Assembly: GCA_047602425.1 (NCBI GenBank)
Contig: JASGHG010000001.1
Coordinates: 2,368,001 to 2,432,000 of the forward strand
Source of the DNA: Nibricoccus sp.
GTDB taxonomy: Bacteria > Verrucomicrobiota > Verrucomicrobiia > Opitutales > Opitutaceae
Length of the DNA: 64,000 bases
Direction of reading: 5' to 3'
Shown here: piece by piece, positions 1 to 64,000 of the stretch
Position numbering within the stretch: position 1 is the first letter of the stretch
Layout of the letters: each line of letters opens with the position of its first letter
Notes under the pieces: generated by a model
The model's input: the letters and a program-made list of their open reading frames with translations, nothing else
What the model was told of the DNA's origin: nothing
The model's database searches: none
Program-made: the position numbers and the translations under genes

Positions 1-2846
1 TTCAGCCCGGCGAGGAGTTTCTTCAACTGTTCGACGTGGCCGCGAACCGTCGCGATGCCGGCGTCATTGGATTGATCGGTCTTCTGGATACCGTCGACAA
101 GGGCGGCCGGGAGCTGGGCGGCGAGTTCGCCGAGCAGGCGGGCCGACTGAACGGCGAGCTGATCGACGCCGGCGCGGATGCCGAGGCCGTATTCAGCATT
201 GTCTTCGAATAGTGAGTTGGACCAGGCGGGGCCGCGACCCTCGGGGGTCGTGGTGTAAGGTGTGGTCGGCAGATTGCCGCCGTAGATGGAGGAACAGCCG
301 GTGGCGTTGGCCACGAGGAGGCGGTCGCCGTAGAGCTGGGTGAGCAGCTTGACGTACGGGGTTTCGCCGCAGCCCGTGCAGGCGCCGGAGTATTCGAACA
401 GCGGCTGGCGGAACTGGGTGCCCTTGACGGTATCCTGCAACAGCGCGGCGGGGGCCGGCGGCAGTTTTAGGAAGAAGTCGTAGTTGTTGCGCTCCTGTAC
501 ACGCAGCGGAGGCTGCGGAGCCATCATGAGGGCTTTGCGCTTGATGTCGGACTTGTCCTTCGCAGGGCAGACCTTGGCGCAGAGCGTGCAGCCGGTGCAA
601 TCTTCCGGAGCGACCTGGATGGTGTACAGGTGGTTCGGCACATCTTTGACCTTGAGGTCGGTCTTTTTAAACGTCTCAGGAGCGCCGGCGGCGGCGTCCT
701 TCGGATAAGCGGCACAACGGATGGCGGCGTGCGGGCAAACCATGACGCACTTGTTGCACTGAATGCAGAGCGATGGATCCCACACGGGAATTTCGAGGGC
801 GATATTGCGTTTTTCCCACTGCGTGGTCGAAACGGGGAACTGGCCGTCAGCGGCAAACGCACTGACCGGCAGGCGGTCGCCATCACCGGCCATCATGACG
901 GCGGTGATGCGCTTGACGTAGTCGGGCGCGACAGCGGCGACGACGGGCTGGCGAGCTTCCTTCGCGGTAACGGCGCAAGGAACCTTGATCTCGTGCAAAG
1001 CGGCGAGCGAGGCATCGACGGCGGCGTGGTTCTTGGCCACGACGGCGTCGCCCTTCTTGCCGTAGGTTTTCTTGATCGCGTATTTGATCGCCTCGATGGC
1101 TTCCTCACGCGGCAGAACACCGGAGAGGGCGAAGAAACACGTCTGCATGACGGTGTTGATCTGGCCACCCATGCCGGCGGCGCGGGCGACGGAGTAAGCG
1201 TCGATGGCGAAGAGTTTCAATTTCTTCGCGATGATCGTGCTCTGAACTTCGCGTGGCAGACGATCCCAAACCTGATCGGCGGGGACGTTGAGATTGATCA
1301 GGAGCGTGGCGCCGGTTGCGGCCTGGCCGAGCACTTCGATGCGTTCCATGAACGGGAAGTGGTGGATGGCGACGAAGCTGGCCTGGCTGATGAGGTACGG
1401 CGAGCGAATCGGCTTCGGGCCGAAGCGCAGGTGAGAGACGGTCATCGCGCCGGACTTCTTCGAGTCATAAACGAAGTAGCCTTGGGCGTAGAGATCGGTT
1501 CCCTCGCCGATGATCTTGATGGAATTCTTGTTCGCACCGACGGTGCCGTCAGCGCCCAGTCCGTAGAACAGCGCGCGGCGGGTGTCGGGCGTTTCGATGT
1601 CGAACGTCTCGTCGTAGTTGAGCGAAAGGCGGGTGACATCGTCGTTGATGCCGACGGTGAAACGCTTCTTCGGGCTGGCGGATTTGAGCTCGTCGAACAC
1701 GGCTTTGACCATCGCGGGCGTGAACTCTTTCGAGCCGAGGCCGTAGCGGCCGCCGACGATGGAAACCTTGCCGCAGCGGTCGCTCTCGTAGAGGGCAGTG
1801 GCGACGTCCTGGAACAGTGGTTCGCCGAGGGCGCCCGGTTCCTTGGTGCGATCGAGAACAGCGATGCTCTTCACCGTCTTCGGCAGCGCGGCTAACATGG
1901 CTTTCGCGTCGAACGGACGGAAGAGACGCACGGTGACGACGCCGGTCTTTTCGCCCTTGGCGTTGAGGAAGGCGGAGGTTTCGGCGACGGTCTCGGCGCC
2001 GGAGCCCATGATAACAACGACGCGCTCAGCATCGGGTGCACCTTCGTAGTCGAAGAGGTTGTATTTGCGGCCGGTGCGGGCAGCGAGGTCGGCAAAGGCT
2101 TCCTGCACGGCGCCAGCGACGGCATCGTAGTAGGAGTTGCAAGCTTCGCGGGCTTGGAAGAACACGTCGGGATTCTGCGCGGTGCCGCGAATCGAAGGAC
2201 GATCAGGCGTGAGGGCGTGTTCGCGGAAAACTTTGAGCGCCTTCTCGTCGATCATCGAGCGCACGTCGTCGTCACTGAGGATCGAGATCTTCTGCACTTC
2301 ATGGGAAGTACGGAAGCCGTCGAAGAAATGCATGAACGGCACGCGAGTTTTCAGCGTGACCGAGTGGGAAATAGCGGCGAAGTCGTGGGCTTCCTGCACG
2401 GAGTTCGAGCAGAGCATGGCGACGCCAGTCTGACGACACGACATGACGTCCGAGTGGTCGCCGAAGATCGACAACGCATGTGTGGCGAGCGCGCGGGCCG
2501 TCACGTGGATGACGAATGGATGAAGTTCGCCGGCGATCTTGTAGAGATTCGGGATCATCAACAGGAGGCCCTGCGATGCGGTGAACGTGGCGGACAAAGC
2601 GCCAGCTTGGAGAGCGCCGTGTACGGCACCGGCGGCGCCGCCTTCGGACTGCATCTCAATGACTTCGGGAGTGTGGCCCCAGAGATTCTTCTTCTTTTTG
2701 GCGGCCCATTCATCGACCCATTCGCCCATGGGCGAAGAGGGGGTAATGGGGTAGATCGCGAAAAGTTCGCAAACTCGGAAGGCTACGTTGGCCACGGCCT
2801 CGTTGGCATCGAGGGTGGATTTTTCGGTGGAGAGCGGCTTGATCAC
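1..2846 (-). CDS. nifJ: Pyruvate:ferredoxin (flavodoxin) oxidoreductase, 3' end outside window
   Basis: Minus-strand translation from GTG at 2846 gives DANEAVA..AIYPITPSSPMGEW; later GLGADGTVGANKNS, ferredoxin CxxCxxCxxxCP motifs and FEYSGACTGCGETPY. Not in the ORF track because it has no stop in the window. Confidence 0.93.
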   Translation of the reverse strand, partial: MIKPLSTEKSTLDANEAVANVAFRVCELFAIYPITPSSPMGEWVDEWAAKKKKNLWGHTPEVIEMQSEGGAAGAVHGALQAGALSATFTASQGLLLMIPNLYKIAGELHPFVIHVTARALATHALSIFGDHSDVMSCRQTGVAMLCSNSVQEAHDFAAISHSVTLKTRVPFMHFFDGFRTSHEVQKISILSDDDVRSMIDEKALKVFREHALTPDRPSIRGTAQNPDVFFQAREACNSYYDAVAGAVQEAFADLAARTGRKYNLFDYEGAPDAERVVVIMGSGAETVAETSAFLNAKGEKTGVVTVRLFRPFDAKAMLAALPKTVKSIAVLDRTKEPGALGEPLFQDVATALYESDRCGKVSIVGGRYGLGSKEFTPAMVKAVFDELKSASPKKRFTVGINDDVTRLSLNYDETFDIETPDTRRALFYGLGADGTVGANKNSIKIIGEGTDLYAQGYFVYDSKKSGAMTVSHLRFGPKPIRSPYLISQASFVAIHHFPFMERIEVLGQAATGATLLINLNVPADQVWDRLPREVQSTIIAKKLKLFAIDAYSVARAAGMGGQINTVMQTCFFALSGVLPREEAIEAIKYAIKKTYGKKGDAVVAKNHAAVDASLAALHEIKVPCAVTAKEARQPVVAAVAPDYVKRITAVMMAGDGDRLPVSAFAADGQFPVSTTQWEKRNIALEIPVWDPSLCIQCNKCVMVCPHAAIRCAAYPKDAAAGAPETFKKTDLKVKDVPNHLYTIQVAPEDCTGCTLCAKVCPAKDKSDIKRKALMMAPQPPLRVQERNNYDFFLKLPPAPAALLQDTVKGTQFRQPLFEYSGACTGCGETPYVKLLTQLYGDRLLVANATGCSSIYGGNLPTTPYTTTPEGRGPAWSNSLFEDNAEYGLGIRAGVDQLAVQSARLLGELAAQLPAALVDGIQKTDQSNDAGIATVRGHVEQLKKLLAGL

Positions 2847-3064
2847 GACGTTAACATAACGCGGACACGTGCTGTCTGCAAAGCGGTCGTTGGCCATCGC
2901 TGCGCATTTTTTGCGTAGGGAAAACTTATTGTATCTATTAGTCTCATACATGTGAGCTTAAGGGAAAAGTTTTTCGTCTCGGCCAATCGGCAGCAGGGAA
3001 GTGAAACTTGCCATTGCTAGAAAAGAGTTTGGCAGGCACCCGCGCTTGTTGTGGTGTTGGACGC

Positions 3065-3607
3065 ATGACGCCTTCCGAGCTGATCAAATCCAAAATCCGC
3101 ACCGTGCGCGGCTGGCCCAAGGTCGGCGTGAATTTTCGCGACGTCACCACGCTGTTTCACGAGCCTGAGGCCTTTCGCGCCGCGATCGATGCTTTTGCCG
3201 AGGATTGCGAGAAACAGAAGATCGACATCCTCGCGGCGGTTGATGCGCGCGGTTTCATCTTGGGCGGCGCTCTGGCCTATCGGCTCAACAAGCCCTTCGC
3301 CCTCGTGCGAAAAAAGGGCAAGCTTCCCTTCAAAACCCTTTCTGAAGACTATAGCCTCGAATACGGCACGGCCACGGTTGAGATCCACGCCGACGCGTGC
3401 AAACCCGGCGACCGCATCCTCATCATCGACGACTTGATTGCGACCGGGGGTACGTTGCTCGCGGCGGCAAAACTTTTTCGTCTGCTGCACGGCGAAGTGG
3501 TGGGCGTGGCGGCGGTGATCGATTTACCGGAACTGGGTGGTTCGGCACGCTTGCGTTCAGCCGGCCTCTCTGTGCACGCGCTGTGCGAATTTTCCGAAAA
3601 CGAATAG
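3065..3607 (+). CDS. apt: Adenine phosphoribosyltransferase
   Basis: WPKVGVNFRD, DARGF, RKKGKLP, YSLEYG and PRPP motif IIDDLIATGGT; ATG at 3065. Confidence 0.95.
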   Translation: MTPSELIKSKIRTVRGWPKVGVNFRDVTTLFHEPEAFRAAIDAFAEDCEKQKIDILAAVDARGFILGGALAYRLNKPFALVRKKGKLPFKTLSEDYSLEYGTATVEIHADACKPGDRILIIDDLIATGGTLLAAAKLFRLLHGEVVGVAAVIDLPELGGSARLRSAGLSVHALCEFSENE

Positions 3608-3743
3608 GATAAGCCCTGCTTTTCGCGCGCGCATGTGAGGCGAAAAACGGATGAGAGCGGAGGTTTTGAAAAGATCTCCTAATAGAATTTATAAATTCTT
3701 TGGGTAGGGCTTGTGGCGATAGTTTACGGCAGCAACTTTCGGC

Positions 3744-5636
3744 ATGACACGCAGGCTACTTCTGGTCGAAGACGACCGGCCAGTTCTTATCGTGACGGCA
3801 GAGCTTTTGAAACGGACGGGTTGTGAAATCGTCACAGCTGATTCCGCGCCAGCGGCGATCGCGCGTCTGCAGCACGAGAAATTCGATTTGTTAGTCACGG
3901 ATTTTTTCCTAGGAGACCGCACCGCCGAAGAAGTGATTAAGACACTTCGCGCCGCACACCCTTCGGTTCCGATCATCGTCGTGACGGGTGACATCGACTC
4001 GGTTCCCGAGTGGATCAAGCAACCGGGCGTGGTTGAACAAATATTTTCGAAGCCATTTTCGTCGGCTCAATTGGTGCGCGCCGTCAGCGACGCCTTGGAG
4101 CCAACCGGTGAGACTCAAGCCAAGGCTCGGGCCGCGGCGCCGGAGCCAGTCGATTTCAGATTGCCCAAGGGAATTGAGGAAATGGTGCACCGCGCCGTCG
4201 ACGACGAGAGCATCGTGGCCATTACGGATAAAAAAGGTTCTATTGTTTACGCCAACGACCGCTTCTGCGAAATCTCCGGTTATAGCCGGAGCGAATTGCT
4301 GGGCCGCAACCATCGGTTGCTCAAATCCGATCAGCATCCGCCGGCTTTCTATAAAACACTTTGGGGCACGATCCTCAGTGGCCGTGTGTGGCGCGGAGAA
4401 ATCTGCAACAAGGCCAAGGATGGTCATCTCTATTTCGTCGACACGATTATCTCGCCCTTGCGCAGCGAGGGTTTGATCACGCACTTCCTTGCGTTGCGCA
4501 CCGACATCACGGCTAAAAAGGAGATCGAAAAAGAACTGATCCGGCAGCATCAGCGCGAGGAGGAAGATCGCCGGATGACCGCGCTCGGCCGGATGGCCAA
4601 CGGCTTCTTGCATGATCTCAATAATGTACTCACCGGCGTAATGGGCATTGCGACGGAGGCAAGCGGTGCCGCGCGCGACGCGATGTTGCAAGACGCGATC
4701 AGCCGCATGGCGCAGCTCACTCGAACCCTGCGCGATTATTCCGCAGGGCGTCCGTCGAAAGTGGAATCCTTCCCCTTGAATCCGCTGCTGTCTTGTGCTT
4801 GTTCGTTGGTTCGTCACCGCAAGGGCGCGCCGCCCGGACTGAGCATCGTCGAACAGACGACGGAAACGCGCAAAGTCGAGGTCGTCGGCTGCGAGGCTCA
4901 AATTTTCGAAGTCGTACTCAACTTGGTCATCAACGCCATGGAGGCTGTCGCCGAAGTGCCTTCGCCGCGAGTAGTGCTTCATGCAAGCCGCGCGGGCCGC
5001 GACGTGGTCATAACCGTCGAGGATAACGGCCCGGGCGTTCCTCTGGCCGTGGCGGACAATATCTTTGAACCCTACACTTCGTCGAAAGGCGCGGGTCGCG
5101 GCATAGGACTTTCCGTCGCGCGCAGCATCGCAACGGCGCACAACGGAAATCTCCAGCTTGAGTCTGCTGGCGGTGACGGAAAAGGCGCGCGGTTTCGTTT
5201 CACCCTGCCAGCCCGCGAAACGGCGCCGGCGGTTCCGGTGGAAAATGCAACACCGGCCGGTCCTCGCCGCATCGTTCTCGTTTCCGAGGATGAAGTCGAC
5301 GTTCGCCGCTTGATCACCAGGAGCGCCAGCGAAATCGGACTCACCGTCATGAGCGCCGGCGACACCGCCGACCTGCTCGCGCTCGCGGCACAAATGAAGG
5401 AAGTTCTCGCCGCCGCGATTATCGACAATTGTGAAGTCGAATCCGAACAGGGCGCCGTGGCCTGCCTGCGTCGAATCTCGCCGGATCTGCCGATTATCCT
5501 GATTTCTGCAAAACTAACGACCCGGGGCCGAAGCTCAACGCCGTGGGGCGAAGTGGAAAATATCCCGAAGCCCTTCGAGGGCGAAGCGCTCCAGCGCGCC
5601 TTGACCACGTCGGTCTCACGGACCGCCACCCGTTGA
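3744..5636 (+). CDS. Hybrid sensor histidine kinase (REC-PAS-HisKA-HATPase-REC)
   Basis: N-terminal receiver, PAS (YANDRFCEISGY, WRGEICNKAKDG), H-box HDLNN, N/G boxes (NLVINA, DNGPG, GRGIGL), degenerate C-terminal receiver. Confidence 0.9.
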   Translation: MTRRLLLVEDDRPVLIVTAELLKRTGCEIVTADSAPAAIARLQHEKFDLLVTDFFLGDRTAEEVIKTLRAAHPSVPIIVVTGDIDSVPEWIKQPGVVEQIFSKPFSSAQLVRAVSDALEPTGETQAKARAAAPEPVDFRLPKGIEEMVHRAVDDESIVAITDKKGSIVYANDRFCEISGYSRSELLGRNHRLLKSDQHPPAFYKTLWGTILSGRVWRGEICNKAKDGHLYFVDTIISPLRSEGLITHFLALRTDITAKKEIEKELIRQHQREEEDRRMTALGRMANGFLHDLNNVLTGVMGIATEASGAARDAMLQDAISRMAQLTRTLRDYSAGRPSKVESFPLNPLLSCACSLVRHRKGAPPGLSIVEQTTETRKVEVVGCEAQIFEVVLNLVINAMEAVAEVPSPRVVLHASRAGRDVVITVEDNGPGVPLAVADNIFEPYTSSKGAGRGIGLSVARSIATAHNGNLQLESAGGDGKGARFRFTLPARETAPAVPVENATPAGPRRIVLVSEDEVDVRRLITRSASEIGLTVMSAGDTADLLALAAQMKEVLAAAIIDNCEVESEQGAVACLRRISPDLPIILISAKLTTRGRSSTPWGEVENIPKPFEGEALQRALTTSVSRTATR

Positions 5637-5688
5637 GTGGGATCACGACGGGCTTGAAAAACGCCGCGCTTGGCACCGTGTTTACTGC

Positions 5689-6669
5689 ATGCCCGCGCCG
5701 CTGACGATCTGGACCAACGCCAAACTTGCCGAACCAGCTCATAGGTTACTTGTCGAGGGAGTGAAACCGCATCGGCTCGTGATCGACGCGAACTCCTCCG
5801 CGTCCGTCCTTGCCGGCGGTGCAGCTGATCCTGCGCTTGCCGACGCCGACATCGCTTTCGGCCAGCCGCATGTCGAGTCCTGCATCGAAAACACGAAATT
5901 GCGGTGGATCGAGCTGACTTCGGCCGGCTTTACACGTTACGACCGTGAGGATTTTCGCGAAGCATTGCGACGACGCGGAGGCATTTTCACCAATGCCTCC
6001 AGCGTTTTTGCGGAGCCTTGTGCACAACACGCGCTGGCGATGATGCTGGCCTGCGCCCGCCAGCTTTTGCCCGCTCACCGTGACCAACTTGGCAATCGTC
6101 CCTGGCGGCATCTGGAGCTCCGTTCCGAGTCGCGCCTACTGAACGGCCAGATAGTTCTTTTGCTTGGTTATGGCGCCATTGGCCGCCGTGTGGCCGAGTT
6201 GCTCGCGCCATTTCGGATGAAAATCTACGCGGTGCGTCGCAAAACCTACAGCGAGCCCGGCGTGCACATCATTCCAGAGGAAATGCTCAGCTCGGTCATC
6301 GCCACGGCCGACCACGTGGTCAATGTTCTCCCGGAGAACCCATCCACGCTCAATTACGTCAATGCCCGGCGCCTTGGCTGGTGCAAACGTGGCGCACGCT
6401 TCTATAACGTGGGCCGCGGCACCACGGTGGATCAAAACGCTTTGGCGGAATCGCTTGGTTCAGGTCGGCTCGGGGCCGCTTATCTCGACGTCACCGATCC
6501 CGAACCGCTGCCTCCCTCGCATCCGCTTTGGGAGGCGCCGAATTGTTTCATCACGCCGCACTCTGCCGGCGGCCGCCACGATCAGGACGAGGCGTTGGTT
6601 CAACATTTTCTTGGTAATCTCAAAAACTACCTTGCCGGGGGCGAAACCTGGACAGACCGGGTGCTGTAA
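5689..6669 (+). CDS. D-2-hydroxyacid dehydrogenase family protein
   Basis: GYGAIG Rossmann motif, NVGRG, LDVTDPEPLP, ITPHSAG. Confidence 0.9.
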   Translation: MPAPLTIWTNAKLAEPAHRLLVEGVKPHRLVIDANSSASVLAGGAADPALADADIAFGQPHVESCIENTKLRWIELTSAGFTRYDREDFREALRRRGGIFTNASSVFAEPCAQHALAMMLACARQLLPAHRDQLGNRPWRHLELRSESRLLNGQIVLLLGYGAIGRRVAELLAPFRMKIYAVRRKTYSEPGVHIIPEEMLSSVIATADHVVNVLPENPSTLNYVNARRLGWCKRGARFYNVGRGTTVDQNALAESLGSGRLGAAYLDVTDPEPLPPSHPLWEAPNCFITPHSAGGRHDQDEALVQHFLGNLKNYLAGGETWTDRVL

Positions 6670-6697
6670 GCGGGTGACATGAACCGGGCGCCGCAGC

Positions 6698-8614
6698 CTA
6701 CACCCAACGCGAAAGCTCTGCGAGACGCTCGTTTGAAGATCTACCGGTTGGTTCGGCCTCCGATGACCACCATGGTTGCTGTTTCTTCAGAATGCGAAGC
6801 GTGGCACCATCGATCAGCGCGGAAAAGTCCCGCGCTTCGAGGAAATTGTCCTCACGCGCGTTGCTGCCGACGACGAGATTGGCGAGCCAGCTTTCTCCTC
6901 CAGCTTCATGCATGGAACGGAGAAGCGGCATTGCCGTGAGGGACGCGATCAAGGAACTGTTGGCGCCCAGTTCGGCGCATTCGGGTTTTTGTTCGCCGAG
7001 CAACGCGCGCATCAGCGAGGCGCCATTTGGACCGCGTACGATTGGGCCCAACTCATCCTTGGAATTTTGCACGAGAGTGTTTTTGCGCGTATAGGCGATG
7101 GGAAAGCCTCCGTCGATCAACCAGAGTTGCCGCCCTGTCGTTATTTTATGGATACGCACGTGGGCGTTTGGCGTCGCGACAATCCAGGTTCGGATTTCGA
7201 CGTCGGGCCAGGGCTGCCAGCGGGAATAGGCGACGCCATCCTTGAGCGCGCCGTTTTCGCAATGCTCGCGCACGCGGAAAAAGCGGTTGTTGTCGCTGAC
7301 CGAGATGCCGTTGTCCAAGCCACCCTCTGCCAACGTGGGCGCGCCCGCGGGCACGTTGAAGCCGAAGCGTGTGGAGTATGCACATTTTGAATACTTGTGT
7401 GGCGCATTGCGCGGCCAATCGTAGACCGGCTGTCCGGGGGTAAGCGCCGTGATCTCGCGACGCACGGGGTCGGTGGCGATGATCTGGTTGGCGTTGGGAA
7501 TTGTCACAACCGCCCGGCGTGGCGGCAGCGGCTCTTCCTCGGCTTTCCAAAAAGGATGATTTTTGGCCAGGGCGAGCGGCAGGAACGCCTTGAGCGCCCA
7601 GTATGGCGAGTCGGGCGAGTTATAGCTCTCGGCCATGTGCAGATTCGGATATGCATAACCGATCGTAAGCAGGCCGGTTTCGGAAAAAATCGGCTGCTGC
7701 ATCCACCAGCGCAGATGGCGGAGGTAAAGGCCCTTGATCACGCCCCACGGCAGAGCCTCGACTGAGGCAAACGCCAGTCCACCCCAGAATGAACCTTGGG
7801 CGAAACGATAGGTTAGACTTCGTCCGAATGGCAAAGCCGAACCATCAGCAGAGAAATAATAAACGAAATCGCGCGCAAAGGAGCGGGCGCGCTCGACATA
7901 GCGGGCCGCGCGCGTCGGATCGGAATCCGAGGCGAGGCGCGCATAGATCAGGCTATAGAGATGAAACGCCATCGGAATGTAGTAATCGCCGAGTCGCCCA
8001 TCGCGAAAGCCGGGCGGATAGGTTTTCCCATCCGAGTACCAGCCGTCGCCAAGATAAAATTGATCGATTTGATCAAGGTCCGCGTGGATGCGATCGGGCG
8101 ACCAAGGCTGGCCGCAGCGGCGCAATCCGAGATTCACGAGCACGCGGAAAAACAACCAGTTGCTCTGCACCAGCTTCACTTCGTTGATGTGTTGCAGCCA
8201 GATGGAGAGGCGTTTTTTAGCGTCGCTGGAGAGCGGATCCCAGACGGTCTTGGGCGTGAGGGCGAGCCCGAAGCCGATGGCGGCTTGTTCGACACTGCGT
8301 TGATCGTAGTCGCCGGCCAGTCCCCAATATTCTTGGTGCGAAGGATTGGTTCCAGAATCGAGCCCCTCGCGCCAGAGCGACCAGTGTTTGAAATCGCCAT
8401 CTCCGGCCGTCAGCGGCACAAGTCCCCAGAGCGGGCGGGCAAAACCTTCGAGCCAGCCCGGAGGATCGCCGTACAGCGCGCGGTTTTCGCCGAGGTGCAC
8501 TTCGGCGCGGCCCTTCGAGAAGTGCGGCACGATGGGTTCGACCAGGTCGCGCAGAAGCTGCTGAACATCGGCGCGTGTGCGCAGTGGGTTGGTCGAAAAA
8601 GGCAGTGGATTCAT
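6698..8614 (-). CDS. DUF2264 family protein (putative glycan-processing enzyme)
   Basis: LEGFARPLWG, DQRSVE, NWLFF, GRSLTYRFA, YNSPDSPYWALK; likely start MNPLPFS. Confidence 0.8.
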   Translation of the reverse strand: MNPLPFSTNPLRTRADVQQLLRDLVEPIVPHFSKGRAEVHLGENRALYGDPPGWLEGFARPLWGLVPLTAGDGDFKHWSLWREGLDSGTNPSHQEYWGLAGDYDQRSVEQAAIGFGLALTPKTVWDPLSSDAKKRLSIWLQHINEVKLVQSNWLFFRVLVNLGLRRCGQPWSPDRIHADLDQIDQFYLGDGWYSDGKTYPPGFRDGRLGDYYIPMAFHLYSLIYARLASDSDPTRAARYVERARSFARDFVYYFSADGSALPFGRSLTYRFAQGSFWGGLAFASVEALPWGVIKGLYLRHLRWWMQQPIFSETGLLTIGYAYPNLHMAESYNSPDSPYWALKAFLPLALAKNHPFWKAEEEPLPPRRAVVTIPNANQIIATDPVRREITALTPGQPVYDWPRNAPHKYSKCAYSTRFGFNVPAGAPTLAEGGLDNGISVSDNNRFFRVREHCENGALKDGVAYSRWQPWPDVEIRTWIVATPNAHVRIHKITTGRQLWLIDGGFPIAYTRKNTLVQNSKDELGPIVRGPNGASLMRALLGEQKPECAELGANSSLIASLTAMPLLRSMHEAGGESWLANLVVGSNAREDNFLEARDFSALIDGATLRILKKQQPWWSSEAEPTGRSSNERLAELSRWV

Positions 8615-8652
8615 GTGGGGCAGATGAAGATCAATATGGAGGTGTCTAAAGG

Positions 8653-8964
8653 TTATTGTTCGGCTGCTGGCGGCACGGACGGTGTTTTGGGTTTTCGGTC
8701 CGCGTGACCGAGACTGCGGCCAGGTGCGATGCGATCGCGCACGAGTTGCTTGAGCTCGGTTATCTCCGGAAAGCGCCCCGCTTCCTTGCGTGACCAAACC
8801 AAGACGCCATCAGCGCGCACTTCGAAAATTCCTCCAGTGTTGGGCTTCAAAACAAACTCACCAATTTCCTCTTCGAATGTCGTCAATAACTCCTGTGCCA
8901 TCCACGCGGAGCGCAGGAGCCACCGGCATTTTGTGCAATAAGCAATCTCGATACGGTGTGTCAT
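8653..8964 (-). CDS. SelT/SelW/SelH (Rdx) family protein
   Basis: YCTKCRWLLRSAWMAQELLTTF..GGIFEV..FPE; CxxC motif. Confidence 0.9.
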   Translation of the reverse strand: MTHRIEIAYCTKCRWLLRSAWMAQELLTTFEEEIGEFVLKPNTGGIFEVRADGVLVWSRKEAGRFPEITELKQLVRDRIAPGRSLGHADRKPKTPSVPPAAEQ

Positions 8965-9015
8965 AGCAGTCTTCGATTAAGCGAACGACGCGGCGTTGGC
9001 GAGTGGTAGATGATT

Positions 9016-9846
9016 TTAAGGAGGAAAAACGAATGTCTGCAGGGACGAGGTCCGCTGGTCGTCGCGCCAGGTTCCAACCAGCGCGCCTTTTGCGGAAAAT
9101 TCCAGCAGTGAGTATCCCGTCGCGCCTAAATTTACCCCGTGACCGAGCCAATTGCAGACGAGCATTCCGCCATGGGGAAGCAGGATGAAATCGCCAAAAA
9201 AGAAGGGACGAATTTCCTCTTGGTCACCAATGCAGAGCCAGCGTCGGAGTTCTCGTCCATCGCGGTCGCATTGCACCACGAAGGCACCATATCCCGCGGA
9301 AATATAGGTGGTGCCGTCGTCATGACGAAGTGCTTTCCACGCATGCCTGAAGCCAGGTATGGAAAATTTCATAACCATCCGGCCCAACCAATCTGCCTCG
9401 GCTACAAAAGTGTCGCGGGTGAAGAGAATCGTATCTTCCCAAGTGGAACTTGCACGACGAACGTAGTCGCCCGGAAAACGGACAGAGCGAAAGAGAGCGC
9501 AGTGGGAGTCGACCTCCAGAAATTCAATCGTGTTAGATTCGGTTAAGCCGAGTCCACCGACGAACGTGCGGCCATTGCTGAGGCGCTCGGCGGAAATCAC
9601 TCCTGCGTTCGCGACGCGCAGTTCGTTCTGAAGTTGGCCAGTTCGGACGTCTATTTCCAGGACTCCGGTCTCGCACACCGCCAGCAAAACTCCGGAGGGC
9701 AACCATTGCAGCGACCGACATTTGTCTTTGAGCGGATACGTCCAAACAACCTCCTGCGCACCTCGATCGAAAAAGAGAATCCGGTCTAGTCCTTCGTCGA
9801 CCGCTCCGAACGGCGGGAGGGGAAAGGATAGCGGAGGTGGAGACAT
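9016..9846 (-). CDS. Hypothetical beta-propeller-like protein
   Basis: Repeats such as AERLSNGRTFV and ALRHDDGTTYI; start chosen at MSPPP after the GH42 stop. Confidence 0.55.
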   Translation of the reverse strand: MSPPPLSFPLPPFGAVDEGLDRILFFDRGAQEVVWTYPLKDKCRSLQWLPSGVLLAVCETGVLEIDVRTGQLQNELRVANAGVISAERLSNGRTFVGGLGLTESNTIEFLEVDSHCALFRSVRFPGDYVRRASSTWEDTILFTRDTFVAEADWLGRMVMKFSIPGFRHAWKALRHDDGTTYISAGYGAFVVQCDRDGRELRRWLCIGDQEEIRPFFFGDFILLPHGGMLVCNWLGHGVNLGATGYSLLEFSAKGALVGTWRDDQRTSSLQTFVFPP

Positions 9847-9886
9847 GGCGGGCGGTTGGTCTGTTGTGGAACCCTCGCGGCGCTGC

Positions 9887-11929
9887 TTATACCACAGGTT
9901 TCGATCGTTTGAGAATTCGTACTCCGAAACCGGGCAGGCTCTCGGCCCCTGCGCAGGTTTTTCCGGTGAGGAGATCGACACCGGTCCAACCGGCATAGTC
10001 GACTTTTGCTTCGGCTGGCTGATGGTTGATGACGAAGAGAAATTCATCCCGATCATTACCTCTTACGGAAAGTTCGACTCCGGCTTCAGCGTAAACCGGT
10101 GCTTCGAGCCTGCGCTCGGAAAATATTCGTGCAAACAATCGCTGCAGGGAATCGGGTTCGGGTTGCGTCCCAATATAGATTGCTTCGCCGCGGCCGAAGC
10201 GGTGCGTTGTGATCGCCGCGCGCCCCGCGGGGAAACCTTCCGTGTAGCGGGCCAAGGGCTGTGCGCCGAGGAGATGAATCGCTTCGCAAAATTTGGAGCA
10301 GCGGCCCTCCTTGGATTCGCCTTCATGGTCCAAGGTGTTGGTTTCACCGGGCAGAAGCGGTTGCCATTCTTCGACGACGAGGCCGAAGACGTCTTTCAGC
10401 GTCGCTGGATAACCGCCGAGCCAGATGTGGTCGCGCTGATCGGCCACGCCGCTAAAATACGACATGACCAACACGCCGCCTTTTTCGACGAAGCGCCTCA
10501 ACTGGTCCGACTGCGCTTGGGAGATTTGGTATAAAGCCGGCGCAATCACGACCGAATAACCGTCGAGCGGACCATCGGGATGAACGATATCTGCGGCGAC
10601 GTTAAGCTCCCATAACGGACGGTAGAAATCGCCGACGATGGCCGCGTAGTCGAACTGGGTTGGTTTCGATTCAAGCTCGATGGCCCAGCGATTTTCCCAG
10701 CTGACCATGTAGGCCACGCGCGCCGGTATTCGAGATCCCGATACACAACCAAGCTTTTTCAACTCGTTGCCCAGAGCACAAACTTCACGGTAGATGCGGC
10801 CACCGGTTCCATAGTGGGGAATCATTGCGCCGTGGAACTTTTCCGCGCCGGCTTTCGACGCGCGCCACTGAAAAAACATGATGCCATCGGCACCGCGGGC
10901 CATCGCCTGATAGCTGAGGGCTCGCATCTGGCTCGGAGCTTTGAGCTGGTTGACGGTGCGCCAATTCACCTGCGAGGTAACTTGCTCCATCAGGATGAAT
11001 GGTTGTCCACCGCGCAGGGAACGGAAAAGGTCGTGACCGAAGGCCGCGGTGCAAACGTCGCTCAGTCCGGTGGCGGGATCCGGATAGGAATCCCAAGCGG
11101 CGATGTCGACGTGTTTGTACCAAGAAAAGTAGTCGGTTTGTCGCCAGAAGCCGAGACCGTTGGTGGTGACCTTTGCATCCGGAGCGACTTCGCGCAGTGC
11201 CTCGATTTCGCCGGTGAGAATCGCGCGCAGCGAATCGTTCATGAAGCGCGTATAGTCGAGGACCTGGCCGGGATTGCGAAAGGTCATCATCTTTCTCGGT
11301 GGCTGGATTTCCTCCCAGTCGCCGTAGGCTTGGCTCCAGAAAGCGGTTCCCCACGAATCGTTGAGGGCCTCGAGGGTTTGGTAACGCTCTTTCAGCCACG
11401 TGCGAAAATCGGTCGCGCAGGTTTCGCAATAGCACGTGTGGCTATGGCAGCCGATTTCGTTGTTGAGATGCCACAAGGCCACAGCGGGATGGCTGGCGTA
11501 ACGTTCGCCGAGTTTTCGGCAGAGACGGGCGGAGGCTTGTCGGTAAGCGCGACTATTTGGGCAATAGTGCTGGCGTGAACCGATGTAGAACTGGACGCCG
11601 TTTTCGTCGACGGGGAGACTCTCGGGGTGCGCGCGGGAAAGCCAGGCGGGCGGCGAGGCTGTCGCGGTGGCGAGATTGATCGAGACGCCATTTTTCCAGA
11701 GCAGATCGATGACGCGATCAAGCCACGCGAACTCGTATTCTTCGGACCGCGGCTCAATCTTTGCCCAGGAAAAAATCGCGAGACTAACGAAGTTCACTCC
11801 TGCTTCGCGCATCAGGCGCACATCTTCCTGCCAGGTTTCCTCGGGCCACTGTTCTGGATTGTAGTCCCCGCCGTAGAGGATGCCGGAAGGGAGTTTTGGC
11901 GCGATCGATTTCAGAGGAGTCGCAGGCAT
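9887..11929 (-). CDS. Beta-galactosidase, GH42
   Basis: YGGDYNPEQW, WHLNNE, WGTAFWSQ, FILMEQ, FFQWR, EKFHGA. Confidence 0.93.
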   Translation of the reverse strand: MPATPLKSIAPKLPSGILYGGDYNPEQWPEETWQEDVRLMREAGVNFVSLAIFSWAKIEPRSEEYEFAWLDRVIDLLWKNGVSINLATATASPPAWLSRAHPESLPVDENGVQFYIGSRQHYCPNSRAYRQASARLCRKLGERYASHPAVALWHLNNEIGCHSHTCYCETCATDFRTWLKERYQTLEALNDSWGTAFWSQAYGDWEEIQPPRKMMTFRNPGQVLDYTRFMNDSLRAILTGEIEALREVAPDAKVTTNGLGFWRQTDYFSWYKHVDIAAWDSYPDPATGLSDVCTAAFGHDLFRSLRGGQPFILMEQVTSQVNWRTVNQLKAPSQMRALSYQAMARGADGIMFFQWRASKAGAEKFHGAMIPHYGTGGRIYREVCALGNELKKLGCVSGSRIPARVAYMVSWENRWAIELESKPTQFDYAAIVGDFYRPLWELNVAADIVHPDGPLDGYSVVIAPALYQISQAQSDQLRRFVEKGGVLVMSYFSGVADQRDHIWLGGYPATLKDVFGLVVEEWQPLLPGETNTLDHEGESKEGRCSKFCEAIHLLGAQPLARYTEGFPAGRAAITTHRFGRGEAIYIGTQPEPDSLQRLFARIFSERRLEAPVYAEAGVELSVRGNDRDEFLFVINHQPAEAKVDYAGWTGVDLLTGKTCAGAESLPGFGVRILKRSKPVV

Positions 11930-11953
11930 GGCGCGCGGACGGTGTGGACGGAT

Positions 11954-13117
11954 TTACCAATAAGGCTGCCAATCGCGTGTGATACGGACAAGCGCTTCGA
12001 AATAGAAATAATCGCCCCAGATGCAGCATTCGTCGACGCCGAGGCCATTGGACTTGGCGTAGACGGAATGCAGCAGCACGGCGTTGGACGCGGGCGAGTT
12101 TTTGCTGGTGTAGCTTTGCGAAAGAGACGCGATCATCGCGTGGGCGGCGTTTTCATAGCGGACCCGATCACGGTCATTTGGCGGTAGGTGTTTGATCAGT
12201 TCGAGCAGGCCACAGGCGATGATGGCTGCGGCCGAGGCGTCGCGCTCCTCGTTGCCAGAGGTGAAAACCAAGTCCCAGTAGCTGACGGCGTCCTCGGGCA
12301 AGCGCTCGAGAAAATAGTCGGCAAGGCGTTTGGCGTAGTCGACGAACGTAGTGTCTTGAGTGTAGAGATAGCTCAGCGAAAAACCGTAGACGCCCCAGGC
12401 TTGGCCGCGCGCCCAGCATGACGAGTCCGAGAACCCCTGACTGGTTTTACCGAATTTCGGTGAACCCGTCTCGGTGTCCATATAAAATGTATGGTAAGTC
12501 GAACTATCTGGCCGAACCAAATAGCGGGCGGACTGGAGGGCATGATTGCTGGCGGCAGTTTTGTATTTTCCGGCTCCGGTCATCTCGCTGGCCCAGTACA
12601 GCAGTGGCAGATTCATGCAACAGTCGATGATCATGCGGCCGCGTTCCTTGGGGTCGTTGAGGTTGCCCCAGGCCTGAATGATGCCAGCTTTCTCGAAATA
12701 TCGCGTCATCAGTAGATCGGCGGCGGCGAGCGCGGTTGTTTTGGCCTGTTCGCTCCGCGTCAGTTTGTATCCAGCCATGCACGACAAAATATAGAGGAAG
12801 CCGAGATCGTGCGTGTCGGTCTCGACGCGTTTTTCCAGGCGCTCGCGGAAGCTGGCGAGGTGGCGCTCAGCGACACGAAGATACTTTTCCTCCCGGGTTA
12901 CCTCGTACGCCAGCCAGACCATGCCCGTCCAGAAACTGGTGGTCCAGTAGTTGTTCGGTATTGGTGCGTAGACGTTGTCTTTGCCGACAGGCGAGGGAAA
13001 CTGGTCCGTGAAAAGCGGCAGATTCGCGTCGATTTTCGCGAGGACAAATCGGATGTTTTCTTCGGCGGTGGCGCGATCGATCAGGCGGCGCGCTTCGAAA
13101 CGGCTGGCGGAAGACAT
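11954..13117 (-). CDS. Unsaturated glucuronyl hydrolase, GH88
   Basis: WTTSFWTG, HDLGFLY, IIDCCMNL, WARGQAW, DASAAAI, WGDYFYFEAL. Confidence 0.9.
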   Translation of the reverse strand: MSSASRFEARRLIDRATAEENIRFVLAKIDANLPLFTDQFPSPVGKDNVYAPIPNNYWTTSFWTGMVWLAYEVTREEKYLRVAERHLASFRERLEKRVETDTHDLGFLYILSCMAGYKLTRSEQAKTTALAAADLLMTRYFEKAGIIQAWGNLNDPKERGRMIIDCCMNLPLLYWASEMTGAGKYKTAASNHALQSARYLVRPDSSTYHTFYMDTETGSPKFGKTSQGFSDSSCWARGQAWGVYGFSLSYLYTQDTTFVDYAKRLADYFLERLPEDAVSYWDLVFTSGNEERDASAAAIIACGLLELIKHLPPNDRDRVRYENAAHAMIASLSQSYTSKNSPASNAVLLHSVYAKSNGLGVDECCIWGDYFYFEALVRITRDWQPYW

Positions 13118-13183
13118 GATTGAAAAGTTTTCTGAAAAATGAAGGAAGGTTCCCGCTGGATGATCACTGGTTCAGTAAGACAG

Positions 13184-14608
13184 TTAGGCAACAGCACCTG
13201 CCGGCACCTGGCTTTGCGCGCGCCGTCGCTGGAGCTCAGCCTTGATTTCGTAGGACTCGCGCTCGCCGAGGTCGTATTGGCGGATAAAATACAAGGCGAG
13301 AATCGCCCCAGTCGTGGGCGCGAGGAAGTAACTGAACTTCATCAGTGCCAGCGTGTGGCTGGTTTGCGCGCCGAGTTTTGCGTCGAAACCGATCCACACG
13401 AGGACGAAACCGGCGAGGAGAGAGCCGAGCGAGTTGCCGGCTTTTTCGAACCACGACAGCAGCGACGCAAAAAGCGCTTCGCGCCGCAGGCCGGTCCTGA
13501 GTTCATCCTGATCCGCGATGTCGCCGAGCATGGCGTTGGGCATCAGCGATAGGCCGGCGCTGGCGGCGCCATTGGCCGAAAGCACGATGAACTGCCACCA
13601 CGGGTGGCCCGGATGATAGACGAGGAGTTTCGCCGCGCAGCCGCACATCAGGATGCCTGCGGCGATTTGGAACGTACGTTTCTTGCCGACGCGGCGCGCG
13701 ATCACCGGATAAATGAACAACGACATGACAAGTGCCGCCACGTGGAAAGCCGAGCCGAGAAAACCGTACGCGATCGACGAGGCTTTCAGATCGCCGCCGA
13801 ACACGTAGTAAGTGTTCATGTAGATGCCGAGCATACCCACGACGTTGTAGCCAAAGCTCGCGAGGAAACGCGCCGACAGCATCGCGAGGAACGAGCGGTT
13901 GCCCCGCACGGCTTTCAGGTTTTTTAGCAACGAAGTGGACTCCTGTTTACCTGCGATGCGTTGATAGTGCCGTTCCCGGCAGAGCAGAACGGGCATCAGG
14001 CCAAACGCCAGGAAAAGCAGTGCGCAACCGATCGAAATCCAGCGCAGTCCCTGTATCCCATCGCTGAATACAGACAGCTGCGTCAACGGGAACAGCCACT
14101 GGCTTGTGATTTGAAAAGCGAAGCCGAAAGCCAGCGTGATTGAGGCGAGGCGCGTGCGTTCATGGTAGTCGTCGGTGGCCTCGACGGTGAGCCCGCCGAG
14201 CGGCATGGAGAACAGCGAGTGTGCAGTATAGAAAACCAGCGAAACCAGCAGCAGATGCCAGAAGAGCCACGTCTGGCTGGCGCCGCGCGGAAACCACCAA
14301 ATAGCAGCAAACAAAACCGCCAGCGGCAGGCAGGCGGTTAGCAGGAGGGGAATGCGCCGGCCCCAGCGCGAGCGGAAGTTGTCGGAGAAATTTCCCCATA
14401 CCGGATCGAGCATGGCATCCCAGATGCGCTGGATGAACACGACCGTGCTGATGAGCGCGGGGTTGAGCCCGAGCGTCATGTTGTAGATCGGGTTCACCAG
14501 TACGTGCAACGTGCCATGCGTGCCGTCGGCCACGACTTTGCCCAGACCGAGGCCAATGCGTTCGCGCCAGGAAACGCGATCGACGGTATTGATTGGTTCG
14601 GGATTCAT
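13184..14608 (-). CDS. MFS/GPH family sugar transporter
   Basis: RIWDAMLDP..SDNFRSRWGRR motif and many hydrophobic helices. Confidence 0.88.
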   Translation of the reverse strand: MNPEPINTVDRVSWRERIGLGLGKVVADGTHGTLHVLVNPIYNMTLGLNPALISTVVFIQRIWDAMLDPVWGNFSDNFRSRWGRRIPLLLTACLPLAVLFAAIWWFPRGASQTWLFWHLLLVSLVFYTAHSLFSMPLGGLTVEATDDYHERTRLASITLAFGFAFQITSQWLFPLTQLSVFSDGIQGLRWISIGCALLFLAFGLMPVLLCRERHYQRIAGKQESTSLLKNLKAVRGNRSFLAMLSARFLASFGYNVVGMLGIYMNTYYVFGGDLKASSIAYGFLGSAFHVAALVMSLFIYPVIARRVGKKRTFQIAAGILMCGCAAKLLVYHPGHPWWQFIVLSANGAASAGLSLMPNAMLGDIADQDELRTGLRREALFASLLSWFEKAGNSLGSLLAGFVLVWIGFDAKLGAQTSHTLALMKFSYFLAPTTGAILALYFIRQYDLGERESYEIKAELQRRRAQSQVPAGAVA

Positions 14609-14691
14609 GGGAGACGGTGATTCCGGCTGCACAGGGCGGGCGCATCACGACCCGCCCCGTGCTGACCAGACCACACACACAGATTTTCAGC

Positions 14692-17007
14692 TCAGAAACT
14701 ATAGGTGACTTTTAGCCGCAGGTTGATTGGCGCGCCCACCCAGAGATTGGTACGGCCAGTCGACGATTGGATATATTCTTTATTGAGCAGGTTATCGATA
14801 TTCAGCTGGGCCTTCCAGTTCTGGTTATATTGGTAGGAGACATTCGCATTCACGAGCGTACGTGCGGGCAGCCAGAATGACGGCTGCTGGCGAATGATGT
14901 GGTCCGGTGTACTGGCGGAGGTCGCGCCACCCGTGTTGTCGCCGGCGCGTTTGCTCAAATAGTCCAGACCAAGGCCGGCGGAAAGGCCCTGAAGGGTCGA
15001 ACCTTTAGCAAAGGAATAATTTATCCAGAGGGCGCCTGCTTTTTCCGCGGTGCCGCGGAAGGGCATGTTGTTGGCGTCGCGATTCGTCATCGAGGTGCCG
15101 CTGCCGACGATGGAAAATTCCTTCGTGACAGCATATCTGACTTCCAACTCGGCGCCGCGCGCCACGCGGTCGAAGAACAGCGGCGGAGCCGGTGGCACGG
15201 GCGAGGGCACGGCGCTGTTTAGAGGATTCGGAATTGAGAAATTATTCTGGTGAATATCGAAGACACTCAATGTCGCGTAGAGCGTATTGTTGAATTGTTG
15301 CGTACGAACGCCGACTTCGTGTTGCACGCTGGATTGAAGGTTGAAGGAATTGCTATTGCTGACCACTCCCGTCGAGCTCGTATAGACGAGGTTGGGGTTG
15401 ATGGCTGTGGCCTGTTTGGCGAAGCCGTAATAGAGGGAGACGTTTTTGTTGAGCTTCACCACTGCGCCGGCGGACGGGAGCCAGACTTTCGGCTTCACAT
15501 TGAGGCGAGCTCCATACGGCATGGAAGTGGGTGTGGCCGGAGGCAGTAGATTCAGATTTTCGGAATAGTAATAATTGCGGGAGATGCCGCCGCTTACGAT
15601 CAAACGATCGTCGAAGAACCCGAATTGCTGCGACAGGTAGAACTGTAGGTTGCGATAGTGCCGCGTGTTTTCTCCGGTGTAATTAGTTAGGGTATATGGC
15701 TCACGAACGGCTAACGGCAGCGTTGTCGGTGTGGTGGCGAAGGTGTAATTTTGAACTTTCTCGTTGAGGGTGGCGGCATAGTTGATTGCGAGGCCGCCGA
15801 TGACGGTCCATTTGACCGGAGTATTTTTCAATTCGTATAGGTAGTCGTTGTTTAGGTCGAAATACTGGCGATGCTGGTCATTGACATTGCCTCCCAAGGT
15901 AAAGGTCGGATTCGGCCTGGCTACACCGTTCCAAACAAACAAACCAGTCGAAGGATCCAAGATGGTCACTTGCTGAGTCCCGGTGGTCGTATTGGATCCC
16001 ACGGAGCCGATGTTGGTCTGCTTGGACTCGGCGTGCGAATTGATCGCATTCAATACGAGCCGCATCGAGAAATTGTCGCTGAAACTCGTCGTGAAGAATG
16101 TGCGTGCGTGTATAGCCGACTGGTCGCGTGTGATATCTTTAGATTGAACAATGTAGTCGAGAGGCACGCTTGGGACGACGCGGGGGGCGTCATTGGTGCC
16201 AACTTCGAGCGCGAGGGGAAGACCGTTGAAATTGAGCGCCGTCCACTTGTAAGCCTCGATCTGCATGGTGAGCTCAGTCCTCGGACCGAATCGGTACGTG
16301 AACATCGGCATCGCAATATAGGATTTGTGAAAATTATAGTCGCCGTAGTCATCGGCGTTCTGCGCTGCGGCTACGACGCGAACAGCGAGTTTGCCGGCGA
16401 TGGCAACACGGTTAACGTCGAGCTCCGCACGATTGGCTGAGTAACGGCCGACTTGATAGGAGATCGATCCTTGATCCTTAAACACCGGCTTCTTCGTGAT
16501 GTTGTTCACGGTGCCGCCAGGAACGCCTTGAGGCGCGATAATGGCATTTGGCCCTTTCACGACTTCGACGCGTTCAATCAACACCGGATCGAGATTGGCG
16601 AAAGAAAAATAGCTGAAACCATCCACCGTGGCGCCGTCGTTTTGGAAACCGCGGATGGTGGTGCGATCTTGGGCATTTGGAATTGTCGATTCAGTGATGC
16701 CTGAAACGTATTTGGCGGCATCAACCACACGACCCGCACCAATATCAGCGATAAGGTCGCCCGTGATAACGGATATACTTTGGCTCGAGTCCATCAGCGG
16801 AATACGCATACGCGTTCCAGAGACTGCGTCGGCCGCTTGATAGCGACCCGTGGCAAAATCTGAAACGGTGAACGGAGAGAGTAGAATCACATCATCACCG
16901 GCGGGGGCAGCCGGTTTGGTTTGGGTCGTGGTTTGAGCGAACAACGCTGCGGGACAAAATGCGCCGAGCGCGAGGAACAGGTACGGCAATGCTTTGGTTG
17001 GGGACAT
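14692..17007 (-). CDS. TonB-dependent receptor
   Basis: Signal peptide, LSPFTV, plug IERVEVVKGP, C-terminal NIDNLLN..YSF. Confidence 0.9.
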   Translation of the reverse strand: MSPTKALPYLFLALGAFCPAALFAQTTTQTKPAAPAGDDVILLSPFTVSDFATGRYQAADAVSGTRMRIPLMDSSQSISVITGDLIADIGAGRVVDAAKYVSGITESTIPNAQDRTTIRGFQNDGATVDGFSYFSFANLDPVLIERVEVVKGPNAIIAPQGVPGGTVNNITKKPVFKDQGSISYQVGRYSANRAELDVNRVAIAGKLAVRVVAAAQNADDYGDYNFHKSYIAMPMFTYRFGPRTELTMQIEAYKWTALNFNGLPLALEVGTNDAPRVVPSVPLDYIVQSKDITRDQSAIHARTFFTTSFSDNFSMRLVLNAINSHAESKQTNIGSVGSNTTTGTQQVTILDPSTGLFVWNGVARPNPTFTLGGNVNDQHRQYFDLNNDYLYELKNTPVKWTVIGGLAINYAATLNEKVQNYTFATTPTTLPLAVREPYTLTNYTGENTRHYRNLQFYLSQQFGFFDDRLIVSGGISRNYYYSENLNLLPPATPTSMPYGARLNVKPKVWLPSAGAVVKLNKNVSLYYGFAKQATAINPNLVYTSSTGVVSNSNSFNLQSSVQHEVGVRTQQFNNTLYATLSVFDIHQNNFSIPNPLNSAVPSPVPPAPPLFFDRVARGAELEVRYAVTKEFSIVGSGTSMTNRDANNMPFRGTAEKAGALWINYSFAKGSTLQGLSAGLGLDYLSKRAGDNTGGATSASTPDHIIRQQPSFWLPARTLVNANVSYQYNQNWKAQLNIDNLLNKEYIQSSTGRTNLWVGAPINLRLKVTYSF

Positions 17008-17176
17008 GGTGAGTGCGTGCAAGTATTGTGAGGTGTAGGGGAAACACTCGGGAGGGGGAAATTTCCGAGCGGCGGGGAGTGGAACGTTTGCGCGGTCCTA
17101 AGTGGCAGGATTAAACGGGGGTCTCGAGATGGCGGGAACGTCGCGACAGTTTTTCGTAAACACAAACGCGCTGTAG

Positions 17177-17189
17177 CTGTAACGTACAG
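17177..17189. promoter_or_regulatory. Possible LacI-family operator
   Basis: Near-palindrome CTGTAACGTACAG between the divergent TonB receptor and LacI genes. Confidence 0.35.
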
Positions 17190-17224
17190 TTGCAAATCAT
17201 ATCCGAATAGCCAAACGTCCTAAC

Positions 17225-18238
17225 GTGAGCACCCCCTCCAGCTCTTCAGGTAAAGGCCGAGTCACGCTGCGCACCATCGCGGCTGCGAGCAAGGTGAGCG
17301 TGATGACTGTTTCCTACGCATTGCGAAATAATCCCGAGGTCTCCGCCGAGGAGCGTTCTCGCATTCAGCGCATCGCGGACGAACTCGGCTATCGACCCGA
17401 TCCATTGCTTACGCATTTGATGGAGCATTTGCGTTCGCAGCGCACGTTGAAGTTTGCGGGCAACCTCGCCGTGCTCACCAGCCTCAATGCACCTTTCGTC
17501 ACCCGGCTCCTCACTGGCGCACATGCGCGCGCCGAGCGGCTAGGGTATCATCTGGACGAGATTAATGTCCGGGAACATGCCCAGTCGGAACGAGTGCTGA
17601 CGCGAACGCTGATTGCCCGCGGCATTTCAGGAGTACTGCTCGCACCGACAGAAAAACCGACCACGTATTTAAAACTACTCGATTGGAACAAATTTGCCGC
17701 GGTTGCGATGACTTACTCGATTGTGGAGCCGCACGTACATCGCGTGGTCACGCATCACTTCGACAATGCGGTTCGCACTTTCACTCTGCTCGAACAACGC
17801 GGCTTCAAACGTATCGGACTCGCGATGACCCGTGACATGGAATTCAGGACCAATCATTCCTACACCGGCGCGTATCACCGGATGATCGGCACCAGTTCCT
17901 GTGCCAACCTACCCATCCTTTATCTGAACGAAACAACGCAGTACGGCATGCGGCAGTGGTTTCAAAAGAACCGTCCTCAAGCCGTGGTGGTGGCGAATGC
18001 ATTTCAGATGAAAAGCATTTTGCTGCCGGCAATCGGCGTGAAACAGGCGGCGCGCACCAGTTTTTTATGTCTCGATTATGAGGAGGCTGCGGGCGTTTCG
18101 GGAATCGACCAACTCTTTGAGATCATTGGCAGCTCCGCAGTCGACGCGTTGGTGGCCCAGATTCACCGCAACGAAAAAGGCCTGCCGAAAAATCCCACTA
18201 TCGCGATGGTGGAAGGGCAGTGGGTGGATGTGGATTGA
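17225..18238 (+). CDS. LacI family transcriptional regulator
   Basis: VTLRTIAAASKVSVMTVSYALRN HTH, LGYRPDP hinge, ligand-binding domain. Confidence 0.9.
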   Translation: MSTPSSSSGKGRVTLRTIAAASKVSVMTVSYALRNNPEVSAEERSRIQRIADELGYRPDPLLTHLMEHLRSQRTLKFAGNLAVLTSLNAPFVTRLLTGAHARAERLGYHLDEINVREHAQSERVLTRTLIARGISGVLLAPTEKPTTYLKLLDWNKFAAVAMTYSIVEPHVHRVVTHHFDNAVRTFTLLEQRGFKRIGLAMTRDMEFRTNHSYTGAYHRMIGTSSCANLPILYLNETTQYGMRQWFQKNRPQAVVVANAFQMKSILLPAIGVKQAARTSFLCLDYEEAAGVSGIDQLFEIIGSSAVDALVAQIHRNEKGLPKNPTIAMVEGQWVDVD

Positions 18239-18242
18239 TGGA

Positions 18243-18551
18243 TGGTGGGCCCACTGGGATTCGAACCCAGAACCAAAGGATTATGCTTACCACTTCGACT
18301 TTTGCCGCCGGATTTTTATTCGGAAATCCGTGCGTGGTCTGGACCATGCCTTCGCCGTGACATTGCTGTTTTAGGCGGGTGATTATGGTCTCTACACCTT
18401 CACGTATTCGAGAAACGACTACGTGCTTGGCTCGGCGTTGGGTCGTCCTTGCGGACAGGCCGTTCACCGAATTTACACCTGACAACCGGCGCGTTTCCAC
18501 GCCGGCGACCCGAATCTGAGTCCTCTGCTCTAACCGTTGAGCTATAGGCCC
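18243..18551 (-). tRNA. tRNA-Ile2(CAU), intron-containing (exons 18551-18519 and 18285-18243)
   Basis: Joined exons give GGGCCTATAGCTCAACGGTTAGAGCAGAGGACT-CAT-AATCCTTTGGTTCTGGGTTCGAATCCCAGTGGGCCCACCA; ileX-like body. Confidence 0.88.
18286..18518 (-). ncRNA. Group I self-splicing intron (233 nt) at tRNA position 33/34
   Basis: 5' exon ends in U pairing with G in P1 (GACU/GGUC); terminal G; P AAATTCGGTGAA, Q AACGCCGAGC, R GTAGAGACCATAA, S AAGGCATGGTCC. Confidence 0.88.
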
Positions 18552-18702
18552 ACAAAAATCCAAAGAACGAACAGATCGTGGAGAGCGATTTGTTTCACCT
18601 CAACAGCAATTCCCAAAAATTATATGGAAGTGGAAATCCTTCGTGAAATCAGCTCGGCGATAGCCAGGGGACATTTTTCACAAAAAACTTCTCCAGTAGT
18701 CG

Positions 18703-19614
18703 TCACTTTAGCTGTAGAACTCTGCGTAGTTCTGCGACCAGATGAGCGGCACCAGGACGAATCGCGACAAGGCGCGGATTCCAAACGAGCACGATGGGAC
18801 GTTTCAACTGCTCGAGGATCTTGGACTCGATCACGACGTAGTCCACGGGCGCGAGGTCGGTCAATGCTAGCTTTGGCAAGATGGCGGCAAAGTGGCCCGA
18901 GCGAACTGCACTCAGTGCGTGAGGGAACGATTGGCAAGCGATGGTGGGAGCGAAAGCCGCGCCGCATTCCTCAGTTAGTGCACGAAGTTTTTGTGCGAAT
19001 TGGCCGTCGGTTGTTTGGGCGACGAGCGGGACTTTGGCTAGAACCTCTTCCAGCGTGAGCTGTTGAACTCGTGATACGAGTTTGCGGGGAACGACAGCCA
19101 CAAATGGAACATCTCCCAATGGTGCCGACTTGAGGCCTTCGCCAACCGCGTCGCGGCGGATCAGGCCGAAGTCGATGCGGCCATCGTTCAGTTGCTGGAC
19201 GATTTCGTTCGTGCGGTGATTGTAGGTAGAGAATCGCATCGGCGTTTTTCCGTGTGAAACTTGGCCGAGCCGTGGGAGCACTAACCATTGAAGCAGGTTG
19301 TCGCCGGCTGCTATACTGTACTCGACGCAGCCCGCATGGCATTCCGAGCGGAAATCCTGTAGCGATCGTAGTTGGTTGCGGGCGAGTTCTGCCAGGCGTG
19401 CGCCTTGAACGGTGAGTTTGAGGATTTTTCCCTGCCGCTTAGTGACTTCGACGCCAAAGAATTCAGAGAGCTCGCGCAATTGACGGCTATATTGGCTCTG
19501 GCGAATGGGATCGCCAGGAGCTGCTTGGGCAATGCTGCCTGCGTCCTGAACTTCAACCAAGACCTTGAGTCGGTCGAGGGATAGACCGCGTTCTGCGAAG
19601 AGAGTGTCAAACAT
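18703..19614 (-). CDS. LysR family transcriptional regulator (copy 1)
   Basis: GSIAQAA..QSQYSRQLRELSEFFG HTH, LTVQG, IDFGL; divergent from the array. Confidence 0.88.
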   Translation of the reverse strand: MFDTLFAERGLSLDRLKVLVEVQDAGSIAQAAPGDPIRQSQYSRQLRELSEFFGVEVTKRQGKILKLTVQGARLAELARNQLRSLQDFRSECHAGCVEYSIAAGDNLLQWLVLPRLGQVSHGKTPMRFSTYNHRTNEIVQQLNDGRIDFGLIRRDAVGEGLKSAPLGDVPFVAVVPRKLVSRVQQLTLEEVLAKVPLVAQTTDGQFAQKLRALTEECGAAFAPTIACQSFPHALSAVRSGHFAAILPKLALTDLAPVDYVVIESKILEQLKRPIVLVWNPRLVAIRPGAAHLVAELRRVLQLK

Positions 19615-19797
19615 GACTACTAAGTCAGGTATCCTGAGTAATCATGTATGGCAAGACTTCTCACGATCGGGTAAAGTCTGCCCCGTCAACTGAGCCGGGA
19701 TTTAAAAATCACGAGAAATATTTTAAACACCTCTTGATTTTTGAAACCCCGGATCCGTTGTAACTCTTCGAACACTCATTCGTCTCAACCTTCTGCC

Positions 19798-19953
19798 ATG
19801 AATTCCACACGACAAATAAAATCAACGACCCTCCGGTTAGCGGAGAGGCATTGGTCGTGCGGCAAACAGACTGCCAAGATGACCATGCGTCGAGGTTTGG
19901 AAAGTTTCCGACCCGACTATGCGAATATTAACCAAGGAAGTGGTGTAACCTGA
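19798..19953 (+). CDS. Putative attenuator leader peptide (51 aa, all 20 amino acids)
   Basis: ORF conserved in both copies, ends 25 nt before a terminator hairpin; last codons contain GGAAGTGG, complementary to the terminator 5' arm. Confidence 0.65.
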   Translation: MNSTRQIKSTTLRLAERHWSCGKQTAKMTMRRGLESFRPDYANINQGSGVT

Positions 19954-19978
19954 GCAACGACTTTACGTAGACTCAAGG

Positions 19979-20007
19979 AACCCACTTCCCTCAGAAGTGG
20001 GTTTTTT
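19979..20007 (+). terminator. Intrinsic terminator / attenuator hairpin
   Basis: AACCCACTTC-CCTCA-GAAGTGGGTT followed by a T run; identical in copy 2. Confidence 0.8.
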
Positions 20008-20153
20008 CATGCCTGAAAAGCCGCTTCTGGGATCCGAGCAAGACTCGTTTTTCCAAGTTTCAAGCGGCTTCACTGCTGAGCCCAGGTCAATCAGCCAACG
20101 TCCGCACAAAATCCCGCGGCCGTCCAAACCACTCGCAAAGTGATAGGGCCGGA

Positions 20154-20173
20154 GGTGTGTGTTCTTTTTTGCG
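20154..20173. repeat. Left arm of 20-bp inverted repeat bracketing tRNA array 1
   Basis: GGTGTGTGTTCTTTTTTGCG is the exact reverse complement of 24610-24629. Confidence 0.9.
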
Positions 20174-20336
20174 AATGCAGGAGCCGAAACAAGCTCCTGC
20201 ACTAATATATCAAGATGCGGTGCGCTTAGATGGCGTTAAACGGCGATGCCGGCCGCATTTTCAATTTTCCCGCGCACGAGCTAAAGACCGACAGTGTTGT
20301 TATATTTGTTGTGAGGTCACAGCTCCGGCGCGAAAA

Positions 20337-20413
20337 CGCCTTGTCGTCTAACAGCATAGGATCCCGGAATTTCAAACCGAGGGATGGGGGTGCGAATCCC
20401 GTCGAGGCGACCA
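20337..20413 (+). tRNA. tRNA-Glu(UUC)
   Basis: CGCCTTG/CGAGGCG stem, loop ATTTCAA, CCA; weak anticodon stem. Confidence 0.7.
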
Positions 20414-20521
20414 TTTTGTTCGAACAAGCGCCGGTTCTTAGTCCGAGACCGGAGTGCGCAGTCCCCATCGGATTTCCCGCGAGCCAGTCGGCGGCCAATG
20501 CCGGCAGGGGAATATTTCCAT

Positions 20522-20595
20522 GCGTGTGTGGCGTAACAGCAACGTGCCGGTCTGCCAGTCCGGAGTTCCGAGTGCGATCCTCGGCATGCGCACCA
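20522..20595 (+). tRNA. tRNA-Gly(GCC)
   Basis: Cloverleaf, loop CTGCCAG, CCA. Confidence 0.8.
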
Positions 20596-20602
20596 TTTTC
20601 AT

Positions 20603-20693
20603 GCGCCGGTCCCCATAGCAGCGATTGGTCCAGACTTTTAATCTGGAGAGCCGCAACGCTCCAACGGGGGTGCAAGTCCCTCTCGGCGCACCA
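20603..20693 (+). tRNA. tRNA-Lys(UUU) anticodon with long variable arm
   Basis: CCAGA-CTTTTAA-TCTGG, variable arm GAGC-CGCAAC-GCTC, CCA. Confidence 0.75.
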
Positions 20694-20713
20694 ATTTAAT
20701 AGATACAATTTAC

Positions 20714-20791
20714 GCACGTCGAGGGAGCCAGTGAACCCGGCTGCCTGCAAAGCAGTGTTTCAGCACGGTGCGACACCGTGGACGTGCTCCA
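20714..20791 (+). tRNA. tRNA-Cys(GCA)
   Basis: Loop CTGCAAA, U73, CCA. Confidence 0.82.
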
Positions 20792-20799
20792 TTTCATTT

Positions 20800-20874
20800 G
20801 GGGATATGGCCGAGTTAGTAAGGCATCCGCCCTGCAAGCGGACCATGAGGGTGCGAATCCCTCTGTCTCCACCA
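20800..20874 (+). tRNA. tRNA-Ala(UGC)
   Basis: G3:U70 pair, loop CCTGCAA, CCA. Confidence 0.82.
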
Positions 20875-20912
20875 ATCTTTCCCCCGGTTTTGCGCGAGTG
20901 GGCCGGGTTCAA

Positions 20913-20987
20913 GCCTGAGAGGTGTTGATAGATACACGACCGTCTTCCAAGCGGATGTAGCCGGCGCGATACCGGCCTCGGGCACCA
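20913..20987 (+). tRNA. tRNA-Gly(UCC)
   Basis: Loop CTTCCAA, CCA. Confidence 0.78.
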
Positions 20988-20994
20988 TTTTTAT

Positions 20995-21072
20995 AGCAGG
21001 ATGGAGGAGCGGCCGTCCTCACCAGCCTCATAAGCTGCGAGATCGCTGGTTCAAATCCAGCTCCTGCTACCA
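20995..21072 (+). tRNA. tRNA-Met(CAU), initiator-like
   Basis: Loop CTCATAA, canonical GG D-loop and TTCAAAT T-loop, CCA. Confidence 0.82.
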
Positions 21073-21078
21073 TTTCAT

Positions 21079-21153
21079 ACGGACGTGGCAGACAAGCAAT
21101 GCAGCGGTCTCCAAAACCGCCTTATGGGGGAGCGATACCCTCCGTCCGTGCCA
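21079..21153 (+). tRNA. tRNA-Trp(CCA)
   Basis: GCGGT-CTCCAAA-ACCGC, G73, CCA. Confidence 0.82.
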
Positions 21154-21250
21154 ATTTGCAATATGAAGAGTAACACTTCGCCGAGGGCGAAGGACGAGTA
21201 AAAGTCTCGTTGAAGCAATGTGCGGCTCCGCGTTCAGCGGGGCTGTATCT

Positions 21251-21326
21251 GGAGGTTAGGCCGATCTAGTGATGGCACGTGGTTGAAGCCCACGAGAGCG
21301 CGGCGCAAAACCGCGAGCCTCCACCA
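21251..21326 (+). tRNA. tRNA-Phe(GAA)
   Basis: CGTGG-TTGAAGC-CCACG, CCA. Confidence 0.8.
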
Positions 21327-21334
21327 ATTTTCAT

Positions 21335-21410
21335 CGGGGTGTAGCGTAGCAGCCAACGCGCTCGGCTTGGGACCGAAAGATCGCAGGTGCAACTCCTGTC
21401 ATCCCGACCA
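21335..21410 (+). tRNA. tRNA-Pro(UGG)
   Basis: CGGGGTG start, loop CTTGGGA, CCA. Confidence 0.85.
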
Positions 21411-21416
21411 GTTTTC

Positions 21417-21635
21417 CAGGTGTGTGGCCCAGTCAGCGGGGCACCGGCCCGTGACGCCGGGGACGGAGCGAAGCGGAGATGGGGCCGCCGATAAGCGGAG
21501 GGCGTCATCCCCGAGCGTAGCGAGCCAAATGGGTGCAATTGACTCGTATTCGACAAGCGGATACTCGGGCCTTCGGCCCGCACCTGCGGTGCGCCGTTCC
21601 GCGTAGGAACCACGCTCCACCCACCCACCTGACCA
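21417..21635 (+). pseudogene. tRNA-His(GUG) interrupted by two palindromic insertions (21464-21527, 21540-21619)
   Basis: Removing the insertions essentially restores the uninterrupted copy at 58069-58144. Confidence 0.75.
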
Positions 21636-21639
21636 TTTC

Positions 21640-21716
21640 GCTCGTGGAGGCGAAGTAGTCGAGGCAACCCTCTGTCTGAGGGGAGTAAGCCGGTGCGAGT
21701 CCGGTCGCGAGCGCCA
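21640..21716 (+). tRNA. tRNA-Asp(GUC)
   Basis: Loop CTGTCTG, G73, CCA. Confidence 0.75.
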
Positions 21717-21723
21717 ATTCTAT

Positions 21724-21800
21724 CGAGGCGTAGCCAAGCAGCTAAGGCAGCTGGCCTACACCCAGCCATTCCGGGGGTGCAAGTCCCTCCGCCTCGACCA
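21724..21800 (+). tRNA. tRNA-Val(UAC)
   Basis: GCTGG-CCTACAC-CCAGC, CCA. Confidence 0.8.
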
Positions 21801-21806
21801 TTTGAT

Positions 21807-21881
21807 TCTGGAGTAGTTCAGCAGCAGAACGCCTGGCTGTTAACCAGGATGTCGCAGGGGCAGAACCTGCCTCCAGAGCCA
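21807..21881 (+). tRNA. tRNA-Asn(GUU)
   Basis: CCTGG-CTGTTAA-CCAGG, G73, CCA. Confidence 0.85.
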
Positions 21882-21885
21882 TTTT

Positions 21886-21961
21886 CGTCGGCGAGACGGC
21901 CAGTGAAGTCACCTGCCCGACATGCAGGCAACGCTCGGTGCGACACCGAGGCCGACGACCA
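21886..21961 (+). tRNA. tRNA-Val(GAC)
   Basis: CCTGC-CCGACAT-GCAGG, CCA. Confidence 0.75.
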
Positions 21962-22055
21962 TTTCCTTAGTTGTGTCGGAGGATTGGGCACAGCGAGGAG
22001 ATCAACTGGCCCGGCCACAGGCCGGAGACGAGTGCCTCCGCTCCGCCAGCACCAT

Positions 22056-22130
22056 CCGGACGTAGTGTAGCAGCAACATACTCGCCTCGGACGCGAGTGA
22101 CCGAGGGTGCAAATCCCTCCGTCCGGACCA
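22056..22130 (+). tRNA. tRNA-Pro(CGG)
   Basis: CTCGC-CTCGGAC-GCGAG, CCA. Confidence 0.82.
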
Positions 22131-22136
22131 ATTTTT

Positions 22137-22211
22137 TGCGGTGTCGTCTAACACGCAGGACAGCGGACTTTGAATCCGTTTGTGGAGGTGCGAATCCTCC
22201 CGCCGCAGCCA
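22137..22211 (+). tRNA. tRNA-Gln(UUG)
   Basis: GCGGA-CTTTGAA-TCCGT, U1-A72, CCA. Confidence 0.85.
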
Positions 22212-22215
22212 GCCT

Positions 22216-22355
22216 TGGTCACAAGCTTTAATAGTTAAGCCGCCGGCTCTTAACCGGCAGAACTCGGAGCATTTGACTCGCGCATACGCGCTCGGGGCCT
22301 TGCCCCTAACCTGCTGGTTAGCCGCTCCGCGTTGCTCCGCCGAGGCGGCCCACCA
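22216..22355 (+). tRNA. tRNA-Lys(CUU) with 66-nt T-loop insertion (22274-22339)
   Basis: GCCGG-CTCTTAA-CCGGC; T stem CTCGG/CCGAG flanks the insertion. Confidence 0.7.
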
Positions 22356-22356
22356 T

Positions 22357-22433
22357 GGCTCGATGGCGCAGCATGTAGCGCAGCTCCCTCATAACGAGAA
22401 GGTCGCGGGGTGCGAATCCCGCTCGAGCCCCCA
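22357..22433 (+). tRNA. tRNA-Met(CAU), elongator-like
   Basis: GGCTCGA/TCGAGCC stem, loop CTCATAA, CCA. Confidence 0.72.
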
Positions 22434-22440
22434 TTTTCAA

Positions 22441-22528
22441 CGGGACGTGGCAGAGCAGCAAATGCAACGCACTGTAAATGCGTCGGCTTTACAGCCTATC
22501 ACTGGTGCAAGTCCAGTCGGCCCGACCA
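22441..22528 (+). tRNA. tRNA-Tyr(GUA)
   Basis: ACGCA-CTGTAAA-TGCGT, long variable arm, CCA. Confidence 0.85.
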
Positions 22529-22643
22529 CTTTCTCGGTCTCATGGGTGCCAACAACTCATGCTTTTGTCGGTTAAGGTTAAAACCGGCCAGCAGTTCTGG
22601 TGGATCAGAGCAATCGTTAGGTTTTTGCGTAAAAAACCAGTTT

Positions 22644-22719
22644 GCCTCTTAAGCATAGTTAGCGATGCAACTTCTTGGTAAGGAGTAGATGGTCGGCGCA
22701 CATCCGACAGGAGGCTCCA
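22644..22719 (+). tRNA. tRNA-Thr(GGU)
   Basis: Loop TTGGTAA, GCC start, CCA. Confidence 0.8.
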
Positions 22720-22726
22720 ATTTCAT

Positions 22727-22884
22727 GCGAGCGTGGCGGAATAGCATACGCGCCGGCCCGAGATGCCGGTGAGCGCAAGCTCATGAGGGTGCGATTGACT
22801 CGTATTCGACGAGCGAATACTCGGGCCTGCGGCCCATGCCTGACGGCATGCCGTTCCGCTTCGCTTCACCCTTCGTTCGCACCA
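22727..22884 (+). tRNA. tRNA-Leu(GAG) with 73-nt T-loop insertion (22796-22868)
   Basis: CCGGC-CCGAGAT-GCCGG, variable arm, A73, CCA. Confidence 0.72.
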
Positions 22885-22890
22885 ATTTAT

Positions 22891-22980
22891 CGCGGCGTGG
22901 TTGGAATTAGTATACACAGCGGTCTCAAAATCCGCTGGGCTTCAACGCCCGTGCCGGTGCGAGTCCGGTCGCCGCGACCA
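22891..22980 (+). tRNA. tRNA-Leu(CAA)
   Basis: Loop CTCAAAA, variable arm, CCA. Confidence 0.82.
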
Positions 22981-22981
22981 T

Positions 22982-23069
22982 GCGGCTGTGTGTGGAAAAG
23001 TAGACCAGGCGGTTTTAAAAACCGCTGCGCCTCTGGCGCGTGGGCGTGCAAGTCGCCCCAGCCGCACCA
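22982..23069 (+). tRNA. tRNA-Leu(UAA)
   Basis: GCGGT-TTTAAAA-ACCGC, variable arm, CCA. Confidence 0.8.
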
Positions 23070-23078
23070 ATTTGATAT

Positions 23079-23165
23079 CGGCAAGTGATGGAACAAGCAT
23101 ACACGCGAGTCTCAGAAACTCGAGGGCGCGAGCCTGTGCAGGTGCAAATCCTGTCTTGCCGACCA
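23079..23165 (+). tRNA. tRNA-Leu(CAG)
   Basis: CGAGT-CTCAGAA-ACTCG, variable arm, CCA. Confidence 0.82.
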
Positions 23166-23174
23166 TTTTACTAT

Positions 23175-23251
23175 CGCCCTGTCCTCTAACGAGCACAGGA
23201 GACCCGTTTCTCAAATGGGCAATGTGGGTGCAAGTCCCATCGGGGCGACCA
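23175..23251 (+). tRNA. tRNA-Glu(CUC)
   Basis: CCCGT-TTCTCAA-ATGGG, CCA. Confidence 0.8.
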
Positions 23252-23255
23252 TTGA

Positions 23256-23347
23256 CGCCGCGTAGTTCAAAGTGAACCGTCCGCCTTATAAACGGAATCG
23301 CGCTAGATGAGCGCCAGGCCCGGGAGCGTTACCCGGCGCGGCGACCA
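23256..23347 (+). tRNA. tRNA-Ile(UAU) with long variable arm
   Basis: TCCG-C-CTTATAA-A-CGGA, variable arm GCGCT-AGATG-AGCGC, A73, CCA. Confidence 0.72.
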
Positions 23348-23351
23348 ATTT

Positions 23352-23418
23352 GGGGCAGTGAGAACAGGGGTACTTCGTTCGAAACACGTCAAACAACACC
23401 TTGTTCATGTTTCTCCTC
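23352..23418 (+). ncRNA. Short Y-RNA-like motif unit
   Basis: GGCAGTGAG..TACTTCG..TTCTCC, shared with the units upstream of TROVE in copy 2. Confidence 0.55.
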
Positions 23419-23425
23419 AATATAT

Positions 23426-23500
23426 GCCTCTTATGCGTAGTTAGCGACGCGCGGCGCTTGTACCGCTGAAAGGCCGGCGCAAATCCGGCAGGAGGCTCCA
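23426..23500 (+). tRNA. tRNA-Thr(UGU)
   Basis: Loop CTTGTAC, CCA. Confidence 0.8.
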
Positions 23501-23504
23501 ATTT

Positions 23505-23579
23505 CTCCCTGTAGTGAAATAGCTATCACACGGCTCTGCGAAGGCCGAGATCCAGGTGCAAGTCCCGGCAGGGGGACCA
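23505..23579 (+). tRNA. tRNA-Arg(GCG)
   Basis: CGGCT-CTGCGAA-GGCCG, CCA. Confidence 0.78.
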
Positions 23580-23587
23580 TTTTTCAG

Positions 23588-23662
23588 CTCTGCGTGGTGA
23601 AATTATTATCATGTCGTGCTTCGAACGCGTCGTTGTGGCTGGGATTCCCGCCGCAGAGTCCA
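23588..23662 (+). tRNA. tRNA-Arg(UCG)
   Basis: Loop CTTCGAA, CCA; T stem imperfect in this copy. Confidence 0.68.
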
Positions 23663-23704
23663 ATCTCGTTGTATCTATGCCGTGGTTTATTGCGGCGATA
23701 TTTT

Positions 23705-23777
23705 CTCCGCGTGGCCGAGAAGCTCAGGCCTCCGCCTTCTAAGCGGATCGACGCAGGTGCAAATCCTGTCGCGGAGA
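23705..23777 (+). tRNA. tRNA-Arg(UCU)
   Basis: TCCGC-CTTCTAA-GCGGA; no encoded CCA. Confidence 0.8.
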
Positions 23778-23783
23778 CTTTAC

Positions 23784-23874
23784 GGAGGCGAAATCGGACA
23801 AGCGTGCCGACAACCGTTTGAAGCGGTCAGGGCGACTGCGTGTCGCTGGGGAGCATGACCTCTCGCCTCCGCCA
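23784..23874 (+). tRNA. tRNA-Ser(UGA)
   Basis: GGAG start, loop TTTGAAG, variable arm, G73, CCA. Confidence 0.75.
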
Positions 23875-23880
23875 ATCTTT

Positions 23881-23966
23881 GGAGAGTAAAGCCGTGAAGC
23901 GCGGCGACCGGTTGGAAGCCGGCTCGGACCTCCGGGTCTGTGGGGCGGAACCACTGCTCTCCGCCA
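23881..23966 (+). tRNA. tRNA-Ser(GGA)
   Basis: Loop TTGGAAG, variable arm, G73, CCA. Confidence 0.72.
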
Positions 23967-23974
23967 AATTTGAT

Positions 23975-24200
23975 GGAGAGTGAATCCGCCGAGGTGCGGA
24001 CACTGTTTCGACGAAGCGAAGCGGAGATGGATCGACCGAAGGTCGACCCGCAGGGTGAGCGTAGCGAATCAAAGCAGATGGATTGCCGGCACAAAGACTC
24101 CGCTTTGTTCGTCGTGTTGCCCGCGTTGCGGGCGCCCACGCGACTACCCCTCGCTTCGCTCAGGGCTGCGCCATCTTCGTGCTGCGCACTCCGTCCGCCA
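23975..24200 (+). pseudogene. tRNA-Ser(CGA) disrupted by insertions at 24012-24071 and 24106-24193
   Basis: Comparison with the intact copy at 62743-62832. Confidence 0.75.
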
Positions 24201-24204
24201 TCTT

Positions 24205-24278
24205 CCTCGTGTAGCTCAAAAGCAGAGCAATCGGCTGATAACCGATCGACGTCGGAGCGTTACCGAATGCGAGGACCA
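24205..24278 (+). tRNA. tRNA-Ile(GAU)
   Basis: ATCGG-CTGATAA-CCGAT, CCA. Confidence 0.82.
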
Positions 24279-24285
24279 TTTTTTC

Positions 24286-24373
24286 GGAGGGTTAATCCCG
24301 AGAGTCGGAAGCCGCGGTGCTAACGCGTGCGGCGGTGAAAGCCGCTGAGGGGCAGGACCTCAACCCTCCGCCA
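24286..24373 (+). tRNA. tRNA-Ser(GCU)
   Basis: Loop GTGCTAA, variable arm, G73, CCA. Confidence 0.72.
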
Positions 24374-24379
24374 TTTTTC

Positions 24380-24488
24380 ATCGCGTGTGCGATTGACTCG
24401 TTTTCGCTAAAGCGAAACTCGGGGCCTTGCCCCGCACCTGCTGGTGCGCCGCTCCGCGCTCGATGAGCGTTGCGCATGCCCGGCAGCA
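24380..24488 (+). pseudogene. tRNA-Gln(CUG) remnant: 5' half missing, T-loop insertion 24394-24474
   Basis: 3' part matches the intact gene at 63007-63080. Confidence 0.7.
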
Positions 24489-24496
24489 TTTTTCAC

Positions 24497-24571
24497 TCTC
24501 TGCAAGCATAGGCAGCGATGCAGCGGTTTCGTAAACCGCAGAGGCCGGCGCACACCCGGCGCGGAGATCCA
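24497..24571 (+). tRNA. tRNA-Thr(CGU)
   Basis: GCGGT-TTCGTAA-ACCGC, CCA. Confidence 0.8.
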
Positions 24572-24609
24572 GTTTTTCAGTCAGACGGTTTTTGGACTGA
24601 GGAGTTAAA

Positions 24610-24629
24610 CGCAAAAAAGAACACACACC
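24610..24629. repeat. Right arm of inverted repeat bracketing tRNA array 1
   Basis: CGCAAAAAAGAACACACACC. Confidence 0.9.
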
Positions 24630-24691
24630 CACGTTGGCTGAGCTGAGCCCAGCGGAGCTGTGCCATTTTTTAATTTATCCATTTCGTTCCC

Positions 24692-25327
24692 ATGAACACT
24701 AGCATTCTCGATAAACCCATCGTCCTGTCGCTTAACCGCGCCTGGCAGGTGATCGGCCACCGTACCGTGAAGCAGGCTCTCGTAGCTCTTAACGGTGGTT
24801 CGGCTGGTCTACCGCCTGCGCTCGGTCTCGACATTGCCTATCCGAAGCTCGACGACGGTGGTTGGAATTTCGACCGCCCGCTTTTCCTCAATCCACTTCC
24901 GTGGGTTGATTGGATCAATCTGCCGGTTCGTGAATTCGACTTCGTCGTTGCGACGCCGCGGATGCAAATCCGCGTGCCAACCGTTATCATCTCGACGCAA
25001 TATGATCGCATGCCGATTCGGCTTCCGCGGGTCACGCGCCAGGCGATTTTTGAGCGCGATGGTGGTATCTGCCAATACACCGGCGAGTACGTCGGCAAAG
25101 GCGGCGGTAATCTCGATCACGTTGTGCCCCGCGACCGCGGTGGCCGCGACAGCTTCGAGAACCTCGTCTGGGCAAAAAAGGAGATCAACTCGATGAAGGC
25201 TAACCGTCTTCCCCACGAGGCCGGTCTCCGACTGCTCCGCCGTCCGAAAACGCCCGCGCCGTTGCCCGCCGCCGCGGCCATCCGCGAGCCCAAACATCCT
25301 GACTGGCGCCACTTCCTCGCACACTGA
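24692..25327 (+). CDS. HNH endonuclease (copy 1)
   Basis: IFERDGGICQYTG..NLDHVVPRDRGG..NLVWA..N..KAN. Confidence 0.9.
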   Translation: MNTSILDKPIVLSLNRAWQVIGHRTVKQALVALNGGSAGLPPALGLDIAYPKLDDGGWNFDRPLFLNPLPWVDWINLPVREFDFVVATPRMQIRVPTVIISTQYDRMPIRLPRVTRQAIFERDGGICQYTGEYVGKGGGNLDHVVPRDRGGRDSFENLVWAKKEINSMKANRLPHEAGLRLLRRPKTPAPLPAAAAIREPKHPDWRHFLAH

Positions 25328-25396
25328 AACCCTGCGGTGGGGGAGTGGCCCAAGCCGACTCAACGACTTATCGCCTTTTCCGCAGGGCTAACTTCC

Positions 25397-26104
25397 ATGA
25401 ACACCGAATCAACATCTTCCATCGGGATCTCCGATGTCCTCGACATCGTAGATACTGCCCTGGCGACGATCTCCCGTCGTTTGCCGGTCCATGTTGGTCG
25501 TGAAGACTTGGCCACTGTTGGCAAGCTCGCGCTCATATCTGCGCTGGGCCAGTGCAGTGGTTCGGTCAGCGAGGTTCGCGCTTACTGCTTCGTGCGTGTG
25601 CGCGGTGCAATTCTGGACGAACTGCGCCGCCTCGATCCGCTTTCGCGCCGCCGCCGTGAACAAGTGACGGCGGTTGTTCGCGCCCAGGCAGAACTGAGCG
25701 CGCGCTTCAGCCGTGCAGCCACGCGGGCTGAAATCGCGGTGGCGACAAAACTGTCCATTGCCGAGGTCGCGGCCGTGCAGCACATGCTCGCTCAGGAATC
25801 GGAGTTTTCAGAAACGGAATTGGACATGTTGCCGGACACGGTAGCGCCAACGCCGGCTGAAACTTCTGAAACCGAGGACCTGCGTTTAAATCTGCGTGGC
25901 GCACTTCAACGGCTGTCAGGCAACCAGGCAGCGGTTCTGTACCGCTATTACTTCGATGAAGTGACGCTCGATGTAATCGCGGCCGAGATGGGCCTCTCGA
26001 AAGAGCGTGTCCGTCAGATCCGCGACGCCGGTGAGAAAAAACTCCGTGCTGACTTCATCGTCCTGTCGATCTGGCAGTCACTCTTTAATCACAGCCGGGA
26101 TTAG
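25397..26104 (+). CDS. Sigma-70 family sigma factor (FliA/WhiG-like)
   Basis: RVRGAILDELRRLD, region 4 TLDVIAAEMGLSKERVRQI. Confidence 0.85.
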   Translation: MNTESTSSIGISDVLDIVDTALATISRRLPVHVGREDLATVGKLALISALGQCSGSVSEVRAYCFVRVRGAILDELRRLDPLSRRRREQVTAVVRAQAELSARFSRAATRAEIAVATKLSIAEVAAVQHMLAQESEFSETELDMLPDTVAPTPAETSETEDLRLNLRGALQRLSGNQAAVLYRYYFDEVTLDVIAAEMGLSKERVRQIRDAGEKKLRADFIVLSIWQSLFNHSRD

Positions 26105-26124
26105 TCATCCCGGCTGCTTTGCTC

Positions 26125-26793
26125 ATGCGCTTTTTGGACAAACACACCATTCGGGACAAGCTGTTGCTTAGCCTTGAACGCGAGCGCAACCGGCTTAGGC
26201 AGGCGCAGCGAGATGCTCCGATTGTTCCGCTGGAACATCCTTACCAGCGTGGCTGGGTGAAGACGTTTCAACTTCGTGAGGATGTTTCACGTCGTCCGGA
26301 CGTTGCCATTTTCCGAACAATCTTGGCTGCCGTGAACCGGAAAGTTTTTTCCCGCAATCGAGAATTTCTAAATCCACGGGGAGAGGAAATCCTGCTGCGA
26401 CCGAAGAAACTCAGAATCGACCAGTGGAGAAAGCTGGCTTGGCCAGCCAGTCATCAGCGCTTCTTTGCTTTCGGGCATTGGCGAGCGGACGAAGAGGCAT
26501 GGATGCCTTTGCGGCTCCGCCGGCTGCTGCCCGGCTACAAGCTGGTGCATAACTGGTGGTTAGTAGAAGATACACAGCCGCATTTGATCACTCACCAGCG
26601 CGTGGAGCTTCCGGCAGTCCGCAAGCGCCTTGCAGAAATTGAGGCATACCTGAGCCATCGGCAGGGACACGAGCGACTCAACAAGCTTCATGGCCGGAGT
26701 GATTGGTGGCGCAGATTTGTGGAATCGCGTGCCGAAATTCGGACAAATTGCTTTATCGAAGAGCAGCTCGCCGCGAAATCCATACATGACTGA
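26125..26793 (+). CDS. Hypothetical basic protein
   Basis: Long ORF in operon; PLEHPYQRGW..LREDV motif. Confidence 0.7.
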   Translation: MRFLDKHTIRDKLLLSLERERNRLRQAQRDAPIVPLEHPYQRGWVKTFQLREDVSRRPDVAIFRTILAAVNRKVFSRNREFLNPRGEEILLRPKKLRIDQWRKLAWPASHQRFFAFGHWRADEEAWMPLRLRRLLPGYKLVHNWWLVEDTQPHLITHQRVELPAVRKRLAEIEAYLSHRQGHERLNKLHGRSDWWRRFVESRAEIRTNCFIEEQLAAKSIHD

Positions 26794-26887
26794 GCAGTCA
26801 TGTATTATTCCGACAACACGCTGTTTCGCGGCAAGGTCCTCTGGTATATTTTTCCAATCAAAACTAAGAAAAAGAAACAAAATACAT

Positions 26888-27376
26888 ATGAAAACGATCA
26901 CCCTTTCACACGCCCTGAAACACAAAAACCGTCTGGCCGGCGACGTCGCACGGCTGCGCGAAATCGTGCAACGCGAAAACTCACGCAAGGAATCGCAGCC
27001 GGCTCGCGCCGACGTGCGGGTTGCCTTCGACGATAGCGTCGCCCGTTCCCGCGAACTGGCTGCTTTCAAAGGTGCAATCGCCTCCGCAAATGCAGGCGTG
27101 CTTTCCGAGGATCGTGGTATCTATGCCAAGTTGAATCTTCAGGCCGAGCTGCGTGGCCTGATCGTCTTTATCAAGGGGCTCAACACCAAGGAGGGTGAAG
27201 AGGTTGAGCGCGTCGGCTTCATGAGTCGCGACGATGCCATCCGCACGGTCTACGTTGCAACGATTACCCGCGAGGAAGTTGATCGTCTGGTTGTCGCCTA
27301 TCAGAATGAAATCGAACGTTTGCAGGATGAAATCGACGAGTTCAACGCAACAACGCGCATTCCTTTGACCAACTAG
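26888..27376 (+). CDS. Hypothetical coiled-coil protein (DIP1984-like)
   Basis: TLSHALKHKNRL..LQDEIDEFNATT pattern. Confidence 0.65.
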   Translation: MKTITLSHALKHKNRLAGDVARLREIVQRENSRKESQPARADVRVAFDDSVARSRELAAFKGAIASANAGVLSEDRGIYAKLNLQAELRGLIVFIKGLNTKEGEEVERVGFMSRDDAIRTVYVATITREEVDRLVVAYQNEIERLQDEIDEFNATTRIPLTN

Positions 27377-27599
27377 TCCTTTCGGGCCCGGCTTGAACAC
27401 GTACGACTGACTACAGGCATTCTGGCATCCAACGATGCCATTGCGGTCTGATAAACCGTAACAACGATATCGACCTGATTGTTAACAGTCATCGTTCAAC
27501 CTCTCAAAATACAAAAATTACCGCTAAAGGTTAAAACTTTTGCCACCTGCTTCAATTGTACGCGTTTCAGGCCGGTGTCCCGATCAAATTGTAAGAGCC

Positions 27600-29146
27600 A
27601 TGAATATGGAAATCAAAGCCCGTGATCTCGTTGCTGCCGGTTGGCATGAAGGCCGCCGCCTGGGCGCTGCTCTCCGCCGCGCACGTGATCTCGAATCCAC
27701 TGGAATTTCTCGCGCCGAAGTGCTCGTTCAACTCGAACAAGAATTTCCAAAGCAACTCGCCGTGATTCTTCCGCGCTATGAGCCGGCTCCGCTGGCCGAA
27801 GCGATCGAAGCTACCACACCGGAAGAAGCGACCAACGTTACCTCGGCCCGTCAGCGCATGCTCGAACTTCTCCACGTCCCGGTGGTGAAGCGCGGAAGCA
27901 TCATGCCGGACGCCTGCCCGTCGGGTGGTGGTCGTGCCACGATTCCGGTTGGGGGAGCCATCGAAGTCGAGAATGCCATCATTCCCGGCGCTCACTCGGC
28001 TGATATCTGCTGCTCGATGTACGCATCCTTTTTCCCGGCCAACCATCCGGTGGGCGAAATGATGGATCATCTTCAGAAGACCACGCACTTCGGTGCGGGT
28101 GGTCGTGCACGCGGTCAGCAATGGACCACGTCGGTGGTGGAAGAGCCGGTTTGGGATAACCCTTTCCTTTCCGGACTGCGTAGCCGGGCCAGGATTTCAT
28201 GGGAACCCAAGGCGACGGAAATCATTTCGCCTATGTCGGACGTATCCAGTTTACGGATGCGCAACGCGCTGCGCTTGAATCCGCCGGCTATACCGAACTC
28301 ACCGAATGGATCGTGCGCCGCGACGGTGAATTCAACGTCCTCGTGACTCACCACGGTTCGCGTGGTCTCGGTGCTGATGTGTACAAACGCGGCCAGAAAG
28401 CTGCCCGCAAATGGTGTGACGAAAACGCCAAAGATATTCCCGACGCAGCTGTCTGGTTGCCGTACGATTCTCCGGATGGCTCCGCTTACTGGGACGCGTT
28501 GCAGTACGTATCTCGCTGGACGCGTGAAAACCACGCCCAGATCCATGCCGCCTTCCTGCGTCGCTTGGGTCAGCGTGGCCTCGTGCAAATCGGCAACGAG
28601 CACAACTTTGTTTGGAAACGCGGAGATTCTTTCTTCCACGGAAAGGGTGCTACGCCGGCGTGGAAAGACGCGCAGGGCCGTCCGCTGCTCGGAATTATTC
28701 CGCTTAACATGGCCCGTGAAATCCTCCTCGTACTTGGTTCGGACAACAACAACTACCTGTCGTTCTGTCCGCACGGCGCTGGTCGCAACCTGTCGCGCTC
28801 GGCCATGCTGCGTCCTTACAAAGACGTGGACGGTGAAATCGATCCGGCACTCGTGCAGAAGACCCTGGCCGAAACCACGGCCGGGCTTGATATCCGTTGG
28901 TTCAATGGCGCACCGGATTTGTCCGAGTCTCCGCTCGGCTACAAAAACGCTACGCAGGTGAAGGCGCAGATCGACCGCTTTGGTTTGGCCACGGTGGTTG
29001 GCGAAATCCAACCGCGCGGTTGCATAATGGCCGGCGAAGCTCCGGAACCGCCATGGGCTCGTGCTCGCCGCGAAAAACGCGCTGCCCACAAAGCCATGCG
29101 CCGCGAAGGTGAAGCTGAGGCGGCTGAAAGTGCGCGAACTTTGTGA
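27600..29146 (+). pseudogene. rtcB: RtcB family RNA ligase, frameshifted near 28190
   Basis: MPDACP, IPVGG, SADICCS in the first frame; GTQGDGNHF, VTHHGSRG, NEHNFV, HGKGAT, PHGAGR in the second frame. Confidence 0.88.
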
Positions 29147-29251
29147 AGATTTTATTGGGTGGGACAGGTAATGACCCACCTGATGGTTTATAATCATATT
29201 TTTGATCGGCTGCCGTCATTAGGCGGCAATCTCAATCTCTACGTACATTTT

Positions 29252-29996
29252 ATGAGACTTTACGTCGTCAGCGACCTGCACCAGGAGTTTGCGGCATTCA
29301 CGCCGCCGAAGGTTGATTGCGACGTCGTGATTCTTGCTGGTGATATCAATTTGAAGCGGCACGGCTCTACATTGGGCGAAGGCAACATTTCCCGATCAAC
29401 CCGTCCTCTATGTTTTCGGCAACCATGAATTTTACGGGGAGAAATACCCCCGACTTATCGAAAAGGGTCGTGACCTCGTGAAGGGATCGAATGTGCGGAT
29501 CTTGGAAAACGAGATATGTGAGATCGACGGATGGAGTTTTTTCGGTGCCACCCTTTGGTCCGACTATTCTTTGTTGGGCGACCCATTCGATTCAATCGAA
29601 GCCTCCCAGCGAGTCATGACGGACTTCAAAAAGATTCGTCATTGGCCCACGCTAAAGCGGTTTCAGCCGCAGCACGTGCGGCAGGCTCATGTGAATTCCA
29701 AAAATGCACTGCGCAATTTTCTGGAGGCTGGTGACCGCGACCGGTCGGTCGTGATCACCCACCATGCTCCCTCGGCGCGGTCATTGCCGGACAAACTAAA
29801 GGCAGATCCTGTGAGTGGGGCTTATGCCTCAAATATGGATGCCTTCATCGAAGAGATGGGCCCGAAGTTATGGATTCACGGGCACATTCACACCCCGTCT
29901 TCGTACGTGATTGGTTCAACTCTGATCACGGCCAACCCACGTGGATATCCGGGTGAAACCGGCTTTGATCCTGGGTTGGTAATTGAAGTGCCATAA
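29252..29996 (+). pseudogene. Calcineurin-like metallophosphoesterase, frameshifted near 29366
   Basis: SDLH and AGDI in one frame; GNHE, THHAP, HGHIH, NPRGY in the next. Confidence 0.82.
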
Positions 29997-30010
29997 ACGT
30001 TACCTTTGGT

Positions 30011-30193
30011 ATGAAAGAGACTATAGAACTTTCGGAACGCCTCGTCAAAGACGCACATGCCGTCGGCCAGATATCCGGCCGTTCAGTGGAGGATCAGATC
30101 GAATTCTGGATAGTTTTGGGGCGGGCGACAGAGAAGGCTCTGGGATCGGATCGCGCATTGACGCTCATCAAACGCATGGGAGAACTGGAATAA
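30011..30193 (+). CDS. ParD-like antitoxin family small protein
   Basis: LSERLVKDA..GRSVEDQIEFW..LGR pattern. Confidence 0.6.
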   Translation: MKETIELSERLVKDAHAVGQISGRSVEDQIEFWIVLGRATEKALGSDRALTLIKRMGELE

Positions 30194-30272
30194 CCTGGTC
30201 ACAGGCCAATGCGGAAAAGCCATTGCAACTAAGCACTAGGTGGCAGGAAGGTTGAAAACCGAACAATATAAT

Positions 30273-30641
30273 ATGGATAAATCAGAAAAACAGTCCACTC
30301 CGCGGAAATCGGCCCCGCAGCCCACGGATGACGTATTGTCCGGGCTGCCCGGCATTGTAGCCGCAACCGCCTCTCTCCATCGCGCGGACGGTTGCCTTGA
30401 TGCTGCCAGGATCCAGGAACTTTTCGGCCTGCGCGCTCTTCCTGCTGATCACGAATTACCGTGGTTGGAACGGATTGCCCGTCTCCTTGTTTTTAATCCC
30501 GACCCCGACAATTTCAGGAAATGGTTGCGGCTGCCAAATTCTGAGCTGAGTGAAAATACACCAATCGGATTAATTGAATGCGGTCGGGCTGAGTTGATTG
30601 CCAACTTCGTTGAGGATATCCTGACCAACCGTGGCGGATGA
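30273..30641 (+). CDS. Xre/MbcA/ParS antitoxin C-terminal domain protein
   Basis: WLRLPNSELSENTPIGLI..G motif. Confidence 0.65.
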   Translation: MDKSEKQSTPRKSAPQPTDDVLSGLPGIVAATASLHRADGCLDAARIQELFGLRALPADHELPWLERIARLLVFNPDPDNFRKWLRLPNSELSENTPIGLIECGRAELIANFVEDILTNRGG

Positions 30642-30737
30642 TTAGTGGTACGAAGTGGTCGCGACCGGAAATACCTTTTGATCTAGGTCACTAGGTGTGA
30701 GTGGAAGAGATGGTTGTATTCCGTCTGAATTGTCTCG

Positions 30738-31712
30738 TCACCAGATTTTCCACCACGGCTTTTGGTTGGAAACGGACAGTGAAGAGGTAGACGAGGTTGT
30801 CGCACCACCCTTGGACTTAGAGGCCCAATCGGCAGCCATTTCCTCAGCGGTTTTGCAGATTGCCTGAAAGCCCGCGTAGAGAAACTTAGGTTCCTTTCGT
30901 TCCCAGCGCTTTGCGACGAAATTGAATGGGTCGGTGTTGACGTTTGCTGTGCCTCGCAAGGCGACTACCGCCAAGCATACACCATACGAATCGGAAATGA
31001 TGGCCCATTCGAAGGATTTTGCGCGCACCAAATGGTCTCCTAACATTACACCGATCCCATTCACGACCGCATCAACCGTTTTGCTGTCGTTCGGTGGTGC
31101 CGCTATAAATCGACCCCAGAACTCATCGAGCACTTCGAGTGGGATGAGGCCGTCGCCATCAAAGCCAGTGGTTTTGCGTACGCGGGCTGCAATGTCAGTT
31201 CGATGGTGCTGGAACCAACGACGCTGCGAATCTTCTAGATCGAAAATATCGATAGCATTTCCTTTACGCTGTTTGTCAGGAAAAGTGAGTCTCACACTGC
31301 GAATGATTTTTTCGACCGTTGCTCTTATGCCTTCTAGATCGAGAAACGATCGATCTGATTCTAGGTACGAAAGCGTCATTACCAGCTCACGATTGCCGAA
31401 TCCGACTATCCAAAACTCGTTTATGCCTGGTCCGTTACCCCATTCTGTTGGTTTGTTTTCTTGGTAGAAACAGAGAGCATCTGAAACGCTCTCATAGCTG
31501 ACTCCCAATTTTGCAGCTCCTTCAATGACGTTTTTTACGCAAAGATTTCGAGCTGCCGGATCTTTTCCCTGCACGGTAATGCCGCTGATATGAAGTGTGA
31601 ACCGATCTGACGCGTCGACGGCGAGGAGCGCGCCAGACTCGTCGTATGAGCAACGCAAATACGACGGCAGCTCGATGTCCATTAATAGATCTCCGACAGC
31701 GATGCGTGTCAT
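30738..31712 (-). CDS. Hypothetical protein (DUF3806-like C-terminal region, ends KPWWKIW)
   Basis: GIGVMLGDHL..FEWAIISDSYG..P..FVAKR. Confidence 0.6.
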   Translation of the reverse strand: MTRIAVGDLLMDIELPSYLRCSYDESGALLAVDASDRFTLHISGITVQGKDPAARNLCVKNVIEGAAKLGVSYESVSDALCFYQENKPTEWGNGPGINEFWIVGFGNRELVMTLSYLESDRSFLDLEGIRATVEKIIRSVRLTFPDKQRKGNAIDIFDLEDSQRRWFQHHRTDIAARVRKTTGFDGDGLIPLEVLDEFWGRFIAAPPNDSKTVDAVVNGIGVMLGDHLVRAKSFEWAIISDSYGVCLAVVALRGTANVNTDPFNFVAKRWERKEPKFLYAGFQAICKTAEEMAADWASKSKGGATTSSTSSLSVSNQKPWWKIW

Positions 31713-31746
31713 AGGCGTGAGGTTGGTCTAGTATGCCTCATATAGA

Positions 31747-34494
31747 TCAAACTGGTATGTGCCAGCGGGTGATCGCACCAGAGCTATCGAACACGGCCAA
31801 TTCGTGTGGTATGTTCGTTCCGCTCAGGCCGATTGTTACGGCGTTGCTAGATGGTAGAGAGAACCATCCAGCCTCATGCATGCGGCCTTCGTGACACTGG
31901 AAAACTTTTCCATCTCCTCCTGAAAGTACAACAAGTCGTCCATCTTGAAGGTAGGTCCCGCGTGGCATTGGCATGGTATCATCCAAGCTCGCTATGGAAT
32001 AGGCTTCAGCTGAGACAAAGGATACTCCTCTATCAAGCAGCACAATCCATCCGGCCATCGAGGGTGGGCTCGGTAGAACCCCAATGATGCGTTTCTCGAG
32101 TTTGATTACGGTGAGCGGAGCCTGATCCGACATGATCAGTAAACTTTTCCCGTAAGCCAGTACGATGCGCGTTGGTGTTCCGCCGGATTCTAGATAGAGC
32201 TGGTTGCTTTCAACCTCGGCCGCTGCGGCAACAATCTCATCTGTAATATCACGCGAATGGACTAGCTTCTCGCTGTGATAGCTCGCAAGGACGACTCGGT
32301 TGCTAACTACTCGGACGATCCAAAAAATGCCGCGCGCTTCCGTGATTCGAACTGTGTCGGCTGGCAGCCAAGAAGGCGTGCCAACTTTGCAGGCGGAGCG
32401 ATTGAAAACGTCTGTTCCGGGAAGATCCGTCAGGGCGAGGGGATTGCTAAAAGGCCGTGCTAGAAAAATGACATCTTTGCTCATTTTCAGCAGAAATGCC
32501 GCTTTCATTTCAGGGGCTGAGTCTGCCCAATCGGCACTTTGTTGTTCACCTTCCCACGTCCCGCGAGTGAAAAATATTCGGGGACCGTTTCGGGTTGCAA
32601 CAGCGGTAAAACCGGTCGTGCCACCTTCTATCTGTGCCCAGATTCCAATGTGTGGAAGTGAAAGGGCTTTTCCTTTATCTGGCACCAACTTCCTCGTGAA
32701 TTGTGTAGGCGGAGGAAGATGTTTGGAGAAGATTTTTTTCCCTCCATCTCGGAACCGATTCACGTCCCGAGCTAAAAGCCGGTCTTTTGGTGTTAGGCGT
32801 ACAAGTGCACGTAGAACTGCAATCTCCTCGTGTGACTCCAATAGTTTATCGGTGAGCGCTGAGGAAATTTTTGCGCGAGTTACTTCGGCTGCAATTTTGC
32901 GCACCTCTTGGTGGGCGGCGTTTTCGGCAGTGCGAGAAACCAGTCCTACTAAATCGGCGATCTGACGCGCAGCAGTGGTCTCGTCGCCCAGTTCGGCTAT
33001 GAGTTTGGTGAGGTCGGGTGTGCGATTGTGTCGCGAAAGAATTGCGAAGCGTTCTTCCAAGCATTGTAGGGCCTGTTTACCACTCGGCCATGTCGATTGC
33101 AAAAGGTTGAGCGCTTCGTCGACTGCCTTCAATCGCGTCTCAAGAAACCGCACGGCGGTGAGCGTATCTCCTTTTGCTAAGTGCAGATCTATCCATTTGC
33201 GCAGGAACTTGGACTCGTTTTCGGAATCGCCGATATCGCGGTAAATATTTGCAATCTCCAACCAGCACGAATGTTTGGTGTAGATCTCGATGGCCTCGTG
33301 TGCAAATCCACCTCCAGCTAAGCATTCGGCCGCCAAGAGCGGTCTATGAAGTCTTTCTTGATACAGCAGAGCGGCCTCCCGGAAAAACTTCCCTTGCTTC
33401 AGGACATCCGCCGCTGAGTTGAGGTCACCGAGGAGTTCTGCATAGATGTAAGCAGCCCGACGGTATTGTCCCAATTTGGCTTCGCGCACCGCGTTTTCGC
33501 GGTAACGCTTTGAAAGATTACTTTGTACGTCTCCAGGAATTGCCCAAAAATCACTGGGACGGTTACCACCGAGACGCCCCAAGTTAAAATCCAGAATGCG
33601 TCGACTTAGCTGACTGGAGGGCGGCGCTTTACCGCGATGCGCAAGGGCGGCTAGAGAGATGGCGTGTTTGAGACCTTCCTCCGGATTATTTTCAAGCATC
33701 TCCAGCAGTCGGAAAAGCTCTTTGTGCCGTTGACGTGAGAGTTCATCTGTAAGGCCAGCGAGTTTAGTCTGAGCCCAGTTCTCAAGATGGTTGATCCAAT
33801 TTGCGGAAACGTGCGGATTTCGTGGTACCAGCGAAGTGAGGCCGATCAAAGTCCGTACAAAAACACTCCCGATCCCCTCTGCGATTTTGCCAGGAAGCTT
33901 TCTCGTTTCATCTGAAGTCGGTGGGAGGTTTGTGGCGGGTTCACTCCCGATTTCGCGGCTCTCCTCTCCAAAGATTTCTGTCAGTTGAAGGGGTGCCTCG
34001 AGTCTTACGGAGCGTAATCTCTGGTTTAAAAGAATTGGTGTGCGCGCCGCGCTCCAATTGATCGTAGATGCAGGACGTCGTGGAGGAGCAAGGAAATCCC
34101 ATGCGTATTTAATATCATGCTTCTCGTAACCGGTTATGCCAAACGACGGGTGATAAATTAGGGCTTCATATCGGTGCAGGGCACTCCATTCAGTTGCGTC
34201 AATCGGAGGCATTATTGTTGTCCCAATTGGAACGAATACGTCCGGCGCAATTTGGTAGTAAGGTAGACCTCGGAATCCCGGAGGTATCGCGGTGTTTGCG
34301 GGCGGTATGGCGAGTACCCCTTTCGTTTGGTTCGATCCGATTGCTGAGATGACACAGAATTTCACTTGCTCGGTCGGAATCGACCAACCTGCGATCTCGG
34401 TGAGCCACACATTTGGATCCTCGCCCGGTATGAACCACGCGCTAGCCTTGTGGGCCGCTTGAAGAGTGGGTTTAAGTCGTAGGGTCGTTAGCAT
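31747..34494 (-). CDS. MoxR-vWA-beta-propeller system component (bpX3-like N-terminus, TPR repeats)
   Basis: AWFIPGEDP..WL; YRRAAYIYAELLGD..AA..L TPR block; operon with MoxR. Confidence 0.7.
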   Translation of the reverse strand: MLTTLRLKPTLQAAHKASAWFIPGEDPNVWLTEIAGWSIPTEQVKFCVISAIGSNQTKGVLAIPPANTAIPPGFRGLPYYQIAPDVFVPIGTTIMPPIDATEWSALHRYEALIYHPSFGITGYEKHDIKYAWDFLAPPRRPASTINWSAARTPILLNQRLRSVRLEAPLQLTEIFGEESREIGSEPATNLPPTSDETRKLPGKIAEGIGSVFVRTLIGLTSLVPRNPHVSANWINHLENWAQTKLAGLTDELSRQRHKELFRLLEMLENNPEEGLKHAISLAALAHRGKAPPSSQLSRRILDFNLGRLGGNRPSDFWAIPGDVQSNLSKRYRENAVREAKLGQYRRAAYIYAELLGDLNSAADVLKQGKFFREAALLYQERLHRPLLAAECLAGGGFAHEAIEIYTKHSCWLEIANIYRDIGDSENESKFLRKWIDLHLAKGDTLTAVRFLETRLKAVDEALNLLQSTWPSGKQALQCLEERFAILSRHNRTPDLTKLIAELGDETTAARQIADLVGLVSRTAENAAHQEVRKIAAEVTRAKISSALTDKLLESHEEIAVLRALVRLTPKDRLLARDVNRFRDGGKKIFSKHLPPPTQFTRKLVPDKGKALSLPHIGIWAQIEGGTTGFTAVATRNGPRIFFTRGTWEGEQQSADWADSAPEMKAAFLLKMSKDVIFLARPFSNPLALTDLPGTDVFNRSACKVGTPSWLPADTVRITEARGIFWIVRVVSNRVVLASYHSEKLVHSRDITDEIVAAAAEVESNQLYLESGGTPTRIVLAYGKSLLIMSDQAPLTVIKLEKRIIGVLPSPPSMAGWIVLLDRGVSFVSAEAYSIASLDDTMPMPRGTYLQDGRLVVLSGGDGKVFQCHEGRMHEAGWFSLPSSNAVTIGLSGTNIPHELAVFDSSGAITRWHIPV

Positions 34495-36920
34495 AGCCGG
34501 TCACAAAAAGATTTTAGAACCGTTGCCGCGTGTTCACTGCTCACGGGCATATCCTTGCCGACGAAAAACTCGGGACCACAAATGTGCCCATCGCTGCACC
34601 AGGCTGCCATATCCGCTTGGTTCAATGTAAGAGTGAGTTCAGGTACCGAAGAGTCGCTGCTGCGTAAGTGAAGGAGCCCGCGGCTATCTAGCCATGCGCG
34701 GCTACCGTTGGGCCAAGTAGCAAGCTGAAGCGAACAGCCCATTTGAGTCACTGTTTGCGCGGTGGAAAATCTCAACATTGAGCTGTCCAGCGATAGCGCT
34801 TTTTCACTGGCCTGAGTCAATCGGAGCGCTTGAGCAGTAGTATGGATTTCTAGCCAGGCGCCTTTATATTTACGGAGGCGTAAAGGCTGTCCGGGAGCTC
34901 CTTGAATAGCATTGAAACGCGACTGAAGCGATCGCATCGGTGGCGATACTCTGCCAATCGCTTGAGCGGCACTGTGCCCTGCTAGTGGGGTGATCCGCTT
35001 GGTTTGGAGGTATACAGCGTGGTGATTTGCTTTGGTTGAGGAATCGATGGTGATCAACACCTCTCCTTTTAAGATGGTTCGTGCCTCACGAATTGAGAAG
35101 CCGACCTCAAAGAATACGTGCCCAGCTGGTGAAAGAATTTTCCCGTTACGGAGAAGCATCCAAGGTCCAGCGCCATCTCGCTCGAATACCAGGGCGATTT
35201 CTTGGCGGGTTGTATTGCGGCCCAGAAGAGTTTCATCCCAGTGAACGGCGTTGCCGCTCCAGTTGGCGAAGGTGATACCCTGGCCGGGAGAAAAATATCG
35301 TCCGCTAATCCACGACATGCCTGGAGGAAACGACGTTTCACTGAGGACTTCTGCGGAGTTGAGCGATACGACGACCACTCGAGTGTGTAGTATGACCAGC
35401 AATACATCCCCTTCAGGAAAGACGGCCAAAGGATACTGAGGACCGGTGAATCGGGCGACAGTAGATTGGACCGAGTCTTTTGGTAAGACTACAACTGCCA
35501 TGTGCCCGCCACCTGAACGGCCCTTCACAACGACAATGCGGCCAGTCGTGTCTTCATGCATCCACACCGTACGTCCCAGTGGTAAATCACTGAGGAGTTG
35601 CGTTGCTCCGACGGTGCCGCGTTCCCACCTCAACAAACGTCGGTCGCCTGTAACGCATATCCCGCCAGAAGTGGTGGGCTCGATCAGTTCAATTTTACCG
35701 TTGACCGGTAGGTAAAGCGGAAAGCGATTGACGCGCAAAATAGCGGGGAGATCTGTGCTAACGGCGGGGTTGACCAAAGCCAAAGCGGGTGGCTTGTTTG
35801 CGGGGGCAGTAAACAGCTTGTCGATGGCGATTTGAACTTGAGCAAGCGGGCGAGGTGAGCCCCAGGGCATCGTATGGAGCTGAACGAAACCTTCGCTATC
35901 GACTAGGACGAGAAATCCTCGTTCAAATTGAGCGCGTGCGATACAGGCGTGGAACATTGGATCACCGAGTCCTGAATCGATCAGGATGGTCAGGGAACGT
36001 TCTGGCTTTAGTGCCGGTGGTTCGTGGTGTACGTAAAGCGCTTCATTGAGTGCGACACGTGCTGCCAGCGTCAGATTGTCATGGGCCAGTTCGCTCAAGA
36101 GTAACCGATCAAGCGAACCGCGATTTCCTAAACCAGACGCACCACCTAACGCCAGTTCATCGACTGCTGCAATGGTGCTAGGAAGTCGTATAGCCGCCAT
36201 CAAATCGCGTGCGGCGAGCACCAAACCCGCGTATTCACCTTCTTGCTGTAGATGGGAGAGCACTCTACGCATGCGCTCGCAGGGCGGGAGCTCAATTGTT
36301 TCCTTCGCAGGTTGAGGTAATGTGTCCAGGCCCGTGCGGATACGTCGGCTTAAAGACTCAGCGGTGTGGAGACGCAGTCCTTCGACAACGGTCCACAAAC
36401 TATTCAGTAGATCGAGCGGTGCAGAGTCTTCAGCCGGCGTATTGAGGTCGCGGTCGTTCCATTCTTCGGAAAGGCCTAGCGCAATCTCCGCTGCTTGTTC
36501 TTTGGATCGTGAAGTAGAGGTCTCAAAAACCGTTTCTGCGAGGAACGCTTTGCCTCGGCTTGTTTGCGTGAGCGATGTTGGCAGGGTTGAGACTTTGGCA
36601 AGCTCAGTGAGGGCCTGCCCAAAATTCCTTGTTTTTAGTACACGGAGTAATCCTGCGTGACTTGCCTCTGTCGATGGGCGAGGTGGATTTTCTGGAGCCG
36701 AAGGCAGTTTGCCTCGGCATGCAGCCAACAACAGGACAATAGAGGCAAACGATGGAAGACCGCCTGTCGCCAGTTGTTCGATGACTAAGTCGACCTCATC
36801 GCGAAAAGCGATTGTAGTCCCGTCCTTCCAAGTGAGTACGCGTCCGTTTTCTTCCCATCGCCACAGTGCGCCTGGAACTGATTGCAAATATTGGAAAGCT
36901 GATTGGCGAGAGGTGCTCAC
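34488..36920 (-). CDS. MoxR system core protein (bpX0/vWA-like plus beta-propeller/bpX1-like)
   Basis: LWRWEE, GLPSF, NRGSLDRLLLSELA..ALNEALY, C-terminal AWLDSRGLLHLRSSD. Confidence 0.7.
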   Translation of the reverse strand: MSTSRQSAFQYLQSVPGALWRWEENGRVLTWKDGTTIAFRDEVDLVIEQLATGGLPSFASIVLLLAACRGKLPSAPENPPRPSTEASHAGLLRVLKTRNFGQALTELAKVSTLPTSLTQTSRGKAFLAETVFETSTSRSKEQAAEIALGLSEEWNDRDLNTPAEDSAPLDLLNSLWTVVEGLRLHTAESLSRRIRTGLDTLPQPAKETIELPPCERMRRVLSHLQQEGEYAGLVLAARDLMAAIRLPSTIAAVDELALGGASGLGNRGSLDRLLLSELAHDNLTLAARVALNEALYVHHEPPALKPERSLTILIDSGLGDPMFHACIARAQFERGFLVLVDSEGFVQLHTMPWGSPRPLAQVQIAIDKLFTAPANKPPALALVNPAVSTDLPAILRVNRFPLYLPVNGKIELIEPTTSGGICVTGDRRLLRWERGTVGATQLLSDLPLGRTVWMHEDTTGRIVVVKGRSGGGHMAVVVLPKDSVQSTVARFTGPQYPLAVFPEGDVLLVILHTRVVVVSLNSAEVLSETSFPPGMSWISGRYFSPGQGITFANWSGNAVHWDETLLGRNTTRQEIALVFERDGAGPWMLLRNGKILSPAGHVFFEVGFSIREARTILKGEVLITIDSSTKANHHAVYLQTKRITPLAGHSAAQAIGRVSPPMRSLQSRFNAIQGAPGQPLRLRKYKGAWLEIHTTAQALRLTQASEKALSLDSSMLRFSTAQTVTQMGCSLQLATWPNGSRAWLDSRGLLHLRSSDSSVPELTLTLNQADMAAWCSDGHICGPEFFVGKDMPVSSEHAATVLKSFCDRLC

Positions 36921-37657
36921 GGCGGTGTTTGATTTACCTCTCTAGCTGTTGTTCTTGCAGCTGCTCGACTCGCTGGAACGAAAAGCTCTTCGCCTAACAG
37001 TTCAGCGCCTTCTTCGTTCCAGAGTATGAGTGTGTTTTCGCTGGCACCCATCACTCGACGCACTGTCGCTGCCGAAACAGCAGGTGCCCACGCGAAGCCG
37101 GCAGGTATGATGACACCAGAACGCTCGATCATGGGTCGGCACTGGATCGGAGGGGGAGGCACCCCGAGAACAATCACGTGGCTTTGCGTGGATGCTGCAA
37201 AACGCAGCCGTTTTAGTCGAAGCGCAGGCGCCTCTATTGCCCAATTTGCCCAATTTTCTAAGGTGGTTGTGATTGCGTTTACCGCCTGTGGTTCGTTTGA
37301 GGGAATTAGGTGTAGCGTTTTCCGCTCGGGATTTTGACCCGGTAGGCCTGCGACCGGTAGTGCTACGCGGAACCATTTCTGGAGAGGAATCCAATCAACT
37401 ACTGGTAGCCGTGCGGTCGCTAGACGCGATCCGACAGGACGCAGTATGTCTCGTTCAAGCCACGTGAAACGTTCTTGAGCTGGTAACGCTGCAAGCAACG
37501 CGGGGAGTGGATCGGTGCACGTTCGTGCACGTAACCAAAGCGATTCTGAGTCCTCGCCAATTTCCAGGCCGCTTATGAGCCGCAGAGGAGCTAGCGTTTC
37601 TGCGAAACGTTTGGGAATTAGGAGTGCCCATCCAGAGTTGGAGCGCTCGGACATCAT
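36917..37657 (-). CDS. MoxR system protein (bpX2-like)
   Basis: Position in operon; LRL..GLEI..LWLR, RLRFAAS, PAGFAWAP. Confidence 0.6.
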   Translation of the reverse strand: MMSERSNSGWALLIPKRFAETLAPLRLISGLEIGEDSESLWLRARTCTDPLPALLAALPAQERFTWLERDILRPVGSRLATARLPVVDWIPLQKWFRVALPVAGLPGQNPERKTLHLIPSNEPQAVNAITTTLENWANWAIEAPALRLKRLRFAASTQSHVIVLGVPPPPIQCRPMIERSGVIIPAGFAWAPAVSAATVRRVMGASENTLILWNEEGAELLGEELFVPASRAAARTTAREVNQTPP

Positions 37658-37671
37658 CGCATTTGATGCAA

Positions 37672-38853
37672 CTAACTCGAACTCGGACTCGAGTTAGCGA
37701 GTGGTTTTTGGACGGACAACTTCTGCCAAAGTGCACTGGCTGTCGTGCTCAATAATTCACGTTTAGCGATGTCCTGTACCCACGGGATGCGCGCCTCGAT
37801 TAGAGTGAGTCGGTCCCGTGCTTGGGCGAATGCTGCAGTCTCGGGTTTCAGAGAGCTTGCCTGTTGTTCGATCAATTCGAGATCGCGCGCTAGTCCCTCG
37901 GGATCTGGTTCGTCGGCTGATCGCGCACGGGGGTGATCTCCCGAAGCTTCTGGGACGGCATCGATAAAGCTCTGCACAATCGCCCGGAGTGGTTCTTGTT
38001 GCTCTTCTGTGTCCCAAATGTGTTTAAGTACCCAAAGATCCGATACGCGAGCTTCCAGACGGCCGCACAGGAGCGTGCTGCCAGCGATGGCTCGTTGAAG
38101 ACGGACCGCGCGTCGGTCGCTGACAGTCATTCCAGCGGTTCGGATTCTCGTGATCAGCTCAGCCAGCGGTTTCGCGATTTCTCCGAGCTGAACGGAGGAA
38201 TGCAGGCTGTGAAGGGCCCGCAAGTCATCGAAACTTAATGTCGATTCCGAGGGTGTACGATGCTGGAGTTGCCAGCCGGCAGAGAGGACTTCGTTGAGAC
38301 GATCGGAAGGAACGTTGTCTGATCGGACGCGTAGAAGAAATCGATCGAACAAAGCCCGTAACGCATCGTCTTCAGGCAAATGATTGCTGGCACCGATGAA
38401 CGAAACAACAGGGAGGGCGCGGCTCTCGCGACCGCGTCTAAAGATACGTTCGTTTAGCGCCATCAACAGACTGTTGAGAATCGCGCTGTTGGCGTTCAGC
38501 AGCTCGTCGAGAAATACCAGCGATGCTTCGGGAAGCATGCCTTCGGTATTTGTTACAAGTTCGCCCTCTCGCAGACGACGGATATCGAAAGGTCCGAAGA
38601 GTTCATTTGGCTCTGTAAAGCGGGTGAGAAGATAGTCGAAAGAACGCCCATGTAGTCGGCTACAAAGGTCGTGAACCAATGCGCTTTTTGCGGTGCCCGG
38701 CGGGCCATGTAGGAAAATGTTTTCACCGGCCACCAATGCGACGCCAAGCAGGTCGATGATTTCATCTTTAGCTACAAAGGCTCGTTTCATCGGGGCGATT
38801 ACTTCGTCCTGAAGACGGCGGCCAAGCAGAAGCACGTTTTGTAGATCAGTCAT
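37672..38853 (-). CDS. MoxR/RavA family AAA+ ATPase
   Basis: Walker A GPPGTAKS, YLLTRFTEPNELFGP, Walker B VFLDE, ALFDRF. Confidence 0.93.
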   Translation of the reverse strand: MTDLQNVLLLGRRLQDEVIAPMKRAFVAKDEIIDLLGVALVAGENIFLHGPPGTAKSALVHDLCSRLHGRSFDYLLTRFTEPNELFGPFDIRRLREGELVTNTEGMLPEASLVFLDELLNANSAILNSLLMALNERIFRRGRESRALPVVSFIGASNHLPEDDALRALFDRFLLRVRSDNVPSDRLNEVLSAGWQLQHRTPSESTLSFDDLRALHSLHSSVQLGEIAKPLAELITRIRTAGMTVSDRRAVRLQRAIAGSTLLCGRLEARVSDLWVLKHIWDTEEQQEPLRAIVQSFIDAVPEASGDHPRARSADEPDPEGLARDLELIEQQASSLKPETAAFAQARDRLTLIEARIPWVQDIAKRELLSTTASALWQKLSVQKPLANSSPSSS

Positions 38854-39499
38854 GGTTAATTAGAAAAGAAGGCAGTAGTTCTTGGTAAAGGCCGGCGTCT
38901 GCGCGGATCAATTCTTGCAGCTCGGCGCTGTGTAGCCGATCTTTCGCACTGCGTTCGACGACGCGGTCGGCGTAAAGTCGCATCAACGCTCGGTTGCCTT
39001 TGAAAGTGTCAATCGAGATACCCCCATCGACTTTGATACCAACCGATGAAAGCGGCCAGTCGCGAGCCCAATCGCGCAAGGTAGATACAAGCGAATCTCC
39101 AGGCGCAATTCGATTAGCGATTTCGAATAGGTCGGGAAGGAAATGAAAGAAAAGGTCTACAGAGTAATCCGATTCTGCGCTATGGATTGCAGAGCACGGC
39201 TCACTGAGGGTCTTTGCCACGACAGCTTCAGGCACATCTCGGCAAACGAGAAACTGACCAGCGCGATAAAGTTGTTTCGCCGCCCATTCTGATGCGGCCT
39301 TATTTATCGGCGGCAAATCAGCACCAAGATCGATCCGCCGCGCGTCGTCGAGCTGTACTAATACAGAATGGCATTCTGTATCGAACACAAGGTCTTCACC
39401 ATTGTATGGCCCGACCCAGGCCTCTCCGTCAGTCACGAGTGACTGCAAAAAGCCGCTTAGTGCGGCAGGCGTAGGTAGATCTGTAGAAGCGTGGAACAA
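38846..39499 (-). CDS. MoxR system protein (bpX4-like)
   Basis: WAAKQLYRA, DYSVDLFFHFLPDL, WPLSSVG, LYADRV. Confidence 0.6.
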   Translation of the reverse strand: MFHASTDLPTPAALSGFLQSLVTDGEAWVGPYNGEDLVFDTECHSVLVQLDDARRIDLGADLPPINKAASEWAAKQLYRAGQFLVCRDVPEAVVAKTLSEPCSAIHSAESDYSVDLFFHFLPDLFEIANRIAPGDSLVSTLRDWARDWPLSSVGIKVDGGISIDTFKGNRALMRLYADRVVERSAKDRLHSAELQELIRADAGLYQELLPSFLINHD

Positions 39500-39669
39500 A
39501 GTGATGTTTCATTCTTGAAGAGCGTTTGCTTGTGGGCAATCGCGTTGTCCAAGGTCTCCGTACTACAGAGACTGTGTTAGTGGTCGGCAATCCTTCGGTT
39601 GAGGTTACGGAGGCGAGGATGTCCCGTCTCCAGGAAGCACAATTTGCCTCCATAGCCGGTCTTCCCCGC

Positions 39670-40125
39670 CTAGGGTTCATATTCAACGATAGTAACGTCT
39701 CCACCGCCTAGTTCCTCTTCGACGATAAGGACGATCTTTTCCCAGTCGCCACCTGCAAGACCAGCGCCGATTTTCGGTAGCCCAATCTTTGCGTCACCGT
39801 AGTTTTCTGAGAGCCACCTCATGCAGCTTCGAACTGCACTGTAGTCTATTTTGTCACCAGAGCCTCGGTAGTCGTACTGCGTGTATGCGTTGATTATCGT
39901 GAGGTGGCCGTTCGCGGTTTGTACTTTGGCAGCTGAGCATGTGCCCAATTTCCCTTTGTCTCCTTTACTGGTTTGCTGGTCGGCCTGAAAAGCTTGAGGA
40001 AAATGCGCTGCGACGCCCTTCGCAATGCCGGCACCCATTGTACAGAAACAATTGCACCCATGGGCAATGACGTCGAATGAGCCAGCTTTCGCTAACTTTA
40101 GCAGATCACCTTTGATTGTTTTCAT
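39670..40125 (-). CDS. Macro domain protein (ADP-ribose hydrolase)
   Basis: IKGDLL, HGCNC..MGAGIA, PKIGAGLAGGDW. Confidence 0.88.
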   Translation of the reverse strand: MKTIKGDLLKLAKAGSFDVIAHGCNCFCTMGAGIAKGVAAHFPQAFQADQQTSKGDKGKLGTCSAAKVQTANGHLTIINAYTQYDYRGSGDKIDYSAVRSCMRWLSENYGDAKIGLPKIGAGLAGGDWEKIVLIVEEELGGGDVTIVEYEP

Positions 40126-40205
40126 TGGTAGAGTGGATAAAAACGGAGAGCCCTCAAAACAGCCCGTGCGATTCGGCATGAAATTTGAAGGATCAGAAAA
40201 CGTGT

Positions 40206-40988
40206 TCAATTGATGCCAGGAAATTTGGTACTGAATTCTGATATCACTTCTTTGAGCGCTGCGGGGACTAACGCATCTACTTTTGATCTCATGTAGTCAG
40301 GGATCTCTCGATAGAACGCATGGGCGATGGCACCAGTGATGCAACCGACAGTGTCCGCATCACCGCCCAGGCTGATCGCGATCCGAATGGCACCTTCGAA
40401 ATCATCCGATGCCAAAAATGCAATGATAGCTTCCGGCACAGTTCCCTGGCAGCTCTCATTGAAGGCGTAGTCTAACCGCACCTCATCGGTCGAGCGCGAT
40501 AAATTGTATTCAAAATTTCTTTCAATATGTTCACGGATCTCTCGCTTGGTTTTCCCATTTCTCGCCAGCCAAATTGCGGAGACTGTAGCCTGGGCGCCCT
40601 TGATTCCCTCTGGATGATTGTGGGTAACGGATGCGGAGTTGGCCGCTTGACGGAGAGCTTCGTCCAAGTTTCTTGATGCCCAACCGATGGGGCTTACTCT
40701 CATAGCCGATCCATTGCCCCAGCTGCCGTAAGGGATGGGGTTTTCTTGACGCAACCATGCCCTAAACCCCGAGCCATAACCGCCCATCGGCGTTGGATAC
40801 AAGTGTCCGTACATCAGATAGGCTTCTTGGAACCCGATGCCTCTGACTATCGCATGCGCGGTTGCGACAGTCATTATTGTGTCATCGGTGTAGTTCGACT
40901 CAGGTGGGAACAAGTCAACAGAGCTGTCCTTGTTACCTTCAAATTCGTAGGTGGATCCTGCGATATCTCCAATTATAGCGCCAATCAT
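40206..40988 (-). CDS. ADP-ribosylglycohydrolase (DraG/ARH family)
   Basis: GAIIGDIAG, TDDT, GNGSAMR, THNHPEG, GGDADT. Confidence 0.92.
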   Translation of the reverse strand: MIGAIIGDIAGSTYEFEGNKDSSVDLFPPESNYTDDTIMTVATAHAIVRGIGFQEAYLMYGHLYPTPMGGYGSGFRAWLRQENPIPYGSWGNGSAMRVSPIGWASRNLDEALRQAANSASVTHNHPEGIKGAQATVSAIWLARNGKTKREIREHIERNFEYNLSRSTDEVRLDYAFNESCQGTVPEAIIAFLASDDFEGAIRIAISLGGDADTVGCITGAIAHAFYREIPDYMRSKVDALVPAALKEVISEFSTKFPGIN

Positions 40989-41073
40989 AAAATTATGGTC
41001 ACTGGTGGAACTCTACGGTCACTTGAATTTTGCTGAATAATTTCAGATGCCGACATGTTACGGGGTACTCGAT

Positions 41074-41634
41074 CTAAAGTTTTAGTTTTTCTCTGACAGC
41101 ACTCAGTGCAAAGCCCAACAGGTTGAGACCAGGCCATTCCAATGGATTTTCTGCTCTGGGGTCATCTGCTGCCAGACCGATGCCCCAGATGGCATCAACC
41201 GGGCTTGCCTCGACCAGAATTTGATTTTCCGTCGCGAGCAGAAATGTGCGAAGGTCAGGGCTCTGAGAGAACTTCGCGAGATTTCCGGCAAATACGATTT
41301 CCTCACGGTGAGAGAGCCATACCGCTTCCGAATAGTTTTTAACTTTTCGACCGAGAGCCTTTGCGTTCTTTGGAGTCGATGCGGCGAGAATTTGCGCTGC
41401 ACAGGGCGCGTCATCGAAAAGCCGGGCCTTGCGAACCATCATATAGTGTTCGGCTGTCAGGAACCTCTCATCTCCGATCACGAAGGGTGAATCGTACCAT
41501 TGGCTAAAACATGATTTGGTAACGTCGCCATTCTCAGGCTTACGGTGACCCCAAAATAGCAGGTACTCGAAATGCGAACCCGCCACGATCGCTTTGACGA
41601 GTTCCTCTTTGTTGACCGGTGTTTTTGTGTTCAT
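41074..41634 (-). CDS. NADAR (YbiA-like) family protein
   Basis: FSQWY, TAEHYMM, AKF, LVEASPVDAIWGIG, GLNLLG. Confidence 0.92.
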   Translation of the reverse strand: MNTKTPVNKEELVKAIVAGSHFEYLLFWGHRKPENGDVTKSCFSQWYDSPFVIGDERFLTAEHYMMVRKARLFDDAPCAAQILAASTPKNAKALGRKVKNYSEAVWLSHREEIVFAGNLAKFSQSPDLRTFLLATENQILVEASPVDAIWGIGLAADDPRAENPLEWPGLNLLGFALSAVREKLKL

Positions 41635-41647
41635 TTGGCGAATGGAT

Positions 41648-42616
41648 TTAGATCACTAACTTTCCCTGCCGCTCTGCGGGTGTGATCTGGGCTTCTGTCC
41701 CGGAATTGAATTCAAGGAAATCGGTTTCCACGCCATCGCTGAAAATCACGCCGCGTTCGGGCATATGCGATTCAATGACCAGTGGAACGTCCAGTGATAC
41801 CTTGCCGAAAACGGTCGTCGCCGAAGTTGTTTTGCTCGGGAATGGTTCACGCACTGTGAAGAAAAGGTGATCCGCATCCCAGGCGAAGCGCACATCAGGC
41901 TCGACCTGTTGGTCTCGAACCGACCGATCATGGCTGAATTCCCAGCCGCTGGTCGAAGCCTCGGCAATATGGCGGGCACCGGTGATCAGACTGGTAAACC
42001 ATCCCGTAGAGCCAAGACCTGTGGAAACTATCACCCCGCTGGAAGAATGTCGTTCAGATTGGCCGGCGTATTTGATCGTGTAGCGAGCGGAGCCGTGACT
42101 TTTCGGGCCAATGAAAAGATCGTTCACAGCGTAAAGAGTCTGACCGTTGTTCAACGATGCCTTGGCCATCGTGACCGTCTTGATCGGCCGTCGACCACGA
42201 AGTACATCGGGTAAGATCTTTTCCAAATTAGCCACGTTGAAGGGGAGGAGTTGGCCATCGTAGCGGCTGGGATCTGGGTTCACGCCAATCAACGGTTGTC
42301 CGTTTAGATATTTGACAGTGTTCGCCACCAAGCCGTCCTGTCCCACGGCAACGGCGATATCTTCTGGACCAAAGATAAAGTTCGGCAGAAACGTCCGGTG
42401 GACAACCTGAACTCGACCGAACTGACCGAGTGTTTGCTGGGCCTGCGTCACGGCACTGCGGTAAGCTGCATCTTCAGCTTCGTAGTCGTTGAAATCCCCT
42501 CCGAGACGCTGCACGTAGAAACGCGCCTGGGTGACCGTATTGAAACGCGCCTTGAGTTCATCAAGACGCGTCTCACGTACGATCAGAACGATCTTTGTCT
42601 CGGTGATCCGGTCCAT
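41648..42616 (-). CDS. NAD kinase-like protein
   Basis: GQDGLVAN, AVNDLFIG, SSGVIVSTGLGSTGW. Confidence 0.8.
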   Translation of the reverse strand: MDRITETKIVLIVRETRLDELKARFNTVTQARFYVQRLGGDFNDYEAEDAAYRSAVTQAQQTLGQFGRVQVVHRTFLPNFIFGPEDIAVAVGQDGLVANTVKYLNGQPLIGVNPDPSRYDGQLLPFNVANLEKILPDVLRGRRPIKTVTMAKASLNNGQTLYAVNDLFIGPKSHGSARYTIKYAGQSERHSSSGVIVSTGLGSTGWFTSLITGARHIAEASTSGWEFSHDRSVRDQQVEPDVRFAWDADHLFFTVREPFPSKTTSATTVFGKVSLDVPLVIESHMPERGVIFSDGVETDFLEFNSGTEAQITPAERQGKLVI

Positions 42617-42618
42617 AT

Positions 42619-43638
42619 TTAGGCGGTCCGCTCTGCCATGAGTTCGCGCAATAACTCGGGCGAGATATTGAGTTGGCCGATCTTATCCGCTTTACCGGCG
42701 ATTTCTTGGAAGGCGACAGCGATAAGTTGTTCAGGCTTCATGCCGGCGTTGGCCAATGCTTGAAGGATCCGGGCATCGCCTGAGCCCAGCGCCTTCATGG
42801 TCGCTTCAATACCGTAGGCACGCGCGTCAGATTCACTCCGAGCGTTCTGCGCCGTGAGCTCGACCAATTCCTTTTTCTTTTGCTCGAGGGTGACGCTGGC
42901 GGCCATCTCGGCTTCACGAAGTAGGCGTTCCTTTTCTTGGACGGCTCTCTCGGCGTCCATTTTGGTCTCGCGGATCTGACGCTTTTTCAGCTCCACCGCA
43001 TTCTCGGTGTTCAGCTCGTTTTCCTTGATGGCGCGTTCGTTCTCCACGGCAGCATTGCGACGACGGAAGATCGCTTCGTCCGCTTCTTTGAGGAGCTGCT
43101 CGCGTGTTTCAGCCTCAAGCGCGCGTGCGGTTTCGGGCGTCGGCTTAATCGCGAGGATCGAGAATCCGAGGATTTCGAGCCCGAGTGCAGCGATCTCTGG
43201 CGAAGCAATAAGTTTGGGTCGCAGCTCTTCGACCAGAGCATCGGATTCACGCACGGCTTGCCGCAAAGGGAGGCGCTGGATTTGGGCGCGAGCTTGAACG
43301 TTGACGATATTGATCAGGCGTTGGGGCAATTTTTCAGGATCGTCCGACGCGTAGCCCTGACCGTTTGAGGCCAGAGTGAAGTTCATGAGCGAGGCCAGCT
43401 TCTTCGCATCAGTGACGCGGTAGGTGATCTGGCCCTGTATGGTCACCTTTTGAAAATCTGAGGTCGTCTCTTCGAAAATGAAGGGGACCTCATTACTGGC
43501 TGTGGGCACGGCAACGAGAGATGTGACAGGCGCGTAATAGAAAAACGCGAGGCCGGCGCCTTCACGGACAAGCTGACCTTTCTTGTATTGGAGAAGGTAG
43601 GTAGTTGGTTGAACCTTGATGAATTGTATTCCGAGCAT
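42619..43638 (-). CDS. SPFH/Band 7 domain protein
   Basis: N-terminal SPFH region followed by a long coiled coil. Confidence 0.82.
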   Translation of the reverse strand: MLGIQFIKVQPTTYLLQYKKGQLVREGAGLAFFYYAPVTSLVAVPTASNEVPFIFEETTSDFQKVTIQGQITYRVTDAKKLASLMNFTLASNGQGYASDDPEKLPQRLINIVNVQARAQIQRLPLRQAVRESDALVEELRPKLIASPEIAALGLEILGFSILAIKPTPETARALEAETREQLLKEADEAIFRRRNAAVENERAIKENELNTENAVELKKRQIRETKMDAERAVQEKERLLREAEMAASVTLEQKKKELVELTAQNARSESDARAYGIEATMKALGSGDARILQALANAGMKPEQLIAVAFQEIAGKADKIGQLNISPELLRELMAERTA

Positions 43639-43659
43639 GGTAGGGGTTGTTGAGGTTGG

Positions 43660-44016
43660 TTAATTTATGCGGTGAAATTCAGCGATGACCTCGATTTTGC
43701 CGACGATGTTTTGGTTCATCTCTGCGAGGTCCTCGGCAGGAATCCAAAGTTCTTCATGCACTTTTGCTCCGACGACTTGCTTGGGGTATTTGCTGAGGAA
43801 ACTGTTGAGGACGCGAAAACGTGTAACGAACCCAGCGCCAGAGGCACGAACATTCCAGTCACGAGCAATCTGGGTGGCGTACTCCTCGTTTAGCACCGGA
43901 TAAAAGATGGGCTGTTCCGGGAGACGCGGAGGGAAGGCTTTGAAGTCACTTTTTGCGATGAGCTTCAATTCCTCAGGTCCGACGGGCCGATAGAGCGTTG
44001 TTGTGTTGTCTTGCAT
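43660..44016 (-). CDS. Small ADP-ribosylation/crystallin J1-associated (ART-like) protein
   Basis: LYRPVG..FPPRLPEQPIFYPV..YATQIARDWN..HEELWIPAE. Confidence 0.7.
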   Translation of the reverse strand: MQDNTTTLYRPVGPEELKLIAKSDFKAFPPRLPEQPIFYPVLNEEYATQIARDWNVRASGAGFVTRFRVLNSFLSKYPKQVVGAKVHEELWIPAEDLAEMNQNIVGKIEVIAEFHRIN

Positions 44017-44035
44017 GCTGAGTGCGAAACTAAGT

Positions 44036-44575
44036 TCAGTTGGGAAAACCAATGAAAGAGGCCGGGACCTGATCCACTAGCCAGACACCATTGGCTGAGA
44101 GATAAAAGTGATGACCGGCACGATGCATATCGCCGGAGCGGACGGTTAAAACCACGGGTTTCCCGTGACGAGCACCGACGGCGACCGCGGTTTCGCGTTC
44201 GCTCGCAAGATGAACGTGATGGCGCGCTCCTTTTACGAGTCCACCAGTTTTTATACTGTCGAGAAACCGCGTTGCGGTGCCGTGAAAGAGCGTTTCGGGT
44301 GGCAGCTGTTCTTTGTAGTCGAGGTCGATCGCAACGGAATGGCCCTGATTGGCCCTTATACGTTGGCCGTCTTCGCTAAACGCAAAACGCTTTTTATCGC
44401 TGGTCGCGACGATCCGCTCCAGATGTTCACGTGTTAACGGAGATTTGTGGCGGGCCCAGGCCGCGAGGAGTTCATTCACAGAAACCCAACCAGCGCTATC
44501 CAGCACAATACCGATAGTCTGAGGTTCGTGTCTGAGCACGAGGCTAAGAAATTTACTGATGCTTACGTCGTTCAT
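44036..44575 (-). CDS. kptA: RNA 2'-phosphotransferase Tpt1/KptA
   Basis: SKFLSLVLRH, KKRF, IRANQGHS, HGT, RHHVHL, NGVWL. Confidence 0.94.
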   Translation of the reverse strand: MNDVSISKFLSLVLRHEPQTIGIVLDSAGWVSVNELLAAWARHKSPLTREHLERIVATSDKKRFAFSEDGQRIRANQGHSVAIDLDYKEQLPPETLFHGTATRFLDSIKTGGLVKGARHHVHLASERETAVAVGARHGKPVVLTVRSGDMHRAGHHFYLSANGVWLVDQVPASFIGFPN

Positions 44576-44588
44576 GTGCGGAAAGGGA

Positions 44589-45416
44589 TCATTTTAAAAC
44601 CGACTCGAATGCCGAATAGACCAGTCCGTCTTTGGACGAATCGTACACGGCGAAGACGACTTCATCGAAGACTCCATGGAAGTCGCCTCCCTGCTGGAGC
44701 AGGCGTTGAAAGGTTGCTGCCACAAGACGAGGATCATTACGAAACACCCCACATCCCCAGGCTCCCAGTATCAGGCGTGCGACGCCTTCCCGTTCTGCGA
44801 TGGTGAGAACGAAGTGGGCGCGCCTTTCAAGCGTTGGAGCAATCAGAGGAACGTTGGAGGGTTCGTTCTGTCGTATGGCCCCCGCGTTGGGCGCGGGGCA
44901 AGTGATGACGGACGCCAAGTAGGGCTTGTCGAGCAAATTACCTGAATCGTTGCGGATAAACGGAACAGCCGGAGAGTAGATCGCCAAGTCTAGGTACAAG
45001 GTCGAACGGTTCGCACGATTTCTCTCGTAGTACTGGGATTGAGTCAGGAGGCATTTGTACAGGCCAGACGATCTGGCCAAGCTCTCTTCTTGGGCCTGAG
45101 CACCTGTTAGGAAACCACCGCCGGCGTTCTTGGCTGAAGCAAAGTTGAGGCAAGCGACATGGCCGCCTGGGCGTTTTACCGCTGCTTCGAGCGCCTGCAT
45201 GGTAGTCTCTCGCGTAACAGAGATTTTTGTCGATTTAGCTTCTTTGTTCGGGGAAGCACGATGGAGCAAGGATGCCTCGTAAAGGCGCGTGTTGCCCACG
45301 GAATCTTTCAGAGCCTGATGGAGATCGATTCGTTGATTTGAAGCATTGAAGTAACTGCCGGCTTCAAGGACGGCTAGTGTGGCTTTTGCACACTCTATTC
45401 TGGATTCTTTTTGCAT
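44589..45416 (-). CDS. Microbial-type PARG (TIGR02452/DUF2263)
   Basis: LNFASAKNAGGGF..GAQAQEESL, LGAWGCGVF. Confidence 0.9.
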   Translation of the reverse strand: MQKESRIECAKATLAVLEAGSYFNASNQRIDLHQALKDSVGNTRLYEASLLHRASPNKEAKSTKISVTRETTMQALEAAVKRPGGHVACLNFASAKNAGGGFLTGAQAQEESLARSSGLYKCLLTQSQYYERNRANRSTLYLDLAIYSPAVPFIRNDSGNLLDKPYLASVITCPAPNAGAIRQNEPSNVPLIAPTLERRAHFVLTIAEREGVARLILGAWGCGVFRNDPRLVAATFQRLLQQGGDFHGVFDEVVFAVYDSSKDGLVYSAFESVLK

Positions 45417-45454
45417 AACTTAATGGCCGGAAAATTGGCCACGGGATAAAATGG

Positions 45455-46075
45455 TTAGTTGAGCGGAGCCTTTTGGAAGAGCTCACGGTTGCGGACTAAT
45501 TCGAAGACTCGCGGACCAAGATATTTCTCGGCCGTTGCATAATCGCGATTCAGCAGAGCTTGTCGCGCGAGCGACGAAGAGATCTCTTGTTTAGCGGGTG
45601 GTTCGGGAAGGACTTCGTGCGGTTTGAGCTGTGCCCAGGTGCCGGTTTCGTTGATTGGATGGCCCGTCCGGGGAATAACAACGAACGGAATTTGCTGCCT
45701 GAGTTGCTCGTTACGTCTCCACCGGTGGATCAGGTTCGCTTCATCGCTGCCGATGGCCATGTAGATTTGGTGTGTGGCGTATTCGGCGAAGTGAGGGAGT
45801 TTTTGAACGAGTTCGTAGGTGGAACCATTCATACCAAGGTCGACTTCAAAGCTCGAGACACGGACGCCAGGTAGATGGCGAAAGCATTCTGCGGCCATAA
45901 GTAATCGATCCTGTGCTGGAGCCAGACTCTTGCCGAACGTGTGTCCGTAACACGGCATCACAATGACTCGATCAAATCCTGCCCTTAACAACATTTCTGC
46001 TGCAGCGGCATGACCCACGGTGGGCGGGTTAAATGCGCCACCGTAGATCGCGAGCTTTGGCCGCTGGATGTTCAT
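45455..46075 (-). CDS. nadD: Nicotinate-nucleotide adenylyltransferase
   Basis: YGGAFNPPTVGH, IGSD, ISSS. Confidence 0.85.
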   Translation of the reverse strand: MNIQRPKLAIYGGAFNPPTVGHAAAAEMLLRAGFDRVIVMPCYGHTFGKSLAPAQDRLLMAAECFRHLPGVRVSSFEVDLGMNGSTYELVQKLPHFAEYATHQIYMAIGSDEANLIHRWRRNEQLRQQIPFVVIPRTGHPINETGTWAQLKPHEVLPEPPAKQEISSSLARQALLNRDYATAEKYLGPRVFELVRNRELFQKAPLN

Positions 46076-46641
46076 GTGCGTTCGACAATTTCGACGCCGG
46101 CTTGCCGAAGCTTTGCCAGCATCGCGGGAATGTCATCCGGCTTGATGCCTACGCCTTTGCAGGCAGGCAGCAGTACGCGGGTTTTGAAGAGAGGAGCGAC
46201 CTGTAAGGCGGTGTTTCCGACGCAGTAGTCTGTGGCGAGTCCGACGACATCGACCTGGGTGATTCCGCGGGCGCGGAGCAAGTCAGCGAGGTTGGTCGTT
46301 TGTCCAGCGTTGTCGAAAAAGGCGCCGTACGAATCTACGTTCTTATCCATACCTTTGCGCCAAAGAACGTCGATGCGGTCCTTCACCAAGCCGGCGTGAA
46401 GCTCAGCGCCTCGGGTGAATTGCACGCAGTGGACCGGCCATAGACCGAACGAGCAGTGATCCTCCGGGTGCATGTCTTGGGTGGCAACGATCAGCCCATA
46501 ATCTCCGTTGGTGATTCGCTCGTTCACCGCCGGGAGGAGGTAAGAAGCATTCGCAATCGCGAGGGCGCCTCCTTCCATGAAGTCATTTTGGACATCGATG
46601 ACGAGCAGAGCCGTGTTTCTATTTTGGTCGGTCGTGGTCAT
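46072..46641 (-). CDS. pncA: Nicotinamidase
   Basis: IDVQNDF, TQDMHP, WPVHCVQ, GLATDYCV. Confidence 0.92.
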   Translation of the reverse strand: MTTTDQNRNTALLVIDVQNDFMEGGALAIANASYLLPAVNERITNGDYGLIVATQDMHPEDHCSFGLWPVHCVQFTRGAELHAGLVKDRIDVLWRKGMDKNVDSYGAFFDNAGQTTNLADLLRARGITQVDVVGLATDYCVGNTALQVAPLFKTRVLLPACKGVGIKPDDIPAMLAKLRQAGVEIVERT

Positions 46642-46657
46642 GGGATTGGTTAAGTAA

Positions 46658-46670
46658 GGTCAGAATGACC
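46658..46670. promoter_or_regulatory. Putative NrtR operator upstream of pncA
   Basis: Palindrome GGTCAGAATGACC (GT-N7-AC), overlapping a minus-strand TTGCAC-N17-CATTCT promoter candidate. Confidence 0.65.
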
Positions 46671-46729
46671 ATACTAGACGCTGAGTGCAAGCATTTTTTG
46701 AATTGTTTGTTTCGGGGCTCCCTAACTAG

Positions 46730-47401
46730 TTAGCCAAGGGAGAGAAAGAATGGCGTTTTATTCTCCCAATTCCAGCGGTACGTAGTGGCGGTTGGCCCGC
46801 GTACTTGGCGTGTTCCCACGGGCACAACCAAGTTTTGCCGCAGCAGATCCCGACGGAAATTCGAAAGGTCCACTTTGCGGCCGAGGATCGCACCGTACAC
46901 CAGCGACAATTCCGAGAGCGTGAAATCTTCACTCACGAAATGCGGGGAAACAGGCGCGTACTGAATCTTTGCGCGCAAACGTTGCACCGCGAGTTCAAGG
47001 ATATCGGCGTGATCAAACGCCCAGTTTTTTGTGGAGGCGACGCCTGGTTCTACCCACTCGAGTTTGTCGATCTTGTCATCGCCAGCAGGGACGTCCTGCG
47101 GAATGGGAATCAGTCCATAATGAGCGATCGTGACCACACGTTCTCGTGGATCGCGCTTGGGTTCGGTGAAGGTGAACAGCTGTTCCAGATAGCTGTGCGA
47201 TAAACCAACGGATTTGATTTTCCGTTCGCAGGCATCGGCAGCGCTCTCGTTTTCGTGAACGTAGGTGCCGGGAAAACAAACACGTCCCTTGTACGGAGTG
47301 GCCGCCCGCTGCCCGAGGAGCACAACCAATTTTTGTTGGCTGATTCCGAAGAGAACCAAATCCACGGCGACTGCGGGATGCGGATACTTGTATTGGTACA
47401 T
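46730..47401 (-). CDS. nrtR: NrtR family Nudix-wHTH regulator
   Basis: VDLVLF, YLEQLFTF..RDPR, AFDH, NFRR wHTH. Confidence 0.88.
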   Translation of the reverse strand: MYQYKYPHPAVAVDLVLFGISQQKLVVLLGQRAATPYKGRVCFPGTYVHENESAADACERKIKSVGLSHSYLEQLFTFTEPKRDPRERVVTIAHYGLIPIPQDVPAGDDKIDKLEWVEPGVASTKNWAFDHADILELAVQRLRAKIQYAPVSPHFVSEDFTLSELSLVYGAILGRKVDLSNFRRDLLRQNLVVPVGTRQVRGPTATTYRWNWENKTPFFLSLG

Positions 47402-47403
47402 GT

Positions 47404-49380
47404 CTATTTACTGTCTGCTCCGAAAATCTCTCGTTTCAATTTAGCGAGTTCGAAATCGTAGTTTCCCGAGAGGATGGGATAACGGCACCAGGTGCGAGGA
47501 TCCAAGTTCTCGTCGTCGAGGTGGAAGCTGGGTGCGTAGCGCTCACGTTTCCATTGGTTGCGACTCCAGAGCGTGAGGATTTTGGCGATCGCTTTGAACA
47601 ATTGTTCCTTCGAGAGCTGCTTCCCGTATTCCTCGGGCGAAGCCAGAAGGTGGAAAATGTCTCGCGGGCTTTTCTTTTCGACGACGAGGAGCTTTTGGAT
47701 GCGGTTGATCATCGGGTATGAGCCACCGAGATCGGTTTCATCCGTCTGATTGAACGAAGCGGGCTTTAGCTCGGCCGTGGGTGCTTGTTTGGTGATAAGC
47801 TCCAGTGCCGCAAAGTTGTATTCCTTGCGTGCCCAAGCGAGCCACTCGCGAAGGAAGACTTTATCGATGCCGGCGACGGGAGCGAGACTGCCCGCGGTGT
47901 CTCCGTCCATGGTGCAATAGCCGACAGTCGCTTCGCTGCGATTGCTCGTGGTGATGAGAAGGAAATTTTCGGCGTTGGCTATCGCCCAGATGGGAGGATT
48001 GCGCACACGAGCTTGGATGTTTTGTCGGGTTATGTCATCGTGTTCCCAATCGAGCTTCCGTCCAAGATAGCTGGCGAGGAGTTGCTCCGTGGCCTCCACC
48101 AGAGGCGCGATGTTGAAGTTCACGAAGCGTGCACCGAATTCTTCGGCGACAGCTTTGGCTGCATTCAGTGTCGTCTCGCCGCTGTTGGCAGAGGCTTGAT
48201 ACGCACAGGTGAGTAGCTTGCCGACGATGGCTTTTTCGGAAGCGCCTGTCCTCGTGTTCGTCAAATGCTCCAGATACGCACGGGCATCGTCGCGCGAGAA
48301 GCGGACCATGAGCGCGACCAACGCGGCACAAGCGGCAGAGTCGGCGCCGCCCGACAGCGATAAGGCATAGCCACGGCAGCGTGTTTTCTTCAGGTAGTCG
48401 AAGAGGCCGAGGGCGACTGCCCGAGCGAATTCGACGTTTTTTCCGTCGTGCGAGCGACTAGTCGAAGGAGTGGGTGTGGGGCGATTACTCTGCTTGTTCC
48501 AGTCTGCCGCGCAGCGAACAACACCGTTGTCGATAAACTCCGGTTCGTAACTGGCCAGGCGCGAGCGTCCGACGCGGTTCGTTTCGATATCCACCGTTGC
48601 CGTCGTTAGCGTCCATCGACGGAAGCTCAAGCGATCCGAATAGGCCCGCAGGCTGCCGCCACTGGCGATCAGGCAGTCGCCGTCATAGATTGCGCGTCCA
48701 GCTTCGTTGCCAAGGAGGTTGGCGTAAACGTAAGCGCAGTTGAAAGCACGCGAGCCTTCGCAAACGAAGCGCTCACGAACGCTCGTTTTTCCGAAGGCAA
48801 AGTGACTGGCCGACGGATTGAGGATCACGTCGACACTGTGGCGCGAATGACTGATACCTGGTCGTCCTGCTACCCAGGCGTCCTCGCAGATTTCCAAAGC
48901 GATTCGCACACCACCGACGTCATACATCAGATCACCGAGTGGAACAGTCTGGCCGTTGCTGAGCGTGGTTTGCACGACTTTGCCCGCAGGCCAACGCTTG
49001 AAGAAACGCGGCTCATAGTGAATGCCATCGCCGGCGAGATTTTGTTTCGCCGTGAAACCAATCAATCGACCATCGAAAATCACCGCGATCACATTGTAGA
49101 CACTACCGCCATAGCTCAGGGGCAGCCCTACCGCCGCTCCAAAGCCTTTCACGGCCGGTATGATCTTCGTTTCGAGTAACTGGAGCGATAGTTCGGTTAC
49201 GTAGGGGGCGTGAAATTCGTCTTCGCAGCCATAGCCGCTGATGCTCAGTTCAGGCAGGCAGATAAAATCAACAGACTGTTTTTTTGCGGCCTCAATGACC
49301 TCGAGGATTTTTTGGCAGTTTCCGGTCCAGTCTTTCGGCGTGGTGTTGATGGCCGCGGCAGCCAGAAGAAGCGTTTTCAT
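47404..49380 (-). CDS. nadE: Glutamine-dependent NAD+ synthetase
   Basis: Nitrilase domain (PEL, EICEDAW) plus LSGGADS, QNIQARVR, PTAEL. Confidence 0.93.
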   Translation of the reverse strand: MKTLLLAAAAINTTPKDWTGNCQKILEVIEAAKKQSVDFICLPELSISGYGCEDEFHAPYVTELSLQLLETKIIPAVKGFGAAVGLPLSYGGSVYNVIAVIFDGRLIGFTAKQNLAGDGIHYEPRFFKRWPAGKVVQTTLSNGQTVPLGDLMYDVGGVRIALEICEDAWVAGRPGISHSRHSVDVILNPSASHFAFGKTSVRERFVCEGSRAFNCAYVYANLLGNEAGRAIYDGDCLIASGGSLRAYSDRLSFRRWTLTTATVDIETNRVGRSRLASYEPEFIDNGVVRCAADWNKQSNRPTPTPSTSRSHDGKNVEFARAVALGLFDYLKKTRCRGYALSLSGGADSAACAALVALMVRFSRDDARAYLEHLTNTRTGASEKAIVGKLLTCAYQASANSGETTLNAAKAVAEEFGARFVNFNIAPLVEATEQLLASYLGRKLDWEHDDITRQNIQARVRNPPIWAIANAENFLLITTSNRSEATVGYCTMDGDTAGSLAPVAGIDKVFLREWLAWARKEYNFAALELITKQAPTAELKPASFNQTDETDLGGSYPMINRIQKLLVVEKKSPRDIFHLLASPEEYGKQLSKEQLFKAIAKILTLWSRNQWKRERYAPSFHLDDENLDPRTWCRYPILSGNYDFELAKLKREIFGADSK

Positions 49381-50309
49381 GTTGATGCGAGTGGTTCGGC
49401 CAGCGTGTTGGCGAGAGAAAGGATGGTGATGAATTTCGAGGATTTTGAGAGCGCGATCGCCTGAGTATGGCTATCGGTAACGATGACCTTTTCGATCAGC
49501 CCGCATGCTTCAATGCGCGATAGGCTCTGTGCCGGAAGAACGCCGTGAGTGGCGACAGCGACGATCCGCTTTGCGCCCGCAGCCGCATAGGCTTTGGCGG
49601 CCTCGATCAATGATCCGCCGGTACGGATCATGTCGTCATAGATGAATACGACAGCCTTGGGATCGAACTCAGTTTGGCTCAGAGCGATCAGCTTAGTTTC
49701 GGTGGCCGATATTCTTTGTTTGAGTGCAAACGCCGCGGGGACACCGAGGTCATGCGCAAGCGATTGAACCCATTTTGAGCGACCTGCATCGACCGAGCCC
49801 AACACGATAGGGGAACCGGCTGCGTGAGCTAAAATGCCCGCGCAGATTACACGATTGGCGTAGATATGACGGGCAAAGACTCCATTTTCGAAGTAATGGA
49901 CCAGTCCCTCGGTGTGGAGATCCACGAGGTGGATCTCGTTGCCGAGTGGTGACCGCGGAATGGAAGAGAGGAGCCGGGCGCGTGTCTTGGCTTTGACGAC
50001 TTCGCCGGTTTTGACCGCGCGCTCCATGGTCGAGTATCCGAAGTAGGGCACCTGAAGGGTGACCTTTTTCGCTCCGTACATCACGGCGGCAGAGGCGCTG
50101 TCACAGAGTTCGAGAAAATGAGCGTCATCTACAGTGCCGCCGACAAAAACTACGTGGCGACCGCGTACATCCGGCATGCGATGATAAGCTTCGCCGTCAG
50201 GGAAGCGCTCGATCGCAGCGTAGTTGTCGGACGAGGGGAGTTTGAGCGCTTGGGCGATGCCTTGCGCCAGTTGCTCGTACCCAGGCAGCGGAAGTAGGAT
50301 GATACTCAT
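49377..50309 (-). CDS. prs: Ribose-phosphate pyrophosphokinase
   Basis: FPDGE, PYFGY, DLH, DDMIRTGGS, THG. Confidence 0.9.
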   Translation of the reverse strand: MSIILLPLPGYEQLAQGIAQALKLPSSDNYAAIERFPDGEAYHRMPDVRGRHVVFVGGTVDDAHFLELCDSASAAVMYGAKKVTLQVPYFGYSTMERAVKTGEVVKAKTRARLLSSIPRSPLGNEIHLVDLHTEGLVHYFENGVFARHIYANRVICAGILAHAAGSPIVLGSVDAGRSKWVQSLAHDLGVPAAFALKQRISATETKLIALSQTEFDPKAVVFIYDDMIRTGGSLIEAAKAYAAAGAKRIVAVATHGVLPAQSLSRIEACGLIEKVIVTDSHTQAIALSKSSKFITILSLANTLAEPLAST

Positions 50310-50323
50310 GATGGTTGGCGCGG

Positions 50324-51604
50324 TCAGACCACCTTAAGGAATTCGTCGCGAAGGCGTGCCGTTTCTGCATCAAAGGTGACAGGCGTTGCCGCCGCGACTC
50401 CATAGACCGAACAGAGGTAATTCAGGAACTCTTTGTCGTCGCAGATGCTCTTGCCAGGCGAATCCGAAATCTTCGCGACAGCGCGGCCGTTCACCTTGAG
50501 CGGCTTCATTACGACATTGAGTGCTTTGTAGCCGGGAATCGATGCGGTGAGGGTGGTGCCAATGCCGTACGAAGTTCTGAGTCGTCCTTCAAACGCTTCG
50601 CAGAGCAGAAGCGCTTTCCGAAGGTTCAAGCTGTCGCTAAACACCGCGACCTTACTCGCAGGATTGATTCCTAGGCTCTTGAACTTAGTTATAGTTTTTT
50701 CACCAAAGACAAAGGGATCACCGCTGTCGTGGCGCACGCCATCGAACAGTTTTGCGTAATACAGATCGAAGTCGCGCAGGAATGCGTCGTACGTGATGAC
50801 GTCGGTGAGCGCGGTTCCGAGGTGGCCGCGGAATTCCTGCACCCAACCTTCGAGGGCAGCCTTCTGGGCATTTTCCAAACGAGGACCGATCTGCTGGTGA
50901 ACTTGCAGGAACTCGTGGGCCATGGTCCCTACGTCACGCAGGTTTTTCTCCAGCGAAAACTGCACGTTGCTCGTACCGAATAGTTGATCAGGGATTTCGT
51001 TCTTCAGGACATCGAGTACCATCGACTGATACTCACGGCTGACACGACGGCGCGTGCCCATTTCGATGAGCCGGAAAGGTTTTGCCGCACCGTGCTTGGC
51101 GACGAACGCCTTCACGGCTTTCAATTCCTCGCGGAGTTTGGCAATGCCAGCGTTGTAGGCGGCGGCACGGTCCGCTGGAGCGAACGTGTGCTGGAAGTGC
51201 AGTTCGGTCACGATCGCTAAAATGTGGATCTCGAAGAAAATCCGATGGACCCAAGGGCCGTGCACACGGATGTCGAGTTTCCCATCGATCTCCGAAATCA
51301 CGACCGACGAAGGATCGAGTCGGAAAAGTTTAAGGAAGAGGAGGAAGTCCTCCGTGAACCAAGGGTGCCGGGCCAGGTGCGCAATTTCAGCGTCCGTGTA
51401 TCGGAGATCAGCGAGCAGATTGATCTGCTCCTGAATTTCTTCACGCAGCGGTCTCAGATCGACCGGACTGCGATTGACGAATTTGTACTCCACCTTCGCG
51501 GTCGGGGCGCGGTGCAGTGCGTACTGCGCCATCGAGAACTTGTAGGCATCCGTATCCGCCGGCGATTGGATGAGTGCGTTTTTTTGGCTGGCCTTGGGGC
51601 TCAT
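50324..51604 (-). CDS. pncB: Nicotinate phosphoribosyltransferase
   Basis: DTDAYKFSM, GTRRR, GTSNV, GTMAHE, RHDSGDP, KISDSPGK. Confidence 0.93.
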   Translation of the reverse strand: MSPKASQKNALIQSPADTDAYKFSMAQYALHRAPTAKVEYKFVNRSPVDLRPLREEIQEQINLLADLRYTDAEIAHLARHPWFTEDFLLFLKLFRLDPSSVVISEIDGKLDIRVHGPWVHRIFFEIHILAIVTELHFQHTFAPADRAAAYNAGIAKLREELKAVKAFVAKHGAAKPFRLIEMGTRRRVSREYQSMVLDVLKNEIPDQLFGTSNVQFSLEKNLRDVGTMAHEFLQVHQQIGPRLENAQKAALEGWVQEFRGHLGTALTDVITYDAFLRDFDLYYAKLFDGVRHDSGDPFVFGEKTITKFKSLGINPASKVAVFSDSLNLRKALLLCEAFEGRLRTSYGIGTTLTASIPGYKALNVVMKPLKVNGRAVAKISDSPGKSICDDKEFLNYLCSVYGVAAATPVTFDAETARLRDEFLKVV

Positions 51605-51618
51605 GCCTGCCTTAGAAA

Positions 51619-51631
51619 GGTCAAAACGACC
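51619..51631. promoter_or_regulatory. Putative NrtR operator between pncB and the Nudix gene
   Basis: GGTCAAAACGACC, same GGTC-N5-GACC pattern as 46658. Confidence 0.65.
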
Positions 51632-51674
51632 AAACAGGCAATAAAAAACTTTCATCCGACAAATATTCCCTACC

Positions 51675-52289
51675 ATGTCTCTTCCCTACTGCACCCCGCC
51701 AAAGAAGCTCACACAGGAACGGTTCGTGAATCTATACTCGACCGAGATTTGCACGGAGAAAGGGCGCAATCCGTGGATATTCGCGTCGCGCAAAAAAGAG
51801 CCCGGCGCGAACGTGAAATGCGCAGATGCGGCTGTGGTGGTTGCGGTCGTCCAACAAAAGGGTGAGCCGCTCCTCGTGATGACACGTGAGTTCCGTGCTC
51901 CCCTCGGTACGTATGAGCTATCATTGCCGTCTGGTTTGATCGACGCTGGTGAGTCGGCCAACGACGCTGCAATCCGCGAGTTCAACGAAGAAACAGGAAT
52001 GACGCTTTCTAGGGTGGTCCATGTTTCGCCGCCGCTGGCATCGTCGGCTGGTTTGACAGACGAAACCGTCTCGCTGGTCTATGGCGAAGCCGCGGGCTCG
52101 ATCAGTCGGGAGCATCAGACTGAACACGAGGATATCGAGGTTCGGTTGGTTAGTATCGCCGATATCCGTAAATTGTTTGGCTCTGAGCAGAGTGATATTA
52201 TTTCGAGCCGCCTCTATCCGATCCTCGTGGGATATGTTAGCGCTGGAGCCATAAAATTGCCGCCCGGTTCTAAAGACGTACTGGTTTAG
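51675..52289 (+). CDS. Nudix hydrolase (ADP-ribose pyrophosphatase-like)
   Basis: GLIDAGE..AAIREFNEETG, SSAGLTDE. Confidence 0.88.
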   Translation: MSLPYCTPPKKLTQERFVNLYSTEICTEKGRNPWIFASRKKEPGANVKCADAAVVVAVVQQKGEPLLVMTREFRAPLGTYELSLPSGLIDAGESANDAAIREFNEETGMTLSRVVHVSPPLASSAGLTDETVSLVYGEAAGSISREHQTEHEDIEVRLVSIADIRKLFGSEQSDIISSRLYPILVGYVSAGAIKLPPGSKDVLV

Positions 52290-52339
52290 CCAGTACGGAA
52301 GGAAAGTCGTTAGACAACTTTGCTTTTCCAATCATCAAT

Positions 52340-52885
52340 ATGGCATCCTTAGCACTCAAGATTTCTACGGTTACCCCATCAGATAAATTTTCCGCTAGCG
52401 GTCGCGGCTTCATCATTTCGATGAACAGTTGGCTCAAGAAAACAAATGGTGGGGGCTGTCATGGCTTGGCCACTGAAGCGACCATCACGGTCGAGATCAG
52501 TGGTGCAACTCGAGAGGAAGTCATGCCGCTCGTTGATTCGTACGTCCTAAAATTATCGCAATCCGTACCAAACGTTCAGCTCGTCATTAGCGATAGCCAT
52601 GTCCAACCCCTGACGCCTGAGCAAAAAGGTCTCGCGGATTCATTCAATATGGCGCCGACAAAACTCACGTTGAAGTTCTTTAAGACCCTCGCCGCGGGTT
52701 CGTTCATCGCAAGTAACCTCATGCAGACCCGAACTACTTCGATCTTTGCCGAAATTGTGGAACCCCAAGAAACTAGAATGGATCAATGGAAGCGCATACT
52801 TGCTTGCGGTGCGGCTCAACGTACGTGCCATGTCTTCAGATCCGAAGAAGCCTGCAGGCGCTGGTTCGAAGGGTTGGAGCCGTAG
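52340..52885 (+). CDS. Hypothetical protein
   Basis: 181-aa ORF with ATG start, no recognised motif. Confidence 0.5.
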   Translation: MASLALKISTVTPSDKFSASGRGFIISMNSWLKKTNGGGCHGLATEATITVEISGATREEVMPLVDSYVLKLSQSVPNVQLVISDSHVQPLTPEQKGLADSFNMAPTKLTLKFFKTLAAGSFIASNLMQTRTTSIFAEIVEPQETRMDQWKRILACGAAQRTCHVFRSEEACRRWFEGLEP

Positions 52886-53164
52886 CACGCATTCCGCTAA
52901 CCTACGCTCGCTAACTCCAGTCACTGCTGGCTTGGCTTATTGAGTGTATGTACAAGGAAGTTTGTATGTTTGGTCATTGTACGTTTATACAAGGTTTACT
53001 TCAGCTGAAGAACCTTACTTAGGTCGGCAGCTAATCGAGCAGTGAAGTTGTGAGTTTCCCTGCATCGACGTCGTCTACGTTTCTGACGATTTCGAGGTGA
53101 TGGATCCGTAGTTGAAGAGATACTGAAGGCGATGCTTGACCCCGAAATTGATCACTTTTTGTCG

Positions 53165-54179
53165 TCAGTCTAGCTGCGTTACTGCGTTGAAGACCGTCTC
53201 AACTCTATTGTCGCCAATCCTGCCTTCTTGAATGGTAGCGGCCTTGCCACGCACTGTTTCAGCTCGGATAATCCGATTTCCGCAAACAATACTGAATGTA
53301 TCGCAGAGCGGATGCCAAACTTTGATCGGAGTTGCGCCCCAAACAACAACTATGGGCGATCCAGTTGCGTACCGCAAGGTGCATGACACCGGTGTTAGAC
53401 GTGACGCAGATTGTTGTCCGGCGCACCAAAGCAGCATGCGCAGCAAACGTGATTATATGTTCGGGCACGCGGCATCCCGTAATTCCGTCGGCAATCCAAG
53501 CTGCAATGTGACGTTCGTTTTCCGACCCGAATGGGATGATAACCTCCTCTACAATTCGATGATTTAATAACTCTATTGCGAGAGCCCGCCAATTCTCGCT
53601 GGACCAAGTTCTGTCTGTGTGACTCGAAAAGGGATGAAACACTGCGAAACGCTTAGCGATTGGTGGCGTCAACGCCGGGAAATTGGTGTCGCGTACGGGA
53701 AAATCCAGCTTTGGTTTAGGTAGGCCATGGATCTCTAGTGAATATTTGATTACTAGCCAATCTCGCAGCATTGCGTGCTCATCGGCCCACGCGGGCTGAG
53801 ATTTTTCGATGGAGCACCGCTCAGCAAGCGGGAGGCTCGCACCGTAATTGCCGTAGAGGATCGAGCGAAATTTCTGAGTGCCTATGCAATCGTGCAGAAC
53901 TTTTGCGGCATAGGGTTGCCCGGATAAGTCGATGACGTCGTCGAAGTGAATATCCAGCAAATCTTCGGAACCTTTTGTTAATTTCTGCTCGCGGCCGTCG
54001 CCAGTGACCGTCCACACATGATCGATTTTGGGGAAATCCTCCAGGATTTTTGCCGATTTATCGTAGGTAAGGATATTGATGTGAATTCTGGGATCTTCTG
54101 CTTTGAGCGCAGACAGAGTTGGTGTGAGCAACAGCATGTCACCCATACGCTTTGGCTTGATAATTAAGACACGTCGCAT
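53165..54179 (-). pseudogene. GT9 (heptosyltransferase-like) glycosyltransferase, frameshift near 53370
   Basis: MGDMLLLTP, HPFS..RTWS, NTGVMHLA; natural C-terminus (ATGSPIVVVWGAT..WHP) lies in another frame. Confidence 0.75.
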
Positions 54180-54250
54180 GGATCGGTGATGTTCACTGAA
54201 TTTAAAACCATTTGCTACCGCCTAATGCGGAAATTAGTAGAACCATTGTT

Positions 54251-54904
54251 TTAGGCGGGTGGGTATTCTTTCCCGAGGCTGCAAAGGGTGCCCCAGGTTA
54301 CAACGATGCGCTTGCCGCCACTTCCTGGAGGTAGTTGGTCTCGGCGAACGAAACGAACATCCACAGTGCAATCGGCTGTTATTCGCACTACAGCGAGCAT
54401 GCTGAAGTTTCCTGAACGCTTCACAGTAACAAATGCCTGCCGCTTGTGCGGCGTGATCGTTTTGATTTCAATGAGCTCGTCGCCAAGACGCCCGTCGTGT
54501 CCTTGTGTATGGCGGCTGCACAACTTCACACCGAAGCGTTCTGCGACATAAGCCTCTCCAATTGAGCCCCAGTCAGGGGAGATTTCGTTGAGCGTGTGCT
54601 CGTAGTGCTCTTTGGCTGCTAGGATCCGAAATAGAAGTTCGGGGCTCGGCTCGCGGTCAACGTCATCGAACTCCGGCTCTATCTCTTCAGTAGGCCGCTG
54701 ACCATTCTCTTGAATATCGATCTGCTCGTTGATCCACACCCAGCTGATCCACTCCCCATCATCCCAGATAGCTTCACTCGAGTCCCGGATTTCAATGCCG
54801 GTCATAGCGCAATACATCGGAGGGCCGCTCATGATGATTAGGGACTTTGTCCCAAAGTAGGCACGGGATCGATTCGAAAACGGATCGGTCCAAGTGGACA
54901 TCAC
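54251..54904 (-). CDS. Hypothetical protein with restriction-endonuclease-like motif
   Basis: IGEAYVA..GHDG..IEIKT (PD-(D/E)xK-like); start uncertain. Confidence 0.55.
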   Translation of the reverse strand: MMSTWTDPFSNRSRAYFGTKSLIIMSGPPMYCAMTGIEIRDSSEAIWDDGEWISWVWINEQIDIQENGQRPTEEIEPEFDDVDREPSPELLFRILAAKEHYEHTLNEISPDWGSIGEAYVAERFGVKLCSRHTQGHDGRLGDELIEIKTITPHKRQAFVTVKRSGNFSMLAVVRITADCTVDVRFVRRDQLPPGSGGKRIVVTWGTLCSLGKEYPPA

Positions 54905-55265
54905 GTCACGTCGTTGTTTTCAGCTGCTCAATAAGTCGTGTCGCTTTTTGCGTGGACGAGAAGAAATTTACTGCTGCTGAAAAGTGCGACACGAGATCCT
55001 GACGTTTCGCAAACAGCGACATTTTGTCGGGTTCAAATTTGAATCAACCGCCGCGAAAATATACAGAATACGCCATCTCGTGGGGTTCAGGTGGTGCCAT
55101 TCAAGCAGCACTTTACCACCAAAGAACGAACAGATCGTGGAGAGCGATTTGTTTTACCTCAACAGCAATTCCCAAAAATTATGTGGAAATGGAAATCCTT
55201 CGTGAAGTGAGCTCGGTGTGACGGCTAAGGGACATTTTTCACAAAAAAACCTTCTGCAGTCGTCG

Positions 55266-56177
55266 TCACTTTAGCTGTAGAACTCTGCGTAGTTCTGCGA
55301 CCAGATGAGCAGCTCCGGGGCGAATCGCGACGAGGCGAGGGTTCCAAACGAGCACGATGGGACGGCGCAGTTGATCGAGAATTTTGGACTCAATCACCAC
55401 GTAGTCGACGGGGGCGAGATCCGTCAGCGCCAGTCGAGGTAGAATCGCACCGAATGAACCGGAGCGGACAGCGCTCAACGCATGTGGGAATGACTGGCAC
55501 GCTATAGTGGGAGCGAAAGCTGCGCCGCATGCTTCGGTTAAGCCGCGGAGTTTTTGCGCGAATTGACCGTCGGTTGTTTGCGCAACCAGCGGCACTTTTG
55601 CCAACACTTCTTCCAGCGTCAGCTGTTGAACCTTCGACACGAGTTTGCGCGGTACCACCGCCACGAAAGGAACGTCGCCCAAAGATGCGAACTTGAGCCC
55701 CTCGCCGACCGCGTCGCGCCGAATCAAACCGAAGTCAATGCGGCCATCGTTCAGCTGCTGGACGATTTCGTTGGTGCGGTGATTGTAGGTAGAGAATCGC
55801 ATCGGTGTTTTTCCATGCGAGACTTGCCCCAGTCGTGGAAGGACGAGCCATTGAAGCAGGTTATCGCCCGCCGCGATGCTGTATTCGACAGAGGCGGAAT
55901 GGCACTCTGACCGGAAGTCTTGCAGGGAACGGAGTTGGTGCCGGGCGAGTTCTGCAAGGCGTGTACCTTGAGCCGTGAGTTTGAGAATTTTCCCCTGCCG
56001 CTTGGTTACCTCTACGCCGAAGAATTCCGAAAGCTCGCGGAGTTGGCGGCTGTATTGGCTCTGGCGAATGGGATCGCCGGGAGCTGCTTGGGCAATGCTG
56101 CCAGCATCCTGGACTTCAACCAGAACCTTGAGGCGATCGAGAGAGAGGCCGCGTTCGGCAAAGAGTTGGTCAAACAT
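55266..56177 (-). CDS. LysR family transcriptional regulator (copy 2)
   Basis: Near-identical protein to 18703-19614, many synonymous differences. Confidence 0.88.
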   Translation of the reverse strand: MFDQLFAERGLSLDRLKVLVEVQDAGSIAQAAPGDPIRQSQYSRQLRELSEFFGVEVTKRQGKILKLTAQGTRLAELARHQLRSLQDFRSECHSASVEYSIAAGDNLLQWLVLPRLGQVSHGKTPMRFSTYNHRTNEIVQQLNDGRIDFGLIRRDAVGEGLKFASLGDVPFVAVVPRKLVSKVQQLTLEEVLAKVPLVAQTTDGQFAQKLRGLTEACGAAFAPTIACQSFPHALSAVRSGSFGAILPRLALTDLAPVDYVVIESKILDQLRRPIVLVWNPRLVAIRPGAAHLVAELRRVLQLK

Positions 56178-56359
56178 GACTATTAAGTCAGGTATCCTGA
56201 GTAATCCTGCATGGCAAGATTTCTAACGATCAGTTAAGGTTAGCCCGTCAACAGAGCCGGGAATTAAGAATCACGAGAAATATTTAAAACACCTCTTGAT
56301 TTTTGAAACTCTGGATCCGTTGTAACTCTTCGAACACACATTCGTCACAACTTTCCGCC

Positions 56360-56515
56360 ATGAAATCCACACGACTTATAACAACCTCAGCCCTCCGGCT
56401 AGCGGAGAGGCATTGGTCGTGTGGCCAGCAGATCGCCAAGACGACCATGCGTAGAGGTTTGGAAAGTTTCCGACCCGATTACGCGAATATTAACCAAGGA
56501 AGTGGAGTAACCTGA
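56360..56515 (+). CDS. Putative attenuator leader peptide (copy 2)
   Basis: 51 aa, all 20 residues, same C-terminal 23 aa as copy 1. Confidence 0.65.
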   Translation: MKSTRLITTSALRLAERHWSCGQQIAKTTMRRGLESFRPDYANINQGSGVT

Positions 56516-56540
56516 GCAACGACTTTACGTAGACTCACGG

Positions 56541-56569
56541 AACCCACTTCCCTCAGAAGTGGGTTTTTT
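56541..56569 (+). terminator. Attenuator terminator (copy 2)
   Basis: Same hairpin and T run as 19979-20007. Confidence 0.8.
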
Positions 56570-56736
56570 CATGCCTGAAAAGCCGCTTCTGGGATCCGAG
56601 CAAGACTCGTTTTTCCAAGTTTCAAGCGGCTTCACAGCTGAGCCCAGGTCAATCAGCCAACGTCCGCACAAAATCCCGCGGCCGTCCAAACCACTCGCAA
56701 AGTGATAGGGCCGGAGGTGTGTGTTCTTTTTTGCGA

Positions 56737-56825
56737 TGGAGCGCGAAGCGCGGAAACGGCGCCAGCCCCGAACCCTGTGAGGGGTGAGGTGCGCGGGTGC
56801 CCGCTCTGCGGGCGCGCTCCGAACA
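56737..56825 (-). mobile_element. Small palindromic (REP/MITE-like) insertion
   Basis: Absent from copy 1 (TTTGCGA|ATGCAGG); reverse complement reads TGTTCG..GCCGTTTCCGC..GCTCCA. Confidence 0.7.
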
Positions 56826-56986
56826 ATGCAGGAGCCGAACAAGCTCCTGCACTAATATATCAAGATGCGGTGCGCTTAGATGGCGTTAAACGGCGATGCC
56901 GGCCGCATTTTCAATTTTCCCGCGCATGAGCTAAAGACCGACAGTGTTGTTATATTTGTTGTGAGGTCACGGCTCTAGCGCGAAAA

Positions 56987-57064
56987 CGCCTTGTCGTCTA
57001 ACAAGCACAGGATCCCGGAATTTCAAACCGAGGGATGCGGGTGCGAATCCCGTCGAGGCGACCA
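56987..57064 (+). tRNA. tRNA-Glu(UUC)
   Basis: Homolog of 20337. Confidence 0.7.
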
Positions 57065-57173
57065 GTTTGTTCGAACAAGCGCCGGTTCTTAATCCGAGAC
57101 CGGAGTGCGCAGTCCCTATCGGATTTCCAAGGAGCCAACCGGCGGCCAAAGCCGGCAGGGGATAATTTCCAAT

Positions 57174-57247
57174 GCGCGTGTGGCGTAACAGCAACGTGCC
57201 GGTCTGCCAGTCCGGAGTTCCGAGTGCGATCCTCGGCATGCGCACCA
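57174..57247 (+). tRNA. tRNA-Gly(GCC)
   Basis: Loop CTGCCAG, CCA. Confidence 0.8.
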
Positions 57248-57254
57248 TTTTTAT

Positions 57255-57345
57255 GCGCCGGTACCCATAGCAGCGATTGGTCCAGACTTTTAATCTGGAG
57301 AGCCGCAATGCTCCACCGGGGGTGCAAGTCCCTCTCGGCGCACCA
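57255..57345 (+). tRNA. tRNA-Lys(UUU) with long variable arm
   Basis: Loop CTTTTAA, CCA. Confidence 0.75.
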
Positions 57346-57366
57346 TTTTAATAGATACAATTTCCT

Positions 57367-57444
57367 GCACGTCGAGGGAGCCAGCGAACCCAGCTGCCTG
57401 CAAAGCAGTGTTTCAGCACGGTGCGACACCGTGGACGTGCTCCA
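57367..57444 (+). tRNA. tRNA-Cys(GCA)
   Basis: Loop CTGCAAA. Confidence 0.8.
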
Positions 57445-57453
57445 TTTTAGTTT

Positions 57454-57528
57454 GGGGATATGGCCGAGTTAGAAAGGCATCCGCCCTGCAAGCGGACCAT
57501 GAGGGTGCGAATCCCTCTATCTCCACCA
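57454..57528 (+). tRNA. tRNA-Ala(UGC)
   Basis: G3:U70, loop CCTGCAA. Confidence 0.82.
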
Positions 57529-57564
57529 ATTTCCCCCGGTTTTGCGCGAGTGGGCCGGGTTCAA

Positions 57565-57639
57565 GCCTGAGAGGTGTTGATAGATACACGACCGTCTTCC
57601 AAGCGGATGTAGCCGGCGCGATACCGGCCTCGGGCACCA
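57565..57639 (+). tRNA. tRNA-Gly(UCC)
   Basis: Loop CTTCCAA. Confidence 0.78.
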
Positions 57640-57646
57640 TTTTTAT

Positions 57647-57724
57647 AGCAGGATGGAGGAGCGGCCGTCCTCACCAGCCTCATAAGCTGCGAGATCGCTG
57701 GTTCAAATCCAGCTCCTGCTACCA
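57647..57724 (+). tRNA. tRNA-Met(CAU), initiator-like
   Basis: Loop CTCATAA. Confidence 0.82.
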
Positions 57725-57730
57725 TTTCAT

Positions 57731-57805
57731 ACGGACGTGGCAGACAAGCAATGCAGCGGTCTCCAAAACCGCCTTATGGGGGCGCGATACCCTCCGTCCG
57801 TGCCA
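57731..57805 (+). tRNA. tRNA-Trp(CCA)
   Basis: Loop CTCCAAA. Confidence 0.82.
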
Positions 57806-57902
57806 ATTTGCAATATGAAGAGTAACACTTCGCCAAGGGCGAAGGACGAGTAAAAGTCTCGTTGAAGCAATAAACGGTACTGTGTCGAACGGTGCTGTTT
57901 TT

Positions 57903-57978
57903 GGAGGTTAGGCCGATCTAGTGATGGCACGTGGTTGAAGCCCACGAGAGCGCGGCGCGAAACCGCGAGCCTCCACCA
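57903..57978 (+). tRNA. tRNA-Phe(GAA)
   Basis: Loop TTGAAGC. Confidence 0.8.
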
Positions 57979-57987
57979 ATTTGTTAT

Positions 57988-58063
57988 CGGGGTGTAGCGT
58001 AGCAGCCAACGCGCTCGGCTTGGGACCGAAAGATCGCAGGTGCAACTCCTGTCACCCCGACCA
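57988..58063 (+). tRNA. tRNA-Pro(UGG)
   Basis: Loop CTTGGGA. Confidence 0.85.
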
Positions 58064-58068
58064 ATTTT

Positions 58069-58144
58069 CAGGTGTGTGGCCCAGTTAGCGGGGCACCGGC
58101 CCGTGAAGCCGGGGAAATGGGTGCAAATCCCATCCACCTGACCA
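58069..58144 (+). tRNA. tRNA-His(GUG), atypical acceptor stem
   Basis: CCGGC-CCGTGAA-GCCGG; A73 and no G-1. Confidence 0.7.
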
Positions 58145-58148
58145 CTCC

Positions 58149-58225
58149 GCTCGTGGAGCCGAAGTAGTCGAGGCAACCCTCTGTCTAAGGGAAGTCAGCC
58201 GGTGCGAGTCCGGTCACGAGCGCCA
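58149..58225 (+). tRNA. tRNA-Asp(GUC)
   Basis: Loop CTGTCTA. Confidence 0.75.
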
Positions 58226-58231
58226 ATTTTT

Positions 58232-58308
58232 CGAGGCGTCGCCTAGTAGCTATGGCAGCTGGCCTACATCCAGCCATTCCGGGGGTGCAAGTCCCTCCGC
58301 CTCGACCA
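58232..58308 (+). tRNA. tRNA-Val(UAC)
   Basis: Loop CCTACAT. Confidence 0.8.
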
Positions 58309-58309
58309 T

Positions 58310-58384
58310 TGCCGAGTAGCACAACAGTAGTGCGACGCCCTGTTAAGGCGCTAGGTGCAAGTGCGAATCTTGCCTCGGCAGCCA
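58310..58384 (+). tRNA. tRNA-Asn(GUU), different sequence from copy 1
   Basis: CGCC-CTGTTAA-GGCG, G73, CCA. Confidence 0.82.
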
Positions 58385-58389
58385 TTTTT

Positions 58390-58465
58390 CGTCGGCGAGA
58401 CGGCCAGTGAAGTCACCTGCCCGACATGCAGGCATCGCTCGGTGCGACACCGAGGCCGACGACCA
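58390..58465 (+). tRNA. tRNA-Val(GAC)
   Basis: Loop CCGACAT. Confidence 0.75.
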
Positions 58466-58559
58466 TGTCCTTAGCTGTGTCGGAGGGTTGGGCACAGCGA
58501 GGAGATCAGCTGGCCCGGCGATAAGCCGGAGACGAGTGCCTCCGCTCCGCCAGCACCAT

Positions 58560-58634
58560 CCGGATGTAGTGTAGCAGCAACACGCTCGCCTCGGACGCGA
58601 GTGACCGAGGGTGCAACTCCCTCCGTCCGGACCA
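58560..58634 (+). tRNA. tRNA-Pro(CGG)
   Basis: Loop CTCGGAC. Confidence 0.82.
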
Positions 58635-58640
58635 ATTTAT

Positions 58641-58715
58641 TGCGGTGTCGTCTAACACGTAGGACAGCGGACTTTGAATCCGTTTGTGGAGGTGCGAATC
58701 CTCCCGCCGCAGCCA
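58641..58715 (+). tRNA. tRNA-Gln(UUG)
   Basis: Loop CTTTGAA. Confidence 0.85.
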
Positions 58716-58719
58716 GCTT

Positions 58720-58859
58720 GGGTCGCAAGCTTTAATCGTGAAGCAGCCGGCTCTTAACCGGCAGAACTCGGAGCATTTGACTCGCGCGTACGCGCTCGGG
58801 GCCTTGCCCCTAACCTGCTGGTTAGCCGCTCCGCGTTGCTCCGCCGAGGCGGCCCACCA
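58720..58859 (+). tRNA. tRNA-Lys(CUU) with T-loop insertion (58778-58843)
   Basis: Loop CTCTTAA; same insertion as copy 1. Confidence 0.7.
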
Positions 58860-58860
58860 T

Positions 58861-58936
58861 GGCTCGATGGCGCAGCATGTAGCGCAGCTCCCTCATAAGG
58901 AGAAGGTCGCGGGTGCGAATCCCGCTCGAGCCCCCA
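58861..58936 (+). tRNA. tRNA-Met(CAU), elongator-like
   Basis: CTCC-CTCATAA-GGAG. Confidence 0.8.
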
Positions 58937-58943
58937 TTTTCAG

Positions 58944-59031
58944 CGGGACGTGGCAGAGCAGCAAATGCAACGCACTGTAAATGCGTCGGCTTCACAGCCT
59001 ATCACTGGTGCAAGTCCAGTCGGCCCGACCA
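58944..59031 (+). tRNA. tRNA-Tyr(GUA)
   Basis: Loop CTGTAAA, variable arm. Confidence 0.85.
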
Positions 59032-59146
59032 CTTTCTCAGTCTCATGGGTGCCAACAACTCATGCTTTTGTCGGTAAAGGTTAAAACCGGCCAGCAGTTC
59101 TGGTGGATCAGAGCAATCGTTAGGTTTTCGCGTAAAAAACCGTTAT

Positions 59147-59222
59147 GCCTCTTAAGCATAGTTAGCGATGCAACTCCTTGGTAAGGAGTAGATGGTCGGC
59201 GCACATCCGACAGGAGGCTCCA
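59147..59222 (+). tRNA. tRNA-Thr(GGU)
   Basis: Loop TTGGTAA. Confidence 0.8.
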
Positions 59223-59228
59223 TTTTAT

Positions 59229-59386
59229 GCGAGCGTGGCGGAATAGCATACGCGCCGGCCCGAGATGCCGGTGAGCGCAAGCTCATGAGGGTGCGATTGA
59301 CTCGTATTCGGCGAGCGAATACTCGGGCCTGCGGCCCACGCCTGACGGCATGCCGTTCCGCTTCGCTTCACCCTCCGTTCGCACCA
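59229..59386 (+). tRNA. tRNA-Leu(GAG) with T-loop insertion (59298-59370)
   Basis: Loop CCGAGAT; same insertion as copy 1. Confidence 0.72.
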
Positions 59387-59392
59387 ATTTAT

Positions 59393-59482
59393 CGCGGCGT
59401 GGTTGGAATCAGTATACACAGCGGTCTCAAAATCCGCTGGGCTTCAACGCCCGTGCCGGTGCGAGTCCGGCCGCCGCGACCA
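59393..59482 (+). tRNA. tRNA-Leu(CAA)
   Basis: Loop CTCAAAA. Confidence 0.82.
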
Positions 59483-59483
59483 T

Positions 59484-59571
59484 GCGGCTGTGTGTGGAAA
59501 AGTAGACCGAGCGGTTTTAAAAACCGCTGCGCCTCTGGCGCGTGGGCGTGCAAGTCGCCCCAGCCGCACCA
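59484..59571 (+). tRNA. tRNA-Leu(UAA)
   Basis: Loop TTTAAAA. Confidence 0.8.
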
Positions 59572-59580
59572 ATTTACTAT

Positions 59581-59667
59581 CGGCAAGTGGTGGAACAAGC
59601 ATACACGCGAGTCTCAGAAACTCGAGGGCGCGAGCCTGTGCAGGTGCAAATCCTGTCTTGCCGACCA
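59581..59667 (+). tRNA. tRNA-Leu(CAG)
   Basis: Loop CTCAGAA. Confidence 0.82.
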
Positions 59668-59676
59668 TTTTTCTAT

Positions 59677-59753
59677 CGCCCTGTCCTCTAACGAGCACAG
59701 GAGACCCGTTTCTCAAATGGGCAATGTGGGTGCGAGTCCCATTGGGGCGACCA
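59677..59753 (+). tRNA. tRNA-Glu(CUC)
   Basis: Loop TTCTCAA. Confidence 0.8.
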
Positions 59754-59757
59754 TTGA

Positions 59758-59849
59758 CGCCGCGTAGTTCAAAGTGAACCGTCCGCCTTATAAACGGAAT
59801 CGCGCTAGATGAGCGCCAGGCCCGGGAGCGTTACCCGGCGCGGCGACCA
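59758..59849 (+). tRNA. tRNA-Ile(UAU) with long variable arm
   Basis: Loop CTTATAA; same as copy 1. Confidence 0.72.
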
Positions 59850-59854
59850 ACTTT

Positions 59855-59922
59855 GGGGTAGTGAGGACAGGGTTACTTCGTTCGAAACACGACAAAACAA
59901 CACCTTGTTCAGATTTCTCCTC
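59855..59922 (+). ncRNA. Y-RNA-like unit 1 (short)
   Basis: GGTAGTGAG..TACTTCG..TTCTCC motif. Confidence 0.55.
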
Positions 59923-59929
59923 AAAATAT

Positions 59930-60004
59930 GCCTCTTATGTGTAGTTATCGACGCGCGGCGCTTGTACCGCTGATAGGCCGGCGCAAATCCGGCAGGAGGC
60001 TCCA
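59930..60004 (+). tRNA. tRNA-Thr(UGU)
   Basis: Loop CTTGTAC. Confidence 0.78.
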
Positions 60005-60009
60005 ATTTT

Positions 60010-60140
60010 CGGGTAGTGAGATCAGGGATACTTCGCCTCCTAAGCGCGTGGTTGTCGGTTCGAGTCCGGCCCTCTCCAAAATTCACGGGGAGGTAGCTCA
60101 ATGGTAGAGCACGTTAAACGCCCTGGCCGGTTTTCTCCCG
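60010..60140 (+). ncRNA. YrlA-like Y RNA, unit 2
   Basis: Motif stem encloses T arm (GTCGG-TTCGAGT-CCGGC), closed acceptor stem, then D arm (TAGCTCAATGGTAGAGCA): permuted tRNA order. Confidence 0.75.
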
Positions 60141-60148
60141 AAACAATT

Positions 60149-60307
60149 TTCTGGGTAGTGAAGGTAGAGATACTTCGCCACCAAAGCGACGCGACCGCTA
60201 TTCCCCGTGCCCGCCGGCAAGCTGGGCTGCGAATACGAGCGCTGGTCCATTGAGCAATCGGTGGATCAGAAGGGCTCTAGGGGAGCTTTGCCTGTTTTCT
60301 CCCAGAA
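60149..60307 (+). ncRNA. Y-RNA-like unit 3
   Basis: TTCTGGG/CCCAGAA closing stem and shared motif. Confidence 0.6.
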
Positions 60308-60312
60308 TAGTT

Positions 60313-60446
60313 TTGGAGGCAGTGAGCGTGCGGATACTTCGGAGAACGCGCTCGCCTAGAGGCGAGAGATTGCAGGTTCAACCCCTGCTCGTGTCGGCAA
60401 CGATACGATGGCGGAATCAAACGCTGCTCGCGACTCTCTCCTCCAA
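60313..60446 (+). ncRNA. Y-RNA-like unit 4
   Basis: TTGGAGG/CCTCCAA stem, shared motif, T arm GCAGG-TTCAACC-CCTGC. Confidence 0.65.
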
Positions 60447-60451
60447 TTCCT

Positions 60452-60602
60452 TTGAAGGTAGTGAGAACGCGGATACTTCTGGTAATGCACGCAAGTGCCA
60501 TGGTTCAAATCCATACACCGCGTTCGGTTTTGGCGCGTTTCACGCGGTCCTGCGGACTCCACCTTCGGTGGCCCCATCTCCGCTACGCTCCGTCTCCTTC
60601 AA
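60452..60602 (+). ncRNA. Y-RNA-like unit 5 (palindromic insertion at 60531-60592)
   Basis: TTGAAGG/CCTTCAA stem, shared motif, T arm ATGG-TTCAAAT-CCAT. Confidence 0.6.
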
Positions 60603-60609
60603 TCAATTT

Positions 60610-60743
60610 TGCGGGTAGTGAGTGTATAGCTACTTCGGACTGAACGGTCGGTGGTTCGATCCCACCTGCGCTTCGGCGCATAGCTCAGTGGTAAGAGCAT
60701 TCAGCGGCCGCAAGGCCGTATCTGTGCACGTAGTTCTCCCGCA
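60610..60743 (+). ncRNA. YrlA-like Y RNA, unit 6
   Basis: T arm GGTGG-TTCGATC-CCACC, acceptor TGCGC-TTCG-GCGCA, D arm TAGCTCAGTGGTAAGAGCA. Confidence 0.78.
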
Positions 60744-60824
60744 TTACCACCGTGTCCCGGCGCTCCGGGTTTGTCTCGCCGCGAGAGATCATCTCGTGGC
60801 CCTAAAAAGAAAAAGGAGGCCATC

Positions 60825-62264
60825 ATGGCCAAGTTCAGTATCCTCAAAGCCCTGTCGCGCGGAAAATCTGCGCCCAACACGGTCAATTTTGAAAACGGTC
60901 GCGCCTACAAGCAGACCGCCAAAGTCGAATTCGTTTCGATTTTGCTCACCACGTTTCTCCAGGAGGAATTTTATCGCACCGAGAAACAAACCACTGCTCG
61001 CATCCGCGAACTGATCACGCAGGTCAACGACCCACTGTTCGTCGCGAAAGGCGCCCTGTATGCACGTAACAAATACGGCATGCGCTCGGTCAGTCACCTC
61101 GTCGCGGGTGAACTGGCCAAACAGGTCAAAGGTGTTACGTGGACGAAACGTTTCTATTCTGAAGTCGTGCGACGACCGGATGACGTCATGGAAACGCTGG
61201 GTTATTACCTTGCGGCCTACGGTCGTCCGATCCCGAACTCCCTTAAAAAGGGTTTGGGTGCAGCACTGGGTCGTTTCGACGAATATCAACTCGCCAAATA
61301 CCGCCGCGACCACGCGGTCTTCAAACTCGTTGACGCAGTAAATCTGGTTCGTCCGGCAGCAACGCCGGCTCTGTCCAAGCTTGTGAAAGGTGAACTCGCT
61401 CCTGCGCAAACGTGGGAGACTAAACTCACGCAAGCGGGTGCGGCTGAGTCAGCCGATGATGTTGCTGAGGCAAAATCTCAGGCGTGGGCACAGCTGGTGC
61501 GTGAGCGCAAGCTCGGCTACCTCGCTCTGCTCCGCAACGTCCGTAATGTGCTGACGCATGCGCCGGAGGTGGTGGACGAACTTTGCGCGCAGCTTGCCAA
61601 TGAGCAGGCGGTGCGCCGTGCGCTCGTGTTTCCGTTCCAGTTTCTGTCCGCCGTTGAAGTGCTGAAGCAGGGCAACCAGCCAGGTACAAACCGCGTGATG
61701 GATGCGCTGAATCAGGCTATCGATTACTCGCTGGCCAACGTGCCGAAGTTCGAGGGTAACACGCTCGTCGCGCTCGACTCCTCCGGCTCGATGGTGGGTC
61801 GTCCGCAGACGATCGGTTCGCTCTTTGCCGCAACGCTGGTGAAGGCAACCGGTGCTGATCTGATGCTTTTCAGTGATGATGCTCGTTACATCACGCTGAA
61901 CCGTCGCGACACCACGCTCACGGCGGCCAACAGCATCCCGTTCATCTCGGGTGGTACGAACTTCAATGCGATCTTCCAGCGTGCGAACCATGCTTACGAT
62001 CGCATCGTGGTCCTGTCCGATATGCAGGGTTGGGTGGGTGGCGGTGCGCCCGTTGCTGCTTTCGCTGCGTATCAGAAGAAGTACGACTGCGCTCCGCGCG
62101 TCTATAGCTTCGATCTGAAAGGTTACGGTACGCTCCAGTTCCCACAGGAACGGGTTTACTGTCTTGCCGGTTGGAGCGATCGCGTATTCGAGGTCATGCA
62201 AAAACTCGATCGCGATCCCGAGGCACTGGTTCACGAAGTCGAGGCAATCTCGCTCGCGGACTAA
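60825..62264 (+). CDS. rsr: Ro60/TROVE domain RNA-binding protein (Rsr)
   Basis: AAGGAGG RBS; N..NGRAY, ARNKYGMRS, FDEYQLAKY, TWET, ALLRNVRN, vWA DSSGSM, GGTN, LSDMQ. Confidence 0.92.
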   Translation: MAKFSILKALSRGKSAPNTVNFENGRAYKQTAKVEFVSILLTTFLQEEFYRTEKQTTARIRELITQVNDPLFVAKGALYARNKYGMRSVSHLVAGELAKQVKGVTWTKRFYSEVVRRPDDVMETLGYYLAAYGRPIPNSLKKGLGAALGRFDEYQLAKYRRDHAVFKLVDAVNLVRPAATPALSKLVKGELAPAQTWETKLTQAGAAESADDVAEAKSQAWAQLVRERKLGYLALLRNVRNVLTHAPEVVDELCAQLANEQAVRRALVFPFQFLSAVEVLKQGNQPGTNRVMDALNQAIDYSLANVPKFEGNTLVALDSSGSMVGRPQTIGSLFAATLVKATGADLMLFSDDARYITLNRRDTTLTAANSIPFISGGTNFNAIFQRANHAYDRIVVLSDMQGWVGGGAPVAAFAAYQKKYDCAPRVYSFDLKGYGTLQFPQERVYCLAGWSDRVFEVMQKLDRDPEALVHEVEAISLAD

Positions 62265-62281
62265 ACGCCTAAATCTCCTAC

Positions 62282-62309
62282 GGAGCCGAACATAGTTCGG
62301 TTCCTTTTT
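62282..62309 (+). terminator. Terminator-like hairpin after TROVE
   Basis: GGAGCCGAAC-ATA-GTTCGGTTCC followed by TTTTT. Confidence 0.6.
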
Positions 62310-62384
62310 CTTCCTGTAGTGAAACAGCTATCACGCGGCTCTGCGAAGGCCGAGATCCAGGTGCAAGTCCCGGCAGGAGGACCA
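62310..62384 (+). tRNA. tRNA-Arg(GCG)
   Basis: Loop CTGCGAA. Confidence 0.78.
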
Positions 62385-62394
62385 ATTTTCAATA

Positions 62395-62469
62395 CTCTGC
62401 GTGGTGAAATTATTATCATGTCGCGCTTCGAACGCGTAGTTGCGGGTGGGATTCCTGCCGCAGAGGCCA
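62395..62469 (+). tRNA. tRNA-Arg(UCG)
   Basis: CGCG-CTTCGAA-CGCG. Confidence 0.75.
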
Positions 62470-62473
62470 TTTT

Positions 62474-62546
62474 CTCCGCGTGGCCGAGAAGCTCAGGCCT
62501 CCGCCTTCTAAGCGGATCGACGCAGGTGCAAATCCTGTCGCGGAGA
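62474..62546 (+). tRNA. tRNA-Arg(UCU)
   Basis: Loop CTTCTAA; no encoded CCA. Confidence 0.8.
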
Positions 62547-62552
62547 CTTTAC

Positions 62553-62643
62553 GGAGGTGAAATCGGACAAGCGTGCCGACAGCCGTTTGAAGCGGTCAGG
62601 GCGACTGTTTGTCGCTGGGGAGCATGCCCTCTCGCCTCCGCCA
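62553..62643 (+). tRNA. tRNA-Ser(UGA)
   Basis: Loop TTTGAAG. Confidence 0.75.
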
Positions 62644-62649
62644 ATCTTT

Positions 62650-62735
62650 GGAGAGTAAAGCCGTGAAGCGCGGCGACCGGTTGGAAGCCGGCTCGGACCT
62701 CCGGGTCTGTGGGGCAGAACCACTGCTCTCCGCCA
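62650..62735 (+). tRNA. tRNA-Ser(GGA)
   Basis: Loop TTGGAAG. Confidence 0.72.
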
Positions 62736-62742
62736 AATGTGT

Positions 62743-62832
62743 GGAGAGTGAATCCGCCGAGGTGCGGACGCTGTTTCGAAAGCAGCTGGATCGGCGATGC
62801 CGGTTGAGGCGCAAGCCCTCCGCTCTCCGCCA
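62743..62832 (+). tRNA. tRNA-Ser(CGA)
   Basis: GCTGT-TTCGAAA-GCAGC, variable arm, G73, CCA. Confidence 0.78.
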
Positions 62833-62837
62833 TTTTT

Positions 62838-62911
62838 CCTCGTGTAGCTCAAAAGCAGAGCAATCGGCCGATAACCGATCGACGTCGGAGCGTTACCGAA
62901 CGCGAGGACCA
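62838..62911 (+). tRNA. tRNA-Ile(GAU)
   Basis: Loop CCGATAA. Confidence 0.8.
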
Positions 62912-62917
62912 TTTTTC

Positions 62918-63005
62918 GGAGGGTTAATCCCGAGAGTCGGAAGCCGCGGTGCTAACGCGTGCGGCGGTAAAAGCCGCTGAGGGGCAGGACCTCAACCCTC
63001 CGCCA
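62918..63005 (+). tRNA. tRNA-Ser(GCU)
   Basis: Loop GTGCTAA. Confidence 0.72.
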
Positions 63006-63006
63006 T

Positions 63007-63080
63007 TGCCGGGTCGTCTAGCAGCAGGACAGCGGTCTCTGAAACCGCGAACGCATGTGCGACTCATGCCCCGGCAGCCA
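63007..63080 (+). tRNA. tRNA-Gln(CUG)
   Basis: GCGGT-CTCTGAA-ACCGC, CCA. Confidence 0.82.
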
Positions 63081-63087
63081 TTTTCAT

Positions 63088-63162
63088 TCTCTGCAAGCAT
63101 AGGCAGCGATGCAGCGGTTTCGTAAACCGCAGAGGCCGGCGCACACCCGGCGCGGAGATCCA
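63088..63162 (+). tRNA. tRNA-Thr(CGU)
   Basis: Loop TTCGTAA. Confidence 0.8.
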
Positions 63163-63277
63163 GTTTTTCAGTCGGTTTTTGGACTGAGGAGTTAAGCGCA
63201 AAAAAGAACACACACCCACGTTGGCTGAGCTGAGCCCAGCGGAGCTGCGCCATTTTCAATTTATCCATTTCGTTCCC

Positions 63278-63913
63278 ATGAACACTAGCATTCTCGACAA
63301 ACCCATCGTCCTGTCGCTTAACCGCGCCTGGCAGGTGATCGGCCACCGTACCGTGAAGCAGGCTCTCGTAGCTCTTAACGGTGGTTCGGCTGGTCTACCG
63401 CCTGCGCTCGGTCTCGACATTGCCTATCCGAAGCTCGACGACGGTGGTTGGAATTTCGACCGCCCGCTTTTCCTCAACCCGCTTCCGTGGGCTGAGTGGA
63501 TCAATCTGCCGGTTCGTGAATTCGACTTCGTTGTCTCAACGCCGCGGATGCAAATCCGCGTTCCCACCGTTATCATCTCGACGCAATACGATCGCATGCC
63601 GATCCGCCTCCCGCGGGTCACGCGTCAGGCGATTTTTGAGCGCGATGGTGGTATCTGCCAATACACCGGCGAATTTGTCGGCAAGAACGGTGGCAATCTC
63701 GACCACGTTGTGCCCCGCGATCGCGGTGGCCGCGACAGTTTCGAAAACCTCGTTTGGGCCAAAAGAGAGGTCAACTCGCTGAAGGCTAATCGCCTGCCGC
63801 ATGAGGCTGGTCTCCGACTGCTCAGACGTCCCAAGGCACCTGCTCCGCTTCCGGCGGCTGCCTCAATTCGTGAAGCGAAACATCCCGACTGGCGCCACTT
63901 CCTCGCACACTGA
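63278..63913 (+). CDS. HNH endonuclease (copy 2)
   Basis: Near-identical protein to 24692-25327. Confidence 0.9.
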   Translation: MNTSILDKPIVLSLNRAWQVIGHRTVKQALVALNGGSAGLPPALGLDIAYPKLDDGGWNFDRPLFLNPLPWAEWINLPVREFDFVVSTPRMQIRVPTVIISTQYDRMPIRLPRVTRQAIFERDGGICQYTGEFVGKNGGNLDHVVPRDRGGRDSFENLVWAKREVNSLKANRLPHEAGLRLLRRPKAPAPLPAAASIREAKHPDWRHFLAH

Positions 63914-63981
63914 AACCCTGCGGTGGGGGAGTGGCCCAGCCGACTCTACGACTCGTCGCCTTTTCCGCAGGGCTAACTTCC

Positions 63982-64000
63982 ATGAACACCGAATCAGCTA
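63982..64000 (+). CDS. Start of sigma factor copy 2 (truncated by window edge)
   Basis: MNTES start and upstream context match 25397. Confidence 0.6.

Follow-up and report, generated by a model that had tools for sequence, protein, structure and literature searches.

A tRNA gene array of Nibricoccus sp. with A18/G55 in place of G18/U55 at the elbow

In the window (the whole 64,000-nt stretch of Nibricoccus sp. DNA that was analysed), positions 20337–24571 hold 33 uninterrupted and five broken tRNA genes, co-oriented and closely spaced within 4.2 kb, and almost throughout this array a contact of the riboswitch type, A18–G55, is matched in sequence in place of G18–pseudouridine 55. We propose, with a probability of about 0.7, that it is an L-array of spare tRNAs, acquired by horizontal transfer, with an elbow of a second design, and the pattern of letters points to a second natural way to lock the tRNA L-shape. 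The genes were called by a cloverleaf parser blind to the elbow (positions 18, 19 and 54-58 unscored), supplemented by a read-out from the 3' ends. An encoded CCA end was found in 32 of the 33 uninterrupted genes, and short insertions break five others in this copy (His, Lys-CUU, Leu-GAG, Ser-CGA and Gln-CUG). The window also contains a second copy of the array (copy 2), and the features of the window are as follows.

18551..18243 (-), host tRNA-Ile2(CAU), G18/U55, control outside the array; U33 and C34 separated by an intron of ~233 nt
18703..19614 (-), LysR-family regulator, divergent from the array (Pfam)
20337..20413 (+), tRNA-Glu(UUC), A18/G55, imperfect stems (parser, 3'-end read-out)
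20522..20595 (+), tRNA-Gly(GCC), A18/G55 (parser)
20603..20693 (+), tRNA-Lys(UUU), A18/G55, long variable arm (parser, 3'-end read-out)
20714..20791 (+), tRNA-Cys(GCA), A18/G55, U73 (3'-end read-out)
20800..20874 (+), tRNA-Ala(UGC), A18/G55, G3·U70, C33 (parser, 3'-end read-out)
20913..20987 (+), tRNA-Gly(UCC), A18/G55, C54 (parser)
20995..21072 (+), tRNA(CAU), initiator-like (A11:U24), the only canonical G18/U55 member (parser)
21079..21153 (+), tRNA-Trp, A18/G55, A54 (parser)
21251..21326 (+), tRNA-Phe, A18/G55, C54 (parser)
21335..21410 (+), tRNA-Pro(UGG), A18/G55 (parser)
21417..21635 (+), tRNA-His, A18/G55, C33; two hairpin insertions (variable loop, T-loop); unbroken in copy 2
21640..21716 (+), tRNA-Asp, A18/G55 (parser, 3'-end read-out)
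21724..21800 (+), tRNA-Val(UAC), A18/G55, C33 (parser)
21807..21881 (+), tRNA-Asn, A18/G55, G54:G58 (parser)
21886..21961 (+), tRNA-Val(GAC), A18/G55, C33 (parser)
22056..22130 (+), tRNA-Pro(CGG), A18/G55 (parser)
22137..22211 (+), tRNA-Gln(UUG), C18/G55 (parser)
22216..22355 (+), tRNA-Lys(CUU), broken by a 66-nt T-loop insertion in both copies
22357..22433 (+), tRNA(CAU), elongator type, U18/G55; A18 in most relatives (parser)
22441..22528 (+), tRNA-Tyr, A18/G55 (parser)
22644..22719 (+), tRNA-Thr(GGU), A18/G55, C54:C58 (parser)
22727..22884 (+), tRNA-Leu(GAG), A18/G55, C33; interrupted in both copies by 74 nt inserted after A58
22891-22980 (+), tRNA-Leu(CAA), A18/G55 (parser)
22982-23069 (+), tRNA-Leu(UAA), A18/G55 (parser)
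23079-23165 (+), tRNA-Leu(CAG), A18/G55 (parser)
23175..23251 (+), tRNA-Glu(CUC), A18/G55 (parser)
23256..23347 (+), tRNA-Ile(UAU)-like, A18/G55, A54:U58, short D-loop, long variable arm (hand-read)
23352..23420 (+), Y-RNA-like unit, resembling the units that precede TROVE in copy 2 (comparison by eye)
23426..23500 (+), tRNA-Thr(UGU), A18/G55, C54 (parser)
23505-23579 (+), tRNA-Arg(GCG), G55 (parser, 3'-end read-out)
23588-23662 (+), tRNA-Arg(UCG), A18, G55, U19:G56 (position 18 hand-read)
23705-23780 (+), tRNA-Arg(UCU), G55, without encoded CCA (parser, 3'-end read-out)
23784-23874 (+), tRNA-Ser(UGA), A18/G55, A54:U58 (parser, 3'-end read-out)
23881-23966 (+), tRNA-Ser(GGA), A18/G55, G54:G58 (parser, 3'-end read-out)
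23975..24200 (+), tRNA-Ser(CGA), broken by two insertions; unbroken with G55 in copy 2
24205..24278 (+), tRNA-Ile(GAU), A18/G55, A54:U58 (parser)
24286..24373 (+), tRNA-Ser(GCU), A18/G55, G54:G58 (parser)
24380..24488 (+), tRNA-Gln(CUG) 3' remnant with T-loop insertion; unbroken A18/G55 gene in copy 2 (63007)
24497..24571 (+), tRNA-Thr(CGU), A18/G55, C54:C58 (parser)
24692..25327 (+), HNH endonuclease (Pfam)
25337..26104 (+), sigma-70-family factor, kept downstream of related arrays (Pfam)
28187..29026 (+), RtcB RNA-ligase match
55266-56177 (-), LysR of copy 2
56987..63162 (+), copy 2, in pieces 86-97% identical, elbow pattern unchanged
60011..62264 (+), YrlA-like RNAs and TROVE, inside copy 2
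60825-62264 (+), TROVE (Ro60) gene, inside copy 2 (Pfam)
63278-63913, HNH of copy 2

Canonical G18/U55 was read in just one of the 33 uninterrupted array tRNAs, the CAU tRNA at 20995 (G18G19, TTCAAAT), which keeps GG as an earlier note on this DNA had seen; all 32 others carry G55. Among these, position 18 is A in 30, C in Gln-UUG, U in Met-CAU (22357) and G in none, in agreement with that note's D-loop AG in place of GG. Its claim that TTCRA is replaced also held, but the loops are more varied than the TGCRA, CGCRA and AGC that it listed: the 54:58 combination is U:A in 20, C:A, A:U and G:G in three each, C:C in two and A:A in one, so that U54·A58 is found in 21 of all 33. Position 57 is A or G in 32/32 G55 loops, and a pyrimidine at 54 occurs with A58 in 23/32 (690/882 in related loci). 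The 19-56 pair is kept, as G19/C56 in 32/33 tRNAs (the caller presumes G19 where 56 is C) and as U19/G56 in Arg-UCG; in related loci the D-loop of the non-C56 tRNAs listed mostly supplies the complementary U or C at 19. Outside the arrays, G18 and U55 were both present in 45 of 45 host tRNAs (44 and the intron-split tRNA-Ile2, for which the retained GG had been noted before), giving G55 in 32/33 array against 0/45 host tRNAs (Fisher p 4e-21, the genes not being independent). The YrlA-like RNAs of copy 2 have the canonical GGTTCRA T-loop and D-loop GG, read as GGTTCGA in the units at 60021-60130 and 60626-60728, as previously described. That these RNAs of the same transcript region retain the canonical loop counts against the second-design model.

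A single canonical member within a single array is not enough to show the covariation of 18 and 55 that the earlier note had claimed, whereas the comparison across loci, which it had suggested, does support it. Among the 1,725 unique tRNAs of 155 loci (excluding 145 in which position 18 was uncalled or ambiguous), A18·G55 was counted 596 times, G18·U55 927 times and the crossed forms nine times (A18·U55 seven, G18·G55 two). A18 accompanies 596 of the 621 called G55, a partnership known by covariation alone. All 270 tRNAs of the 18 mixed arrays were concordant at 18/55 (permutation null 176±6, maximum 200 of 5,000), and 18-55 is the strongest non-helix pair, with an APC-corrected mutual information of 0.80 against 0.56 for the Levitt pair 15-48 and at most 0.06 for any further partner of 18 or of 55. 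Per-isotype trees built without the elbow columns gave 60 supported independent contrasts, 59.7 in the same direction and none opposite; these trees are weak (~66 columns), and their 221 minimum changes overstate the number of origins. With A58 required, position 54 is U in 623/698 and C in 64/698 G55 tRNAs, and U in 995/1,009 U55 tRNAs; without this filter, 54:58 is U:A in 626/882 and 989/1,031, respectively.

These comparisons bear on a near-neutral reading, in which A18·G55 equals G18·U55 and spread without advantage as a few founders were duplicated and their anticodons changed. The persistence of mixed arrays fits it, and for 314 of the 596 A18·G55 tRNAs an A18·G55 tRNA of a different isotype is closer than any same-isotype G18·U55 tRNA; however, for 233 it is the same-isotype canonical tRNAs that are closer, the isotype agrees with that of the best canonical match in 289 (chance 5.8%), and supported switches occur in all 20 isotypes. 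Furthermore, the nine crossed forms are rare intermediates, so that each switch crosses a valley, and 0/45 host tRNAs switched. We consider near-neutral spread improbable.

The alternative 18–55 tertiary pair suggested earlier is strengthened both by the covariation and by a precedent in riboswitches. According to one preprint (bioRxiv 2022.12.26.521914, citing PDB 4FRG), FMN and cobalamin riboswitch T-loops are (YGNRA)NY, with UGNRA at 88.7% and CGNRA at 10.9%, and their intercalated A makes a pair of hydrogen bonds to the second-position G's sugar edge. The array shares with them G at loop position 2, a purine at 4, in most loops a U or C at 1, a presumed bulge at 6-7 and a partner A from another loop; unlike them, it keeps the 19-56 pair and also allows A54:U58, G54:G58 and C54:C58, and the preprint states that tRNA T-loops, with their U at position 2, fall outside this consensus. 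By analogy, the array T-loop would adopt the YGNRA form, G55 would stand in for pseudouridine 55 in the U-turn, and A18 would intercalate between 57 and 58 and bond the sugar edge of G55, a geometry that we hold to be very probable; the outer 19-56 pair, a stacking platform for the ribosome, RNase P and synthetases, is retained. The canonical elbow (G18·Ψ55, G19-C56, U54·A58) has in common with the array the 7-nt T-loop, G53-C61, purine 57, the 19-56 pair and a purine at 18, whereas A18/G55, the partly relaxed 54:58 and the impossibility of Ψ55 and Gm18 set the array apart.

Two reviews (PMC4810234, PMC7912444) term Ψ55 universally conserved, with no mention of G55 or A18. In the literature searched we found no description of a natural A18/G55 swap. 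Randomised D/T-loop suppressor tRNAs from the Steinberg laboratory (2003-2004) reportedly included active clones with a purine-purine 54-58 and a modified 18-55 juxtaposition; those are laboratory selections, whereas the array consists of natural genes, and if their modified pair were A18/G55, they would anticipate the pair itself, though not its occurrence in nature throughout whole arrays.

Most array members are quite likely working tRNAs, judging from their letters, and identity elements are retained (G3·U70 in Ala, U73 in Cys and Thr). Decay into pseudogenes, with the pattern as drift, would agree with the five interrupted genes, several stem mismatches and the low recovery by ARAGORN and Rfam, but it is largely refuted: against it stand one and the same pair of substitutions in 30/32 genes, compensated stems, the conservation of CCA ends and identity elements, and the 18–55 coupling over 155 loci. 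In family orthologues, stem types that keep their pairing number 120 (two-sided) and 73 (one-sided) against 38 that are broken, counts inflated by a score filter that favours well-paired tRNAs. Since 5/38 genes are broken and 6/22 stem differences from copy 2 make or break a pair, selection is partly relaxed in the 20337–24571 copy, a point against the second-design model.

The array is supernumerary to the dispersed host set of 45 canonical tRNAs, and its distribution is patchy, with a best E < 1e-20 in 28 of 300 other family genomes (many of them incomplete) and only 1.9e-7 or weaker in the four genomes of the same genus. Most of the A18/G55 arrays found are carried by phage contigs or by patchily distributed islands. 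The phyla with L-arrays include Verrucomicrobia, with an 18-gene array of Opitutus terrae in the supplement of Santamaría-Gómez et al. 2021 (PMC8421152). The trn operon of Anabaena/Nostoc PCC 7120 (PMC8421152) resembles the present array in its long run of co-oriented supernumerary tRNAs, its patchy distribution, its RtcB linkage and a homologous HNH gene (36% identity, E 2e-23, for the HNH at 24692..25327). It differs in that 22 of its 24 tRNAs are canonical by our parse, against 32/33 with G55 here, and in the linkage here of a LysR gene, a sigma factor and TROVE/YrlA. LysR matches head 9 of 13 sampled related loci, and the RtcB frame behind the array has 320 aa, possibly split, compared with 535 aa behind copy 2. 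The tRNA-Ile(GAU) of the Nostoc operon is A18/G55; it was reported to be aminoacylated in vivo, its charged form migrating aberrantly (PMC8421152). The main text of that paper mentions neither G18, U55 nor the T-loop.

A further reading turns on ribonucleases: with the swap, spare tRNAs would withstand those of the host or of rivals and, with RtcB and Ro60, replace cleaved host tRNAs. The linkage of RtcB, TROVE and YrlA, the induction of tRNA-cutting toxins together with the Nostoc operon and the phage or island location fit it. VapC, PrrC and colicin tRNases, however, cut the anticodon loop, and C33, found as previously noted in Ala, His, both Val and Leu-GAG, shows no linkage to G55 in mixed arrays (13/224 vs 14/259, p 0.85). 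Anticodon loops being mostly ordinary, evasion of these enzymes, the earlier note's other idea, found no support, and we know of no bacterial RNase with a demonstrated need for U55. In Nostoc, moreover, the cleaved tRNAs observed were operonic and not housekeeping. We regard ribonuclease survival as quite unlikely.

A cause at the DNA level, absent from the ideas of the earlier note, is compatible with the second-elbow structure and differs in cause alone: homing endonucleases or tRNA-targeting integrases that read the T-arm would have driven a sweep in which T55->G removes the target from all the genes together and A18 compensates at the RNA level. It would account for the joint change of all isotypes, and the stricter position 55 among family orthologues (0/224 varying, against 11/224 at 18; 79/224 at 59) fits. 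T4 SegB, a free-standing endonuclease encoded in a tRNA cluster, much as the HNH lies beside the array, recognises GGTTCRANTCC, the T-arm DNA recoded here, and cuts nine tRNA genes (PMC2330249). SegB is, however, a GIY-YIG enzyme and not an HNH, T-arm cutting by the HNH is putative, and T4's own tRNA genes keep the cleavage sites (PMC2330249). The HNH family of the array adjoins 17/17 scored family arrays and 5/8 G55-rich viral arrays against 7/31 canonical arrays, a weak association for the viral arrays (p 0.08; the loci are related, differently seeded 10-kb pieces), and it also adjoins canonical arrays and the Nostoc operon (G55 in 2/24 tRNAs). Also against it, the initiator-like tRNA and the YrlA units inside the array retain GGTTCRA, and a hairpin element readily enters G55 T-loops (10/16 sense-strand matches). 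We find this cause doubtful, if less so than near-neutral spread.

Returning to the second elbow, the advantage of A18/G55 is not obvious and the swap is no compensation for a missing enzyme, because the host genome encodes TruB. The modification independence proposed earlier holds for TruB, since G55 cannot become pseudouridine, and is moot for TrmA, neither TrmA nor TrmFO exceeding its respective cut-off in the host genome. The likeliest advantage, offered tentatively and at somewhat less than even odds, may be folding without isomerisation of U55 or methylation of G18, together with the tolerance of other 54:58 pairs; both would suit tRNAs that are produced in a burst when translation is stressed or hosts change. 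It is also conceivable, though doubtful, that the mobile arrays of Verrucomicrobia and phages escaped attack on their DNA by T-arm readers (nucleases or integrases, perhaps their own HNH) by recoding, set-wide, the motif that is most conserved in tRNA genes, the switch to the riboswitch-type YGNRA/A18 elbow being the means; if true, they would carry a full set of functional tRNAs that does without pseudouridine 55 and that tRNA finders half overlook.

The array of copy 1 extends over 20337-24571, from the first base of tRNA-Glu through the CCA of tRNA-Thr. With an elbow-blind tRNA parser, in which positions 18, 19 and 54-58 were unscored, and hand reading, by which Cys and Ile-UAU were added, 33 uninterrupted tRNA genes were counted in this interval, five further genes being interrupted by insertions. 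Default ARAGORN and Rfam each recovered 16 of the 33 and only 20 together, so that annotation is affected; the ARAGORN intron mode gave noise only. G55 is present in 32 of the 33 tRNAs, and position 18 of these is A in 30, C in one, U in one and G in none, which bears out the array-wide loss of G18/U55 described in the earlier note. The sole non-G55 tRNA, the Met tRNA at 20995 that the same note had singled out as canonical, is initiator-like (CAU) with G18/U55. The A18/G55 elbow is a real property of the array tRNAs, in which identity elements are retained. Elsewhere in the genome, which is complete at 5.16 Mb, all 44 tRNAs are G18/U55, and the canonical loops previously noticed in the intron-split host tRNA-Ile2 adjoining the island (G18/U55) and in the YrlA-like units were confirmed. 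A promoter scan upstream of the array gave matches at chance level. Public runs contained small shares only (0.18 at most), and four of them labelled as RNA gave contigs on the array of up to 33 kb, a length at which they may be of DNA origin.

The host tRNA-Ile2(CAU), at 18551..18243 (-), is split between U33 and C34 by a group-I-like intron (about 233 nt) whose last base is G. The gene was not detected by default ARAGORN or Rfam, nor was its intron recognized by Rfam; it is followed, near 18167-18151, by a short repeat of the gene's 3' end. Outside the arrays the host has only two CAU tRNAs plus this split one; U1:A72 and C73 are found in the initiator-like one. The host tRNA-Ala(CGC) has A19/U56.

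To describe the covariation of positions 18 and 55, tRNAs were pooled from loci with at least three tRNAs on one strand, namely genome and viral loci seeded with the G55 pattern, viral loci seeded with the U55 pattern as a control, the Opitutaceae arrays and the Nostoc PCC 7120 trn operon. Seeding on G55 biases the frequencies and leaves position 18 unbiased; 109 of the 120 G55-seeded genome loci had fewer than three tRNAs, were taken as chance pattern matches and were excluded. Among 1,725 unique tRNAs (of which 68 with ambiguous and 77 with uncalled D-loops were excluded), 596 were A18·G55 and 927 G18·U55, while the mixed forms A18·U55 and G18·G55 were found 7 and 2 times; G18·C55 (17), C18·G55 (17) and U18·G55 (6) were also observed. 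In the U55-seeded control, 10 of 823 tRNAs were A18·G55. The covariation proposed earlier is upheld by the 18 loci holding both types, where 270 of 270 tRNAs are concordant (within-locus null 176±6), and by a weighted alignment (n=1,580 sequences), in which the 18-55 pair reaches 0.80 bits, the Levitt pair 0.56, and only stem pairs are higher. Moreover, 89 of 116 disjoint close same-anticodon pairs differing at 18 or 55 are full-state switches, and per-isotype trees without the elbow columns, which are short and weak, gave 60 supported independent contrasts, 59.7 of them concordant and none opposite. Compensatory changes maintain the stems, and positions 55 and 18 are much less variable than 16, 20 or 59, both observations being subject to filter bias.

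A structural precedent is found in the FMN and cobalamin riboswitches, whose T-loop is described in bioRxiv 2022.12.26.521914 as (YGNRA)NY, where an intercalated adenosine of the partner loop contacts the second-position G at its sugar edge by two hydrogen bonds; according to its authors, this consensus excludes tRNA. Mapped onto tRNA, the intercalated A and the second-position G would correspond to A18 and G55, and the geometry of the pair is probably of this kind. C should then be admitted at position 54, a prediction that holds: C54 occurs in 64 of 698 G55 tRNAs vs 6 of 1,009 U55 tRNAs, a share close to the 10.9% of CGNRA in the riboswitches (same source). When the A58 filter was lifted (n=882), the G55 class also contained A54:U58 (87), G54:G58 (65) and C54:C58 (21), nearly all with A18. 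Where position 56 of Arg-UCG genes is G or A, position 19 is mostly U or C.

The Nostoc trn operon contains two A18/G55 tRNAs. According to PMC8421152, its operonic tRNA-Ile(GAU) is aminoacylated with an aberrant gel mobility, and the operon holds three pseudogenes, of which Glu(CUC) may be one. For LeuRS, the dependence on G18:U55 is only modest (PMC6614811; A18/G55 was not among the pairs assayed), which would be consistent with charging of A18/G55 tRNAs.

One module occurs twice in the window; it is composed of divergent LysR, tRNA array, HNH endonuclease, sigma factor and RtcB, with TROVE and YrlA-like RNAs as extras in copy 2. The array qualifies as an L-array as defined in PMC8421152, and its HNH is homologous to the one adjoining the Nostoc operon. 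Related arrays (E below 1e-20) were found in 28 of 300 other family genomes and in none of four same-genus genomes. Such arrays lie in 11 named genome loci, all of them Verrucomicrobiota and one from Opitutus sp. Twenty related regions were taken; in 13 of them neighbouring ORFs were scanned (52 of 79), revealing LysR and a sigma factor at nine loci each and TROVE and RtcB at six each. The LysR-array-HNH duplicates (~18600-25400 and ~55160-64000) share 86-97% identity and lie 36.5 kb apart; broken genes are more numerous in copy 1, where the TROVE/YrlA block is missing. Ahead of TROVE, 59850-60740 carries six tandem Y-RNA-like units sharing a GGGTAGTGAG...ATACTTCG-type stem, two of them matching YrlA under the gathering score, and copy 1 keeps one unit at 23352-23420. 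Between the arrays, 31747-51676 (-) encodes a MoxR-vWA-beta-propeller ternary system, an ADP-ribosylglycohydrolase, a microbial PARG, a band-7 protein and NAD-salvage genes, and is a conflict or repair island.

A family of hairpin-rich elements of 60-110 nt is inserted in array tRNA genes in both orientations:

21464-21619, 22274-22339, 22795-22868, 24012-24190 and 24393-24470: hairpin element insertions

Within this genome, BLAST places these elements in the two arrays only. They also occur in related loci L263-L281, the motif being matched 32 times in 13 of the 20 related loci; of 16 sense matches, 10 lie immediately 3' of A58 in a G55 T-loop. Relative to the empty site of related contigs, the element replaces 2 nt in Leu-GAG and 1 nt in Lys-CUU; no transposase for the family was identified. 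Long variable arms are seen in tRNA-Lys(UUU), 20603-20693, and in a tRNA-Ile(UAU)-like gene, 23256-23347, the UAU anticodon being rare in bacteria. The intact array tRNA-His (58069-58144) lacks a G at -1 and has A73, unlike the host tRNA-His with C73. Type I tRNA-Leu with a short variable loop is encoded by several arrays of the comparison (L041, L044, L075, L282). Structured spacers at 20430-20515, 21160-21250, 21970-22052 and 22535-22640, not parsed as tRNA, are conserved in both copies; the third ends in CCA and resembles a decayed tRNA.

Pseudouridylation is impossible at G55, and the G18 methylated by TrmH (PMC7912444) is replaced by A18, so that the array tRNAs bypass both modifications. 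The TruB independence suggested earlier stands in this sense; compensation for a missing enzyme is ruled out, the host TruB being above cut-off (no TrmA or TrmFO was above cut-off in the host genome). TruB and TrmA double as folding chaperones (PMC7641329), and we tentatively propose modification-independent folding as the advantage, with a probability of roughly 0.4. The strongest rival is that DNA-level escape from nucleases reading the T-arm drove the swap: T4 SegB targets GGTTCRANTCC in tRNA genes (PMC2330249), and a base change at 55 abolishes such a motif in all genes simultaneously. However, canonical motifs persist within the array, and among viral arrays the HNH family adjoins 5 of 8 that are G55-rich, 2 of 9 mixed ones and 7 of 31 canonical ones (a weak test, p 0.08). 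Founder effects contribute to the spread of A18·G55; the nearest relative is of the same class and another isotype for 314 of the 596 tRNAs, and canonical of the same isotype for 233. A bar on switching by initiator tRNAs is ruled out by initiator-type A18/G55 tRNAs on four viral contigs (L128, L288, L344, L348). The anticodon-nuclease evasion put forward earlier is unsupported. C33 is more frequent overall in G55 than in U55 tRNAs (110/698 vs 46/1,009), but its shares are nearly equal in mixed loci (13/224 vs 14/259), ruling it out as a component of the A18/G55 design; C33 is a lineage trait.

The L-array type and the YGNRA motif were already known. Two reviews of the tRNA elbow treat Ψ55 as universal, and their accessible text gave no match for A18 or G55 (PMC4810234, PMC7912444). 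No description of natural A18/G55 tRNAs was found in the literature searched, subscription journals being mostly outside its coverage, nor any G55 among parsed plus-strand tRNAs of the cultured phages and plasmids CcrBL10, S-CBWM1, JimJam, pACHL01 and the Tsukamurella plasmid (regions from 5 of 93 records with matches). Suppressor selections of 2003-2004 reportedly may have anticipated the pair. The tRNA and riboswitch T-loops would be two interchangeable states of one motif, and the A18/G55 elbow may offer a modification-independent scaffold for tRNA engineering. The reason for the universal conservation of G18/Ψ55 is a long-standing question; a natural A18/G55 set for nearly all amino acids, one member of which is already reported as charged in a genetically tractable cyanobacterium, provides matched pairs for probing the purpose of Ψ55, TruB and Gm18.
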